Shown here: positions 1-33,893 of the stretch, piece by piece
How the letters are laid out: each line of letters starts with the position of its first letter
Numbering within the stretch: the first letter of the stretch is position 1
Origin: a bacterium
GTDB taxonomy: Bacteria > Fidelibacterota > UBA2242
Direction of reading: 5' to 3'
Length of the DNA: 33,893 nucleotides
Assembly (NCBI GenBank): GCA_018895675.1
Contig: JAHIOG010000495.1
Span: forward strand, 1 to 33,893
Made by a program: the position numbers and the translations under genes
The notes under the pieces: model-generated
Told to the model about the DNA's origin: nothing
Databases searched by the model: none
Seen by the model: the letters and a program-made list of their open reading frames with translations, nothing else

Positions 1-1033
1 GTTCGGGATTGGATTCGGCGTATTTGATACCGTGTTTAATGAATGTCTGTCCCATTTTATTCATTAATATACCGGCCACTCCTTTGCCCTGGTAATCAGG
101 ATGCACACCGATCAGATAGAGATCAATAATAGCATTTTTCTTCATTGCCTTTATAAAATGAATAAATCCAAAAGGAAATAACCTCCCATTGCTCTTTTGA
201 AGGGCGCGGGAAAGGGATGGCAGCGTAATTCCAAATCCGATTACTTTACCTTCACGGTTAAGTACGATGCCGATATAATCAGGTGTAATAAATCCCAAAT
301 ACTGTTTTATATAGGTATCAACTTGCTTTTTGGTCAGAAACACAAATCCATACAATTGCTGATAAGCTTGCTGGAGAACATCAAACATTTCATCGGCGTA
401 GGGTAGTATCTCTTTCATGGATTTCGCGTTTAGTACATAAAAGCCCCTTTTTTCCTGGATGATTTTTGAATAATGAGATATCTCTTCAGGAAATTTATCA
501 GGAATTGTGATCTGATACTCCACCCAATCGACATCTTTCTTATAGCCCAATTTATCCAAATGTTGCGGATAGTACGGATAATTATAAATTGCCGCCATCG
601 TACCCAGTTCATCGAATCCTTCTACCAGCATCCCTTCGTGATCGAAATCTGTAAAACCGAGTGGACCATGCACGGATTCCGCACCTTTTTCCCGCGCCCA
701 CACCTCGACCTGGGTTAACAATGCGAATGACACTTCGGGATCATCTATAAAATCGATCCAGCCAAAACGGACCTGGCGCTTACCCCACGTTTCCTCGTGC
801 CGGTTATTCAAAATAGCGGTAATTCGTCCAACAATTTTCCCTTCCTGATACGCCAGCCAGCATTTTGCTTCACAAAACTCAAAAGCCGGATTTGATTTTG
901 GCGACAAGGAATTCAGTTCATCTTTGATCAGCGACGGCACCCAATAAGGATGGTTGCGATAAAGTTTTAACGGAAATTTAACAAATTTACGTAAATTTCT
1001 GTGGGATTTAACCTCGCGAATTTCAACAGCCAT
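1..1033 (-). CDS. GNAT-family N-acetyltransferase, C-terminus cut by window edge
   Basis: Absent from the supplied ORF track because it has no stop inside the window. Reverse-strand reading from ATG (cat at 1031-1033) is open to position 1: MAVEIREVKSHRNLRKFVKFPLKLYRNHPYWVPSL...IDLYLIGVHPDYQGKGVAGILMNKMGQTFIKHG... The HPDYQGKGVAG segment is the GNAT acetyl-CoA-binding (Q/R-x-x-G-x-G/A) motif. GAGG lies about 7 nt upstream of the ATG. Confidence 0.65.
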   Translation of the reverse strand, partial: MAVEIREVKSHRNLRKFVKFPLKLYRNHPYWVPSLIKDELNSLSPKSNPAFEFCEAKCWLAYQEGKIVGRITAILNNRHEETWGKRQVRFGWIDFIDDPEVSFALLTQVEVWAREKGAESVHGPLGFTDFDHEGMLVEGFDELGTMAAIYNYPYYPQHLDKLGYKKDVDWVEYQITIPDKFPEEISHYSKIIQEKRGFYVLNAKSMKEILPYADEMFDVLQQAYQQLYGFVFLTKKQVDTYIKQYLGFITPDYIGIVLNREGKVIGFGITLPSLSRALQKSNGRLFPFGFIHFIKAMKKNAIIDLYLIGVHPDYQGKGVAGILMNKMGQTFIKHGIKYAESNPE

Positions 1034-1057
1034 ATTTACCTCGTTATTATATTGATT

Positions 1058-1831
1058 TTATTTACCTTTGAGCAACAGCGTTACACATTTTACTCTATTT
1101 TTTAAAATCTCGTTTTCAACCCGTTGTGATTTTAGATATTCTTCAAAAAGATATTTCTTTGCCGGATACAATGCCATTAATTCCTTCGCTCTTGTTTCAA
1201 TATGACGATACATATCATCATATTCGGATATATCAGATTCATTTATAAAAGACGAGCCGATGATTTGAAAATTACTTCTGTTGATCTGAGCCATGAATTC
1301 GTTTTCTGACAGATAATCGGGATGATTAAAATCACTTCCAATCGGTATAAAAGCATCGTCCAGAATGATATAACCAGCCGGTAGAATACACGTTTTTAAC
1401 TGTTGAAGTGTTTCTTCAATATTGCCCAATACCGGACCGATGGAGCCCAGAATGATGATATCGTATTCTCTTAAAGCATGTACAGATTCACGTATATCTC
1501 CAATTTGAAATTCACATAATTTTTCTACATTCCATTCTTTGGCTTTGTTTCTCGCTTCCTCAATAAAATCTGAAACCGCATCGATTCCATGAACACTAAA
1601 ACCAAATTCTTTCGCCAGTGAGATAGATACGGCGCCTTTGCCGCAAGCTAAATCAAGGATCTTTGAAGTCGTATCTTGTTTGTAAAGATTGTGTTTCTTA
1701 ATTATCCCAATAATAGCCTTAGCAGATGATCCGATCTCCCATAGATCCTGAAGTAAATACGGGATGTATGGCAGCAAATCAATGTTATCACCATCGAGGG
1801 ATTTTAGGATCGTCTCTTTTAAATTTTCCAT
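1058..1831 (-). CDS. class I SAM-dependent methyltransferase
   Basis: 257-aa ORF with Rossmann-fold methyltransferase motif I (ILDLACGKGAVSISLA), then an acidic residue at the end of beta-2 (GIDAV) and a motif-II-like FQIGDI. Confidence 0.8.
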   Translation of the reverse strand: MENLKETILKSLDGDNIDLLPYIPYLLQDLWEIGSSAKAIIGIIKKHNLYKQDTTSKILDLACGKGAVSISLAKEFGFSVHGIDAVSDFIEEARNKAKEWNVEKLCEFQIGDIRESVHALREYDIIILGSIGPVLGNIEETLQQLKTCILPAGYIILDDAFIPIGSDFNHPDYLSENEFMAQINRSNFQIIGSSFINESDISEYDDMYRHIETRAKELMALYPAKKYLFEEYLKSQRVENEILKNRVKCVTLLLKGK

Positions 1832-1872
1832 GTTTAAAAAGTGAACCTCAACAACATCTTTTCAGGATAATT

Positions 1873-2634
1873 TTAGAACAGTTTTAACAATTTCACCGCC
1901 ATCAGCGCAATCGCCAATGCAAGCACATAACGAATTAATTTTTCGCCTCCTTTTACAGATGCTTTGGCACCCCACCATCCACCTAAAGCATTACCAAAAG
2001 CAAGACTGAGACCAAATCCCCAGTTCACATTGCCGGTAAGAGTAAAAATAAATAACGAAGGAATTGTATAAATAAAAATGATAAAGACCTTATGCATATT
2101 GACATAAATTAGGCTGATTTTCAGGATATGATAAAGGGCAGCCATAAACAAAAATCCAACGCCCACCTGAATGAAACCACCGTAGAACCCAATAAAGAAA
2201 AGCACAACATAAATCAGCCATTGATTCTTTGCGATCGAGGTCACATTCTGATAGTTCTTTTTCATCTGTGGCAGGAACAGGGAAATCACAATTCCGAGCA
2301 TGACAATCGCTAAAATTCGCTGGAACCATTCATCATTGATACGGACAGACACCAGCGCCCCGATGACAGCTCCGGGCAAAGTAATATAAGAAAATTTCAA
2401 ACTTTCTTTGAACCGATGGACATTATGCTTTCGAAAAGAGGTAACCGCAAACAGATTTTGGAGTAAAATACCAATCCGGTTGGTACCGTTAGCTAAAGCG
2501 CTATCCAAACCTAAAAATATCAGTGCCGGAAGAGTTAAAGTCGAACCCCCTCCGGCATTTACATTGATAAACCCGGCTATCGAACCTACAACAAACAGCA
2601 AAACAAACTTCCACAGGTCTTCCATAAAATTCAT
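1873..2634 (-). CDS. TauE/SafE (DUF81) family sulfite/anion exporter, membrane protein
   Basis: 253-aa polytopic hydrophobic ORF. The N-terminal GSIAGFINVNAGGGSTLTLPALIFLG and the internally duplicated C-terminal half are typical of the TauE/SafE family. Confidence 0.8.
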   Translation of the reverse strand: MNFMEDLWKFVLLFVVGSIAGFINVNAGGGSTLTLPALIFLGLDSALANGTNRIGILLQNLFAVTSFRKHNVHRFKESLKFSYITLPGAVIGALVSVRINDEWFQRILAIVMLGIVISLFLPQMKKNYQNVTSIAKNQWLIYVVLFFIGFYGGFIQVGVGFLFMAALYHILKISLIYVNMHKVFIIFIYTIPSLFIFTLTGNVNWGFGLSLAFGNALGGWWGAKASVKGGEKLIRYVLALAIALMAVKLLKLF

Positions 2635-2898
2635 TGATCATTTCTTAATAATTAAATTGTACAATACTATTTCCCCCATTGGAAGATAAATATAGAGGAT
2701 AAATTACTAAAACTCAAAATAAAAATTGAGATGTGACGCTACGTACGATGATATTCGAATCGGAGAATTCAGGATGTAAAGATCAGAGGTGATCCGATAA
2801 AATTTTAATTTAATTTTGGATTTTTTTGTAAAGTCGGTTAAAAGTCTCTTGATAGTTACAAATATTTTTCAGAAATTAGACTGCTTATTACAGATGAT

Positions 2899-2971
<73 letters not shown>

Positions 2972-2983
2972 CAAAGATAAAGA

Positions 2984-3005
2984 AAAAGGGGCTTAGCTCC
3001 TTTTT
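2984..3005 (+). terminator. hairpin plus T-run immediately after the tRNA (putative intrinsic terminator)
   Basis: AAAAGGGGC-TTA-GCTCCTTTTT: GC-rich 5-bp core (one G:U) extended by A:T pairs and ending in a T5 run. Confidence 0.45.
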
Positions 3006-3015
3006 GCGTATTAAA

Positions 3016-3255
3016 ATGTACATAGTCTACGTCATAAAGAGTTTTGAAGGATTAACCTATATTGGTCAAACGAATGATATAAATCGTCGTTTGAAAGAGC
3101 ATAATAAAGGACTTTCACGCTGGACTAAAAGAGGTGCTGATTGGGAATTAGTTTACTTAGAGGAATACGATAATCGCCAAGATGCAGTTCAACGCGAGAA
3201 ATATTTAAAAAGTGGAGCCGGAAGAGAATGGTTGAAAAGGGAGTTGAGCTCATAA
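3016..3255 (+). CDS. small GIY-YIG nuclease-superfamily protein (UPF0213/YhbQ-like)
   Basis: 79 aa: MYIVYVIKSFEGLTYIGQTNDINRRLKEHNKG...LVYLEEYDNRQDAVQREKYLK. It contains the (G)IY...YIG, R, HN and E elements of the GIY-YIG fold. The track ORF 2905..3255 reads through the tRNA; the internal ATG at 3016 is the credible start. Confidence 0.8.
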   Translation: MYIVYVIKSFEGLTYIGQTNDINRRLKEHNKGLSRWTKRGADWELVYLEEYDNRQDAVQREKYLKSGAGREWLKRELSS

Positions 3256-3373
3256 TCCGCCTACACTAAGCTCCGGCGGATCTCCGCGGACGCTCCGACC
3301 CAAAGATCGTTGGGAAGCCTGTCCACCTGAGGAGGATGTGTCCGACGTAGGTGAAAATCCTTCCCCCGCTACA
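3248..3373 (+). pseudogene. degenerate, insertion-riddled duplicate of the tRNA-fMet 3' half (anticodon loop to 3' end)
   Basis: Three blocks are colinear with the intact tRNA. GCTCATAA (3248-3255) matches 2929-2936. ACCCAAAGATCGTTGG (3298-3313) matches ACCCAAAGGTCGTTGG (2936-2951) at 15/16. GGTGAAAATCCTTCCCCCGCTACA (3350-3373) matches GGTTCGAATCCAGCCCCCGCTACA (2950-2973) at about 19/24. The blocks are separated by unrelated 40-nt and 36-nt segments. Confidence 0.5.
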
Positions 3374-3376
3374 AGT

Positions 3377-3404
3377 AAAGCCCTCGTTTGTGAAGGCTTT
3401 TTTA
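3377..3404 (+). terminator. intrinsic terminator following the tRNA remnant
   Basis: AAAGCCCTC-GTTTGT-GAAGGCTTTTTTT: 9-bp stem with one mismatch, followed by a T-run. Confidence 0.5.
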
Positions 3405-3494
3405 ATTAAGCATTAGTGTATTTGTTTATGTGGCTGGATGTTCGTCCCTTTCCGATTTATTGGAAGATTAGTTCCATGCTGTAAGCGGGAAATC

Positions 3495-3520
3495 GGAATC
3501 CGCTGACAGCGGAGCATTCC
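3495..3520 (-). terminator. hairpin downstream of the usp-like gene (weak terminator candidate)
   Basis: GGAAT-CCGCTGACAGCGG-AGC-ATTCC nested stem 43 nt after the stop at 3563. There is only a weak U-tract on the minus strand, so the call is uncertain. Confidence 0.3.
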
Positions 3521-3562
3521 TCGCTACAAATAAATTTCTCGATTATTTTACATTAAGGTTTC

Positions 3563-4009
3563 TTACAGAACTCTTTTAGTCAGGACCGGACAGGAAGCAT
3601 GCCGTATGATTTTTTCCGCCACCGATCCAAAAATCATGTGTTTTAAACCTGTTCTGCCATGGGTGGCTACAACTATAAGGTTCACATCATTTTCATCAGC
3701 AATTTTAATTATCTCCTGAGCAGGATCTCCACAGGAAATAATCTGGTGGACTTTAATTCCGGAAGATACATGCTTTTTAGCGATATCATCTAAGCTCTTT
3801 TTGGAATTGATTTCTAAAGAATCCTGGTATTTTGGAATATCAAAAACAAATGGATGGGGTGGAGTAGGAACGGAAGGTATTGGTGGAATTATATTAACAA
3901 GAAAAATTTCGGCGTGAAATGTCTTTGCCATCTCATCAGCTATTTTAAGCGCTTTTAGAGAATGTTCGCTAAAATCTATGGGACAAAGAACTTTTTTTAG
4001 TGGAAACAT
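3563..4009 (-). CDS. universal stress protein (UspA family)
   Basis: MFPLKKVLCPIDFSEHSLKAL...LIVVATHGRTGLKHMIFGSVAEKIIRHASCPVL is the canonical Usp ATP-binding G-2x-G-9x-G(S/T) region. The track ORF starts at 4021, but a perfect GGAGG (4014-4018) sits 4 nt upstream of the ATG at 4007-4009. Confidence 0.85.
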   Translation of the reverse strand: MFPLKKVLCPIDFSEHSLKALKIADEMAKTFHAEIFLVNIIPPIPSVPTPPHPFVFDIPKYQDSLEINSKKSLDDIAKKHVSSGIKVHQIISCGDPAQEIIKIADENDVNLIVVATHGRTGLKHMIFGSVAEKIIRHASCPVLTKRVL

Positions 4010-4327
4010 ATTTACCTCCATATTTTAATTATTTTTCAATGTACAAAGGAGCGACTCAATCTACTATGACAATAAGATTACCTTGAGTTTCAAAATAGGT
4101 TTCCTCTTATGTTTTAATCTATTCATTTCAAAAAGCCGCTCCTATAATCAAAATATTTAACTTTTTAATTAAATGCAAGACCCGGCTTATATTTATCGCT
4201 CTTTTTTGATATACTTGATCACTTAGATAATTGATTTTGAGATAAATAAAGATTAAACCTTGCAGGTTTGTCAATATGGTAAAATTTATAACAATGATAA
4301 AAGAAAAATCTGAACAAACGGAGCTGA

Positions 4328-4744
4328 TTATTCTCCGATAACCTTAATGAGATAACGCTTTGGACGTTTTCCATCGAACTCCCCGTAGAAAATCTGTTCC
4401 CAGGGACCAAAATCAAGTTTGCCATTGCTGATTGCTACTACAACTTCCCGCCCCATAATCTGACGTTTAAGGTGAGCGTCGGCGTTATCTTCATAACCAT
4501 TGTGATGATACTGGGAATGAGGTTTTTCAGGCGCCAGTTTTTCCAGCCAGGTTTCAAAATCCTGATGCAAACCGGATTCATTGTCATTGATGAATACACT
4601 CGCTGTAATATGCATGGCATTCACCAGGCACAAGCCCTCTTTTATGCCGCTCTCACGAACAATACCTTCCACTTCCGGTGTAATGTTGATGAATGCCCTT
4701 CTGCGGGGAACGTTCAGTGTAATATGTTTTGTAACAGATTTCAT
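4328..4744 (-). CDS. YjbQ/UPF0047 family protein (secondary thiamine-phosphate synthase-like)
   Basis: [18 protein letters not shown]...[22 protein letters not shown]....L.P......[15 protein letters not shown]....G is the UPF0047 signature. The track ORF extends to 4879 with no RBS. The ATG at 4742-4744 has GAGGAG about 9 nt upstream and gives the family-typical length of about 138 aa. Confidence 0.8.
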
Positions 4745-5181
4745 ATCTCGAAACTCCTCTTTTAATCCATTGAATTTTAACAATTCGGTGTGCATTTCAC
4801 AAGCATTAGAATTTTCTTTTACCAGATGGCAACAAATCTGTTCTCCAATGTAATGTGTAAATAACTCACTATTTGTCATTCAAAATCAAAAATGCCGGTA
4901 CAAACAGCACAATATATTCATTGCGTTAATACAAAGATAAATTAAATTACAAAACAGATAAGGAACCAAAAATGACGATACAATTGCCTATTATCTTTTA
5001 TTCAATATAAATGTAAAAGGATTAAATATTTGGGTCAAGTCTTTGATAAATAAGCATCTATATAAAAAATCAAATGAAACTAAAAATATTATCAATAGCC
5101 CAGCCCTTTAGGGCTGTGATTAAGAAATACCACAACAAAGCCGATACGCCGTTCACGGCATTCCAAAAAGGTTGAGAAGAC

Positions 5182-8100
5182 ATGGCTAAAAAACATTCCG
5201 GTGCTGAAACATCTCAGATTGAAGAGAAAGTAAAGAAACTCAAAAAGGCGAAAACAAAGGAGGCATTCCGGGAAAGTGAGGAAAAATTCCATTTACTTTT
5301 AGAATCCAGCGACGATCCTATCTACCTTGTAGACAAGGAACTAAAGTATCTTTACGCTAATAAGAAACTTCTATCAAGATATGGAAAATCCTTAAGCGAA
5401 GTAATAGGACTAACTTATGCAAATTTTCACTCACCTGAAGCAACGGTGCTATTTTCCAATAGAGTAAAGAAAGTCCTCAAATCAGGCAAACCGCTCGCTT
5501 ACGAATATAAAAGTCAGAGGGATAGGAAGGATTTCCTGCGAACACTAAATCCGTTCATAAACTGGAGTACCGGGGAGATAACAGCCATAACAGTCATTTC
5601 AAAAGATATCAGCAAACAGAAACAGACCGAAAGAGCGCTGGAAAAAAGCGAAGAAAAACTCAGAAATTTCATAGACTCCAGCACAGTAGGTATATGGTGT
5701 TTCAGATTGGAAACGCCGGCAGATATTATACTTCCAAAAGAGAAAATGCTCAAAGATTTTTTCAAAAGCGTCTGCACAGAATGCAATGATGTCTACGCAG
5801 TGATGATGGGCGCGACAAAAGATGAGATTTTGGGTACTGTACTATATGAAGTTATGCCTGATACAGAAGAAAACAGAGCTTATCTTGAAGCTTTTATTAA
5901 CAATAACTTCCAGATTTCAGGTGGAATTTCCCATGAGATTGGCAAAAATGGGTTAGAAAAATACTTCTCCAACTCAATGGTGGGAACTATAAAAAACGGA
6001 AAACTTGTCGAAGCCTGGGGTACTCAAACCGATATAACCGAACTGAAGCAAGCAGAGAAAGACTTGCAGTTTCTCAGCTCCATAAGCGAACAGGCAAAAG
6101 ATTCCATAATTGTTACCGACACAGATTTTAACATTACCTACATCAATAAAGCCACGGAAGAGTTATACGGCTACTCCAAAAAAGAACTCCTCGGAAAAAC
6201 TCCCGACATATTAAATGCCAATTCCCATCGAACGCAAATCCAAGAGGATATTTATAAAACCGTTTCATCGGGTAAGACCTGGACAGGGGAACATCTCAAT
6301 CGAAAAAAGGACGGCAGCACCTTTATTTGCGAGTTTAAAATTTCACCATTAAAAGACGTAGACGACAATATTTTAGCTTATATCGCCATTCAACGAGATT
6401 GCACCGGGCGCAAGCAGGCGGAAGAAAAATTACTTTTTGAACAGAAACAACTTCTTTCTATGTTTGATAGTATTGATGAAGTGATCTACGTTGCCGATCC
6501 GGCTACTTACGAACTTATATATTTTAATGAAGCTTTTAAATCGCGCTGGAAAGGAAAGGCGGGCGATAAGTGTTATAAGGTACTTCAAGATCGAACTTCT
6601 CCCTGTCCCTTTTGTACAAACAAAGATATTTTCGGAGAAAATCTGGGGAAAACATATATTTGGGAATTCCAGAACTTAGTTGATAAACATTGGTACCGCT
6701 GCATAGATAAAGCAATAAAATGGCCTGATGAGCGTATGGTGCGCTATGAGATGGCAGTTGATATCACCGAGCGCAAGCGGGCGGAAAAGGAAGTCCGTGA
6801 GAGTGAAGAAAGATACAGAACCCTTTTTAAAGAAACGCCAATCGGGATATTGACATGCGATACTAAAGGGAATATACATAACATTAATAAGACAGCATTA
6901 GAAATTCTTGGCTCGCCATCTGAAGATGCTACAAAACAGATAAATCTTTTAACATTCCACCTTTTGAAAGAAGCTGGAATCTCTGATGATGTAAGACGCT
7001 GCATAGAAGAAGGTTGTATTGTAAGCTCCGAAAAACCCTATACCACGAAGTGGGGAAAATCCCTAATAGTTCAATCAAAAATAACACCTATTACCGATGA
7101 GAAAGGAAAAGTTAATGGAGTATTATTCGTTTTTGATGATATTTCTGAGCGCAAGAGAGCAGAAAACCAAATTATATCCTTAACCAAACAGATTGAACAA
7201 TTCAGCAAAATCTCTGCCGATATGTTAACCATCACAGATGACAAAATACTGTTTAAAACCATCAGTTCTGCCATTGTTGAAATTTCGGATTTTAGCCGGG
7301 TGATGTTCTACACTTTCAAGGAAGATTTTCCATATAGAGATATACTAGGTTCTCACGGTATAGATAAAGAAACTATAGAACGTTTGCAAAAAGTCGGCAT
7401 ATCACAGGAGGAGTTAAAAGAGATTTTTAACAAAGGAATATCCCTGGGAAATCAATCATGCTATGTGCCGCATACTATGAAGCATATCCTTGATCAAAAG
7501 GCTGTGGATAATGGAAAGAAAGAGTATGCTCCCGGCGCAGGTCGATGGCATAATGAAGATAACCTTTTCATCGCTTTAAAAGATGAGGCTGGTGATTTTA
7601 TCGGCATGATTTCGGTGGATGACTCCAAGAGCGGGGATATTCCCACGGATGAAACGGTCAGACCACTGGAAATGTTCGCTAATCACATTTCCCAAATCTT
7701 GCAAAGTAGAAAATTGGAAAAGAAGATACGAGCTTCTGAGGAGCAATATCGCCTGTTAGTTGAAAATGTCAACGATGCAATTGTAATCAGTCAATATGAC
7801 AAATTCATCTTTTTTAATAAGCAATTTACGACAATGTTAAGATACGATTACGATGAATTGCTTATGAAAGATTTTACTGAGGTTCATACCGAAAAGGCTG
7901 TCGAAATATTGATGGAACGCCAGAAAAGACGCAACCTGGGAGAATATGTGCCATCCCGATACGAAACCGTATTTAAGAAAAAAGACGGGACAACAATCGA
8001 CGTCGAAGCTAATGTGACAATCATAGAATACAGAGGCGATAAGGCGACTTTTGCGGTAATCAGAGATATTACAGAGCGAAAGCAAATTGAGAGAGAAGCT

Positions 8101-9219
8101 CGCAGAAACCAGAATCTCGAATCAATCGGCGTTCTTGCCGGCGGTATTGCCCACGATTTTAACAATATCCTCACTATAATTTTAGGCAATATTACACTTT
8201 CCAAGATGTATGCCAACCCGGAAGACAAAGTTTATAAGAGGCTAGTTGAAGCCGAGAAAGGAGCAATGCGGGCAAAAGATCTAACCCAGCAACTGCTTAC
8301 TTTTTCCAAAGGCGGAGCGCCGGTCAAGGAAGCAGCATCTGTTACTGAATTTCTAAAAGAATCCGCAGCTTTTGCACTCTCCGGGTCCAACGTCAAATGC
8401 ATATTCTCTATTCCGGACGACATTTGGGCGGTTGAAATTGACAAAGGGCAGATAAACCAGGTGTTTAACAACCTGGTAATGAATGCAGACCAGGCTATGC
8501 CCGAAGGCGGCATAATTAATATAAAAGCCGAAAATATTACTATTACTCCGGAAAATGTTTTACCACTTCAAAACGGAAAGTACCTAAAATTTAGTTTTGA
8601 AGACCATGGGATTGGCATTCCAGCCCATCATCTCGATAAAATATTCGATCCATACTTTTCCACCAAGACAAAGGGAAGCGGGCTTGGACTTGCCGGCGCC
8701 TATTCCATTATTAGAAATCATAACGGATTAATAACGGTTGAATCGGAATTGGGCGTCGGAACTACATTCTACATATATCTGCCGGCTTCAGAAAAAATAG
8801 TCGCTGAAAAAGAAAGCGAAACCGGAAAAACGCTTTTCGGTAAAGGAAAAATCCTCATAATGGACGATGAAGATTTCGTAAGAGAGGTCGCCGGAGAAAT
8901 GGCAGAAAGTCTTGGGTACAGCGCCGAATTCGCCAAAGATGGCGCGGAAGCAATTGAGTTATATGAAAAAGCGCTGAAATCCACAGAGCCTTTTGAGGCG
9001 GTAATTATGGATTTGACCATACCGGGTGGTATGGGTGGAAAAGAGGCTGTCAGGGAACTCCTGAAAATCGATCCTGAAGTAAAAGCGATTGTTTCCAGCG
9101 GATATTCCAACGATCCGATAATGTCTGACTGCAAAAAGTACGGTTTTGTGGGCGTTGTTGCCAAGCCTTACAAGATATCTGAATTAGGAAAAACGCTAAA
9201 AGAAATTATTCTGGAATAG
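5182..9219 (+). CDS. hybrid sensor histidine kinase/response regulator (about 6 PAS, 1 GAF, HisKA, HATPase_c, C-terminal REC)
   Basis: 1345-aa soluble protein. It has repeated PAS modules separated by DITE(R/L)K(Q/R)AE coiled linkers and a GAF-like region (about aa 690-850). Further elements are the H-box GGIAHDFNNILT, N/G boxes (NLVMNADQAM, DHGIGI, GSGLGL) and a receiver with MDDED...VIMDLTIPGG...VVAKPY. Confidence 0.9.
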   Translation: MAKKHSGAETSQIEEKVKKLKKAKTKEAFRESEEKFHLLLESSDDPIYLVDKELKYLYANKKLLSRYGKSLSEVIGLTYANFHSPEATVLFSNRVKKVLKSGKPLAYEYKSQRDRKDFLRTLNPFINWSTGEITAITVISKDISKQKQTERALEKSEEKLRNFIDSSTVGIWCFRLETPADIILPKEKMLKDFFKSVCTECNDVYAVMMGATKDEILGTVLYEVMPDTEENRAYLEAFINNNFQISGGISHEIGKNGLEKYFSNSMVGTIKNGKLVEAWGTQTDITELKQAEKDLQFLSSISEQAKDSIIVTDTDFNITYINKATEELYGYSKKELLGKTPDILNANSHRTQIQEDIYKTVSSGKTWTGEHLNRKKDGSTFICEFKISPLKDVDDNILAYIAIQRDCTGRKQAEEKLLFEQKQLLSMFDSIDEVIYVADPATYELIYFNEAFKSRWKGKAGDKCYKVLQDRTSPCPFCTNKDIFGENLGKTYIWEFQNLVDKHWYRCIDKAIKWPDERMVRYEMAVDITERKRAEKEVRESEERYRTLFKETPIGILTCDTKGNIHNINKTALEILGSPSEDATKQINLLTFHLLKEAGISDDVRRCIEEGCIVSSEKPYTTKWGKSLIVQSKITPITDEKGKVNGVLFVFDDISERKRAENQIISLTKQIEQFSKISADMLTITDDKILFKTISSAIVEISDFSRVMFYTFKEDFPYRDILGSHGIDKETIERLQKVGISQEELKEIFNKGISLGNQSCYVPHTMKHILDQKAVDNGKKEYAPGAGRWHNEDNLFIALKDEAGDFIGMISVDDSKSGDIPTDETVRPLEMFANHISQILQSRKLEKKIRASEEQYRLLVENVNDAIVISQYDKFIFFNKQFTTMLRYDYDELLMKDFTEVHTEKAVEILMERQKRRNLGEYVPSRYETVFKKKDGTTIDVEANVTIIEYRGDKATFAVIRDITERKQIEREARRNQNLESIGVLAGGIAHDFNNILTIILGNITLSKMYANPEDKVYKRLVEAEKGAMRAKDLTQQLLTFSKGGAPVKEAASVTEFLKESAAFALSGSNVKCIFSIPDDIWAVEIDKGQINQVFNNLVMNADQAMPEGGIINIKAENITITPENVLPLQNGKYLKFSFEDHGIGIPAHHLDKIFDPYFSTKTKGSGLGLAGAYSIIRNHNGLITVESELGVGTTFYIYLPASEKIVAEKESETGKTLFGKGKILIMDDEDFVREVAGEMAESLGYSAEFAKDGAEAIELYEKALKSTEPFEAVIMDLTIPGGMGGKEAVRELLKIDPEVKAIVSSGYSNDPIMSDCKKYGFVGVVAKPYKISELGKTLKEIILE

Positions 9220-9266
9220 AAAACCAATTTCCGACCCGGCTACTGACGGGAACTAAACCGACACTG

Positions 9267-9444
9267 AAAACCAATTTCCGGACGGCGAAGCCGGACTAAA
9301 TTGGTTTTGGTCTCTTCCCAAACATGAAACCCATTTGATCCGGCGACCGCCGGATTGAAAATAGGTTTCTTTAGATCAACAAGCCGGATTAAAAATGGGT
9401 TTTTTTAGGTATTTTTCTAATCAAAAAGCCATTGCTTTACTTTT
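9267..9444. repeat. REP-like composite repeat, copy A (two long imperfect palindromes; overlaps the 3' end of the RAYT gene)
   Basis: Hairpin 1 at 9267-9308: AAAACCAATTT-CCGGACGGCGAAGCCGGAC-TAAATTGGTTTT. Hairpin 2 at 9326-9369: GAAACCCATTTGATCCGGCG-AC-CGCCGGATTGAAAATAGGTTTC. The unit recurs at 10013-10155. Extra half-sites AAAACCAATT(T)CCG occur at 9220 and 9998. Confidence 0.75.
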
Positions 9445-9983
9445 TTATATTCATCTATACCATCGTTTACAAAATCCGCGTATTCATCTAGGCGTCTAAA
9501 ATATGTGCCGTAAAGACTAACCTGAAAATCAGCCTGACTCTGACTTATCACATTTCCATAATTTGAAAATTCCCATTCCTCCGGTTTATTGACCAATTTT
9601 GCCTTGACAGGATTAAGATGGATATATTTACATAAATATATTGCATAGTTTTCGTCATCGACTAAAATACTTTTAAAGGGTCCTTCAAAAACATGTCCGC
9701 TTTGATAGTATTTACGGTTAAAATATTTTGCGTAGGCCAATTGTAATCTCTGAAAATATTTGGATATCTCATCATCAGATTTCGTTTTTATATAGAAATG
9801 AAAGTGATTAGGCATGAGACAGTACGCCGGAATCCAAAACTTTTCCTCAATCTCAAGTTCTTGTGCTCTGTTTATAACCCATTTATAATCGGAAAGATTT
9901 CTAAACAGGGTCATGTGATTATTCCCACGATTAAACACATGTATGAGTGAATTTTTAATAAAGTTCAGATAACGATAAGGCAT
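9417..9983 (-). CDS. REP-associated tyrosine transposase (RAYT) / IS200-like HUH Y1 transposase
   Basis: 188 aa with the HUH motif (PNHFHFYIKT) and the catalytic Tyr helix (YIHLNPVKAKLV) typical of COG1943/RAYT proteins. It is flanked on both sides by REP-like palindromes. Confidence 0.8.
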   Translation of the reverse strand: MPYRYLNFIKNSLIHVFNRGNNHMTLFRNLSDYKWVINRAQELEIEEKFWIPAYCLMPNHFHFYIKTKSDDEISKYFQRLQLAYAKYFNRKYYQSGHVFEGPFKSILVDDENYAIYLCKYIHLNPVKAKLVNKPEEWEFSNYGNVISQSQADFQVSLYGTYFRRLDEYADFVNDGIDEYKKVKQWLFD

Positions 9984-10012
9984 TCACGGTCTCCATTTAA
10001 AACCAATTCCGT

Positions 10013-10155
10013 AAAACCAATTTCCGGACGACGAAGTCGGACTAAATTGGTTTTGTCTTTTTCCAAGCATGAAACCCATTTGATCCGGCGGCTGCCGGAT
10101 TGAAAATGGGTTTCTTCAGGTATTTTTCTATTCAAAAAGCCATTGCTTTACTTTT
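10013..10155. repeat. REP-like composite repeat, copy B (includes a 38-nt remnant of a RAYT 3' end)
   Basis: Direct repeat of 9267-9444, lacking a ~33-nt internal segment. The terminal AGGTATTTTTCTATTCAAAAAGCCATTGCTTTACTTTT matches 9407-9444 at 37/38; 9417-9444 of that match is the coding 3' end of the RAYT gene. Confidence 0.75.
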
Positions 10156-10214
10156 ATAAATAGTTACAAAACTAAATTTAATAAATATTCTTATGAGGAA
10201 ACAAGATACTACTA

Positions 10215-10886
10215 TTAAAAAGGCGGAACATTTGTTATTGTTTCAAAATACTCTGCCGCCGCTTTATGCTTTGGATTAAGTTTTAATACTTTTTTAAATA
10301 AATCCAATGCCTTATCAATATTATATTTCCGCATATGGCAAATTCCCAAATGAAAAGAAGCTGAAACGTGTTCCGGATTTTCTTCAAGCAAGAGATCGAG
10401 ATTTTCGATTGCCTCATTATATTCACCTCTTGCCATACTTGCAATTGCTAAATGGTAATTTATGATGGATGTTTCCGGAGTATTCTTTAACAATTTTTTA
10501 TAACATTCAATACTTTTATCTTCTCTTCCCTTATGATAATAACATAAACCCATCCAACTATACGCCATATATAATTCTGTCTTTTCCTTATCAATTCTTT
10601 TAAAAATTTCGAGAGCTTTATTAAATTGAGCAGAGCGATAATGTGAAATACCCAACCTATAGAGAGCAAAACAATAATTCGGTTCCAATTCTACAACTTT
10701 TTGATATGCTTTAATTGAATCCTGCATACCACCAAGTATATAATGTAAATTGCCTAGATTCATTAATGCCGGAATGTAATCCGTTTTAATCTCCAATATT
10801 TCATAATATTGTCTTATTGCTTCGCTTAGTTTACCTTCAAATTTATATATTTCAGCCTTCTCCATAAGTTCGTTTATTTTTTCCAT
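10215..10886 (-). CDS. tetratricopeptide (TPR) repeat protein
   Basis: 223 aa made of about six 34-residue repeats with the W/L-G-Y-A-F-A-P pattern (for example AIRQYYEILEIKTDYIPALMNLGNLHY, AYQKVVELEPNYCFALYRLGISHY). Confidence 0.8.
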   Translation of the reverse strand: MEKINELMEKAEIYKFEGKLSEAIRQYYEILEIKTDYIPALMNLGNLHYILGGMQDSIKAYQKVVELEPNYCFALYRLGISHYRSAQFNKALEIFKRIDKEKTELYMAYSWMGLCYYHKGREDKSIECYKKLLKNTPETSIINYHLAIASMARGEYNEAIENLDLLLEENPEHVSASFHLGICHMRKYNIDKALDLFKKVLKLNPKHKAAAEYFETITNVPPF

Positions 10887-10900
10887 TATTTAATCCCCGA

Positions 10901-12247
10901 TTACATATTTTCTATTATTTTTTTACCAAATTCAGAAGTTTTGAGTTTAGTCGCCCCTTTCATCTGACGTTCCAAATCATAAGTAACTGTTTTATTAGAA
11001 ATAGTTTTTTCTAAAGCTAATTCAATCAAATCTGCTGCTTCATTCCATCCCAAATGTTGAAGCATCATAACACCAGAAAGAATTAAAGAACTTGGATTCA
11101 CGATATCCATTCCGGTATATTTTGGAGCCGTACCATGAGTTGCTTCAAAAAGAGCCATTTCATCACCAATGTTTGCACCTGGAGCAAGTCCGAGTCCACC
11201 AACCTGGGCCGCACAAGCATCGGAAAGATAATCTCCATTCAGATTTGGTGTGGCAAACACACTATATTCTTCAGGACGGAGCAACACTTGCTGAAATGTC
11301 TGGTCGGCAATTCGATCATTAATTAAAATTTTCCCTTGAGGCATCTTTCCGTTATGTTCATCCCACAATTCCTGTTCTGTGATGATTTCCTCTCTGTATT
11401 CACTTATCGCAAGTTCATATCCCCAATCACGAAATGCTCCTTCGGTAAATTTCATTATATTACCCTTATGAACCAAAGTTACGCTAGGTTTATTCTTTTG
11501 AATCGCATAATCTATCGCTTTTCGTATTAATCGCTTTGTGCAGGTTACAGATATTGGTTTTATCCCAATACCACTGTCCCTCCGAATATCTTTATTCAAA
11601 TTATCCTTTAAAAATTCAATTAACTTTATTGCATCTTCCGAATCCATTTGAAATTCGATACCCGCATAAACGTCCTCAGTATTTTCTCTGAATATTATAA
11701 CATCTAACTTTTCAGGCGCTTTTACTGGAGTAGGAACGCCTTGATACCATCTCACCGGACGGACACAAGCATAAAGATCTAATTTTTGACGTAATCCGAC
11801 ATTCAATGAGCGAAATCCTGGCGTAATAAATTTTGAACCACATTTTATACATTTCTCCGGGCGTTTTCCATTGATTCCGTCTTGTTCTTTGGAACATTCT
11901 AAACAGACATAATCGAATTTTCCAACTGGTGTTGTCAAAGGTCCTTTAATAGCGACTTTGTACTCCTTAATCGCTTTTAAAGTATCTTCCGGCAAAATAT
12001 CATCGTTACCATATTTCTTTAAAGCGGACAATCCGGCATGAATTTTAAACCATTCTATGCTTTTTGCCCCACTATAGGCCTTCTTTACAGCAGAATCGAT
12101 GACACTTTTTGTTGCTTTCCATATATCCGGACCAATTCCATCTCCCTCAATAAAAGGAATGATTGGATTATCAGGAACAGATATTTTACCATTTTTAAAC
12201 TCAATTTTTTTTCCAAGTTCCGGTTTTTTTAATAGTTTGTATTCCAT
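10901..12247 (-). CDS. icd: NADP-dependent isocitrate dehydrogenase (prokaryotic homodimeric type) with a Cys4 insertion
   Basis: Colinear with E. coli Icd over its length: [109 protein letters not shown] 34-aa insertion lies between PVG and FRSLNV. Confidence 0.95.
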
Positions 12248-12295
12248 CTTTTCTCCAATGATTAATTATATTTTTTTAATTCAGTATAAATTTGT

Positions 12296-12322
12296 GTAAA
12301 GCATTATTATATAATGCCTTAC
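12296..12322. other. 12-bp-stem hairpin between citrate synthase and icd
   Basis: GTAAAGCATTAT-TAT-ATAATGCCTTAC (one mismatch). No convincing U-tract on the minus strand, so it could be a weak terminator, a processing site or a protein-binding palindrome. Confidence 0.25.
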
Positions 12323-12341
12323 GCAAATTTAAATTAACTTT

Positions 12342-13640
12342 CTATTTAACCTGTTCTAATAACCAGTCGGTTGAAATAGATTTAGGTCTTTCAATTGAAA
12401 ATCCCAATGCTCGTGACCATACCAATTGTGTAAGAATACCAATAGCTCTTGATACTCCAAAAAGTACAGTATAAAAATCGTATTCTGTAACACCATAATA
12501 GACCTGTAAACATCCGGAATGGGCGTCCACATTTGGCCAGGGATTCATTGCTTTACCATGTTTTTTCAAAATATCCGGTGTAACTTCATAAAGTAAACTA
12601 ACAACCTGAAAAATTTCGTCATCCGGTAGATGTTCTAATGCAAATTCACGTTGGGCTTTGTACCTTGGATCAGTTGCTCGTAATACTGCATGTCCATATC
12701 CGGGAATTACCTGACCACTGTTGAGAGTATCCCATAGAAATTTTGTAAGTTGTTCTTTAGTCGGAACACCACCACCTAGTTTTTCCTTTACATTCATAAT
12801 CCAACGAAGGACTTCCTGATTTGCTAATCCATGTAATGGCCCGGCAAGTCCATCTATGCCTGCTGAAAGTGAGTAATATGCATCCGACAATGCTGAACCA
12901 ACCAGATGTGAAGTATGAGCACTGACATTTCCGCTCTCATGGTCACTATGAAGAACAAGATAAAGTCTCATCAATTCTTTGTATTCCGGATTTTCCACAC
13001 CCATCATATAGGCGAAATTCGCTCCCCAATCCAATTTTGGATCTGCTTTAATATGCTTGTTGTTCTTATATGTCTTGCGATAAATATAAGAGGCCATAGA
13101 TGGTAATTTTGCCAATAAATTCATGATATCTTCATACATTGGATCCCATAAATCGTACTTCGATATTCCTTCTCGATATTTTTCAGAGAAGATTGAATCT
13201 TTCTGAAGTGCAAGAATTCCCCCGGAAAACTGTGTCATAGGATGCATATCGGTGGGATAAGAATCCAATATTTTTACCAAATAATCCGGTAATTTTAAAC
13301 GTTGTTGCCATTCTTCTGTGATTTCTTTTACATCATTTTCGGAAGGTAACTCTCCGACTAATAGCAAATAAAAAAGACCTTCGGGAAGTGGCTGCTTCCC
13401 ACCCGGTGCTTTGGGTAACTTTTCACACAGTTCTGGAATAGTATAACCTCTAAAACGGATACCTTCCATCGGATCGAGGTTTGAGGTATCACAAACAAGA
13501 CATTTTACTCCTCTTATTCCACCTAGCGCTTGCTTGATTGTTACCTCTGAAATGACATGATTTCCATGTTCCTTAATCAAAGTTTTGACTCGATCACGCA
13601 TTGGATCGATTTTCGTTTCGAATTTTTTCTTTAAGGTCAT
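12342..13640 (-). CDS. gltA: citrate synthase (eukaryotic-like type)
   Basis: 432 aa with LVLHSDHE.GNVSAHT and VIPGYGHAVLRATDPRY (catalytic His residues) and the C-terminal D-containing RALG motif. The GYGHAVLR.TDPRY form resembles mitochondrial-type enzymes. Confidence 0.95.
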   Translation of the reverse strand: MTLKKKFETKIDPMRDRVKTLIKEHGNHVISEVTIKQALGGIRGVKCLVCDTSNLDPMEGIRFRGYTIPELCEKLPKAPGGKQPLPEGLFYLLLVGELPSENDVKEITEEWQQRLKLPDYLVKILDSYPTDMHPMTQFSGGILALQKDSIFSEKYREGISKYDLWDPMYEDIMNLLAKLPSMASYIYRKTYKNNKHIKADPKLDWGANFAYMMGVENPEYKELMRLYLVLHSDHESGNVSAHTSHLVGSALSDAYYSLSAGIDGLAGPLHGLANQEVLRWIMNVKEKLGGGVPTKEQLTKFLWDTLNSGQVIPGYGHAVLRATDPRYKAQREFALEHLPDDEIFQVVSLLYEVTPDILKKHGKAMNPWPNVDAHSGCLQVYYGVTEYDFYTVLFGVSRAIGILTQLVWSRALGFSIERPKSISTDWLLEQVK

Positions 13641-13713
13641 AATTTGCCTCCCATTATATTATTCTTTATAAATTATCAAAAAAAATTAACAGCACCAAAT
13701 TTTTTATTATATT

Positions 13714-15651
13714 CTATCTTTTTCTTTTAATGTAAGACAATAAACCACCTAAATTGATAATTTCAATATCTCTTTGAGACAATGTGTATCTTAACTGAAT
13801 TTTCTGACCTTTTGTCTTATTATTGACAGTAATTGGTTCATTTGCTTCCAAAGAATTAATTATATTTTCTAATTCTAATATATCTTTTTGTTCTAGATTT
13901 TCATAATCATCTTCATTCGTAAATTCTAATGGCAAAATCCCAAAGTTAATTAGATTGGAATGATGAATTCTCTCGATAGATTTAGCAATTACTGCTTTTA
14001 CACCCAGATATGCAGGACAAATTGCCGCATGTTCTCGTGATGATCCTTGCCCATAACTCAGACCCGCTACAATTATGTTTGCCTTCTGAACTTTTTTATT
14101 TTTCAAACAACGTTCAGGGAATGTGGGATCAACCGGTTCAAATACAAATTCAGAATATTTGGGAATATTTGAGCGATATTTCAAGCGTGCGCCAGCCGGC
14201 ATTATATGGTCAGTCGTAATTATATCACCGACTTTAAGCATTACTTCGCCATTTATATTTTGCACAAGTGGTTCTCCTTTAGGAGGATTACCAATATTCG
14301 GACCTCGATAAATTTCTACTTTTTTATCAGTTTTTTTCGGAGGAATGACCATACTGTCATCAATAAAAAATCTGTCAATTTTTGGAATTTCTGGCGGCTC
14401 CTCCCCTAATTCTCTTGGATCCGTAATAATTCCGGTTATTGCACAAGCGGCGGCTGTTTCCGGGCTGGCAAGATAGACATTCGCAGAATTTGTTCCTGAG
14501 CGTCCCTTGAAATTACGATTGTTCGTTCGAATCGAAATGCCATTTGTAGAGGGCGCAAAACCATTACCGATACAAAATCCGCAAGCAGATTCCATAATTC
14601 GGGCACCAAAATCGACTAAATCGGTCAATGCACCATTTTCAGTTATCATCCGTAAAACCTGTTTGGAGCCGGGTGCTACCGCAAAGCTGATATTTCGAGG
14701 CAATTTCTTTCCTTTAACCATTTTAGCGACTGTCATTAAATCTTTAAAAGAAGAATTCGTGCAACTACCTACACATACTTGATCGACTTTAAGTCCTGCT
14801 AAATCCTTTACTAAACTAACATTACCCGGACTGTGCGGTGTTGCAAGTCTTGGTTCGAGAGTGCTTAAATCTATATCGATAATTCTGTCGTATTCAGCGT
14901 CAGGATCCGCTTTCAGTTCTATCCATCCACCCTCTCGTTCCTGAGCTTTTAGAAAAGAATACGTTATTTCATCACTAGGAAATATTGAAGATGTAACACC
15001 TAACTCTGCTCCCATATTAGTAATTGTAGCTCTTTCAGGAACACTAAGAGTTTTTACTCCCGGACCGCCATATTCCACAACCCAAGCTACATTTCCTTTT
15101 GTTGTTAATAGTTCAAGGACATAAAGGATAATATCTTTGGCAGTTATCCATTTTGATAGTTTTTTTGTAAGGTTTATTTTCAAAACTTTGGGATAGGTAA
15201 TGTAAAAAGGTAGTCCCGCTAAAGCACAAGCGACATCCAATCCACCTGCTCCAATCGCAAGCATTCCAATTCCTCCGCCGGTTGGTGTATGACTATCGGA
15301 ACCGAGTAAGGTTTTCCCTGGAAGCCCAAACCTTTCCAGGTGAACCTGATGACATATACCATTTCCTGCTCTTGAATAATAAATACCATATTTTTCTGCA
15401 ATCGTTTGTAAATATTTGTGGTCGTCAGCATTTTCAAAACCCATTTGGCCAGTATTGTGATCAACATAACTCACTGAAATTTCAGTTTTAATTTCCCTAA
15501 TATCCATTGCTTCAAATTCCAGATATACCATTGTTCCAGTTGCGTCTTGGGTCAGGGTCTGATCAATTTTTACTCCTACAATTTCACTGGCTTTCATCTG
15601 TCCTTCCAGCAAGTGTGATTTAATAATTTTCTGGATAATATTAAAACCCAT
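13714..15651 (-). CDS. aconitate hydratase (short ~645-aa 'Aquifex-type' aconitase)
   Basis: Fe-S ligand motifs (VGSCTNSS, ESACGFCIGNG), substrate motifs (GSDSHT, NRNFKGR) and a C-terminal swivel domain (GLSYGQGSSREHAA). Confidence 0.9.
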   Translation of the reverse strand: MGFNIIQKIIKSHLLEGQMKASEIVGVKIDQTLTQDATGTMVYLEFEAMDIREIKTEISVSYVDHNTGQMGFENADDHKYLQTIAEKYGIYYSRAGNGICHQVHLERFGLPGKTLLGSDSHTPTGGGIGMLAIGAGGLDVACALAGLPFYITYPKVLKINLTKKLSKWITAKDIILYVLELLTTKGNVAWVVEYGGPGVKTLSVPERATITNMGAELGVTSSIFPSDEITYSFLKAQEREGGWIELKADPDAEYDRIIDIDLSTLEPRLATPHSPGNVSLVKDLAGLKVDQVCVGSCTNSSFKDLMTVAKMVKGKKLPRNISFAVAPGSKQVLRMITENGALTDLVDFGARIMESACGFCIGNGFAPSTNGISIRTNNRNFKGRSGTNSANVYLASPETAAACAITGIITDPRELGEEPPEIPKIDRFFIDDSMVIPPKKTDKKVEIYRGPNIGNPPKGEPLVQNINGEVMLKVGDIITTDHIMPAGARLKYRSNIPKYSEFVFEPVDPTFPERCLKNKKVQKANIIVAGLSYGQGSSREHAAICPAYLGVKAVIAKSIERIHHSNLINFGILPLEFTNEDDYENLEQKDILELENIINSLEANEPITVNNKTKGQKIQLRYTLSQRDIEIINLGGLLSYIKRKR

Positions 15652-15807
15652 TGTTTACTTCCTTTTTATGGTTATTTCTTTTCTATTCCTAATTATTAAA
15701 AATCCATTTATTAGAAGCGCTTTGAGATCTGATAATCAGAATTTATTATCTCCTTATAATATTGCTTAAATCTATAAATAGGAGCTAAAATTAAATTCTT
15801 CAAACTC

Positions 15808-17496
15808 CTAAACCGCATCATACTGGAAATAAACCGGCTGGAACATTTTACTCTTTACAATCTCAAGAAGATTTTCAGGTCTTTTTTCCCAGGCAATACC
15901 TTCAGAATATGCAACTTCGCAGACAGAGACGGCGATATGAGCTGAAATTTTCCTGATATCATTTAGATCAGGGTAAACTCTACCCTTTTTCAAATCCTCT
16001 TTACTAACCAAATTAGCCAGAGTTTTGGCAGCAGCATAGAACATGGAATCCGTTATTTTGGTTGCTTTACAAACAATAGCACCCAATCCAACTCCCGGAA
16101 AAATATACATATTATTCCCCTGACCAGTTGCATAAGTTTTTCCTTTGTATTTTATCGGTTCAAAAGGGCTTCCACTTGCATAAACAACATTGCCGTCCGT
16201 CCATTCATAAGCTTGAGAAGGAGTACATTCTGATTTTGATGTTGGATTTGACAGAGCGAAAATCACCGGGATATCCACATGTTTTTTCATTTCACGAACA
16301 ATTTTCTCATTGAATGCTCCGGGTTGCTTACTAACTCCCATAAGAATTGTCGGCTTTACATTCTTCACAGCATCCAGAAGTGTTTCGATATATTTTTCCT
16401 CACGGGCATACGGAATTTTATGTTCTGCAAGTTTATCTCCACGGGTAGTAGTAACAAGTCCTTTACTATCTAAAAACCAGAATCTTTTTCGGGCTTCCTG
16501 CTCTGATAGACCTTTCTCAACCATTCCTGCAACGATCATATCTGCAATTCCAACCGCTGCAGAACCTGCTCCTAAAAAGATAATCCTCTGGTCGGATAGT
16601 TTTCCCTTTGTTATCCTTAAGCCTGCCAGAAGTCCGGCAAGAGCAACTCCTCCGGTTCCCTGTATATCATCATTAAAACATAAAAGCTTTTCTCGGTATT
16701 TTTTTAACAATGGAAAAGCATGATCATTAGTAAAATCCTCAAATTGGATCAAAGCTTTGGGCCAGCGTTCGTGTGCAGCTACAACACATTCATCGATTAT
16801 ATCATAATACTTTTCGCCAGTAATGCGACGATGCTTTTCTCCCAGATATAACTGGTCTTTCAGTAGATTTTCATTGTCAGTTCCAACATCAATCACCACA
16901 GGTAATGTTCCTGATGGGTGTATTCCTGCACAAGCAACATATAAAGCTAATTTTCCTATGGGAATACCTATTCCACTTGCACCCAGATCGCCAAGTCCTA
17001 ATATTCTACTACCATCAGTGACGACAATAACGTTTACTTTTTCTTCTGGCCAATTATTAATTAACTTTTTAAAATTTCCCTTTGCCTTTGCCGGCATGTA
17101 CATTCCTCTTGTTCGTCTGAAAATGTGACCATACTGCTGGCATGCCAATCCCACCGTTGGTGTATAAATAATCGGGGTCATCTCCTCTAAATTTCTCAGC
17201 AATAAAGCATAATAAAGAATTTCATTGCGGTCGTGCAGAGCTTCCAGAAAGATATATTTCCCAATATCGGTATCTTTACGGCGATAGTTCTCCGTTACCC
17301 TTTGAACCTGCTCTTCAAAAGTGGAAACATGAGGTGGTAATAACCCCTGAAGATTAAATTCTTCTCTCTCTTTTTCCGAAAAAGCTGTTCCCTTATTAAG
17401 AATAGGGTCCCTTACAAGGTCAATTCCTTTTTTAGAAACCTGTAACACCTCTTGTTTATGATGTTCCATCGTAGAATGTTCCTTCGGATTGGGCAT
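15808..17496 (-). CDS. maeA: NAD(P)-dependent malic enzyme, large (E. coli MaeA/SfcA-like, eukaryotic-type) form
   Basis: 562 aa: LNKGTAF...ER..F.L.GLLPP, IYTPTVG.AC, VVTDGSRILGLGDLG..GIGIPIGKL.LY, FNDDIQGTG.V.LAG, FLGAGSA..GIA, LSNPTSKSEC. Confidence 0.9.
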   Translation of the reverse strand: MPNPKEHSTMEHHKQEVLQVSKKGIDLVRDPILNKGTAFSEKEREEFNLQGLLPPHVSTFEEQVQRVTENYRRKDTDIGKYIFLEALHDRNEILYYALLLRNLEEMTPIIYTPTVGLACQQYGHIFRRTRGMYMPAKAKGNFKKLINNWPEEKVNVIVVTDGSRILGLGDLGASGIGIPIGKLALYVACAGIHPSGTLPVVIDVGTDNENLLKDQLYLGEKHRRITGEKYYDIIDECVVAAHERWPKALIQFEDFTNDHAFPLLKKYREKLLCFNDDIQGTGGVALAGLLAGLRITKGKLSDQRIIFLGAGSAAVGIADMIVAGMVEKGLSEQEARKRFWFLDSKGLVTTTRGDKLAEHKIPYAREEKYIETLLDAVKNVKPTILMGVSKQPGAFNEKIVREMKKHVDIPVIFALSNPTSKSECTPSQAYEWTDGNVVYASGSPFEPIKYKGKTYATGQGNNMYIFPGVGLGAIVCKATKITDSMFYAAAKTLANLVSKEDLKKGRVYPDLNDIRKISAHIAVSVCEVAYSEGIAWEKRPENLLEIVKSKMFQPVYFQYDAV

Positions 17497-17534
17497 TTAC
17501 ACTCCTTATTTTTAAATTTTTTAAAAAGAACAAT

Positions 17535-17746
17535 AACGGGTTAATCAACAAATAAATCGTCAGGCTTAATATGATTTTTTACTTTTTTATCGACCATTGG
17601 TCCATGAATAAATTTTCTCTTATGAAATATACGTGGCGCAGTTCTTGAAACAGTTAAGCTGGCATCCATTATAAAAAGGATTTTTTCATTACCTTTCTCT
17701 TTTAAAGTGGCTTCCATAGCATCTTGCAAATTAGTCTCCCGAGTAA
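17535..17746. repeat. ~210-bp duplication, copy 1 (matches 20055-20266 at about 92%)
   Basis: Aligned by eye at a constant offset of 2520 nt. I counted about 16 mismatches over ~200 nt and no indels. It covers the last ~65 codons, the stop and 6 nt of 3' flank of the larA-like gene. Confidence 0.85.
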
Positions 17747-17879
17747 CTACAAACCTTATACTCTTTAGCGGTTTTAATGTTAAATCGAAAACCTCTTTTT
17801 CTTTGACAATATTCAAAATTTTAGTGTCTTCAAAGTGTTTAAAAAGCTTTCTGGGATAATGATAAACTATCGCATACAA
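17541..17879 (-). pseudogene. 3'-terminal remnant of a larA-like gene (TTG-initiated 112-aa track ORF)
   Basis: The C-terminal 65 aa (TNLQDAMEATLKEKGNEKILFIMDASLTVSRTAPRIFHKRKFIHGPMVDKKVKNHIKPDDLFVD) parallel the C-terminus of the 445-aa LarA-like protein. Only weak similarity lies upstream (LKPLKSIRFVV vs LKPELLNRIFI). There is no N-terminal catalytic domain, and the 'start' is TTG. Confidence 0.6.
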
Positions 17880-18232
17880 ATTGATTTTTTCACGGTTAAG
17901 ATTGTTGATTTTTCTGTAATTCGCAAAAAATGTCCGAAAAATTCCTCTAATGCTTCTGTATCAAAAGATTCGCTAGCCGATTTGAACGAAATTAGTTTAT
18001 GTTCATTTATTTTCTTCAAATCTTCACCGAAAATCCGAAATAGTACTGAGAAATGAGGTTTTCCCTCTAATCTTTGTACAACGATAGTGTCAACGTATTG
18101 TGATTGCTGTATAAGACCAACCTCGATTTTTGCCTCAAAACCCAGCTAAGAAAATAGTGGCGCTGAAACCAATCCTAAAAGTCGATGCCAATTAGTTCTT
18201 TTTGACTCATTTTGGCTCGCCATTTAAATAAC
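17867..18232 (-). pseudogene. decayed ORF of unknown function interrupted by an in-frame TAG
   Basis: From ATG (cat at 18230-18232): MASQNESKRTNWHRLLGLVSAPLFS-TAG-LGFEAKIEVGLIQQSQYVDTIVVQRLEGKPHFSVLFRIFGEDLKKINEHKLISFKSASESFDTEALEEFF... open to the stop at 17867. It has 122 codons with one internal stop. TAG is a genuine stop in this genome (the histidine kinase at 9217-9219 ends in TAG). Confidence 0.3.
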
Positions 18233-18248
18233 TAATTCACGAATTAAT

Positions 18249-19964
18249 TTACAGAGCATTTACCAATTTTCCAAGCAGCGCTGGTTTCGATAATAGATCC
18301 GATGACTTCAAAAACTCACAGCGTTGCTCAAAACGATCTTTTATTAATGCTATATATCCTTCTGGATTGGTGCGCTTATATGGATTATATTTTTCATAAT
18401 AACCTGGAAGTAACTTATCGATAGATTCTTTTGTAGGAATCATCGCTCCAGGTAATAATTTCCAATCTTCCCACTCAATTTGGTCCATCAAAATACCAGT
18501 GTGAATCGTAAGCGAAGTCTGGAGTTCAATATTTTCCAAATGCTCATCAGAGGATTTCCAGTATCCAGATGAATTGAAAGTGTAACACTCTGCACCCGTT
18601 TCTAACACTTTTAGAAATGCCTCGACATCTTTATAAAGTTCATAAACTCTAAATGGATTTGCAAATGGTTCAAAAACCAATTTTGCTAATTCCTCCTCTG
18701 TTACATTTTCGGCTCTGCTTCTTTTTGTAATTAATGCCGCTCCCATCGCAACAGCAAGATATTTGTCTTTATATTTTAGTGCAGGCGGTAAAATTGTATC
18801 TTTCATGAGCCAGACCAGTGCTTTAGGAAAACTACACCTATTTACCCATTTTCCAAGAAGGTCGCGGTCAAAAAGAGCCCGTCCATTTGCCTGACGAATA
18901 TCACGTCCGAGGGGAAGTAACTTTCCATCGTTTTTTATCAAAGCGTGATTCATAACCGCAAGACAATACTCCCAATCCGGATGGTCTGTATTTCGACTAT
19001 CTGTTTTATCAAAGAGCGAAGGTTCCCAAACGCGACAAACCTTTCCTTCTGTGTCAATCTGAAATGCATCATCGTGAAGCGTCGCTTTCTTAAAACCTTT
19101 AGGTAATGTACCTCCATTATCATGTGAATTTGTATGAGAAGACTTTCCAGTTCCCGAAAGTCCAAAAAATGCTATAGATTTCTTTCCTAAAACTCTATGT
19201 TCTTTATTATCACATTCAGAAAAATCAATCTCTTTAATGCCGCCATGACAAGCAGCCATTCCCAATCTCATACCGGAAGACCACGCAAGAGTCAGGGTCC
19301 CTTTTTTACGTTCACCAAAATAGCGCATCCCCAAATTGAAAATCACATTATGTTTTTCGTCAACTAAGGCAAGTTGCGGCGCACCAACATTATGATAATA
19401 TGGGTCATCACATGTCCATTCGTTAAATGCCACAATTATAATATCCTGAATTGGCAGAACTTTGCTGTTTTCATATTCTTCTGTCAATTCGATTGGGTTA
19501 AAATTTGACAACCAGTTAAACACATTACTTGCATCGTTTGTTGATGTAACGAAAGTTGCCTTTATCATTAAATCGGGATCCAATCCTATCACTGCTTCTG
19601 CTTTAATAAGGTCATAATGTTCAAGCTGATATATTGCTTCTCTAATATCACCTTCAACCTTTTTCTTATCTGCTGCAGGAATCCGATTATAAAATCTCCT
19701 CGCTTTTGCAGTTCTACCAATAATTTTACCATGACAATCATTTAGGACCTTTGCTCCTTTTGGCAGTCCAAAAAGCGCAGCTGTCCGAGGATATATTTCT
19801 AAGTCTGTTTCTGATACACCAGCTTGGTTTTTTGCCATTTCATAAGCTTCAGCAATGTTTATCTTTCGCACTTTTGGATTTAAAAGTACTGCTTCAGCAA
19901 TTGCTCGAAGCGGAGACATTTCTGTTAAATCTTTGTAATACTTATCACTTGGTAAACTCGACAT
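18249..19964 (-). CDS. pckA: phosphoenolpyruvate carboxykinase, divergent ATP-type
   Basis: 571 aa with a kinase-1a P-loop FFGLSGTGKSS, a YFGERKKG block (canonical YAGEMKKG) and an LHDDAF block (canonical IGDDEH). Order and spacing fit ATP-PEPCK, but several signature residues differ. Confidence 0.75.
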   Translation of the reverse strand: MSSLPSDKYYKDLTEMSPLRAIAEAVLLNPKVRKINIAEAYEMAKNQAGVSETDLEIYPRTAALFGLPKGAKVLNDCHGKIIGRTAKARRFYNRIPAADKKKVEGDIREAIYQLEHYDLIKAEAVIGLDPDLMIKATFVTSTNDASNVFNWLSNFNPIELTEEYENSKVLPIQDIIIVAFNEWTCDDPYYHNVGAPQLALVDEKHNVIFNLGMRYFGERKKGTLTLAWSSGMRLGMAACHGGIKEIDFSECDNKEHRVLGKKSIAFFGLSGTGKSSHTNSHDNGGTLPKGFKKATLHDDAFQIDTEGKVCRVWEPSLFDKTDSRNTDHPDWEYCLAVMNHALIKNDGKLLPLGRDIRQANGRALFDRDLLGKWVNRCSFPKALVWLMKDTILPPALKYKDKYLAVAMGAALITKRSRAENVTEEELAKLVFEPFANPFRVYELYKDVEAFLKVLETGAECYTFNSSGYWKSSDEHLENIELQTSLTIHTGILMDQIEWEDWKLLPGAMIPTKESIDKLLPGYYEKYNPYKRTNPEGYIALIKDRFEQRCEFLKSSDLLSKPALLGKLVNAL

Positions 19965-20054
19965 AATTCATTTCCTTCCTTTTAAATAAAAAATTCATCA
20001 CAATTGAAATTACAAATGGTATATAATTATTTATTGGTAGTCAGAAAGCATAGG

Positions 20055-20266
20055 AACGGGTTAATCGACAAATAAATCGTCAAGCTTAATATGATTTTTT
20101 ACTTTTTTATCTACCGTCGGTCCATGAATAAATTTTCTCTTATGAAATATACGCTGTGCTATTCGTGGAACAGTTAAGCTGGCATCCATCATAAAAAGGA
20201 TTTTTTCATTACCTTTCTCTTTTAAAGTGGCTTCTATAGCTTCCTGCAAATTAGTATACCCTTTAA
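20055..20266. repeat. ~210-bp duplication, copy 2 (intact larA-like 3' end)
   Basis: See copy 1 (17535-17746). Confidence 0.85.
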
Positions 20267-21398
20267 TAAATATTCTATTCAATAATTCTGGTTTTAAATT
20301 TGTGTATGCCCATAAGGATGCCCATTTCATAATTTCTGCCATTTTAGCTGCCTTATGATAACCCAATTTATATCCTTTTTCAATCTTATCAAAAACTTCA
20401 TCCGGGTTTCTGGCTTCACTCAATAATTTTATGAAACTCTCTCCACCTATACCTTTTCGACAACTCGAAACCAAAATGAGAATCCCATTTGGGTTCAACG
20501 CAAGTTTGCTATTATCAATTGCTTTCTGAGATTGGTAAAGGTCGATATCCATCGGATAAGGTGCAACTGCGACCACGATATCTGCCCTATCTCTGATTTC
20601 CACTGAAAATACGTCTTTTGCTTTTTCACATGCCAATTTGAATGCTTTGTGAGTTTCTCCACAGGCGCAATAATAGATTTTATGATCTTTATTCAGAACA
20701 GTTTGAATTGAAAAAATCTGTTTGTCTTTTGCTATACAATCATAGGCTTCTTTGATGTCGTCTCTAACCGGATTTCCTTCGGTTACAAGAGCTTTTGCTG
20801 TCGCATTCAAAGCCAGTTCATGATTTCGTTCAATAGTCTCATATCCGGAAATTCCGGGTAAAAAGGACTTTGCTCCACCAGTATAGCCTGCAAAATAATG
20901 AGGCTCAACCGATGTGATATAGACTATCTTTTCTGCTTCAATTACCAGTTTATTAAAAAAGACTTCAGTGCCATTTTTAGTTACACCAACAAAGACATTC
21001 CCAGCTTCATTCTTAGAATCGTGGGAAAATATTTTTTTTTCCAATTCGCGAAAATGATATCCAAAAATTTCAAGGTATTCATCTTTGCTTGGAGCTCTAT
21101 GAGCACCTGTAGCAACTAAGAACTTAATGCTTTTATTCAGTATTTTATCCCAGAGCAGGTCTATTATTCTCGCACTTGGTGTAGGTCTGGTAGCATCATT
21201 TATAATAAAGAGAATGGGCTCATTGCCTTTTGCAAAATCGTCAAAACTTTTAAAATCAACCGGGCTGTTTAATGCATCAAAGAGAACTTCTTTTTCAGGT
21301 CGAATTTCAACAGTATTCGGATATACTATTTCTCCGATATTTTGTTCGGGGAGAGATACTGTTAATTCTTCTCCCCAATAAGGAATTTTTATCTGCAT
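20061..21398 (-). CDS. LarA-like nickel-pincer-nucleotide-dependent 2-hydroxyacid racemase/epimerase family protein (DUF2088)
   Basis: 445 aa. Motifs match, as I recall them, the LarA catalytic and cofactor set: INDATRPTP (Arg), VATGAHR (His), EPHYFAGYTGGAKS (His plus the cofactor-tethering Lys), ERNHE (Ni-ligand His). The start ATG overlaps the upstream mdh stop (TAATG at 21396-21400). Confidence 0.8.
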   Translation of the reverse strand: MQIKIPYWGEELTVSLPEQNIGEIVYPNTVEIRPEKEVLFDALNSPVDFKSFDDFAKGNEPILFIINDATRPTPSARIIDLLWDKILNKSIKFLVATGAHRAPSKDEYLEIFGYHFRELEKKIFSHDSKNEAGNVFVGVTKNGTEVFFNKLVIEAEKIVYITSVEPHYFAGYTGGAKSFLPGISGYETIERNHELALNATAKALVTEGNPVRDDIKEAYDCIAKDKQIFSIQTVLNKDHKIYYCACGETHKAFKLACEKAKDVFSVEIRDRADIVVAVAPYPMDIDLYQSQKAIDNSKLALNPNGILILVSSCRKGIGGESFIKLLSEARNPDEVFDKIEKGYKLGYHKAAKMAEIMKWASLWAYTNLKPELLNRIFIKGYTNLQEAIEATLKEKGNEKILFMMDASLTVPRIAQRIFHKRKFIHGPTVDKKVKNHIKLDDLFVD

Positions 21399-22330
21399 TA
21401 AATTAATTGTTCAGATTCAATTTTTTCTATAACTTCTCTTACTTTATCAGCAGAAAGATGAAGAGCCTGCTTCTCTTCCGTTGTAAGTGATAATTCAATT
21501 ATTTTTTCAACACCATTTTTTCCAATTACAATCGGTACACCTGCAAATAGACCGTCGATTCCATATTCTCCCCTCAAATAGGCAGAACAGGGAACGATTC
21601 TGTTTCTGTCTCGCACAATGCATTCAACCATCTCAGCAGCAGAACTTCCGGGTGACCAGTAAGCACTACCGGTTTTAAGGTAGGCAACGATTTCTCCACC
21701 TGCTTTTCTGGTTCGTTCAATTAATCTGTCTATCTTGTCTTTTGGCAGCAAATCTGTAATCGGGATACCATGCACTGTGGAATATCTGGGTAATGGGACC
21801 ATAAGGTCTCCATGACCGCCAAGTACTAAAGCAGTTACATTTTTGGGACTGACTCCAAGTTCTTCAGCTATAAAATATCTGAATCTTGATGAATCCAGTA
21901 TGCCAGCCATCCCAATAACTTTTTTTAAGGCAAATCCTGTGACTTTTAGAGCAACATAAGCTAAAATATCAAGCGGATTTGTAACTGTGATCACCACAGC
22001 ATTAGGAGCATATTTAGCAATGCTTTCCGATACACTCTTCATAATTTTTACATTATCACGAAGCAAATCTTCCCTGGACATACCTGGCAATCTCGGTTTA
22101 CCGGCTGTTACAACAACCACTTCAGAATCTTTGATCATTGATATATCGGTATATCCATTAACAGATACATCGTATTTTCGGATAGGTGAGGCATGTACAA
22201 TATCCAAAGCTTTTCCTTCAGCCCATCCGTCGACAATATCAATTAATACTATATCTGAAACTTTTTTTTCAATTAAATATAGTGCTGTTGCTACACCAAC
22301 GTTTCCACTTCCAATAATACTAACTTTCAT
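21398..22330 (-). CDS. mdh: malate dehydrogenase (LDH-like, type 3 MDH)
   Basis: 310 aa: IIGSGNVG, TAGKPRLPGMSREDLL (Arg at the LDH/MDH discriminator position, so malate/oxaloacetate), TNPLD, GMAGILDSSRFR, GGHGDLMVPL, KTGSAYWSP. Confidence 0.9.
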   Translation of the reverse strand: MKVSIIGSGNVGVATALYLIEKKVSDIVLIDIVDGWAEGKALDIVHASPIRKYDVSVNGYTDISMIKDSEVVVVTAGKPRLPGMSREDLLRDNVKIMKSVSESIAKYAPNAVVITVTNPLDILAYVALKVTGFALKKVIGMAGILDSSRFRYFIAEELGVSPKNVTALVLGGHGDLMVPLPRYSTVHGIPITDLLPKDKIDRLIERTRKAGGEIVAYLKTGSAYWSPGSSAAEMVECIVRDRNRIVPCSAYLRGEYGIDGLFAGVPIVIGKNGVEKIIELSLTTEEKQALHLSADKVREVIEKIESEQLI

Positions 22331-22339
22331 GATGACCCC

Positions 22340-23263
22340 CTAAATTCCCATTGATTCAATAGTTTTATTGATTATATCCGCTGATACCTGCAGTTCTTTT
22401 CTTATAGGCAGGGATAATTCAAGTTCGATTATTTTCTCAACGCCATTCTTTCCAAGTTGAACTGGTACACCTAAACAAATATTTTTATAACCATACTCTC
22501 CATCAAGGCACGTCGGAACACATAGTATTGCTCTGGTATCATTTATGATTGCACCCACAGTTTCTGCTATGGAAGCACCGGGAGAATACATAGATGTCTG
22601 CCTTTTTAACAGTGATAGAATAGTTGTTCCTGCTTCCCTGGCTTCTGATATTATTTTATCAACTTTTTCTTTGGGAAGTAACTCATTGATCGGTATGCCA
22701 CAAACCCGAATAAATTCTGGAGGTATAACCATGAATTTATGATGACCTCCTAAAACAAGGGCACTTACTTCAACCGATGTAACGCCAAGTTCCTGTGCAG
22801 TATATTCACAAACCCGCGTAACATCAAGTTTCCCTGCAACTCCAATTACCTTCATTCTGTCAAATCCTGTCTTTTTAAAAGTGTAATAAGTTAAAGTTGT
22901 AACAGGTTCAGTTATAACAATAACGATTGATTTCGGAGCATACTTTTTGACATCTTCTATTATCGGATCAATAATCTTCACATTAACTTCAAGTAACTCA
23001 AGACGTAAGGTGTTGGGTTTTCTAACTTTACCTGCAGTTATTACAACAACTTTAGAGCCTTTAATATCTTCAATATGAGAAGATCCCTGAATTTTAATGT
23101 CATAACCCCGTAAAGGTGAAGCTTCAGCAAGGTCAAGTGCACTTCCTTCTGCTTTACCTTCTAAAATATCAATAAGCATAATATTCGCAATACCCATCTC
23201 AGCCAAATAAAATGCCGCTGCAACCCCTACATTGCCACTGCCAATAATTGAAACTTTCTCCAT
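22340..23263 (-). CDS. divergent LDH/MDH-family 2-hydroxyacid dehydrogenase (second mdh paralog)
   Basis: 307 aa on the same scaffold (IIGSGNVG, TAGKVRKP..LRLELL, GVAGKLDVTR, GGHHKFMV). Signature blocks are altered: TNPLD becomes TEPVT, GGHGD becomes GGHHK, and MSRDDL becomes TLRLEL. GGAGG RBS present. It ends 9 nt before mdh. Confidence 0.75.
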   Translation of the reverse strand: MEKVSIIGSGNVGVAAAFYLAEMGIANIMLIDILEGKAEGSALDLAEASPLRGYDIKIQGSSHIEDIKGSKVVVITAGKVRKPNTLRLELLEVNVKIIDPIIEDVKKYAPKSIVIVITEPVTTLTYYTFKKTGFDRMKVIGVAGKLDVTRVCEYTAQELGVTSVEVSALVLGGHHKFMVIPPEFIRVCGIPINELLPKEKVDKIISEAREAGTTILSLLKRQTSMYSPGASIAETVGAIINDTRAILCVPTCLDGEYGYKNICLGVPVQLGKNGVEKIIELELSLPIRKELQVSADIINKTIESMGI

Positions 23264-23692
23264 GATACCTCCTAATATATTATTATTAATAACCTTAAAA
23301 GATTATATTTTTTTATTTTAGTGATTTTTTCTTCTTTACCACAAGGAATTTCAACTACCATTTGGATTTCTATACAATATCAATTTCCTATTTACTTACA
23401 TCTTTTATGATTCTTAATATTTTAAATTAATTTATCCAATTATAAAAGAAATTTTATAGATATAAATATACCAAAAAAATCATCAAAATGGCTGAAGTAT
23501 AACATCCCCCTGAATTTTATTGAGAAAAGTAAACACTTCTGGAAGACCAAACCTAAAATATCATCGCTAAGAGAAATTTTCTTAGGTTGAGTCTTCTGAA
23601 AGCTATTTCCCTATCTTATCCTAAAATACTACTTATTATCAGCAAGTATTAAAGATTTATTGTGATTTTGAAATCAATAAAAAATTAATTAC

Positions 23693-25030
23693 CTAATTTA
23701 CTTTAGCTACTACTTTATGAAGTTCCGGATTCTTTTCACACTCTTTCTCAAATTCCCTATCACGAAGTGAATTTCTATAATAGGGCGATTGGAATCTGTA
23801 AGTATATCTTACCTTATTACCCCTCGATTTTTCGTAAAGAGCTACAACATCTTCTATAAAGACTCTTTCTTCATCTGTTGGAATTACATAAATCTTTACC
23901 TTGGAATCCTCAGCACTGATATCACATTCCGCATTTCTTGTCTTTGCAATCTTATTTTTATTTTTATCATATTTGATTCCCATAAAATCCAGACCATCCA
24001 GAGCCCTTGCCCTTATAAGATCGCACATCTCACCAACTCCTGCTGTAAAGACGATAGCATCAATACCACCTATTGCCGCTGCGTAGGCACCAATATATTT
24101 CCTAATTCTGTATGTCTCAATATCAAGTGCAAGTTTAGCTCTCTCATCGCCTCTCTCGGCTGCCTCGATTACTTCACGTCTATCATTATATTCACCTGTT
24201 ATACCCAGGATACCGGACTTTTTATTAAGTATTGAATTCATCTCATTGGCTGAATAGTTCTCCTTATCCATTATATAGAAATCAATAGCTGCATCATGGT
24301 CTCCAGCTCTCGTCCCCATCACCAATCCTTCTAACGGTGTAAATCCCATACTTGTATCAAAAGATATCCCATTTTTAACTGCATTCAAAGACACACCATT
24401 CCCAATGTGACATATGATAAGATTACATTCAAAAGGATCTTTTCCCAGGAGAACCGATGCCCTTCTTGAAACATAAAGAAGAGATGTCCCATGAAATCCA
24501 TATCTTCTTATTTTATATTTCTCATACCATTCATAAGGCAGAGCGTACGTAAATACATATTTAGGCATTGTTTGGTGCCATGCTGTATCCATAATTGCCA
24601 TATGTGGAACATTAGGTAACAACTCTTTTGCTGCTTCTATACCAAGTATATTTGGTAGATTATGAAGTGGTGCCAAATCTGCTAACTTCTTAAATTCCTC
24701 AACAACTTCATCGGTTATAATAACAGATTTAGCAAACCTCTCACCACCATGAACAACACGATGTCCAACTGCGGATATTCCCATAAGTTCCTTGATTACA
24801 CCCTCTTTTAGAGATGTAAGCATTTCAATAATAAGTTTTATCGCCTCGCGATGTGTTGGACACTCACTTTCAACCCTGACACTGTCCTGCCCAGTGACTT
24901 CCTGTATGCAAAAGCTGCCTTTACTTGTCACTCTCTCAACAATTCCAGTTGCAATAGTTTGCTTTTTGTTCCAGTCATATAGCCTATATTTCACAGATGA
25001 GCTTCCACAATTAAGGCATAATATGATCAT
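23693..25030 (-). CDS. ackA: acetate kinase with a ~45-aa C-terminal extension
   Basis: ILCLNCGSSSVKY, GHRVVHGG, FHGTS, ICHIGNG.S, GTR.GD.D, FTAGVGE, IPTDEE are all AckA/ASKHA signatures. The ATG overlaps the stop of the upstream REC-malic enzyme gene (ATGA at 25027-25030). Confidence 0.95.
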   Translation of the reverse strand: MIILCLNCGSSSVKYRLYDWNKKQTIATGIVERVTSKGSFCIQEVTGQDSVRVESECPTHREAIKLIIEMLTSLKEGVIKELMGISAVGHRVVHGGERFAKSVIITDEVVEEFKKLADLAPLHNLPNILGIEAAKELLPNVPHMAIMDTAWHQTMPKYVFTYALPYEWYEKYKIRRYGFHGTSLLYVSRRASVLLGKDPFECNLIICHIGNGVSLNAVKNGISFDTSMGFTPLEGLVMGTRAGDHDAAIDFYIMDKENYSANEMNSILNKKSGILGITGEYNDRREVIEAAERGDERAKLALDIETYRIRKYIGAYAAAIGGIDAIVFTAGVGEMCDLIRARALDGLDFMGIKYDKNKNKIAKTRNAECDISAEDSKVKIYVIPTDEERVFIEDVVALYEKSRGNKVRYTYRFQSPYYRNSLRDREFEKECEKNPELHKVVAKVN

Positions 25031-26778
25031 TTCGCCTCCTGTTTTTTAGGCATTTTTATAAAACCACCTTTCATTAATGACTCAGTTTCTTCCCGAGCAA
25101 GTTTTATCATGGTTTCCGCCTTCTTATACAATTCCTCTCTTGACATCATTATTCTGGCAACACCTTGTTCGATTGCTTTCATTCCCACAGCAGTCGCTTC
25201 TCTTGGATAAACTTCCCATTCATCCATACTGGGGATTATGTACTCTTCTGAAAAACCTTTATCTTCAGCACATTTTGCGAGCTCGTAAGCTGCCGCTATA
25301 CACATCTCATCTGTTATTGTTTTTGCCATTACATCAAGAGTTCCCCTAAATATTCCAGGAAATCCCAGAGAATTGTTGACCTGATTAGGAAAATCCGATC
25401 TTCCGGTTGCAACTATTTTTGCGCCAGCCTCTTTTGCTTCCCAGGGCCATATCTCTGGAACAGGATTGGCACATGCAAAAACTATTGCATCGTTTGCCAT
25501 GCTTTTTACCCACTCAGGTTTAATTACACCTGGCCCGGATTTCGACAAAGCAATACAGACATCTGCACCTTTCAGAGCTTCAGGAATTCCTCCTATTCTT
25601 CCTTCGACATTTGTTTTTTCACACATTTCCCATTTCTCTTTATTCTCTGGATTATCAAGGTCTTTCCTATTTTTATGAAGTATACCCTTAGTATCGACCA
25701 TTATTATATTTTCAGGATTAACACCTGCACTAATTATAACTCTTGCAACACACAAATTCGAAGCACCGGCTCCTATCATTGTTATCTTTGCTTCTCCTAT
25801 CTCTTTCTCAACAAATTTTAATGCATTTATTAATCCAGCTAAAGTTACTGCCGCTGTTCCTTGCTGGTCATCATGCCACACAGGAATATTCATTTCTTTT
25901 CTTAATCGGTCCAAAATATAGAAGCACTTCGGTTTAGCAATATCCTCCAGATTTATTCCACCAAATGTTGGCTTCAACCACTTACATGCAGTAATTATTT
26001 CTTCTGGATCCTTGGTATCTAACATTATAGGAAAAGCGTCAACACCACCTAAATATTTAAAAAGGATTGCCTTTCCCTCCATTACAGGCAAGCCGGCTTC
26101 AGGTCCTATATCACCAAGACCTAAAACTCTTGTTCCATCAGATACAACTGCTACAAGATTACCCTTACTTGTATGCTCATAAACCTTTTGAGGATTCTTG
26201 TTAATATCACGGCAAGGTTCAGCAACACCAGGTGTATACCAGATTGCAAAATCATTGAAATCCCTGATACAGCATTTAGGTACAACTGAAATCTTACCAT
26301 GATAATAAGGATGCAACTCCATAGCATCCTCTCCCGGTTTCCTGGCCTTGGCAAGAAGTTCTTCAAGAGATACTGTTTTGGTAAGTAGCTTAACTCTTTC
26401 TAAGAGCACTTTAGCCGGAACCGGCTTTTCAAGAAAGTCATCTACGGGCAGAAGTTGTGTACCGGCTATTTCCTTAAAATTTGTTTCCATTATCTTCTGG
26501 ATACTAGTTATTATTAATATCGGTATCTTGGAACACTCAAAATATGGCGAATCCCTGTCCGGATTTCTTAGTTTATTAACGACTCCCAAACCAGCTGTAA
26601 TATGTTCCATCATAATATCGAGTACAATTAAGTCAGGCTTAACTTCCTTGACTTTTTCAAGACCCTCTTTTGCCGAATATGCGCAAGTACATTCATAAGA
26701 ATTTTTTTCCAGTATATTCTTGACTGCTTTTACGAAATCAACATCATCATCAATAATAAAGATTCTCTTTTTGTCCAT
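25027..26778 (-). CDS. response-regulator receiver domain fused to a NAD(P)-dependent malic enzyme (short prokaryotic type)
   Basis: 583 aa. Residues 1 to about 125 form a CheY-like REC (IFIIDDDVD, DLIVLDIMM, ILIITS, DDFLEKPV). Residues from about 150 to the end form a complete malic enzyme (YHGKISV, WYTPGVAEPC, VVSDGTRVLGLGDIGPEAGLPVMEGK, GGINLEDI, HDDQQGTAAV, MIGAGASN, FACANPVPE). AGGAGGG RBS present. Confidence 0.85.
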   Translation of the reverse strand: MDKKRIFIIDDDVDFVKAVKNILEKNSYECTCAYSAKEGLEKVKEVKPDLIVLDIMMEHITAGLGVVNKLRNPDRDSPYFECSKIPILIITSIQKIMETNFKEIAGTQLLPVDDFLEKPVPAKVLLERVKLLTKTVSLEELLAKARKPGEDAMELHPYYHGKISVVPKCCIRDFNDFAIWYTPGVAEPCRDINKNPQKVYEHTSKGNLVAVVSDGTRVLGLGDIGPEAGLPVMEGKAILFKYLGGVDAFPIMLDTKDPEEIITACKWLKPTFGGINLEDIAKPKCFYILDRLRKEMNIPVWHDDQQGTAAVTLAGLINALKFVEKEIGEAKITMIGAGASNLCVARVIISAGVNPENIIMVDTKGILHKNRKDLDNPENKEKWEMCEKTNVEGRIGGIPEALKGADVCIALSKSGPGVIKPEWVKSMANDAIVFACANPVPEIWPWEAKEAGAKIVATGRSDFPNQVNNSLGFPGIFRGTLDVMAKTITDEMCIAAAYELAKCAEDKGFSEEYIIPSMDEWEVYPREATAVGMKAIEQGVARIMMSREELYKKAETMIKLAREETESLMKGGFIKMPKKQEAK

Positions 26779-26804
26779 TTTCCCTCCTAATTATCACTAT
26801 CTCT

Positions 26805-26828
26805 CCTTTCCAGTAGTTGTTGGAAAGG
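26805..26828 (-). promoter_or_regulatory. perfect 8-bp hairpin in the leader of the REC-malic enzyme gene
   Basis: CCTTTCCA-GTAGTTGT-TGGAAAGG, 26 nt upstream of the ATG at 26778 and about 13 nt upstream of its AGGAGGG RBS. No U-tract follows on the minus strand. Confidence 0.25.
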
Positions 26829-26935
26829 TCGAGGAAGTAATTCACATAAAACCATAATATCATAAGAATCGATGCAAATAACTGTAAATAATGTTTTATA
26901 ATTGCTCATCTCATTCTTATAAGCATCTAACTCTA

Positions 26936-27724
26936 CTAAACATATTTTCGTATCTTTGCCAATATATGTTCAGACTTTATTGGTTTAGGAATAAACTCAT
27001 CTACCTTATGTGTACCAGCCATAGTACGCGCAAAATCGGGCTTTCTAAATTGCTTATCAAGAGCTGTTAGCATAATAATGGGTATATTATATGTTCGAGT
27101 ATCTGTCTTTAATTCACGTGATACTGTAAAGCCGTCTTTATCTGGAAGCATAGCATCTATTAATATAAGATCAGGCAGCATCGCCTTAGCCATCTTAATT
27201 CCCCCATTTGCAGTATCTGCAGACTGTACTTCAAAATCATTCGATTCTAATAACTCCCGCATTGAGCGTACAAAATCTATATCACCATCAATAATCAGTA
27301 CTTTCTTTTTATTTGTCGGTTCAGAGACAGTGATTCTCCTTCGAGTAATCAATGCATAGACTCTTGCAAGTAATTCTTTTGGATCAATGGGTTTCTCCGC
27401 AAAATCATCGGCATTGTGGTATAAAGCGATTCTCTCTGCGTATTTTTTTCCCTCAAATTCGGTACTGACAGATGTCAAAATAAGGATTGGTATCTCCAAT
27501 AAGCCTGTCATTTTCTTTAACTCACTGCATATTGAAAAACCATCTTCACCCGGCAACATTATGTCCAATATTACAAGGTCAGGTTTCTCTTTTTTAAACT
27601 TCCGTAGCGCCTCTTTTCCATCGAATGCCGTAACAATATCATGTCCGTTACTTTCCAATATTTTAGTTGTAGATTTGCAAAAATCGACATCATCATCTAC
27701 GAGTAAAATTTTTGCTCCCTTCAT
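26936..27724 (-). CDS. tandem double-receiver (REC-REC) response regulator without an output domain
   Basis: 262 aa. REC1: ILLVDDDVD...DLVILDIMLPGEDG...ILILTS...FAEKP. REC2: VLIIDGDID...DLILIDAMLPDKDG...IIMLTA...FIPKP. GGAGGAG RBS present. The start overlaps the upstream kinase stop (ATGA at 27721-27724). Confidence 0.85.
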   Translation of the reverse strand: MKGAKILLVDDDVDFCKSTTKILESNGHDIVTAFDGKEALRKFKKEKPDLVILDIMLPGEDGFSICSELKKMTGLLEIPILILTSVSTEFEGKKYAERIALYHNADDFAEKPIDPKELLARVYALITRRRITVSEPTNKKKVLIIDGDIDFVRSMRELLESNDFEVQSADTANGGIKMAKAMLPDLILIDAMLPDKDGFTVSRELKTDTRTYNIPIIMLTALDKQFRKPDFARTMAGTHKVDEFIPKPIKSEHILAKIRKYV

Positions 27725-28824
27725 TTCTCCTCCTCACTTTTTGGCAAAAGCACTGTAAAAGTACTCCCCTTCTCAGGTTTACTTGTTACCTTGATAGTAG
27801 CGGAATGAGCATCCATTATCCTTTTTACAATTGATAAGCCCAAGCCGGTACTATCAGATTTAAATTCAACTTGATAAAATTGTTCGAAGATAAAAGGCAA
27901 TTTATCCTCTGGAATTCCGATACCATTATCAGAAATACTCACCTCTATATATCCATTCTTTTCTTTTGCACCAACAAACAGACTTCCACCATAATTACCA
28001 TATTTTATTCCATTATCAACCAAATTTAAGAACGCCTGTTCCAGAGTTTCCTTATCAGCAGAAATTGTAGGAAGATTTTCAGGAATATCCATCTTTAGAG
28101 TAATGTTCTTTTCCTTTGCAATTGTCTGCATCAAATTAAAAATATTCGTGAAAATTGAAGTTATATTTACCGATGCCAATTTTTTTACAATCCTATTAGC
28201 ATCTATCTTTGATAGATTAAGCCAGTCCTTGATTAAATATATCAGCTGGTCAATGCGAATTTTAGACCTCTCCAGCATCTCTCTTTGTTCATCATTGACT
28301 TCACCAGCCATACCACCGAGAATTACTTCAAAATATTGCTGCACAGCAACAAGAGGAGTTCTAAGTTGATGTGAAACCATACTAATGAATCCTTCTCTCA
28401 TTTCATTTTTCTCTTGAAGTAAGCGATTAGATTCAATAGTCAATCGCCTTTTCTCAAGGGCTCTTTTAGTGATCAGTCGTAGCTCTTCAGGAGTAAACGG
28501 CTTAGGCAAAAAATCGTATGCGCCTTTTTTCATCGATTCGATTGCCGAATCTATTGACGCATAACCCGTTATCACTATAGTAACAATTTCCGGGTCAATT
28601 TTTTTAATCTCTTCAAGCACAACCATACCACTTATCCCGGGCATTTTCAGGTCAACAAGCACAAGATCGGGATTTATATCTTTAACCTTTTGCATGCCAG
28701 AAATACCATCGCCTGCAATATCTACTATATAACCACTTTTCACGTATGTCTGCACACATGCATCACACATGGATTCATCATCATCAATAATAAGTATTGT
28801 AATATTTTCTGTTCTATTAATCAT
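27721..28824 (-). CDS. REC-HisKA-HATPase_c histidine kinase whose only input domain is a receiver
   Basis: ILIIDDDES...DLVLVDLKMPGISG...VITGYAS...DFLPKPF, then a coiled linker, the H-box SHQLRTPL, N box LVDNGIKY, and G boxes DNGIGI and GLGLSI. There is no TM, PAS or GAF segment. The track ORF begins at a TTG (28917); I prefer the ATG at 28822-28824, but neither has a good RBS. Confidence 0.85.
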   Translation of the reverse strand: MINRTENITILIIDDDESMCDACVQTYVKSGYIVDIAGDGISGMQKVKDINPDLVLVDLKMPGISGMVVLEEIKKIDPEIVTIVITGYASIDSAIESMKKGAYDFLPKPFTPEELRLITKRALEKRRLTIESNRLLQEKNEMREGFISMVSHQLRTPLVAVQQYFEVILGGMAGEVNDEQREMLERSKIRIDQLIYLIKDWLNLSKIDANRIVKKLASVNITSIFTNIFNLMQTIAKEKNITLKMDIPENLPTISADKETLEQAFLNLVDNGIKYGNYGGSLFVGAKEKNGYIEVSISDNGIGIPEDKLPFIFEQFYQVEFKSDSTGLGLSIVKRIMDAHSATIKVTSKPEKGSTFTVLLPKSEEEK

Positions 28825-29043
28825 CTTACTTGTGGTAGCGTCAAATTCTATACCAAATAACAAAACAGCCTGATGGATCAAATCCCAATTGGCTGTTATA
28901 CAATAACTTGCGCCCAAAATATATATTCAGGCAGCTATTTTTGAATAGTTAGAGTTGCTTATTATGTGAAGAATTCGACCTCAGTCATGGAGAATTATTC
29001 CCCAGAGTTGCCTCGAGTACATCTGGTACATCGTTTGCATTTT

Positions 29044-30876
29044 TCATTTCATCAATATGAACAATAAAACTGCAAATCCGATGATAATCCAGAGTATATA
29101 AATTGGTAAAATACCCCTGTGTATCTTACTTAAACCCGAGTAAAGAGAAAAAGAGATGGTTTTTCCCCATTCATAAGGATCAAATGCTCGTGCCTTTGCT
29201 TTTTTATACAGGTACTTTAAAAAGCCAGTAGATTCAATAGTATCGTAAAAATGAATTCCTGATATTCTTAGCTCCTCACAATCGATAGGCTCTCCACCCA
29301 CGAAAATATCCCCCTCTTTCAAAGCCTTAATGTTTCCTAATCGATAGAAGATTATCCCGCATACCAGGCTGAAAGCAAGAAGAGTAGTGGCTAATGTAGG
29401 GCTCCACATCCCATTAAGGTTAATAGCTTCCCCAATTCCACTGAATCTTACTTCCAACACCGGTCCAATAAAATATTTTAAAGGGAATTGAGCAAAGATC
29501 CCAAAAAACACACAGAAAAGAGCAAGGATTACCAAAGGAACTTTCATCGAGAATTCCACTTCCTTCGGTTCCATGATCTCTTTTGGCATTTCACCCAAGA
29601 AGACCGAATGAAGAACTTTTACAAAAGAGGCCAGGGTTAATGCACTACCAAACATGGCGGCAATTAAAAAAATAGGCCATATTGAACCACCTACATCGAT
29701 TATCCCTTGATACACCATCCATTTGGAGACAAACCCATTTAAGGGGGGAATCCCGGATATGGAGAGGGCCGCAATCACACAGGTAATGAAAGTCACCGGC
29801 ATCGTCCTGGCTAAACCGCCTAACCTTTCTAAGTTAGTTGTTTTTATTCTGTGTTCAACCGCCCCGCAACACAGAAAGAGACAACATTTGTAAATGACGT
29901 TATTCAACATGTGAAATAACCCGCCAGCAATCCCTATTAGTGTTCCGGTGCCGATCCCCAAAACCATATACCCGACTTGCGAGACGGCATGATAAGAGAG
30001 CAACTTTCTCAGATCTTTTTGAACCAGGGCCATCATCACAGCGGCAATTATGGTGACTGCACCGATGCTCATCAAGAGAACCTTCATACTATAATCCATT
30101 ATGAAGAGGTCTAAAGCGATCCTAACCAAGAGGTAAATTCCAAGTAGCTTATCGAGCGCTGCTGGGAGAAAAGCCATAACTGGTACGTGGGCAACTTCAG
30201 CTGCATCCGGAATCCAGCTATGAAAAGGCATAGCACCTGCCTTAGCAACGGCTCCAATTGTCAGAAGAATAAAAGCTGCTGTAGACAATCCATCTTCTAT
30301 GGGGATTATTATCTCATTCATTGTTATGGTGCCTTTAAGATGCCAGATAATAACCACACCCAATAACATGAGAAAATCTGAACCTCCTACGATGATAATA
30401 CTCTTTAATGCCGCTTTTCCAGAGCCAGACCCACTAATATCTATAAGAAGATATAACAATACCGGCATAATACTCCAAAAAATCAGTAGAATAACCAGAT
30501 TGTTAGAAAGGATAGAACCATTAGCAATCCCCACCGTCCAAAGTAGATAGATGTAATATTCTTTCAAATGATATTTGCCTTTCATCTGTTTTAGAGAATA
30601 GATTGTGATTAACAATCCGAAAAACGAGCAAGCAAGGAGAATGAAGGCGCTAAAGTGGTAGGAGATAAGATCAAAATTTATTTGCGCAGAAGAGAGGGTA
30701 ATCCACTCTATCTGCAATCTGAGTTCATTCAAAAGTAGGATTTTCAAAGCCACAGCAGTGGTCAGTAGCATCCCAATAAAAGTGAATACCTCCCTGATTC
30801 GCTGCCAAGGAACAATTAGACATATAAATCCTATAGTTATTGGCAATATAATCGGAATGAGAAGAATCAAATTCAT
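29044..30876 (-). CDS. NuoL/HyfB/MrpD-like proton-translocating antiporter-type membrane subunit of a group 4 hydrogenase
   Basis: About 610-aa polytopic protein with antiporter-like blocks (WIPDAAEVAHVPVMAFL, SQVGYMVLGIG, HMLNNVIYKCCLF). The track ORF starts at 30936, inside the upstream gene. The ATG at 30874-30876 follows AGGAG and sits 2 nt after the upstream stop. Confidence 0.8.
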   Translation of the reverse strand: MNLILLIPIILPITIGFICLIVPWQRIREVFTFIGMLLTTAVALKILLLNELRLQIEWITLSSAQINFDLISYHFSAFILLACSFFGLLITIYSLKQMKGKYHLKEYYIYLLWTVGIANGSILSNNLVILLIFWSIMPVLLYLLIDISGSGSGKAALKSIIIVGGSDFLMLLGVVIIWHLKGTITMNEIIIPIEDGLSTAAFILLTIGAVAKAGAMPFHSWIPDAAEVAHVPVMAFLPAALDKLLGIYLLVRIALDLFIMDYSMKVLLMSIGAVTIIAAVMMALVQKDLRKLLSYHAVSQVGYMVLGIGTGTLIGIAGGLFHMLNNVIYKCCLFLCCGAVEHRIKTTNLERLGGLARTMPVTFITCVIAALSISGIPPLNGFVSKWMVYQGIIDVGGSIWPIFLIAAMFGSALTLASFVKVLHSVFLGEMPKEIMEPKEVEFSMKVPLVILALFCVFFGIFAQFPLKYFIGPVLEVRFSGIGEAINLNGMWSPTLATTLLAFSLVCGIIFYRLGNIKALKEGDIFVGGEPIDCEELRISGIHFYDTIESTGFLKYLYKKAKARAFDPYEWGKTISFSLYSGLSKIHRGILPIYILWIIIGFAVLLFILMK

Positions 30877-30878
30877 TT

Positions 30879-31814
30879 TTACTCTCCTATCAGTGCCAGA
30901 ATCATCCCGACAACCGCAAGCGGAGTCACAAGCCACCAGAAGAACTTAATTGCCTGATCAATACGGAGGCGAGGATGAGTTGTTTTGATTAATATTATTA
31001 GAAGAAGAATTGCCAGATATTCAACCAGTACAATTAGAATTCCTTTTATATTGAAATTAATTCCACCGAAAAAAAGAGAAATCAAAAAGAAGGGTAAGAT
31101 AAATAACATCATAGCATTGGTTAATTTGAATATAGCAAGCGAGACGCCGGAATATTCTGCCAGAGTGCCCCCAATAATTTCTGTTTCTGCCTCCGGAATA
31201 TCGAAAGGTATGTAGGTGAGTTTAGCCTGAATACAAGGGAGACAGACGATAAAAGCAATTACACACGAAGGATTTCCCACTAAAACTCCCTGAATGGATT
31301 GAAATGTGATAATCTCTCCCAAGAGTATTGATTTGACCTTCAATATAACGGTAATAATTGCAATGAGAAATGGCAGTTCATATGCTAATATCATTTTCAT
31401 TTCCCTGCTAGCGCCTATGACTCCAAAAGGATTTCGCGAAGAAGAACCACCCATAATTAAAGCAAGAGAAGGTAGAATCAATAAGTAAAGCACTACAATC
31501 AAGTCACCTACAAAACTTACTTCCTGGTTTATGTTTACTCTCCAGATTATGGTCGATACCAGAGTGATGCCGGCTAATCCTAAAAGAGGAGCCAATAAAA
31601 AACCAGCCTTTCTGCTCCCTCTGGGTATTATCATCGTTTTGCCCATCAGTTTGAGAACATCGGCATAACACTGATACCAGGGTGGTCCTATTCTACTTTG
31701 GATTCGTGCGGCTATCTTTCTATCGACCCAACAGAAGAAAAGGCCGAAGACACAAGTAAAAATTAAACCTGGAAAGATAATTGTATAGAATATGGCTCTT
31801 AAAATGTCATCCAT
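30879..31814 (-). CDS. NuoH/HycD/EchB-like membrane subunit of a group 4 hydrogenase
   Basis: 311 aa, about 8 TM segments, with RKI.AR.Q.R.GP, FD.PEAE.E and EYSG motifs of the NuoH/HycD family. It overlaps the upstream gene by 16 nt. Confidence 0.85.
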   Translation of the reverse strand: MDDILRAIFYTIIFPGLIFTCVFGLFFCWVDRKIAARIQSRIGPPWYQCYADVLKLMGKTMIIPRGSRKAGFLLAPLLGLAGITLVSTIIWRVNINQEVSFVGDLIVVLYLLILPSLALIMGGSSSRNPFGVIGASREMKMILAYELPFLIAIITVILKVKSILLGEIITFQSIQGVLVGNPSCVIAFIVCLPCIQAKLTYIPFDIPEAETEIIGGTLAEYSGVSLAIFKLTNAMMLFILPFFLISLFFGGINFNIKGILIVLVEYLAILLLIILIKTTHPRLRIDQAIKFFWWLVTPLAVVGMILALIGE

Positions 31815-32278
31815 TTTTCGGGACTTTCTTCTTTTAAGATTACTGGAGAAACTTTCTTCTTAACTAATCCTAATGCCACTGCAATGCCATAAAGGATAGC
31901 TTCAGGGCGGGGTGGACATCCGGGGATGAAGTAATCAACAGGAAGTACTTTATCAACACCACCTATAACATTGTAGGTGTTGTACCAAATTCCACCACCA
32001 ATGGCACAGGATCCAATAGCAATGATCAACTTAGGATCGGGCACAGAATCGTACAAACATTTGAGGGCGGGAACTACTTGTCGGGTCACGGGGCCGCAAA
32101 CTAATAGTGCATCAGCGTGCCGAGGGGTTCCCACTAATTTGATCCCGAATCTCTCAGCGTCATAATAGGGTGTCAACGCATTAATTACCTCGATGTCACA
32201 GCCGTTACAGGCTCCGGTATTTGTGTGATAAACCCAGATGGATTTCTTGAAGCATTTGTTTAATAGAGTCTTGAACAT
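31799..32278 (-). CDS. NuoB-like [NiFe]-hydrogenase small subunit (HycG/EchC/MbhJ type)
   Basis: 159 aa: CNGCDIE...GPVT...GSCA.GGG...IPGCPPRPEA, the four-Cys proximal [4Fe-4S] motif of NuoB/group 4 small subunits. Confidence 0.9.
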   Translation of the reverse strand: MFKTLLNKCFKKSIWVYHTNTGACNGCDIEVINALTPYYDAERFGIKLVGTPRHADALLVCGPVTRQVVPALKCLYDSVPDPKLIIAIGSCAIGGGIWYNTYNVIGGVDKVLPVDYFIPGCPPRPEAILYGIAVALGLVKKKVSPVILKEESPEKWMTF

Positions 32279-32429
32279 GACTGCTATCCCCTTAAATTAA
32301 CCGCAAAGTTAGCTGAGTGGTTGTAAAACATGTAAGTGTAATAAAAACTCAGTAATTTTTGTACCTTCTTTGTGTTCTCTACATTTAAAAAGTTTGTGCT
32401 TTCAAATGTGCTATTTGCCAATTTAATAC

Positions 32430-33893
32430 CTAAATATTTTTCTTTATTTTCTCAGTCTTTTCTCTACTCAGGCTCATTAAATCCTGACAATTTAAAGTTT
32501 GCTTATCGGTTTTTTTCTTCACTACGATCATTCGCTCTGTACACGAGAAACAAGGATCGAGGCTGCCGATTGCAATAAGGACATCTGCTATTTGTTCATT
32601 CTTAATGATTGCCGGAACAACCTGAAGATTGGGATAGGTCGGGGCTCTTACTTTCCAGCGATAAGGTCGATTTTCACTACCAGTTAACACGTAATGTATG
32701 GCTTCACCACGTGGGGCTTCTACCACACAGATAGCTTCTTTATTAGGTGGAATCTCTTCCACGTGAGCCATGATCTCTCCTTCAGGCATTTCTCTGAGTG
32801 CTTGTCTTATGATCTTTACTGATTCAAATAATTCCTCTAATCGGACTAAAGTACGAGACCAACAACACCCATCCTGCTTAACTGGAACTTTAAATTGCAG
32901 CTTGTCATAGGCAGCATAGGGATGATCCCTACGAGAGTCGATATTCACTCCTGAGGCTCTAGCAACAGGACCGACCACACACATATCTAAAGCCTCATCC
33001 TTTGTTAGTACACCCACCTTTTTTAATCTGACATGCAAAGAAGTGTCGCCAAGAATAGCATTCACTAGAGCCTTTAATTCCTTCTCAATTTTATCGATTG
33101 TTTCATAAACTTTTGGATGTAATTCCTTGTGAATATCTCTTCTTACTCCTCCTATTAGGTTCATACCGTAAGTTTTTCTGTTGCCGGTAATCTGTTCGCA
33201 CAACCACATTACGGGTTCCCGGATGCGCCAGCTATGCATCAGGATGGTATCAAATCCAATGATATGACCAGCAATCCCAACCCATAAGAGGTGACTTGCT
33301 ATCCTTTCCAGCTCCAGCATAATAGTGCGGATGTATTGGGCTCGGGGAGGCACTTTTATGTCTGCAGCTTCTTCAATAGCCTGACAGTAACAGCATGAAT
33401 GCACAAATCCACAAATACCGCAAATGCGTTCAGCCATAAAGCATATTTGGTTGTAGGTCTGGACGCTGTCAGCGAGTTTTTCTATACCTCTATGATTATA
33501 GAATCCCCTGTAGTCACAGCCTACGACTTTCTCACCCTCAACAAAGACCTTAAAGTAAGCGGGCTCTTCTAAAACCGGAAAAAAAGGACCAATGGGTACA
33601 ACCTTGGCACCTTTAGGTGGTGGTGCTAATTTCACCCTGTTTTGAGGTCGGGCAGGAGGTTTGTAGTCGTAAGGGAAGTCTCTACATAAAGGGTAAACAT
33701 CATCGGGCCAATCATCAGCAAGTACCAATCGACGGGGATCCGGGTGATTCCGTGGATGAACCCCGATCATGTCACGAACTTCCCGCTCTGCCCAGTTCGC
33801 ACCCGGGATTATTGGAGTGATGGAGTCTATAAAAGGGATGTTGGGATCAATATGTGTATGGATGCACACAAACAGTTTTTCGTTATCCAGTGA
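32430..33893 (-). CDS. group 4 [NiFe]-hydrogenase large subunit, NuoC-NuoD-like fusion (HycE-like); 5' end beyond the window
   Basis: The reading frame stays open to position 33893 (SLDNEKLFVCIHTH...), so the track's GTG at 33869 is not the real start. The NuoC-like part is PGANWAEREVRDMIGVHP..HPDPRRL. The large-subunit Ni-binding motifs RICGICGFVH (N-terminal) and DPCFSCTER (C-terminal) are retained, which separates it from complex I NuoD. Confidence 0.9.
   Translation of the reverse strand, partial: SLDNEKLFVCIHTHIDPNIPFIDSITPIIPGANWAEREVRDMIGVHPRNHPDPRRLVLADDWPDDVYPLCRDFPYDYKPPARPQNRVKLAPPPKGAKVVPIGPFFPVLEEPAYFKVFVEGEKVVGCDYRGFYNHRGIEKLADSVQTYNQICFMAERICGICGFVHSCCYCQAIEEAADIKVPPRAQYIRTIMLELERIASHLLWVGIAGHIIGFDTILMHSWRIREPVMWLCEQITGNRKTYGMNLIGGVRRDIHKELHPKVYETIDKIEKELKALVNAILGDTSLHVRLKKVGVLTKDEALDMCVVGPVARASGVNIDSRRDHPYAAYDKLQFKVPVKQDGCCWSRTLVRLEELFESVKIIRQALREMPEGEIMAHVEEIPPNKEAICVVEAPRGEAIHYVLTGSENRPYRWKVRAPTYPNLQVVPAIIKNEQIADVLIAIGSLDPCFSCTERMIVVKKKTDKQTLNCQDLMSLSREKTEKIKKNI

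Follow-up and report, generated by a model that had tools for sequence, protein, structure and literature searches.

The phosphorylation loop of isocitrate dehydrogenase (Icd, IDH) is the founding example of bacterial enzyme regulation by phosphorylation and a well-studied induced-fit element. In published IDH structures, the base of this loop contacts the nicotinamide ribose and the γ-carboxylate of isocitrate, and its tip (residues 101-108) is disordered in the apo enzyme of S. tokodaii (PMC6313988). The loop is already counted among the regions that vary between IDH subfamilies, with no metal-binding form there (PMC3521221).

The window analyzed here, a stretch of 33,893 nucleotides from an uncultured marine anaerobe, encodes an Icd in which the tip of this loop is replaced by a small cysteine-rich module. 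The icd gene lies on the reverse strand (10901..12247), as do all features described below, and its 448-amino-acid product is assigned as an NADP-dependent isocitrate dehydrogenase of the subfamily I homodimeric type by TIGR00183, PF00180 and structure matches. In fold, length, residues for substrate, metal and NADP, and the loop flanks TTPVG and RSLNV, it resembles the enzymes of A. fulgidus (2iv0) and E. coli (1ai2/3icd). Where canonical subfamily I enzymes carry a GGG tip and a glutamate at position 72, however, the enzyme from the window has an insert of 33-34 residues with two CxxC motifs, and a leucine.

By sequence and predicted fold, the icd product is a complete NADP-IDH. It scores above the cut-offs of both the TIGR00183 equivalog (662.6 bits against 567.3) and NF005425 (614.9 bits against 490), matches PF00180 (Iso_dh) at E=3e-90, and is 55-57% identical to the A. 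fulgidus and E. coli structures in a phmmer comparison with PDB chains. An AlphaFold2 model built from an alignment of 62 relatives has a pTM of 0.90; in Foldseek, its target-normalized TM-score is 0.94 against 2iv0 and 0.89-0.91 against the B. subtilis and E. coli enzymes. All of the isocitrate, metal and catalytic positions (E. coli S113, N115, R119, R129, R153, Y160, K230, D283, D307 and D311) are aligned, and their counterparts S147, N149, R153, R163, R187, Y194, K261, D315, D339 and D343 are invariant across 62 insert-bearing sequences. The NADP-specificity positions (E. coli K344, Y345, V351, Y391 and R395) are likewise all present; among insert-bearing relatives K376, Y423 and R427 are invariant and Y377 and V383 are at least 90% conserved. 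The source genome (3.58 Mb in 675 contigs, 90% complete) holds a single TIGR00183-type Icd together with three other paralogues of the Iso_dh family. Neither AceK (PF06315) nor isocitrate lyase (PF00463) was found in this 90% complete genome by profiles whose controls matched E. coli, and AceK-type regulation was rejected for it on that basis.

The initial annotation had described a CxxC-X14-CxxC motif within about 34 extra residues at 11819-11920, just ahead of the serine of RSLNV. Both points hold: the insert is exactly codons 110-143 (11819..11920), and it ends three residues before Ser147 (11807..11809), within the phosphorylation loop, which runs between strand 98-101 and helix d. Ser147 is an invariant column and occupies, in the PDB alignment, the position of E. 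coli Ser113, a ligand of the isocitrate γ-carboxylate and the target of AceK. It is thus the same serine that the initial annotation had named as the AceK site; the link to AceK is positional only, given the genome searches above. When the protein is compared with all PDB chains by phmmer, every solved IDH splits into two pieces, query residues 1-109 and 144-448, which correspond to residues 7-108 and 110-416 of the E. coli enzyme. Since the alignment breaks in this way, the 34 residues stand for one glycine of the GGG tip (TTPVG-G-GIRSLNV). The same two pieces, with their full complement of catalytic residues, confirm that the remainder of the protein is colinear with canonical Icd. None of the solved IDHs contains the insert, and no description of it was found in the full-text literature searched, in agreement with the earlier impression that it was an undescribed feature of Icd. 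Via the phmmer alignment, the insertion point falls at residue 105/106 of S. tokodaii IDH, inside the segment 101-108, and the insertion is therefore in the disordered, flexible part of the tip.

Within the insert, the first knuckle is C115-L-E-C118 (11894..11905) and the second is C133-I-K-C136 (11840..11851), the latter belonging to a CxKCGS motif whose K135 is retained in shortened forms of the insert as well. All four cysteines are invariant columns encoded by tgt on the coding strand (11903-05, 11894-96, 11849-51 and 11840-42). The junction residue 144 is arginine in 137 of 142 aligned insert-bearing enzymes and corresponds to Gly110 of canonical enzymes. The enzyme from the window has a glycine at this otherwise conserved position (G144, codon gga, 11816..11818), and a relative that is 98% identical to it (L006) has arginine.

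Several lines of prediction suggest that the insert adopts a zinc-ribbon architecture, a reading that is well supported at the level of sequence and models. In the full-length AlphaFold2 model, the insert has pLDDT values of 77-92 and is flanked by short strands at residues 113-115 and 141-143; folded alone from 46 aligned inserts, it reaches a pLDDT of 92.4 with the terminal strands paired. The top Foldseek matches in the PDB are all Cys4 zinc modules, namely those of Rpb12, L40e, the MCM N-terminal zinc finger, Sir2, reverse gyrase and PriA, with query-normalized TM-scores of 0.6-0.76 and probabilities up to 0.98. The E-values of these matches, at 0.1-1, are non-significant, as expected because the module is only 36 residues long. 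For the expected zinc-ribbon fold, there is thus a confident model whose structural matches lack statistical significance. In Pfam, the closest zinc-ribbon families remain below their curated thresholds (Zn_ribbon_8, 17.5 bits against 34.4; Zn_ribbon_RPAB4, 14.1 against 24), so the insert belongs to no curated family and the match is one of architecture only. A profile search of PDB sequences with the insert returns weak, single-stretch matches to rubredoxin (E=0.07), S27e, Rpb12 and L40e. Homology to C2H2 poly-zinc-finger proteins was considered and rejected, as those scores were sums of matches between 'GKRPEKCxKCG' and the repeated linker-knuckle 'TGEKPYKCxECGK'. Taken as a whole, the insert is very probably a real and functional Cys4 module in an active IDH, and one that would bind a metal.

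The insert is conserved to nearly the same degree as the enzyme that carries it. The best 120 matches in a collection of 5.8 billion proteins all have a spacer of 36-37 residues and four invariant cysteines, well beyond what chance would give, following the pattern [FY]-x-[YF]-V-C-[LM]-x-C-x-x-E-Q...R-P-x-x-C-x-K-C-G-S-x-[FYW]-[VI]-T-P-R-F and then RSLNV. Across about 140 sequences the four cysteines, P130 and F145 never vary, and K135 and R144 hardly ever do. Columns average 75% identity in the insert and 79% in the whole protein; over 34 usable pairs, the insert has a median dN/dS of 0.10, against 0.08 in 164 flanking codons. Purifying selection on the insert is as strong as on the enzyme. 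A remnant of an intein or mobile element was rejected by inference, the insert being 34 amino acids long, in frame, devoid of splicing motifs and under purifying selection. The loop between the knuckles occurs as X14, X15, X10 or X9, with the CxxC-X10-CxxC form in two Elusimicrobiota genomes and the CxxC-X9-CxxC form in one divergent enzyme (P0125, 52% identical). These short forms keep the knuckles, the residues of the stalk, K135, P130, R144 and F145, but have fewer residues between the knuckles; what selection maintains therefore seems to be the ribbon with its stalk rather than the tip. The polar residues E121, Q122, R129, K135 and R144 are conserved beyond the needs of a purely structural knuckle and could make contacts with a ligand or a partner.

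When a single genome for each species was scanned with the motif, 52 species-representative genomes, all metagenome-assembled, had the long form of the insert; 52 is a minimum, since the scan pattern misses variants of the YVCM or CSQEQ type. The initial annotation had raised an assembly artefact as a possible undoing of the insert, and this is ruled out because the motif is carried by 52 independent assemblies from different studies. An alignment of Icd sequences, which that annotation had proposed, finds carriers in several phyla, with the four cysteines invariant. The carriers are labelled Neomarinimicrobiota/Marinimicrobia (Fidelibacterota in NCBI), Cloacimonadota, KSB1, Calditrichota, Elusimicrobiota, Stahlbacteria and 'Armatimonadota', and one 'Armatimonadota' carrier belongs to the GTDB phylum of the Cloacimonadota match. 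The enzyme from the window shares 98% identity with the Icd of a Neomarinimicrobiota genome assembled from the Black Sea at 750 m. Even within these phyla, distribution is patchy. The insert occurs in 8 of 301 sampled genomes in the phylum of the window (192 of the 301 have a TIGR00183 Icd), in 12 of 201 genomes of Cloacimonadota and in 7 of 201 genomes of Elusimicrobiota, amounting to 3-6% of sampled genomes in the three phyla, all uncultured. One genome of the same genus and several of the same family have a canonical Icd with a GGG or GEG tip that is only about 55% identical, and the insert-bearing gene thus acts like a xenologue travelling together with the genes around it. The idea that the low-scoring Icds of the same genus and family might contain a variant of the insert was rejected, as their tips are canonical GGG or GEG.

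A maximum-likelihood tree was computed after the insert columns had been removed. One of its branches (SH-aLRT 92) has all 50 rows with the insert, whether of the long or the short form, on the same side, and on this unrooted tree the insert state changes once. One origin of the insert is the simplest reading of these sequences, for which the branch support is good but not decisive. A homologue search restricted to the region of the insert retrieved 44 close relatives; all are Icds, so that among these matches the module is not seen in any other kind of host protein of similar length. In protein clusters at 50% identity, insert-bearing and insert-less Icds are mixed, and the divergent X9 enzyme P0125 is the sole insert-bearing representative seen.

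Changes elsewhere in the protein accompany the insert. At the position of E. coli Glu72, leucine is found in 140 of 142 insert-bearing enzymes, divergent short forms included, and by this covariation count Leu73 of the enzyme from the window (12029..12031) is a candidate contact of the stalk. Among insert-less enzymes, the same position is glutamate in 39 of 49 and leucine in one of 49. Position 76 is hydrophobic in insert-bearing enzymes as well. The region of residues 73 and 76 is the loop that follows the neighbouring parallel strand (strand 65-68). Since this loop and the phosphorylation loop each start at the C-terminal end of one of two adjacent parallel strands in an α/β domain, topology makes them candidates for lying side by side. 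It is plausible that Leu73 and Leu76 form a docking surface for a hydrophobic stalk made of F111, Y113 and L116. Further clade-specific changes adjoin D283, K344/Y345 and R395. They hint at altered handling of cofactor or substrate rather than mere stabilization, and are possibly, but not necessarily, tied to the insert.

The reading that we favour brings these features together in a structural role. The tri-glycine tip (E. coli G108-G110) would have been exchanged for a Cys4 ribbon of 33-34 residues that binds a metal, most likely zinc. The ends of the insert would pair as a short β stalk (residues 113-115 with 141-143), the two CxxC knuckles would hold the metal ion, and the module would stand out from the large domain where the active-site cleft opens and pack back against the adjacent loop and helix of that domain at Leu73 and Leu76. 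The ribbon would then act as a rigid, metal-stabilized cap that fixes the conformation of the loop, including the base formed by Thr104/Thr105, Ser113 and Asn115 (E. coli numbering), which holds the NADP ribose and isocitrate. As such, the cap would shape access to the cleft and its closure and take no part in the chemistry; with a ribbon of this bulk at the tip, access to the serine would probably change. The capped Icd would serve the branch from citrate to 2-oxoglutarate that is encoded by its own gene cluster. We give about an even chance to a role as a structural cap or lid over the cleft, as opposed to a regulatory one.

The gene neighbourhood bears on whether the ribbon serves the enzyme itself or a partner. 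The usual setting of an insert-bearing icd is a cluster of aconitase, often citrate synthase, and icd. In the window, citrate synthase (12342..13640; PF00285, E=2e-95) lies upstream in the same gene string, a neighbour that recurs in 19 loci, and beyond it lies aconitase (13714..15651; PF00330/PF00694), the commonest conserved neighbour of insert-bearing icd genes, present in 29 loci from several phyla. Some 14 nt downstream of icd is a gene for a 223-amino-acid protein (10215..10886) that matches only TPR families in Pfam. The exposed ribbon might be a docking module that recruits a partner or promotes higher-order oligomerization, with the TPR protein, a kinase and phosphatase pair in the short-form lineage, or a metabolon of aconitase and citrate synthase as candidate partners. 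Within a sub-clade of Marinimicrobia and Cloacimonadota, the TPR gene is next after icd in 17 loci, most often at a distance of 12-15 nt, and encodes exactly 223 amino acids in 16 of them. The seventeenth (L024) has a 248-amino-acid homologue that itself bears an N-terminal CxxC...CxxC ribbon. In the phylum of the window, the gene adjoins the insert-bearing icd in five of the seven other carriers at 47-97% identity, and TPR matches located away from such an icd in the same phylum sample are at most 44% identical. The short-form gene for P0125 instead adjoins a PP2C phosphatase and a Hanks kinase. The insert, however, predates all of these TPR, kinase or phosphatase neighbours and is found more widely. 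At loci of Elusimicrobiota, KSB1 and Calditrichota, icd is not directly followed by a TPR gene, and kinases or phosphatases were not noticed beside it; the genes that do lie downstream (Obg, DprA and a glycosyltransferase) are unrelated to the TPR gene, and eight of these loci have a large TPR protein at position -3. In one insert-bearing genome, moreover, the adjoining TPR copy is disrupted. A docking role appears rather doubtful. Loci compared across phyla have no universal partner gene beyond aconitase and citrate synthase, which argues for a function intrinsic to the enzyme. Lineage-specific neighbours include Obg, DprA, a glycosyltransferase, succinyl-CoA synthetase, a STAS protein and a PNPOx-like protein.

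In these strict anaerobes, oxidation of a Zn-Cys4 site could release the metal, unfold the ribbon and disorder the loop, thereby turning Icd off or on; such a thiol redox or metal-sensing switch would place regulation at the very loop that AceK controls in enterobacteria, by different chemistry. Precedents for a switch are the Zn-Cys4 redox switches of Hsp33 and RsrA and the cysteine-bearing extensions that gate chloroplast NADP-malate dehydrogenase (NADP-MDH). The Cys4 site lies only three residues from the substrate-binding serine, AceK was not found in the genome searches described above, and the named carriers all come from anoxic or sulfidic settings (the Black Sea at 750 m, Guaymas, Zodletone, groundwater and a sulfidic cave). 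This last pattern may simply mirror the phylogeny of the carriers, however, and no thioredoxin-like or other redox partner is conserved beside the gene. Since structural Cys4 sites are also far commoner than switches, a switch, including its placement of a new chemistry at the AceK loop, seems unlikely. A more specific version is doubtful, namely that the ribbon gates the phosphorylation loop reversibly in response to redox state or metal, possibly with the co-transcribed TPR protein reading it out. The anaerobic hosts, the likeness of the second knuckle (CxKCG) to the CPxCG of rubredoxin and the rubredoxin match at E=0.07 could also point to an Fe(Cys)4 centre engaged in electron transfer or iron sensing. 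Yet 14 residues separate the knuckles, compared to about 29 in rubredoxin, the best fold matches are zinc ribbons, and Icd, with no flavin or partner present, can transfer hydride without a one-electron centre, leaving this proposal very improbable. The least credible of these explanations treats the insert as a neutral leftover in a surface loop or as an error of assembly or annotation. A loop tip that is disordered in the apo structure (PMC6313988) could tolerate an insertion, but the occurrence in at least 52 independent assemblies, the invariant cysteines, a dN/dS of 0.10, retention across at least six phyla and the correlated change elsewhere in the protein argue against neutrality or artefact, either of which we regard as extremely unlikely and as effectively refuted by the sequence conservation.

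Whichever function it has, a conserved putative metal-binding mini-domain at the tip of this loop would constitute an undescribed structural class of IDH, found in the poorly known anaerobic phyla Marinisomatota, Cloacimonadota, Elusimicrobiota, KSB1 and Calditrichota. If the role is only structural, a glycine hinge would have been replaced by a metal clamp, and the insert would be a useful sequence marker for a horizontally moving cluster of aconitase, citrate synthase and icd. If the role is regulatory, it would represent a new control of TCA flux. Were the gate to prove real, it would amount to convergent regulation of the isocitrate branch point throughout a clade of anaerobes, with zinc-thiolate chemistry and a built-in sensor at the spot where AceK acts.

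Among described IDHs, the helical hairpin of B. subtilis and the long cyanobacterial segment are clade-specific, ARS-like additions near the active-site entrance that alter its accessibility (PMC3521221). In the enzyme from the window, the corresponding ARS-like region (E. coli 239-275) resembles that of the short, archaeal class, given a gap-free alignment to A. fulgidus IDH and the published length classes (PMC3521221). The insert is like those additions in being specific to a clade and near the active-site entrance; they sit in the small domain (E. coli 239-275) and lack a metal site, whereas the insert belongs to the phosphorylation loop of the large domain and has a Cys4 motif. The AceK-regulated Icd of E. 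coli offers the same loop and the same serine, and differs in the kinase and the isocitrate lyase that were not found in the source genome. Outside of the IDH family, the LID of Gram-positive adenylate kinase is a mobile lid over a nucleotide site that contains a structural Cys4 (CxxC...CxxC) metal site. Like the insert, that site occurs in only some lineages, and others have a loop that binds no metal in its place. Adenylate kinase is a different enzyme with a different fold, however, and its lid exists in all forms with only the ligands changing, while in Icd an entire module has been inserted. Two further comparisons are the zinc ribbon of Sir2, of which Sir2Af2 is among the Foldseek matches of the insert, and the zinc lobe of medium-chain alcohol dehydrogenases. 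Both are small structural Cys4 modules set by the substrate cleft in the nucleotide-binding domain of an NAD(P)-dependent enzyme. They have no sequence homology to the insert and are universal in their own families, whereas the Icd ribbon is confined to a clade.

The gene directly following the insert-bearing isocitrate dehydrogenase gene (icd) encodes a protein of 223 amino acids composed entirely of TPR repeats. It lies on the reverse strand at 10215-10886, downstream of icd and separated from it by 14 nt. A TPR gene of equal length likewise comes after an insert-bearing icd at 16 related loci, and at a 17th the TPR homologue in this position encodes 248 amino acids. Within the phylum, the TPR gene tracks the insert-bearing icd: copies adjacent to it share 47-97% identity and those located elsewhere at most 44%. 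The 223-residue TPR protein is a candidate partner of Icd. In locus L024 (7073-7819, forward strand), the 248-residue icd-adjacent TPR protein has an N-terminal CxxC-x11-CxxC zinc ribbon of its own (MNCKNCEKEIQIEFSFCPFCG).

Directly past the TPR gene, an IS200-like Y1 transposase (RAYT-like; 9417-9983, reverse strand) lies at the downstream border of the central-carbon gene string in the window. On the same strand at 18249-19964 is a PEPCK-like protein that is a divergent PEPCK, since its match to PF01293 is weak (E=1e-10, 41 bits). In some Cloacimonadota (loci L012, L019, L021, L022, L026 and L029), a conserved ORF of ~141 amino acids occupies the interval between aconitase and icd, at position -1 relative to icd; by eye, its product looks like a pyridoxamine-phosphate-oxidase-like split-barrel protein.

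Genomes of the same genus and family (G125, G049, G010, G028 and G037; loci L058-L062) have a canonical GGG/GEG Icd that is just 53-57% identical to that of the window. On this comparison, therefore, the acn-gltA-icd(-TPR) cluster is patchy in distribution and has probably been exchanged horizontally between Marinisomatota and Cloacimonadota.

Immediately after the insert, the window's allele encodes Gly144 (codon gga, 11816-11818, reverse strand). Of 142 enzymes with the insert, 137 have arginine at this position, among them the 98%-identical relative at L006. The two alleles differ by a single G/A change. Gly144 could reflect variation between strains or an error in the consensus sequence.

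In L063 (1631-4716) and L064 (1116-2198), a divergent, short-form Icd (P0125; CxxC-X9-CxxC) is adjoined by a divergently transcribed PP2C phosphatase, and L063 additionally encodes a Hanks-type Ser/Thr kinase of 658 amino acids. A phosphatase and a kinase of these types are intriguing neighbours for an Icd whose phosphorylation loop is altered.

Follow-up and report, generated by a model that had tools for sequence, protein, structure and literature searches.

The gene at positions 20061–21398 (minus strand) of the 33,893 nucleotide stretch analysed here (the window) encodes a putative nickel-pincer nucleotide (NPN)-dependent malate racemase, LarAH, that most likely interconverts L- and D-malate. 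It appears to form one operon with the genes for two malate dehydrogenases, a canonical enzyme (MDH) and a divergent paralog (MDHp). We regard this explanation as a whole, operon and malate racemisation included, as probable, and infer that the substrate is malate or else a C4 2-hydroxy-dicarboxylate very close to it. The host is an uncultured anaerobe of the FCB group, with a marine Cloacimonadota as the most probable source. A malate prediction for Group 04 of the LarA superfamily, to which LarAH belongs, was already published in 2020; what is new here is the context of MDHp and MDH.

LarAH has 445 amino acids, within which Pfam identifies a Lar_N domain (E 2e-48) and a LarA_C domain (E 9e-15). 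The AF2 model had a pLDDT of 87 and a pTM of 0.85, and a Foldseek search with this model gave significant fold matches that were all to LarA-family proteins, the best having TM scores of 0.82–0.86 (2YJG, 5HUQ, 6C1W, and 9EIA). Both domains and the fold place the protein in the LarA superfamily. The residues sought for NPN binding were Lys184, His200, Arg75, and Asp72 in LarA numbering, and those for catalysis were His108, His174, Tyr294, Gln295, and Lys298. In LarAH the former are present as the tether K177 (in GGAKS), the nickel ligand H193, R71, and D68, while the latter are present as the catalytic histidines H100 and H167 together with Y288, Q289, and K292. The original prediction that this homolog retains the cofactor-tethering lysine and the catalytic and nickel-binding histidines is borne out, and the tether lysine, the nickel ligand, R71, D68, and both catalytic histidines are invariant in 67 homologs.

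The positions equivalent to W358 and T359 of LarA discriminate between substrates, with His or Gln followed by Lys in malate racemases (MARs), W-T/E/Q in lactate racemases and H/Q-T in 2-hydroxyglutarate racemases (PMC11770544, PMC7583248). The corresponding stretch of LarAH is G346-Y-H348-K349, a G-x-H-K motif that aligns with GAHK of Mar2 and GPHK of Mar1. The best match by sequence in the Protein Data Bank was also Mar2 (E 1e-57), the LarAH6 malate racemase of Thermoanaerobacterium thermosaccharolyticum (PDB 6D6Z, 7S91), which has the fold, the catalytic and NPN residues, and the G-x-H-K motif in common with LarAH. However, the two are 32% identical, lie in different phylogenetic groups and differ at loop position 176, which is F rather than K in LarAH. 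The best NCBIfam model was likewise the LarAH6 malate racemase model, at 351.6 bits against an equivalog cut-off of 500, and the LarAH5-family MAR model gave 280.2 bits against a cut-off of 462. With scores below both cut-offs, LarAH falls outside the two MAR families that are anchored by experiment, and belongs instead to Group 04. LarAH62 is the third proven MAR.

A neighbor-joining tree placed LarAH inside Group 04 and apart from the lactate clade of Groups 1–3. Group 04 has been labelled “MAR?”, with malate or a close relative as the predicted substrate (Desguin et al. 2020, Sci Rep 10:18123). Identity to the published Group 04 members is only 38–46%, compared with 24–32% to other groups; for the group members set against Mar1, Mar2, and LarA it is 44–46%, and to those three it is 29–32%. 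The 20-residue signature of Group 04 (D R H H Y F K H V Y Q Q K plus G-Y-H-K-A-A-K) is identical in LarAH, which also shares the motifs EPHYFAG.TGG.KSF, YPMD.DLYQSQKA, and KGYKLGYHKAAKMAEI with the group (LarAH4 of Lactobacillus zymae and the Methanomassiliicoccales and Korarchaeum proteins). The clade of LarAH differs from published members in having a C-terminal tail of 30–50 amino acids, which in LarAH itself (residues 420–445) is basic, clade-specific and predicted to be disordered. The sole Group 04 protein tested, LarAH4, was purified from urea, refolded and found inactive (PMC7583248), and our literature search found no active Group 04 enzyme. Together, the active-site residues, the G-x-H-K motif, the Mar2 and LarAH6 matches and the Group 04 placement support the candidate malate racemase that had been proposed, as far as sequence comparison can carry it.

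The three genes lie on the minus strand in the order MDHp (22340–23263), MDH (21398–22330), and LarAH, and the coordinates, the order and both junctions were found just as they had first been described. Between MDHp and MDH there is a 9-nt spacer (22331–22339, minus strand), read at the junction as TAG-GGGGTCATC-ATG, which holds a G-rich Shine-Dalgarno-like run. At the junction of MDH and LarAH, ...AATTTAATGCAG, the final A of the TAA stop codon is also the A of the LarAH ATG (a 1-nt overlap, TAATG), and across related loci these two genes remain joined by a 1-nt stop/start overlap or by direct abutment. The intergenic region upstream of the trio (23264–23692, minus strand) is 429 nt long, reads as AT-rich and contains AGGAGG 6 nt 5′ of the MDHp ATG. 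A consensus scan located a promoter-like TTTATA-16-TATAAT in it at 23466–23439, which is weak evidence only, and promoter and terminator scans inside the trio gave nothing above chance.

Of the distinct related loci that extend far enough upstream, 21 of 21 contain these three genes in this order, an arrangement far beyond chance. LarAH identity across the related trios ranges from 44 to 91%, and their flanks vary, including TCA genes, citrate lyase, riboflavin genes, DnaK, and Hdr-like genes. No published description of the trio was found, nor any literature on Cloacimonadota with a lactate racemase. The published context table for Group 4 lists COG0247, larBCE, COG0277, and COG1908, whereas in the loci examined two MDH genes always stand before LarAH and larBCE is never adjacent. 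The enrichment of COG0247 and COG0277 in the published contexts does resemble the LctD/GlcD-like neighbors of related trios. The published Group 6 context has malic enzyme in 15% and lists no MDH.

The canonical MDH (310 amino acids, Ldh_1_N and Ldh_1_C in Pfam) is an NAD-dependent LDH-like (type 3) enzyme that scores 409 bits against TIGR01763 (cut-off 351.85) and 438 bits against PRK06223. Its motifs are complete (GKPRLPGMSR, TNP, LDSSRF, and GGHGD), and Arg102, the substrate-binding Asn, and the His-Asp dyad are present. MDHp (307 amino acids) has the same two Pfam domains and is 50% identical to the adjoining MDH, but fails the TIGR01763 equivalog at 300 bits and clears only PRK06223, a looser model at subfamily level (325 bits, cut-off 283). 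The fold and R102, R109, D168, R171, and H195 (LDH numbering) are common to both proteins and to LDH-like bacterial MDHs (PDB 7AOB, 1GUY); Arg102 defines specificity for oxaloacetate rather than pyruvate. Where MDHp departs from those enzymes, apart from the model score, is in the substrate pocket and mobile loop. Glu replaces Asn140 of the TNP motif, which we take to be the substrate-binding Asn119 of Escherichia coli MDH, in 92 of 92 clade members, and His replaces Gly196 in 88 of 92. The loop is remodelled to GKVRKPNTLR (in the clade ..VRKP(N/E)(T/M)(L/M)R.. rather than ..PR.PGMSR..). This clade was found only beside LarAH in all loci examined, while an outgroup MDH with 46% identity to MDHp occurs without LarAH. 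An mdh paralog is indeed present, as originally described, yet it is not a simple duplicate but a distinct clade of the MDH family with a substrate pocket that, from its residues, appears changed.

As had been noted before, the window has no larB, larC, or larE. Pfam found none among all open reading frames of at least 100 amino acids. The tblastn queries were Lactiplantibacillus plantarum LarB, LarC, and LarE encoded at plasmid loci L022 and L023; in the window and in 27 related loci (within ~8–10 kb of the trio) they gave only chance-level matches, both at E ≤ 1e-3 and when the limit was relaxed to E ≤ 10. In published Group 4 genes, larB, larC, and larE are adjacent in 28%. This difference might suggest that NPN biosynthesis is missing and that LarAH is cofactor-less or no racemase at all; it might, for example, serve the MDH pair in a structural or regulatory capacity or catalyse some other hydride-mediated reaction, with the disordered basic tail as a possible docking element. 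We consider this improbable. The strict conservation of the tether lysine, the nickel ligand and both catalytic histidines makes sense only if LarAH uses the cofactor, larBCE is unlinked in most LarAH groups, and the related loci come from fragmentary metagenome-assembled genomes, so that absence of larBCE cannot be established. Still less credible, to the point of being very improbable, is an ordinary lactate racemase with MDHp as an L-lactate dehydrogenase and the trio as a lactate unit. Public naming points that way, as NCBI and JGI label homologs “nickel-dependent lactate racemase”, and LDH and MDH have a common fold. However, the lactate signature F175, F176, W358, T/E/Q359 reads Y, F, H, K in LarAH, and it is these signature residues that rule out a lactate racemase paired with an LDH. 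LarAH moreover lies away from Groups 1–3 in the tree and scores 270 bits against a cut-off of 460 for the NCBIfam LarA equivalog NF033504, and position 102 is Arg in MDHp as well as in MDH, and not Gln. Compared with L. plantarum LarA itself (PDB 5HUQ), LarAH has the same fold (TM 0.83–0.85), tether lysine, nickel ligand, and catalytic histidines, but it is 29% identical, has Y-F...H-K in place of F-F...W-T in the pocket and has no adjacent larBCE operon.

A stronger competitor, though still an unlikely one, is that LarAH acts on another 2-hydroxy-dicarboxylate (tartrate, 2-hydroxyglutarate, or citramalate, for instance), with MDHp as the dedicated NAD-dehydrogenase for that compound and MDH linked through nothing more than the convergence of the pathways on oxaloacetate or malate. 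The replacements of Asn140 and Gly196 in MDHp point beyond a plain oxaloacetate/malate substrate or chemistry. Mar enzymes also epimerise tartrate, and the native substrate of Mar1 is in doubt and is perhaps not malate, so the G-x-H-K motif may not fix the substrate as malate. In addition, a second LarAH adjoins the trio in two related loci (L024 and L025), and the copy in L025 has a Y-F...H-T pattern like that of 2-hydroxyglutarate racemases. Against this, the substrate-discriminating positions of the LarAH pocket hold the same residues as in proven MARs, MDHp retains R102, R109, and R171, and the neighborhood is malate-centred, with two malic enzymes and a PEPCK-like gene in the window and a fumarase gene near the trio in relatives.

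In the malate racemase reading that we prefer, LarAH loaded with the nickel-pincer nucleotide would interconvert L- and D-malate. A hydride would pass transiently to the cofactor, oxaloacetate would be the bound intermediate, and the two histidines would serve as acid and base. LarAH would be co-translated with the canonical NAD-dependent MDH and the dedicated MDHp with its remodelled pocket. The most likely role would be to make the D-isomer from L-malate of the TCA cycle or a methylmalonyl-CoA-type pathway. An LctD/GlcD-like, D-specific FAD dehydrogenase lies within 10 kb of the trio in seven related loci, directly 3′ of LarAH in L003 and L025, and is accompanied by a CCG Fe-S partner; the flavoenzyme adjoining the trio best matches LctD (7QH2_C, E 4e-77), and Hdr-like and FlpD proteins also occur near the trio in relatives. 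Such an enzyme could then oxidise D-malate without NAD. Its presence at these seven loci suggests that the physiological flux may run from L- to D-malate, the opposite of the original proposal that D-malate feeds the L-specific MDH. Neither an LctD/GlcD-like gene nor a fumarase gene was found within the window, and the D-malate sink is thus proposed from the relatives.

The lct clusters (LctD, EtfAB, LctF) of Acetobacterium woodii and Anaerobutyricum offer a functional analogy and a precedent, as the racemase LctF serves the D-specific flavoenzyme LctD and an L-2-hydroxyacid is oxidised without NAD (PMC8914356). The differences are that the substrate here would be malate and not lactate, that in relatives CCG Fe-S, Hdr-like and FlpD proteins take the place of Etf as partners, and that the window itself encodes no such flavoenzyme while two NAD-MDH genes belong to the trio. 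A bolder version, which we regard as speculative and rather doubtful, is that the trio is the core of an unrecognised malate counterpart of the lct system, in which L-malate from fumarase would become D-malate through the racemase and be oxidised by the LctD/GlcD-like enzyme, itself connected to a [NiFe] hydrogenase, FlpD, and CCG/Hdr-like Fe-S proteins, and in which MDHp would be a dehydrogenase of new specificity or a non-canonical subunit working only with the racemase. If true, such a route would avoid the NAD-dependent oxidation of malate, a strongly endergonic step that limits syntrophic propionate and succinate oxidation. Within the LarA superfamily, malate racemases have been described as the largest group by function, and their cellular role was called open by their discoverers. 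The trio would provide independent genomic support for the substrate of Group 04 and a concrete setting, the TCA/methylmalonyl-CoA-type clusters of uncultured marine anaerobes, where D-malate would be an intermediate of central metabolism; MDHp would represent a new MDH-family clade with a directly testable function. Recent reconstructions of propionate metabolism in Cloacimonadota cover the MDH-containing cluster and leave the racemase unmentioned, and such pathway maps may therefore miss a step.

The malate-centred surroundings first described, with two malic enzymes and PEPCK, are present, although the PEPCK is divergent. An NAD-type malic enzyme lies at 15808–17496 (minus strand; Pfam, NCBIfam), and in most relatives this is the gene directly downstream of LarAH. 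The second malic enzyme (25027–26778, minus strand; Pfam, NCBIfam) is fused to an N-terminal response-regulator receiver domain. Further away, the Iso_dh gene at 10901–12247 was considered as a D-malate/tartrate dehydrogenase of the DmlA family and rejected, as it scores 663 bits against a cut-off of 567 for the NADP-isocitrate dehydrogenase equivalog. In the window the gene directly downstream of LarAH, after a 96-nt spacer, is the PEPCK_ATP-like gene (18249–19964, minus strand), which scores 41.5 bits in Pfam and 91 bits against an NCBIfam cut-off of 369, and its protein had no sequence match in the Protein Data Bank at E ≤ 0.001. The protein is 77–80% identical in most related loci and 97% identical in L021. 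A 216-nt direct repeat lies on either side of this gene. The upper copy (20045–20260, minus strand) comprises the 3′ end of LarAH and 16 nt downstream, while the lower copy (17525–17740, minus strand) is 90% identical to it and ends an open reading frame at 17541–17879. An assembly artefact was ruled out, as the copies are 90–92% identical and both are also found in the independent assembly L021. The lower copy preserves part of the LarAH 3′ end together with the ancestral spacer that separated LarAH from malic enzyme, and it marks where the PEPCK-like gene inserted between the two.

A long run of central-carbon genes lies along the minus strand of the window, and three of them form an operon-like unit. 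The first encodes a paralog of malate dehydrogenase (MDH), here called MDHp (22340-23263; 307 amino acids), the second the canonical MDH (21398-22330; 310 amino acids), both with Ldh_1_N/Ldh_1_C domains, and the third a LarA homolog, LarAH (20061-21398; 445 amino acids, Lar_N/LarA_C). The 429 nt upstream of MDHp are an AT-rich spacer that contains the ribosome-binding site AGGAGG, a 9-nt spacer (GGGGTCATC) separates MDHp from MDH, and the MDH stop and LarAH start have one base in common (TTTAATGCAG). Open reading frames, domains and junction sequence all bear out the coordinates, order, 9-nt gap and 1-nt overlap of the original prediction, and the two malic enzymes and PEPCK-like gene that it placed near the trio are present.

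To place the trio among other genomes, related loci were obtained by exact-protein look-up and a scan of species-representative genomes, and mapped with tblastn. The MDHp-MDH-LarAH order is found in all 21 distinct loci with enough upstream sequence, across LarAH identities to the window copy from 91% down to 44%; in one of the related loci (L027) the middle gene is frameshifted, yet present. The source MAGs are mostly labelled Cloacimonadota; Neomarinimicrobiota, Armatimonadota and Pseudomonadota are the labels of others, and protein matches add WOR-3, Edwardsbacteria and "bacterium". Around the trio the flanks vary widely and include fumarase and succinyl-CoA synthetase, citrate lyase, Hdr-like, FlpD and fumarate-reductase-like genes, [NiFe] hydrogenase, and riboflavin and DnaK genes. 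The published superfamily gene-context table lists COG0247 Fe-S oxidoreductase, LarE/C/B, COG0277 FAD dehydrogenase and COG1908 for Group 4, and does not list MDH for any searchable group. A 2025 Cloacimonadota preprint describes, in marine members, an mmc-like cluster that includes MDH, with [NiFe] hydrogenase and heterodisulfide reductase after it, and nowhere mentions a racemase. We found no description of the trio in the literature searched, and the invariant three-gene module goes beyond it. The trio gives direct access to what malate racemases do in vivo, and to a step that may be missing from anaerobic TCA or propionate pathways in uncultured marine bacteria.

By sequence, the solved structure nearest to LarAH is 6D6Z, the Mar2 malate racemase (E 1e-57), with lactate racemases ranking behind. 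Its top NCBIfam model is the LarAH6-family malate racemase, at 351.6 bits under the equivalog cut-off of 500, and it also falls below the cut-offs of the LarAH5 malate-racemase and LarA lactate-racemase models. A phylogeny had been proposed as a check on the original prediction of a candidate malate racemase; using comparison sequences for Groups 1 and 3-9 from Dataset S2 of Desguin et al. 2020, an alignment and neighbour-joining tree put LarAH and its metagenomic relatives inside Group 04, published as predicted malate racemase. LarAH is 44-46% identical to Group 04 members from Methanomassiliicoccales and to a Lactiplantibacillus plantarum plasmid copy, and 24-32% identical to all other groups. 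On this basis LarAH is a new member of a known group and a predicted malate racemase, a reading that repeats a prediction already published for Group 04. The group's representative, LarAH4, was insoluble and, after refolding from urea, inactive (Desguin et al. 2020).

In LarA numbering LarAH carries D72, R75, H108, H174, K184, H200, Y294, Q295 and K298, in agreement with the earlier claim that the tethering Lys and the catalytic and Ni His residues are kept. The positions that discriminate substrates are Y175, F176 and G-Y-H-K, exactly as in Group 04. The H-K pair, common to LarAH and the proven malate racemases Mar1 and Mar2, is the published malate-racemase signature, with a proposed role for the Lys in binding the second carboxylate (PMC11770544). 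Both the tether Lys and the Ni-ligand His are invariant in 67 LarAH homologs, which argues for use of nickel-pincer nucleotide (NPN) as cofactor. A confident AlphaFold model built from these 67 homologs (pLDDT 87, pTM 0.85) has LarA-family proteins as its only significant structural neighbours. Judged from sequence, the complete NPN active site and malate-type pocket support the candidate assignment, and LarAH would interconvert L- and D-malate via the LarA mechanism. The substrate could also be a near relative of malate; tartrate is also epimerised by proven malate racemases, and there is doubt about Mar1's true substrate. As originally stated, domain annotation and tblastn detected no larB, larC or larE, the NPN synthesis genes, in the window, nor were any seen near the 27 related loci, where fragmentary MAGs and a search of local flanks mean that the absence counts neither for nor against function. 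These genes adjoin 28% of Group 4 genes in the superfamily gene-context table.

The final 26 residues of LarAH are predicted to be disordered in the AlphaFold model. Trio-linked LarAHs carry a basic C-terminal extension of 30-50 amino acids (R.LHK..RKFIH...), predicted to be disordered, which in the window spans 20061-20141 (LarAH residues ~420-445) and is missing from the L. plantarum plasmid copy and from the L027 LarAH. This tail is specific to trio-linked LarAHs and as such goes beyond the literature searched.

The two dehydrogenases of the trio are 50% identical, and the canonical MDH exceeds the bacterial MDH equivalog cut-off (409 against 351.85 bits), while MDHp (300 bits) is under it and passes only a looser subfamily model. 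A search with MDHp returned a discrete clade of 94 listed matches at 52-100% identity, below which, among the matches listed, canonical MDHs begin after a step in score from 340 bits to 291. We compared 92 full-length clade members with 26 canonical sequences. R102, R109, D168 and R171 are invariant in the clade, and 91 of the 92 members keep H195. The TNP-motif Asn, which we take from LDH/MDH enzymology to be a substrate-binding residue, is Glu in every clade member and Asn in every canonical sequence; Gly196 is His in 88 of the 92, and the mobile loop reads V-R-K-P-(N/E)-(T/M)-(L/M)-R rather than the canonical P-R-x-P-G-M-S-R. Since the catalytic residues are kept and the Asn, Gly196 and loop are changed, MDHp is probably an active, conserved dehydrogenase with an altered pocket. 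It stands beside this LarAH only, in every locus examined, and an MDH just outside the clade (46% identical to MDHp) lies alone beside ribosomal protein genes, without LarAH. The clade, with its Asn-to-Glu change, likewise goes beyond the literature searched.

The direction of flux may be read from the neighbours of the trio. Seven related loci have a FAD-binding-4/FAD-oxidase-C protein within 10 kb, usually together with a CCG-domain Fe-S protein (TfrB/GlcF-like); LarAH is immediately followed by the flavoenzyme gene in two of them (L003 and L025). The best solved relative of the flavoenzyme is LctD (E 4e-77), which in the Ldh-Etf complex is the D-specific lactate dehydrogenase, with glycolate oxidase and D-2-hydroxyglutarate dehydrogenase next. 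In lct clusters the LarA racemase LctF enables L-lactate oxidation via the D-specific LctD, and strains without the racemase use D-lactate only (PMC8914356). By analogy with LctF serving LctD, LarAH could serve the LctD-like flavoenzyme, converting L-malate, the product of fumarase or MDH, to D-malate for NAD-independent oxidation. The original prediction had D-malate feeding a stereospecific L-MDH; the analogy from these seven loci suggests the reverse, L-malate to D-malate, as the physiological direction, although the suggestion is weakened by the window itself having no such flavoenzyme and no fumarase. In two distant loci (L003 15582-18132; L025 7624-8058 and 13690-14742) the trio, the LctD-like flavoenzyme and Fe-S proteins are joined by a GcvH-like lipoyl carrier and an LplA-like lipoate ligase, a set resembling lipoate-binding proteins that work with Hdr-like complexes.

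Three loci (L024 6697-8007, minus strand; L025 6167-7450; L017 1603-2844) have another LarA homolog next to the trio or close by, more distant at 38-45% identity. In L025 this copy reads Y-F...H-T at the discriminating positions, as described for 2-hydroxyglutarate racemases. The mobilisable L. plantarum plasmid pLP12-1 (L022; NZ_CP018325.1, 4573-12132) carries a Group 04-like LarAH, 46% identical to that of the window and annotated as lactate racemase, together with an anion permease, a LysR regulator, larC and larE. Probably a malate-racemase cassette, this region lies in a culturable host and could act as an experimental proxy.

The window contains a 216-nt direct repeat with copies 90-92% identical (17525-17740, with an ORF at 17541-17879, and 20045-20260). 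It comprises the ~200 nt at the end of the LarAH gene and the downstream spacer, duplicated upstream of the malic enzyme gene. Relatives have the order LarAH-malic enzyme-PEPCK, while the window and its 97% relative L021, which has both repeat copies, have LarAH-PEPCK-remnant-malic enzyme. The LarAH remnant runs on into the ancestral LarAH-malic enzyme spacer as in locus L005, and it looks as if the PEPCK-like gene was transposed and the junction duplicated. The PEPCK_ATP-like protein (18249-19964) is very divergent (Pfam 41.5 bits; NCBIfam 91 bits against a cut-off of 369), has no PDB sequence match at E <= 0.001, and is conserved at 77-80% in most related Cloacimonadota-type loci and 97% in L021; its activity is uncertain.

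A malic enzyme at 25027-26778 has an N-terminal response-regulator receiver domain and adjoins a double-receiver protein and a receiver-histidine kinase (26936-27724 and 27721-28917), suggesting that a central metabolic enzyme is under phosphorelay control. Relatives occur in L005 (96%) and L017 (54%); in L026 and L027 the malic enzymes match the malic-enzyme part only. Upstream of the signalling genes is a membrane-bound, complex-I-related [NiFe] hydrogenase-like module (29044-33869) with a fused 30-kDa/49-kDa subunit and NuoB-, NuoH- and NuoL-like proteins; in related loci a HoxH-type [NiFe] hydrogenase adjoins the trio instead. At the edge of the metabolic cluster are an IS200-like Y1 transposase ORF and a GIY-YIG nuclease-domain ORF (9417-9983 and 2905-3255).

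Follow-up and report, generated by a model that had tools for sequence, protein, structure and literature searches.

A single gene of an uncultured anaerobe joins a receiver (REC) domain to a complete malic enzyme (ME). The gene is located at positions 25027-26778 of the 33,893-nucleotide stretch of DNA analyzed here (the window), on the minus strand, as are all other features for which coordinates are given, and consists of one uninterrupted open reading frame (ORF) with an ATG start that encodes 583 amino acid residues. According to Pfam, three families are found above their gathering scores: Response_reg (PF00072) in residues 6-130 (59.5 bits, E-value 4.4e-16, gathering cutoff 30.2), malic (PF00390) in residues 162-293 (108.5 bits, E-value 4.4e-31) and Malic_M (PF03949) in residues 306-521 (87.9 bits, E-value 8.7e-25). 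This agrees with the initial annotation, which had read the gene as one 583-residue ORF with a complete REC and a complete ME and expected these three families in one chain. Pfam predicted no DNA-binding or further output domain in the protein. Neither an ACT nor a CBS domain was matched by Pfam, which separates it from the ACT-malic enzymes, and it is not a MaeB-type hybrid, since it has no PTA_PTB match and the chain ends about 60 residues past Malic_M.

The intergenic region upstream of REC-ME (26779-26935) contains an AGGAGG ribosome-binding site, 5 nucleotides upstream of the ATG, and one promoter-like site (26888-26859) with a 10/12 match, which is not statistically distinctive because 39 such sites were found in the scanned region against 28.9 ± 5.0 expected. 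The initial annotation had proposed a search for the spread of the architecture, and it recurs in 30 clusters, built at 90% identity, from independent NCBI, JGI, ENA and Logan assemblies. These proteins range between 577 and 592 residues, with the same three Pfam domains and 61-96% identity; the exact window protein was absent from the records, and the window is a single sequence. A frameshift, chimera or missed stop joining two genes is ruled out by the same continuous ORF and length in the 30 clusters, and because these come from independent assemblies, REC-ME is not a chimera of the window assembly. The probability that an assembly or annotation artefact joined two separate genes is thus practically negligible: the junction (residues 133-160) is among the best-conserved stretches, with a mean pairwise identity of 0.76 among fusions, and the 96% identical P0001 is present on 11 contigs.

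The receiver domain spans residues 4-132 (26383-26769) and shows an insertion around helix alpha4 (residues 95-112, approximately). The motifs that had been quoted for it are all present in the translation: IIDDD at residues 8-12, DLIVLD at 49-54, ILIITS at 87-92 and FLEKP at 115-119. They provide the acidic pocket (D10/D11/D12), D54, T91/S92, the aromatic F115 and K118-P119 of a receiver. Asp54, the predicted phospho-acceptor (codon 26617-26619), coincides in position with the Asp that serves as phospho-acceptor in the Response_reg profile of Pfam and is conserved in all 31 fusion sequences, as are D10, D11, T/S91, F115, K118 and P119; D12 and the small T+1 residue Ser92 are each found in 30 of the 31. 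Mean pairwise identity among fusions is 0.68 in the REC and 0.73 in the ME, and even where REC identity falls to 42%, the phospho-chemistry residues of these fusions (lineage 1, 31 sequences) vary hardly or not at all. From this conservation, the receiver chemistry is under purifying selection. The AF2 model shows a (beta-alpha)5 fold, with strands at residues 4-9, 28-33, 50-53, 87-91 and 114-117 alternating with helices and a pLDDT of 80-93, the alpha4 insertion excepted. YycF (PDB: 2zwm) is among the solved receivers matched by the REC sequence (E-value 2.6e-10), and the best NCBIfam receiver matches are PleD-family and OmpR/PhoB-family receivers. The beta3-alpha3 loop is atypical, D-x-M-M-E versus the common D-x-x-M-P. 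The nearest kin of the fused REC, with up to 52% identity, are stand-alone receivers of 125-150 residues or tandem REC-REC proteins, which have nothing C-terminal.

The ME half contains the N-terminal substrate and metal domain (residues 162-293, 25900-26295), the NAD(P)-binding domain (residues 306-521, 25216-25863) and a C-terminal helical extension (residues 522-583, 25030-25215; model helices 523-538 and 547-570), which belongs to the ME subfamily and is common to stand-alone homologues of about 447 residues and to the structure 3nv9. The substrate, metal and Rossmann motifs that the initial annotation had reported were all found and do not vary between fused and stand-alone homologues: WYTPGV (Tyr181), SDGTRVLGLGD (Arg217), VMEGK (Lys236), NLEDI (Glu278/Asp279), HDDQQGT (Asp303/304) and GAGASN, with invariant first and third Gly (G336 and G338). 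We take these to be the catalytic Tyr and Lys, the substrate Arg, the Glu/Asp/Asp metal ligands and the GxGxxG/A dinucleotide motif. Sequence identity to stand-alone enzymes of about 447 residues from many phyla is 75-80%, and the best NCBIfam match is the NADP-dependent malic enzyme PRK12861, restricted to model positions 9-414 of 764. Foldseek matched the model to 3nv9 with a TMt of 0.89, an rmsd of 1.5 Å and 51% identity (phmmer E-value 5e-143), and to 2dvm/1ww8 with a TMt of 0.88. The AF2 model has a pLDDT of 90.6 and a pTM of 0.81, a value that the ME body alone could carry; no solved structure spanning both REC and ME parts was found in the structure databases searched. By its motifs and fold, the ME half is a complete small NAD(P)-malic enzyme and looks functional. 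The junction (26299-26382) comprises the end of REC alpha5, a 4-residue break and the native ME N-terminal helix, and AF2 places these helices at residues 122-133 and 138-159. Stand-alone ME homologues begin exactly there (...KTxSxEELLAKAKKPGEDAM), which indicates that no linker was added.

Upstream of REC-ME are found a tandem receiver protein of 262 residues, REC-REC (26936-27724), and a REC-HisKA-HATPase_c histidine kinase, REC-HK (27721-28824), both assigned by Pfam. REC-REC has two Response_reg stretches of the same subfamily as the ME-fused REC, which is 32-37% identical to both. The REC-HK, whose mechanical ORF begins at TTG 28917, has its likely true start at ATG 28824 (367 residues); it is two genes upstream of REC-ME on the same strand, so that a kinase is encoded together with the receiver. 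Downstream is an acetate kinase (AckA) of 445 residues with a conserved C-terminal tail of about 45 residues (23693-25030; Pfam Acetate_kinase 476 bits, NCBIfam TIGR00016 491 bits), followed by co-directional malate-node genes (15808-23263) that encode, according to Pfam and NCBIfam, two Ldh/Mdh-family proteins, a LarA-like racemase with malate racemase as best match, a PEPCK-like protein and a second, long-type malic enzyme.

Much of this arrangement is shared by the related loci. REC-HK orthologues of 363-380 residues adjoin REC-ME in 7/8 informative contexts spanning 61-96% identity, REC-REC is conserved, and AckA is directly downstream in 8/9 lineage-1 contexts; one relative, L088, shows no two-component gene near the fusion. 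REC-HK, REC-REC, REC-ME and AckA form a conserved module, in which REC-REC is likely a phosphorelay partner or sink. Just upstream of the module, five of the eight informative related contexts show a Cache-HAMP kinase and a REC-sigma54 activator; the window has neither and shows a hydrogenase operon instead. Gene order suggests that REC-HK and Cache-HAMP-HK are likely the cognate kinases of REC-ME. For the REC-ME protein itself, the initial annotation is correct that there is no transcriptional output, but the system probably has one, because the Cache-HAMP kinase and sigma54 activator precede the module in these relatives; post-translational and transcriptional arms would probably run in parallel. 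The sensor kinase is of the Cache_3-Cache_2/sCache_3 plus HAMP type. The ligands of characterized Cache_3-Cache_2 domains are either formate or C3 carboxylates, namely lactate, propionate and pyruvate (bioRxiv 10.64898/2026.04.10.717710). Membership of this domain family, at low sequence similarity, makes an extracytoplasmic short-chain carboxylate most plausibly the Cache signal.

A second fusion, REC-ACT-ME (lineage 2), was found in nine clusters. Its ME and REC are 47 and 36% identical, respectively, to the window protein, and its ACT-like module is weak or faint. Stand-alone RECs are nearer to either fused REC than the two fused RECs are to one another, and REC-ACT-ME is, by these relationships, an independent second fusion. 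Immediately downstream of it, 3/4 contexts show a Cache-HAMP-HK with a full-length identity of 39% (E-value 8e-136) to the lineage-1 Cache kinase, and the same kinase family is found within 10 kb of stand-alone RECs of the subfamily at about 22-25 of 77 loci in other phyla, a pairing that extends to many phyla of anaerobes. That a second fusion arose independently, and that the Cache kinase is shared, speaks for a selected and not an accidental link. Phospho-chemistry residues are kept in eight of the nine lineage-2 clusters, and in the remaining one, P0274, the phospho-acceptor is gone (D to N, together with T to A and K to R), which suggests that, at least in P0274, the receiver can persist without phosphorylation. 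ACT-ME proteins of 476-484 residues are widespread, for instance in Pyrinomonadaceae/Acidobacteriota, although no experimental paper on them was found in the literature searched, and a CBS-pair-ME also exists (P0143). The PTA-like domain and small-molecule allostery, which the initial annotation gave as the known regulatory additions to bacterial malic enzymes, are therefore not the sole ones.

REC-ME is a new case within a known kind, the receiver-controlled enzyme; the initial annotation knew of no characterized malic enzyme of this type, and we likewise found no paper describing the architecture in the literature searched. The MaeB hybrids of E. coli and Bdellovibrio (PDB: 6zng and 9krw) resemble it in having a small-type ME core and a regulatory domain in one chain, with a core 41-47% identical to the window ME (Foldseek TMq about 0.65). 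The MaeB regulatory domain, a C-terminal PTA-like domain of about 330 residues assigned to PF01515, binds acetyl-CoA. As would be the case for REC-ME, it ties the enzyme to the acetyl-CoA/acetyl-phosphate branch; however, REC-ME has an N-terminal phospho-receiver and no PTA domain, and its input would be covalent phosphorylation instead of a ligand. ACT-ME and CBS-ME share the attachment of a regulatory module at the N-terminus of a small ME, but their domains sense small molecules, while the window protein carries a two-component receiver. The arrangement of an N-terminal REC, a short linker and a catalytic domain is that of the CheB methylesterase, the PleD and WspR diguanylate cyclases, RpfG and PorX. 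In the enzymatic response regulators known so far, phosphorylation relieves inhibition or drives dimerization. To our knowledge, the enzymatic outputs of receivers act on signalling molecules or signalling proteins; by contrast, the output of REC-ME is a central-carbon oxidoreductase/decarboxylase, and no central-carbon enzyme as a receiver output was found in the literature searched. CheY-, DivK- and CpdR-like stand-alone receivers act through protein-protein interaction, and the kin of the fused REC likewise stand alone. Many of them are encoded beside the same Cache kinase family and have no covalently attached target, whereas in REC-ME the target is fused, so that the fusion is a possible "Rosetta stone" for the receiver subfamily. 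In MaeKR, DcuSR and CitAB, a PAS/Cache-type sensor kinase of extracytoplasmic carboxylates governs malate use through malic enzyme (PMC5457438). These systems work solely at the level of ME gene transcription, by way of a DNA-binding regulator, while REC-ME has the receiver within the enzyme and the sigma54 activator is separate.

The reading that we moderately favor is that phosphorylation of Asp54 by the module kinases, and possibly by acetyl phosphate, tunes ME post-translationally, with the sigma54 arm probably in parallel; the fusion, its conservation and its recurring gene neighbours are what the sequences show, and phosphotransfer, the effect on catalysis and its direction are what we infer from them. 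REC-ME would be the enzymatic end-point of the multi-receiver module formed by REC-HK, REC-REC and REC-ME, and the signal, for which a short-chain carboxylate outside the cytoplasm is the most plausible candidate, would be transmitted as a phosphoryl group to Asp54. Its phosphorylation would change the alpha4-beta5-alpha5 face of the receiver, and since this face is linked by about 4 residues to the ME N-terminal helix, phosphorylation could alter ME activity or its oligomeric state. Our guess is activation, by relief of inhibition or by receiver-driven dimerization. Alongside sigma54-dependent transcription, the enzyme's phosphorylation state would thereby determine the flux from malate to pyruvate and on to acetyl-CoA, acetyl phosphate and acetate. 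The co-translated acetate kinase would supply acetyl phosphate as a likely second phosphodonor.

Both proposed phosphodonors have genomic support, given by the REC-HK gene two genes upstream and by a translationally coupled AckA downstream: the AckA start codon and the ME stop codon share the sequence ATGA, and the ribosome-binding site of AckA lies within the 3' end of the ME gene. It is conceivable, although unlikely, that acetyl phosphate, rather than a kinase, is the main phosphate source of an autophosphorylating receiver, and that ME is set by the acetyl-phosphate pool downstream of pyruvate, as a metabolic feedback or feed-forward loop. Besides the conserved position of AckA and its coupling in the window, this would be consistent with P0079, where REC-ME is immediately preceded by a PTA_PTB gene and another AckA-like gene, with L023, in which there is no ME fusion and AckA sits between REC-HK and a homologous stand-alone REC, and with the tail of about 45 residues, which is conserved in the AckAs adjoining REC-ME and absent from that of L023. 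Furthermore, no AckA was found near the stand-alone orthologue of the window ME, and a small T+1 residue such as Ser92 is compatible with the access of small-molecule donors, according to studies of the CheY family. However, dedicated kinases adjoin the fusions as consistently as AckA, the REC-ACT-ME contigs, which are short, show the Cache kinase and no AckA, and the adjacency is also predicted by pathway logic alone, as it could reflect merely the shared pathway from malate to acetate. The kinase and acetyl-phosphate routes are not mutually exclusive.

The flow of information could also be reversed, with ME as the input and its binding of malate, NAD(P)H or pyruvate gating the gain or loss of phosphate by the REC. 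REC-ME would then be a metabolite-gated phosphate sink or connector that tunes the REC-HK/REC-REC/sigma54 relay instead of being its target. We consider this quite improbable, since purifying selection on the ME half is very strong and its active site is intact, which is what a working enzyme would show, and it is indistinguishable from catalytic stand-alone homologues; moreover, a role as a sink is compatible with regulation of catalysis. It would nonetheless suit the unusually receiver-rich module (REC-HK and REC-REC, joined in some loci by another REC-REC or a single REC), a pattern characteristic of branched relays that contain sinks, the output-less stand-alone receivers that are the closest kin of the fused REC, and the sigma54 activator as a transcriptional read-out open to modulation. 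A phosphorylation-independent pseudo-receiver, with a structural, oligomerization or partner-binding role and an ME under classical allostery only, appears very improbable: the atypical D-x-M-M-E loop and the retention of the domain in P0274 despite its lost active-site Asp, Thr and Lys would agree with it, but the near-invariance of the phospho-chemistry residues in the 31 lineage-1 sequences and in eight of nine lineage-2 clusters, and the histidine kinases that consistently adjoin the fusions, argue against it.

Tentatively, and with a low probability, the two independent fusions could be extended to a widespread form of signalling in anaerobes, from a carboxylate-sensing kinase through receivers to post-translational switching of central-carbon enzymes. 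A Cache_3-Cache_2/HAMP kinase would sense a short-chain carboxylate, and phosphate would pass via the REC-kinase and tandem receivers to end receivers of a CheY-like subfamily with the LD-x-MME motif and the alpha4 insertion. Their targets would be enzymes of fermentation and central carbon metabolism, with malic enzyme as one and acetate kinase or hydrogenase-linked steps as perhaps others, bound non-covalently in most phyla and fused in two lineages.

Two-component systems are textbook transcriptional switches. The fusion, beside its likely kinases and an acetate kinase, suggests that a central-carbon enzyme may be under the direct control of a sensory pathway, and not only via gene expression; if true, this would be a distinct regulatory logic, in which an environmental sensor gates the malate/pyruvate node quickly and after translation. 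REC-ME is a ready test case, because the switch and an activity that is easily followed by spectrophotometry are combined in one protein, and a phospho-switchable malic enzyme would serve in engineering as a compact actuator. Uncultured anaerobes, among them Cloacimonadota-like bacteria, Planctomycetota, TA06 and Chloroflexota, have a large family of orphan single-domain receivers, for which the fusion could also reveal a function; several of these groups live in anaerobic digesters and sediments as fermenters or syntrophs.

The minus-strand ORF at 25027..26778 is uninterrupted, starts at an ATG with a canonical AGGAGG ribosome-binding site 5 nt upstream, and encodes a protein of 583 amino acids. 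Three Pfam families were detected above their curated cutoffs in this single chain: Response_reg (residues 6-130, 59.5 bits), malic (residues 162-293, 108.5 bits) and Malic_M (residues 306-521, 87.9 bits). The initial annotation had described a receiver (REC) and a malic enzyme (ME) joined in one ORF, and every motif that it quoted is found in the translation; since the ORF is intact and carries the three families together with these motifs, the REC-ME fusion is real at these coordinates. A search of ~5.8 billion proteins showed 30 clusters of 577-592 residues with the same three domains and 61-96% identity to the window protein, drawn from NCBI, JGI, ENA and Logan assemblies; the 96% relative is present on 11 contigs. 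Furthermore, junction residues 133-160 are among the best conserved segments (0.76 mean pairwise identity). With the architecture shared across independent assemblies and the junction conserved, no sign of a chimera or frameshift was found, and an assembly artefact has practically no probability.

An exact-sequence look-up of the window REC-ME matched no record. Relatives are labelled Candidatus Cloacimonetes/Cloacimonadota (a member of the FCB group), one is labelled 'Neomarinimicrobiota' and several just 'bacterium', and the fusion was found in at least three of 185,579 GTDB species representatives. Public fusion sequences are auto-annotated as 'response regulator' or as 'malate dehydrogenase (oxaloacetate-decarboxylating)'. 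An apparent stand-alone ME that is 98% identical to a fusion (P0052) was set aside; its contig is 1.7 kb long, and it is probably a fusion truncated at the N-terminus. Analysis of distances in the ME part did not prove the monophyly of these fusions (lineage 1), because the family evolves very slowly. Five fusions (P0018, P0019, P0021, P0024 and P0026) depart clearly from the others over the ~100 residues that open the NAD-binding domain (GIGAAGASVVR…VVDL…; alignment A1, columns ~330-430), the remainder of the protein being similar to other members; this suggests recombination or cofactor-specificity switching inside the fusion clade.

In the receiver half, D10, D11, D54, F115, K118 and P119 are kept in all 31 fusions, as is T/S91, while D12 and S92 are each kept in 30 of the 31. 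REC identity between members falls to 42%, and mean pairwise identity is 0.68 for REC vs 0.73 for ME. This conservation is the residue pattern expected of a working phospho-receiver. The subfamily is marked by LD-x-MME after the acceptor Asp and by an insertion around alpha4, the only low-confidence part of the structural model (residues 100-110). The neighboring REC-REC protein has two receivers, which share 37 and 32% identity with the fused REC. Among 77 loci of other phyla retrieved by REC-specific patterns, the sequences closest to the fused REC (up to 52% identity) are stand-alone or tandem receivers in which nothing follows the REC domain. One locus (L029) was not counted as a REC-ME association, its ME being encoded several kb away from the REC and on the other strand.

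Residues ~136-583 are 75-80% identical to stand-alone MEs of 445-450 residues, labelled Thermodesulfobacteriota, Acidobacteriota, WOR-3, Bipolaricaulia and Thermoplasmata. These start exactly at the end of the receiver (...KTxSxEELLAKAKKPGEDAM), and REC is attached at the native ME N-terminus without an extra linker. The alignment shows no variation in catalytic Tyr181 and Lys236, Arg217, the metal ligands Glu278/Asp279/Asp303-304 or the Rossmann glycines. Pfam showed neither a PTA-like nor an ACT domain in the window protein, therefore its ME is neither MaeB-type nor ACT-type. The nearest solved structures are those of Entamoeba histolytica (3nv9, E 5e-143) and Pyrococcus horikoshii (1ww8/2dvm). 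A first AlphaFold2 model, on a shallow alignment of 25 sequences, had pLDDT <50 at ME residues 162-253 and was unusable for domain packing; an alignment of 66 sequences fixed the fold, with a mean pLDDT of 90.6, a pTM of 0.81, and a TM-score of 0.89 and rmsd of 1.5 A against 3nv9. Foldseek found no PDB structure spanning both REC and ME.

The gene lies in a co-directional, minus-strand train. It is preceded by genes encoding a REC-HisKA-HATPase kinase (27721-28824, with a probable ATG at 28824) and a REC-REC protein (26936-27724), and followed by an acetate kinase gene (ackA, 23693-25030) whose start codon shares bases with the stop codon of the ME gene (ATGA) and whose ribosome-binding site is located within that gene. 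On its upstream side, the REC-kinase gene borders directly on genes of a group-4 (Ech/Mbh-like) NiFe hydrogenase (29044-33869), including one for a 479-residue protein in which Complex1_30kDa is fused to 49kDa/NiFeSe domains. After ackA come two Ldh/Mdh-family genes, each scoring higher than the cutoff of the malate dehydrogenase subfamily in NCBIfam, and directly after them a LarA-family gene (20061-21398) whose best NCBIfam match, the Ni-dependent malate racemase LarAH6, falls short at 351.6 bits, the cutoff being 500; these genes hint at an interconversion of D/L-malate or another 2-hydroxyacid. A 571-residue ORF (18249-19964) is only weakly PEPCK-like (41.5 bits with Pfam PEPCK_ATP; 91 bits with NCBIfam, where the cutoff is 369). 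The 96%-related locus L001 has no such gene at the equivalent place, and the ORF is therefore regarded as divergent or repurposed and recently gained or lost. A second, long-type ME of 562 residues (15808-17496; Malic_M 359 bits, NCBIfam PRK13529 768 bits) places unregulated and putatively regulated isoforms side by side in one train. Aconitase, citrate synthase and isocitrate dehydrogenase genes come last, and an IS200-like Y1 transposase gene (9417-9983, minus strand; Pfam Y1_Tnp, 35 bits) is found where the central-carbon genes end. On the plus strand, a hybrid histidine kinase of 1345 residues (5182-9219; four PAS, HisKA, HATPase_c and a C-terminal REC) might also feed into the receiver-rich module. 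The sole Rfam/ARAGORN match in the window is a tRNA-Met (CAT) at 2899-2972 on the plus strand, and these scans showed nothing relevant near the REC-ME gene. A single one-mismatch match to the sigma54 promoter TGGCAC-N5-TTGC was discarded because it does not lie on the strand of the gene and such a match is expected by chance, and sigma70-like and terminator scans were not usefully above the shuffled background.

Nine lineage-1 contexts were compared: the window, L001/L006, L005, L007, L008, L086, L087, L088 and L089. The REC-kinase adjoins REC-ME in seven of the eight informative contexts, and ackA is directly downstream in eight of the nine. A Cache_3-Cache_2/sCache_3-HAMP-HisKA-HATPase kinase and a REC-sigma54 activator are encoded just upstream in 5/8; both are absent from the window, where the hydrogenase genes occupy their position, which indicates a recent rearrangement. 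Just upstream of the most divergent fusion (P0079, 61%) are a PTA_PTB gene and an additional ackA-like gene. A stand-alone ME orthologue on a Thermodesulfobacteriota chromosome has ETF, transcarboxylase, fumarase and biotin carboxylase genes as neighbors, and neither ackA nor two-component genes were found near it; judged on this one sample, the association with kinase and AckA goes only with the fused form. The AckA coupled to REC-ME also carries a C-terminal tail of ~45 residues (…TRYTYRFQSPYYRNSLRDREFEKECEKNPELHKV…; codons 23693-23830, minus strand), which AckAs encoded beside REC-ME retain as far as the most divergent relative and which is missing from that of L023, a locus with no ME fusion. 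This tail could be an interaction motif.

An exhaustive HMMER search with residues 1-240 against 1.84 billion representatives, followed by Pfam scanning of the candidates, yielded a protein (P0156) with REC, an ACT-like module, malic and Malic_M. It defines nine REC-ACT-ME clusters (lineage 2), nested in a widespread ACT-ME family. Its ME and REC are 47 and 36% identical to those of the window protein, and its REC is closer to a stand-alone REC encoded just upstream than to the fused REC of lineage 1, which requires two fusion events. The acceptor Asp is kept in eight of the nine clusters; the remaining one, P0274, has D to N at this residue, T to A at the conserved Thr and K to R at the Lys, and from these substitutions its fused REC seems to have become a pseudo-receiver. 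In three of four contexts, the gene immediately downstream of REC-ACT-ME encodes a Cache-HAMP kinase that aligns over its full length with the Cache kinase of lineage 1 at 39% identity (E 8e-136). The downstream gene in L090, suspected to be a kinase, encodes an Fdh/NuoG-like oxidoreductase instead. Further atypical small-ME architectures in public data were a CBS-pair-ME (P0143, 579 residues), tandem ME-ME proteins (P0144/P0157, 850-860 residues) and an FCD-domain-ME (P0131), a 325-residue fragment that is maybe a gene-call artefact.

In ~22-25 of the 77 loci of other phyla, stand-alone receivers of the REC subfamily have a kinase of the same Cache sensor family within 10 kb. Planctomycetota, TA06, Aerophobetes and an unclassified bacterium have the complete set of Cache-HK, sigma54 activator, REC-HK and REC(-REC) without an ME; the genes of L023 run Cache-HK, sigma54-RR, unknown gene, REC-REC, REC-HK, ackA and REC. 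Two ORFs at conserved positions of the module, L023 4959-6707 (582 residues) and L089 7927-8901 (324 residues), show no Pfam match and might encode parts of the system that have yet to be characterised. A NiFe-hydrogenase operon comes after the module in TA06, and hydrogenases flank it in the window, L052 and L088. According to the literature, characterised Cache_3-Cache_2 domains bind formate or C3 carboxylates. Taken together, the Cache-kinase loci, AckA, the hydrogenase neighbors and these ligands point to a signalling system linked with hydrogen metabolism and the fermentative metabolism of carbon.

We consider it most likely, at somewhat better than even chances, that Asp54 is phosphorylated by the kinases of the module, with acetyl phosphate from the coupled AckA as a plausible second donor. 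Phosphorylation would cause a conformational change at REC alpha4-beta5-alpha5, which would pass through the four-residue break (134-137) to the N-terminal helix of ME (138-159) and alter the activity or the oligomeric state of the enzyme; that it activates ME is a guess. Acetyl phosphate as the sole donor is unlikely. Improbable is a reverse flow, in which ME would be a metabolite-sensing input to a phosphate sink, and a purely structural, phosphorylation-independent receiver is given a slighter chance still.

No paper on a REC-ME fusion or architecture, and nothing on ACT-ME biochemistry, was found in the non-subscription literature searched. Receiver-controlled enzymes and N-terminal regulatory add-ons to small MEs are both already known, therefore a receiver on a core metabolic enzyme is a new version of these and no new category. 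Because a second fusion arose convergently and the sensor kinase is shared, it is of more interest than a one-off domain shuffle.

Follow-up and report, generated by a model that had tools for sequence, protein, structure and literature searches.

A putative kinase cascade built around a receiver-malic enzyme fusion and a coupled acetate kinase gene in an uncultured anaerobe

Introduction

In the response regulators CheB, PleD/WspR, and RpfG, a canonical receiver domain is fused to an enzyme and catalysis is placed under phosphorylation control. The cassette described here is of this kind, with enzymatic outputs, and its receiver-malic enzyme protein (REC-ME) would by sequence be regulated in the same manner. 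Those proteins have a signalling enzyme as output, whereas here the output is an enzyme of central carbon metabolism (malic enzyme at this locus, acetate kinase in sister lineages), and the receiver is one element of a larger conserved cassette that includes a receiver-containing kinase of its own (REC-HK). Standard metabolic enzymes with attached receiver domains were noted in Galperin's census, and receiver-enzyme fusions are reportedly restricted in phyletic range (PMC5847659). Our literature search found no paper describing REC-ME or receiver-acetate kinase fusions.

The hybrid malic enzyme MaeB joins a malic enzyme catalytic domain to a catalytically inactive phosphotransacetylase domain that serves as an acetyl-CoA sensor, with regulation exerted via the malic enzyme dimer (PMC7902834). 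REC-ME shares the small malic enzyme catalytic fold (340 bits against 6zng/6zn4), and in both proteins an appended regulatory domain ties malic enzyme activity to the acetyl-CoA/acetyl phosphate node. In REC-ME, however, this domain is an N-terminal receiver and not a C-terminal phosphotransacetylase domain; Pfam found no PTA_PTB match on REC-ME, which stops at residue 583, and Pta and Ack are encoded alongside as separate and apparently active enzymes. A link between the Pta-AckA node and receiver domains is also seen in acetyl phosphate signalling, both as a global signal in E. coli and in Borrelia Rrp2, whose receiver is reported to be of the NtrC type (PMC2940757), like that of REC-HK. The link in those cases is physiological and has no counterpart in gene structure, whereas here the acetate kinase gene (ackA) is operonic with a receiver gene or fused to it.

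In component layout the cassette may be likened to the Myxococcus RedCDEF "four-component" system, which is reported (PMC2755868) to pair a kinase and a further kinase-like protein with a dual-receiver protein and a lone receiver, with no HPt domain; RedCDEF acts on development via protein-protein interactions, whereas in the present cassette the last receiver is part of the same polypeptide as a metabolic enzyme. MaeKR/DcuSR and AtoSC likewise use an extracytoplasmic carboxylate-type sensor kinase to control malic enzyme or acyl-CoA/acetate genes, with MaeKR regulating malic enzyme (PMC5457438), but these act on transcription only, and the sequence analysed here (33.9 kb in full, hereafter the window) does not itself carry the corresponding kinase-activator pair. 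The acetate kinase belongs to the same subfamily as Treponema TvAckA (PDB 9DV8), with the same C-terminal helical extension and catalytic residues, but no report places the treponemal enzyme in a two-component setting.

The best reading of the locus, from sequence comparison, is that it represents one form of a multi-component two-component cassette that is widely conserved but uncharacterised. We somewhat favor the view that it is a kinase cascade exerting direct post-translational phospho-control over enzymes of the pyruvate/acyl-phosphate node.

Organization of the cassette

Pfam agreed with the preliminary description of this DNA in finding four receivers and one kinase core in four same-strand genes, all on the minus strand. 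REC-HK (27721-28824; Response_reg, HisKA, and HATPase_c) consists of an NtrC-like class A receiver, a coiled-coil linker, a HisKA domain with the H-box SHQLRTPL (His152), and HATPase_c, and its core is PhoR/PnpS/WalK-like at the level of family scores. A Pfam domain search found no sensor domain other than its own receiver. The most likely start is the ATG at 28824, giving 367 aa, rather than the TTG at 28917, because its relatives have lengths of 363-367 aa and the NCBI entry for the same protein gives 367 aa (MBU4445977.1). Extension of the ORF to the TTG is possible, and the extra 31 aa show no conservation.

REC-REC (26936-27724) matches Response_reg in two stretches (151 bits), and both of its receivers are of class B (PhoB/OmpR/PleD-like by family scores), so that two receiver classes are present in the cassette. 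The N-terminal receiver is fully canonical. In the alignment, the C-terminal receiver has DGD for DDD in the acidic pocket while retaining the Asp, Thr, and Lys, and orthologues have G, S, or D at the variant position. Pfam found no HPt domain in the cassette, which makes the phosphorelay originally proposed a kinase cascade or a two-component system with branches rather than a strict His-Asp-His-Asp relay.

The ATGA overlaps reported previously are real in the sequence at both junctions. At 27721-27724 (GAGGAGGAGAAATGAAGG) the REC-REC start overlaps the REC-HK stop, and at 25027-25030 (CAGGAGGCGAAATGATC) the ackA start overlaps the REC-ME stop, each with a strong RBS within the upstream gene; judging from the second overlap, ackA is translationally coupled to REC-ME. 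The 157-bp gap between REC-REC and REC-ME (26779-26935; z = -2.5) contains a sigma-70-like element, TTTACA-18-TATGAT (26888-26859), an 8-bp hairpin at 26805-26828 (CCTTTCCA...TGGAAAGG), and an AGGAGG RBS at 26783-26788. A terminator scan called no terminator here and the hairpin is not followed by a T-run (U-run), in line with the earlier account of a hairpin rather than an obvious terminator. The gap sequence is conserved only in a relative of about 96% identity and not in one of 82%, and no matching Rfam family was found.

REC-ME (25027-26778; Response_reg, malic, and Malic_M) carries its receiver at aa 1-133 (D10-D12, D54, S92, and K118) and a small MaeB-type malic enzyme at aa ~138-583, with the receiver meeting the N-terminal helix of the enzyme almost without a linker. 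The enzyme part shares 75-80% identity with unfused enzymes of 447 aa, it matches PDB 3nv9 and 1ww8 (E ~1e-143), and its conserved residues include Y181, K236, E278, D279, D303/304, and G336/G338. Receiver and catalytic residues are invariant in the alignments. The AlphaFold model (mean pLDDT 67, malic enzyme N-domain below 50) is too poor to show geometry. We refer to the receiver as MME-type after its signature, LD[IV]MME..AGF ... AGT.LLPVD.FLEKPV. Its D+3/D+4 positions are unusual (MME[HD] vs MxPG) and an insertion precedes beta-4; these features, together with the degenerate acidic pocket of the REC-REC C-terminal domain, would suit a pseudo-receiver, a phosphorylation-independent oligomerisation or scaffolding domain recruiting malic enzyme to AckA or to signalling proteins. 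We consider this very improbable, given that REC-ME shows no variation at the phospho-acceptor Asp, at either pocket Asp, at the Ser/Thr, or at the Lys and that a cognate-looking kinase always adjoins the receiver in the wider family.

The final gene (23693-25030) encodes a long-form acetate kinase of 445 aa (Pfam Acetate_kinase, 476 bits; TIGR00016, 491 bits). PDB 9dv8 matches its residues 1-444 (559 bits), including the C-terminal helical extension of ~45-50 aa. The residues checked in the alignment, N7, R91, H180, R241, and E387/388, are those named in PMC11717252, and all are invariant. About 100 nt past the ackA stop, in a 429-bp AT-rich gap, lies a long imperfect hairpin (23542-23596, minus strand; 16-bp stem) at which the transcription unit may end. 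It was not among the calls of the terminator scan, and its z score of -1.7 for the whole region is not significant.

Conservation of the cassette and receiver-acetate kinase fusions

Gene order in relatives, which the preliminary description had set as the comparison able to refute the module, showed recurrence of the four-gene unit. ackA directly follows REC-ME in nine of ten lineages examined, with REC-ME 61-96% identical, and REC-HK plus REC-REC lie upstream of REC-ME in most of the ten. The full arrangement or close variants occur in L001-3/6, L007, L086/87, L088/89, L092, L005, and L090, and REC-HK orthologues (45-88% identity) are present in all related cassettes. L004 keeps REC-HK and REC-ME with ackA absent; L008 and L091 have REC-ME and AckA alone, with no REC-HK within 10 kb in L091. 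Recurrence in many independent lineages puts the arrangement far outside what chance would produce.

Overall, REC-ME was found in about 30 protein clusters, and REC-HK, the dual receiver, and the MME-type receiver travel together across phyla. The MME-type receiver occurs as a stand-alone protein, at the N-terminus of a small malic enzyme as in the window, and fused to acetate kinase. Among 77 stand-alone loci, 42 have a full-length REC-HK on the same strand within 4 kb, 36 a Cache sensor kinase within 5 kb, and 30 both kinases. AckA-REC fusions form about 20 clusters and REC-AckA fusions six; in sister lineages both topologies adjoin a REC-HK orthologue. These fusions carry far more weight than adjacency in placing acetate kinase within the signalling unit.

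The same observations bear on an acetyl phosphate loop, a sharpened form of the loop first proposed, in which AckA (with Pta/Ptb where present) would set the local acetyl phosphate pool and acetyl phosphate would serve as physiological donor to one or more receivers, either that of REC-HK or directly the MME-type receiver. The cassette would then be an acetyl phosphate homeostat, or an acetate/ATP sensor throttling malic enzyme (supply) or AckA (drain). The coupling of ackA to REC-ME in nine of ten lineages and the joining of receiver to AckA in two independent topologies are consistent with such a loop. So are the minimal [REC-HK][AckA-REC] pairs of L093 and L094, in which REC-HK is directly upstream and other sensor genes are not adjacent, and the L030 cluster, where AckA sits between REC-HK and receiver and malic enzyme is absent. 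In two lineages (L005 and L088) a PTA_PTB gene immediately precedes REC-ME, and in L096 one adjoins REC-AckA (REC-HK/Buk-like/PTA_PTB/REC-AckA/REC-REC/Cache-HK); a spirochaete precedent exists in the reported activation of the NtrC-type receiver of Rrp2 by acetyl phosphate (PMC2940757). However, a dedicated kinase core is never missing and is usually joined by a Cache sensor kinase, so a small-molecule phosphodonor is not required; AckA as a regulated output, like malic enzyme, explains the fusions equally well; and most loci with the REC-HK and MME-receiver pair (76 of 77) lack a nearby ackA. We regard the loop as possible, though less probable than a kinase cascade, with which it overlaps; the two differ mainly in where the signal enters.

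Upstream sensing and genomic context

In most relatives the genes immediately upstream encode an extracytoplasmic Cache_3-Cache_2/HAMP sensor kinase and a sigma-54 activator, and REC-HK is preceded by canonical -24/-12 promoters. L005, L007, L086, L088, L071, and L075 have sigma-54 promoters after the activator gene and ahead of the receiver/kinase genes that follow it. The kinase and activator score best against AtoS and AtoC, but below the family cut-offs (255 vs 646 and 465 vs 714 bits, respectively). The module had been described as looking like an internal relay; the cassette is not purely internal, because relatives carry this upstream layer. Neither a Cache sensor kinase nor a sigma-54 activator was found in the window, and a consensus search found no good minus-strand sigma-54 site there. 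A possible degenerate -24/-12 element lies at 28841-28855 (minus strand; TGGTATAGAATTTGA; GG-N10-GA vs GC), matching by position TGGTATGAAATTTGC of L007 and the canonical TGGCAC-N5-TTGC of L005, L086, and L088.

Downstream of ackA, Pfam and NCBIfam identify malate/oxaloacetate/PEP-node genes (15808-23263, minus strand): two MDH paralogues, a LarA-type malate racemase homologue, a divergent PEPCK-like protein, and a second, large malic enzyme. Their order is repeated in L001, L006, and L090, and they are context outside the signalling core. Upstream of the cassette, the hydrogenase genes (Complex1_49kDa/NiFeSe_Hases, Oxidored_q6, NADHdh, and Proton_antipo_M by Pfam) are genuinely of the group 4 [NiFe] type, as first described, but their adjacency is not conserved in relatives. 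Redox and hydrogenase genes do recur near the cassette in relatives, in support of the redox part of the first interpretation.

This context raises the alternative of an ordinary pathway operon, with AckA, malic enzyme, MDH, and others clustered only for a shared fermentation route, the two-component genes acting on transcription via the sigma-54 activator (REC-HK and REC-REC tuning it, e.g., as a phosphate sink), and the receiver having little regulatory effect on malic enzyme. The entire 20-kb region encodes malate/oxaloacetate/PEP/TCA-node enzymes, relatives have the activator and matching promoters, and REC-ME and AckA occur without kinase genes in L091. Yet the phospho-acceptor residues of REC-ME are all kept in 15 sequences, down to 54-61% identity, so that absence of receiver function would be hard to explain. 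Independent AckA fusions carry the same receiver, and the REC-HK/receiver pair is conserved in many phyla without the activator, which is found at only eight of the 77 stand-alone loci. We therefore judge a purely pathway-driven operon unlikely.

Proposed mechanism

In the kinase cascade that we favor, the REC-HK core would phosphorylate the class B receivers, namely that of REC-ME and both REC-REC domains, with REC-REC as a competing acceptor or buffer and the kinase gated by its own NtrC-like receiver. The families correspond in this sense, the PhoR/PnpS/WalK-like core going with PhoB/OmpR/PleD-like receivers and the AtoS-like Cache kinase with its AtoC-like activator. Since the REC-HK receiver shares about 53% identity with that of the sigma-54 activator, whose gene in relatives neighbors that of the Cache kinase, the latter probably feeds both a transcriptional arm (activator to sigma-54 promoter to operon) and a post-translational arm (REC-HK to REC-ME); acetyl phosphate might act as a second input. 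Small malic enzymes have an N-terminal extension that reaches across the dimer interface, and both protomers contribute to the active site (PMC7902834). With the receiver on this N-terminal arm near the shared active site, phosphorylation would rearrange the receiver and thus alter malic enzyme activity. The flux set in this way would run from malate to pyruvate, acetyl-CoA, acetyl phosphate, and finally acetate plus ATP, the last step being that of AckA. Against this mechanism, the putative kinase-receiver partners are assigned only from adjacency and family-level similarity. Pathway clustering of the ordinary kind also explains the malic enzyme-AckA adjacency, and the window lacks the Cache kinase and activator, as L091 lacks REC-HK and L004 lacks ackA.

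Conclusions

The phospho-acceptor and catalytic residues of the cassette are all intact. The receiver fusion and the coupling of ackA suggest that in this uncultured anaerobe the flow of carbon from malate to acetate is tuned by phosphorylation and not by transcription.

Gene organization of the cassette

Four consecutive minus-strand genes encode a receiver-histidine kinase (REC-HK, 27721-28824; Pfam Response_reg, HisKA and HATPase_c), a protein with two receivers (REC-REC, 26936-27724; two Pfam Response_reg domains), a receiver fused to a malic enzyme (REC-ME, 25027-26778; 583 aa; Pfam Response_reg, malic and Malic_M) and an acetate kinase (AckA, 23693-25030; 445 aa). Domain searches thus agree with the preliminary description of a same-strand block carrying four receivers and one kinase core, with ackA last. 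Both of the ATGA overlaps it reported are real, and a strong ribosome binding site lies within the upstream gene at each. The REC-HK reading frame can be extended to a TTG at 28917; however, the start is most likely the ATG at 28824, as relatives of this protein are 363-367 aa and the NCBI record of the same protein, MBU4445977.1, is 367 aa. The 31 extra residues of the TTG-start frame are not conserved.

The 157-bp gap ahead of the REC-ME gene does hold a hairpin rather than an evident terminator: the 8-bp stem at 26805-26828 is not followed by a U-run, and a terminator scan made no call there. A sigma-70-like TTTACA-18-TATGAT pair is found within this gap at 26888-26859. The hairpin was considered as a regulatory RNA and rejected, because the gap sequence and hairpin are conserved only in the nearest (~96%) relative and an Rfam search of the whole window returned one tRNA and nothing else, with no family for the gap. 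The gap after ackA (23264-23692; 429 bp, 30% GC) contains a long imperfect hairpin at 23542-23596 and several sigma-70-like hexamer pairs, is of equal length in the closely related locus L001, and is probably a transcription-unit boundary. An exact look-up of the REC-ME sequence found no match in the protein collection, where its contig neighbors MBU4445974, MBU4445976 and MBU4445977 are present; in the deposited annotation the start may have been placed elsewhere or the gene flagged as a pseudogene.

Receiver and kinase domains

All four receiver domains pass the Pfam Response_reg (PF00072) gathering cut-off of 30.2 bits, with scores of 90 bits in REC-HK, 151 bits over two stretches in REC-REC, and 59.5 bits in REC-ME. 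Across 11 fused sequences, which extend down to 54% receiver identity, no substitution occurs at the REC-ME receiver residues D10/D11/D12, D54, S92 and K118. The acidic pocket, Asp, Thr/Ser and Lys are canonical in the receiver of REC-HK and in the N-terminal REC-REC domain; the C-terminal domain of REC-REC has a DGD pocket (G, S or D among orthologs) and retains the Asp, Thr and Lys. By score and by residues, all four are predicted to be phosphorylatable. REC-HK (HisKA 50 bits, HATPase_c 96 bits) carries complete H, N, G1, F and G2 boxes, its translation reading SHQLRTPL at the H-box, followed by DNGIKY, DNGIGI, FEQFY and GLGLSI. Pfam finds only a receiver ahead of HisKA and no transmembrane, PAS, GAF, Cache or similar input domain, which bears out the earlier statement that this kinase has no sensory domain apart from its own receiver.

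Alignment of all receivers separates two groups. The NtrC-like group (class A) contains the REC-HK receiver and the receiver of an NtrC-type sigma-54 activator found in relatives, which are ~53% identical to one another. The second, PhoB/OmpR-like group (class B) contains both REC-REC domains and the REC-ME receiver, and is marked by an insertion before helix 5. Within class B, the REC-ME receiver is distinguished by the signature LD[IV]MME[HD]..AGF ... AGT.LLPVD.FLEKPV, and we refer to this subtype as MME-type. In NCBIfam, neither REC-HK nor REC-REC nor the MME-type receiver reaches the cut-off of any named family.

The earlier proposal of a phosphorelay does not hold in its strict His-Asp-His-Asp form, as Pfam detects no HPt domain in the four window proteins or in the neighboring genes of relatives.

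The receiver-malic enzyme fusion

The enzymatic portion of REC-ME scores above cut-off for Pfam malic (108.5 bits) and Malic_M (87.9 bits), its best PDB matches are the small malic enzymes 3nv9 (E = 5e-143) and 1ww8 (E = 2.7e-142), and unfused malic enzymes of 447 aa from many phyla match it at 75-80% identity. An alignment of 18 sequences shows no variation at Y181 (WYTPGV), K236 (MEGK), E278/D279 (NLEDI), D303/D304 (HDDQQGTA) and G336/G338; we take these to include the catalytic Tyr and Lys, the metal-binding Glu, Asp and Asp, and the Rossmann GxGxxG. Domains, PDB matches and motif residues together point to a small malic enzyme of the MaeB-catalytic-domain type. REC-ME is not itself a MaeB, because it lacks the phosphotransacetylase domain: MaeB carries a C-terminal phosphotransacetylase-like regulatory domain, whereas REC-ME has no Pfam PTA_PTB match and ends ~30 aa past the malic enzyme fold. 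There is almost no linker in the fusion, as receiver helix 5 continues into the N-terminal helix of the malic enzyme, which aligns to residue 1 of the unfused enzymes. A structure prediction from the 18-sequence alignment (mean pLDDT 66.7, with the malic enzyme N-domain below 50) was unusable for inter-domain geometry.

Conservation of gene order in relatives

REC-ME proteins form ~30 clusters at 61-96% identity, and genomic context was obtained for ten lineages. Relatives sharing at least 90% identity bear the label Candidatus Marinimicrobia/Neomarinimicrobiota, and more distant carriers those of WOR-3 and Cloacimonadota. In the closest lineage (L001, L002, L003 and L006; REC-ME 96%) the order is a Cache_3-Cache_2/HAMP sensor kinase (Cache-HK), the sigma-54 activator, REC-HK, REC-REC, REC-ME, AckA, two malate dehydrogenases (MDH), LarA, a malic enzyme, aconitase and citrate synthase. 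The Cache-HK-through-AckA portion of this order recurs in L007 (WOR-3; 82%), L086/L087 (72%) and L092 (67%), and L090 (85%) has the order seen in the window, including a gene resembling PEP carboxykinase (PEPCK). Two lineages place a PTA_PTB gene immediately before REC-ME: L088/L089 (70%), with an extra second REC-REC, and L005 (61%), with an extra butyrate-kinase-like gene. REC-ME and AckA occur together on a short contig in L008 (Cloacimonadota; 74%) and, with no kinase nearby, between Hdr/Mvh-like genes and a group 3 hydrogenase in L091 (79%), while L004 (67%) has a receiver, REC-HK and REC-ME with no ackA. Thus ackA directly follows REC-ME in nine of the ten lineages and REC-HK lies upstream in at least eight, so the gene order of the preliminary description is clearly conserved in relatives.

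The same is not true of the hydrogenase it placed upstream. A true group 4-type [NiFe] hydrogenase does lie upstream of the cassette, and its large subunit (32430-33869, minus strand) has a fused N-terminal NuoC-like (30 kDa) domain and retains both CxxC Ni-Fe ligand motifs (RICGICGFVH, DPCFSCTER). Among the relatives examined this adjacency is confined to the window lineage, and a conserved link to the group 4 enzyme was therefore rejected, although other redox modules do recur nearby. Genes for Hdr/Mvh-like flavoproteins, FlpD (MvhD), group 3 [NiFe] hydrogenase and NfnA-like Fe-S/NAD-binding proteins repeatedly flank the cassette (L091; L092; L005, 11916-18093; L096, 2039-4902), which suggests a recurrent association with H2 or electron-bifurcating metabolism.

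The same strand continues downstream with two MDH paralogs, a LarA-type malate racemase homolog, a divergent PEPCK-like protein, a second, large malic enzyme, aconitase, citrate synthase and IDH. The tandem MDH/LDH-family paralogs, ~50% identical to each other, and the LarA homolog that follows them occupy 20061-23263 (minus strand). The best match of the latter is the nickel-pincer malate racemase LarAH6 (352 bits, under the 500-bit cut-off), and the arrangement hints that interconversion of D- and L-malate may supply the malic enzymes. The 571-aa PEPCK_ATP-like protein (18249-19964, minus strand) scores far under family cut-offs (Pfam 41.5 bits; NCBIfam 91 versus 369 bits) and could represent either a PEP carboxykinase that has diverged or a kinase related to it; it holds the same position in L090 and is absent from L001. 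An IS200-like Y1 transposase homolog (9417-9983, minus strand) separates this metabolic block from a PAS-containing kinase gene.

A sensor kinase and sigma-54 layer

The module had been described as looking like an internal relay; its input is not purely internal to judge by the relatives, in which the Cache-HK and sigma-54 activator genes, with best sub-threshold matches to AtoS and AtoC, precede REC-HK. Canonical -24/-12 promoters occur between the activator gene and the downstream receiver and kinase genes in L005 (TGGCACGGGAATTGC), L086 (TGGCACAATTATTGC), L088 (TGGCACAGATTTTGC) and L007 (TGGTATGAAATTTGC), with further cases in L071 and L075; the activator gene and the GG-N10-GC promoter are both present in all six loci. 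Neither the Cache-HK nor the activator gene was found within the window, and a search of the window for the sigma-54 consensus returned no good minus-strand site, its only sigma-54-like element being TGGTATAGAATTTGA at 28855-28841, with GA replacing GC. The PAS-containing kinase, a 1345-aa hybrid histidine kinase on the strand opposite to the cassette (5182-9219, plus strand), has a C-terminal receiver and four or more PAS domains; it is a possible alternative source of input to REC-HK, which looks like an orphan in this genome. At the family level, the REC-HK core most resembles PhoR, PnpS and WalK, the class B receivers PhoB and OmpR, and the Cache-HK and activator AtoS and AtoC; these matches fit a two-tier wiring, from which we infer the kinase-receiver partners.

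Acetate kinase and its receiver fusions

AckA scores 476 bits for Pfam Acetate_kinase and 491 bits for TIGR00016 (cut-off 293 bits). The structure of the long-form acetate kinase of Treponema vincentii (PDB 9DV8), for which the catalytic residues have been listed (PMC11717252), aligns over AckA residues 1-444; positions N7, R91, H180, R241 and E387/388 do not vary, and the C-terminal extension of ~50 aa is likewise conserved. Its sequence thus identifies AckA as a long-form acetate kinase of the TvAckA type. The extension was rejected as a module-specific trait, since it is already known as a feature of the Treponema subfamily. Judged by their intact residues, REC-ME, AckA and REC-HK all look functional.

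An exhaustive search with receiver plus junction as query recovered fusions of the MME-type receiver to acetate kinase in two topologies. AckA-REC proteins (539-550 aa) form ~20 clusters at 64-100% identity, and in both of the two contexts retrieved REC-HK is directly upstream, the genes overlapping in L094. The two kinases share 45% and 51% identity with the REC-HK of the window. REC-AckA proteins (586-595 aa) form six clusters at 57-100% identity, with an AckA portion 64% identical to the window AckA, C-terminal extension included. The L096 locus reads REC-HK, Buk-like, PTA_PTB, REC-AckA, REC-REC, Cache-HK, REC, and L030 has an unfused AckA between REC-HK and a receiver with no malic enzyme. 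L030 also encodes, between the sigma-54 activator and REC-REC, a 582-aa protein (4959-6707) with no Pfam or NCBIfam match.

The receiver-AckA fusions, with REC-HK orthologs beside them, much strengthen the earlier suggestion that acetate kinase is part of the signaling unit. Taken with the PTA_PTB genes next to REC-ME, they show the acyl-phosphate node to be the common theme of the cassette family. At least two enzymes, malic enzyme among them, have captured the MME-type receiver.

Distribution of the stand-alone receiver

With the REC-ME receiver as query, a scan limited to a single genome of each species yielded three fused loci and 77 loci with a stand-alone receiver of ~133 aa, the latter in Chloroflexota, Aminicenantes, Spirochaetota, Desulfobacterota, Planctomycetota, Actinomycetota and others. 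A full-length REC-HK ortholog lies within 4 kb on the same strand at 42 of the 77 stand-alone loci (at 40% identity or more in 21 of the 42) and a full-length Cache-HK ortholog within 5 kb at 36; both kinases are present at 30 and the activator at eight. The malic enzyme fusion is therefore an infrequent offshoot, restricted to certain lineages, of a signaling unit that is broadly conserved and apparently has no name. Further fusions within this receiver family were seen, namely a ferredoxin-REC (protein P0206) and a REC-REC with a HisA/HisF-like barrel (P0216). At an Aminicenantes locus (L009, 4161-6067), an HdrC-like Fe-S/CCG protein carries a fused NtrC-like receiver and an HdrB-like gene comes next; the pair formed by REC-HK and the MME-type receiver is part of the same cluster.

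Discussion

Our analysis establishes that the genes co-occur in a conserved manner, that they are translationally coupled, that domains have been fused, and that the residues for catalysis and phospho-acceptance are intact; a mechanism can be proposed from these findings. REC-HK would phosphorylate the class B receivers, with REC-REC serving as a competitor or buffer, and its own NtrC-like receiver would be the switch, operated by acetyl phosphate, by the Cache kinase of relatives, or by both. Phosphorylation of the attached receiver would then alter malic enzyme activity. This last step is suggested by the small malic enzymes, in which an N-terminal extension passes over the dimer interface to reach into the partner subunit, and both protomers contribute to the active site (PMC7902834).

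Acetyl phosphate as a candidate donor is compatible with all of the data and is made attractive by the fusions. A bolder reading, which we think rather unlikely, is that AckA may be a dedicated phosphodonor generator, converting ATP and acetate to acetyl phosphate that would pass to the adjacent or fused MME-type receiver or to the REC-HK receiver, making the cassette a hard-wired acetyl phosphate sensor and homeostat that gates malic enzyme and AckA. It is equally simple to read the receiver-AckA fusions as showing that AckA, like malic enzyme, is a regulated output. If AckA does generate the phosphodonor, this would be natural, genetically encoded acetyl phosphate signaling and not incidental cross-talk. 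Whether acetyl phosphate is a genuine physiological phosphodonor is a long-running question, and the receiver-AckA fusions and the malic enzyme/AckA operon offer simple purified-protein systems in which the question can be put directly.

Receivers attached to ordinary metabolic enzymes are recognized and little studied (PMC5847659), and in malic enzymes of the MaeB type an appended domain already couples the enzyme to the acetyl-CoA/acetyl phosphate node (PMC7902834). A literature search, with the Galperin 2006 and 2010 census tables outside its scope, found nothing specific on REC-ME, the receiver-AckA fusions or the cassette. The cassette of REC-HK, dual receiver, MME-type receiver and Cache kinase occurs widely and seems to have escaped study, and the fusions serve as Rosetta stones that indicate its target. 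Regulation of the PEP-pyruvate-oxaloacetate node is usually attributed to allostery or to transcription. With a receiver on malic enzyme, and on acetate kinase in sister lineages, several uncultured anaerobic phyla would have their central carbon flux controlled directly by His-Asp phosphorylation.
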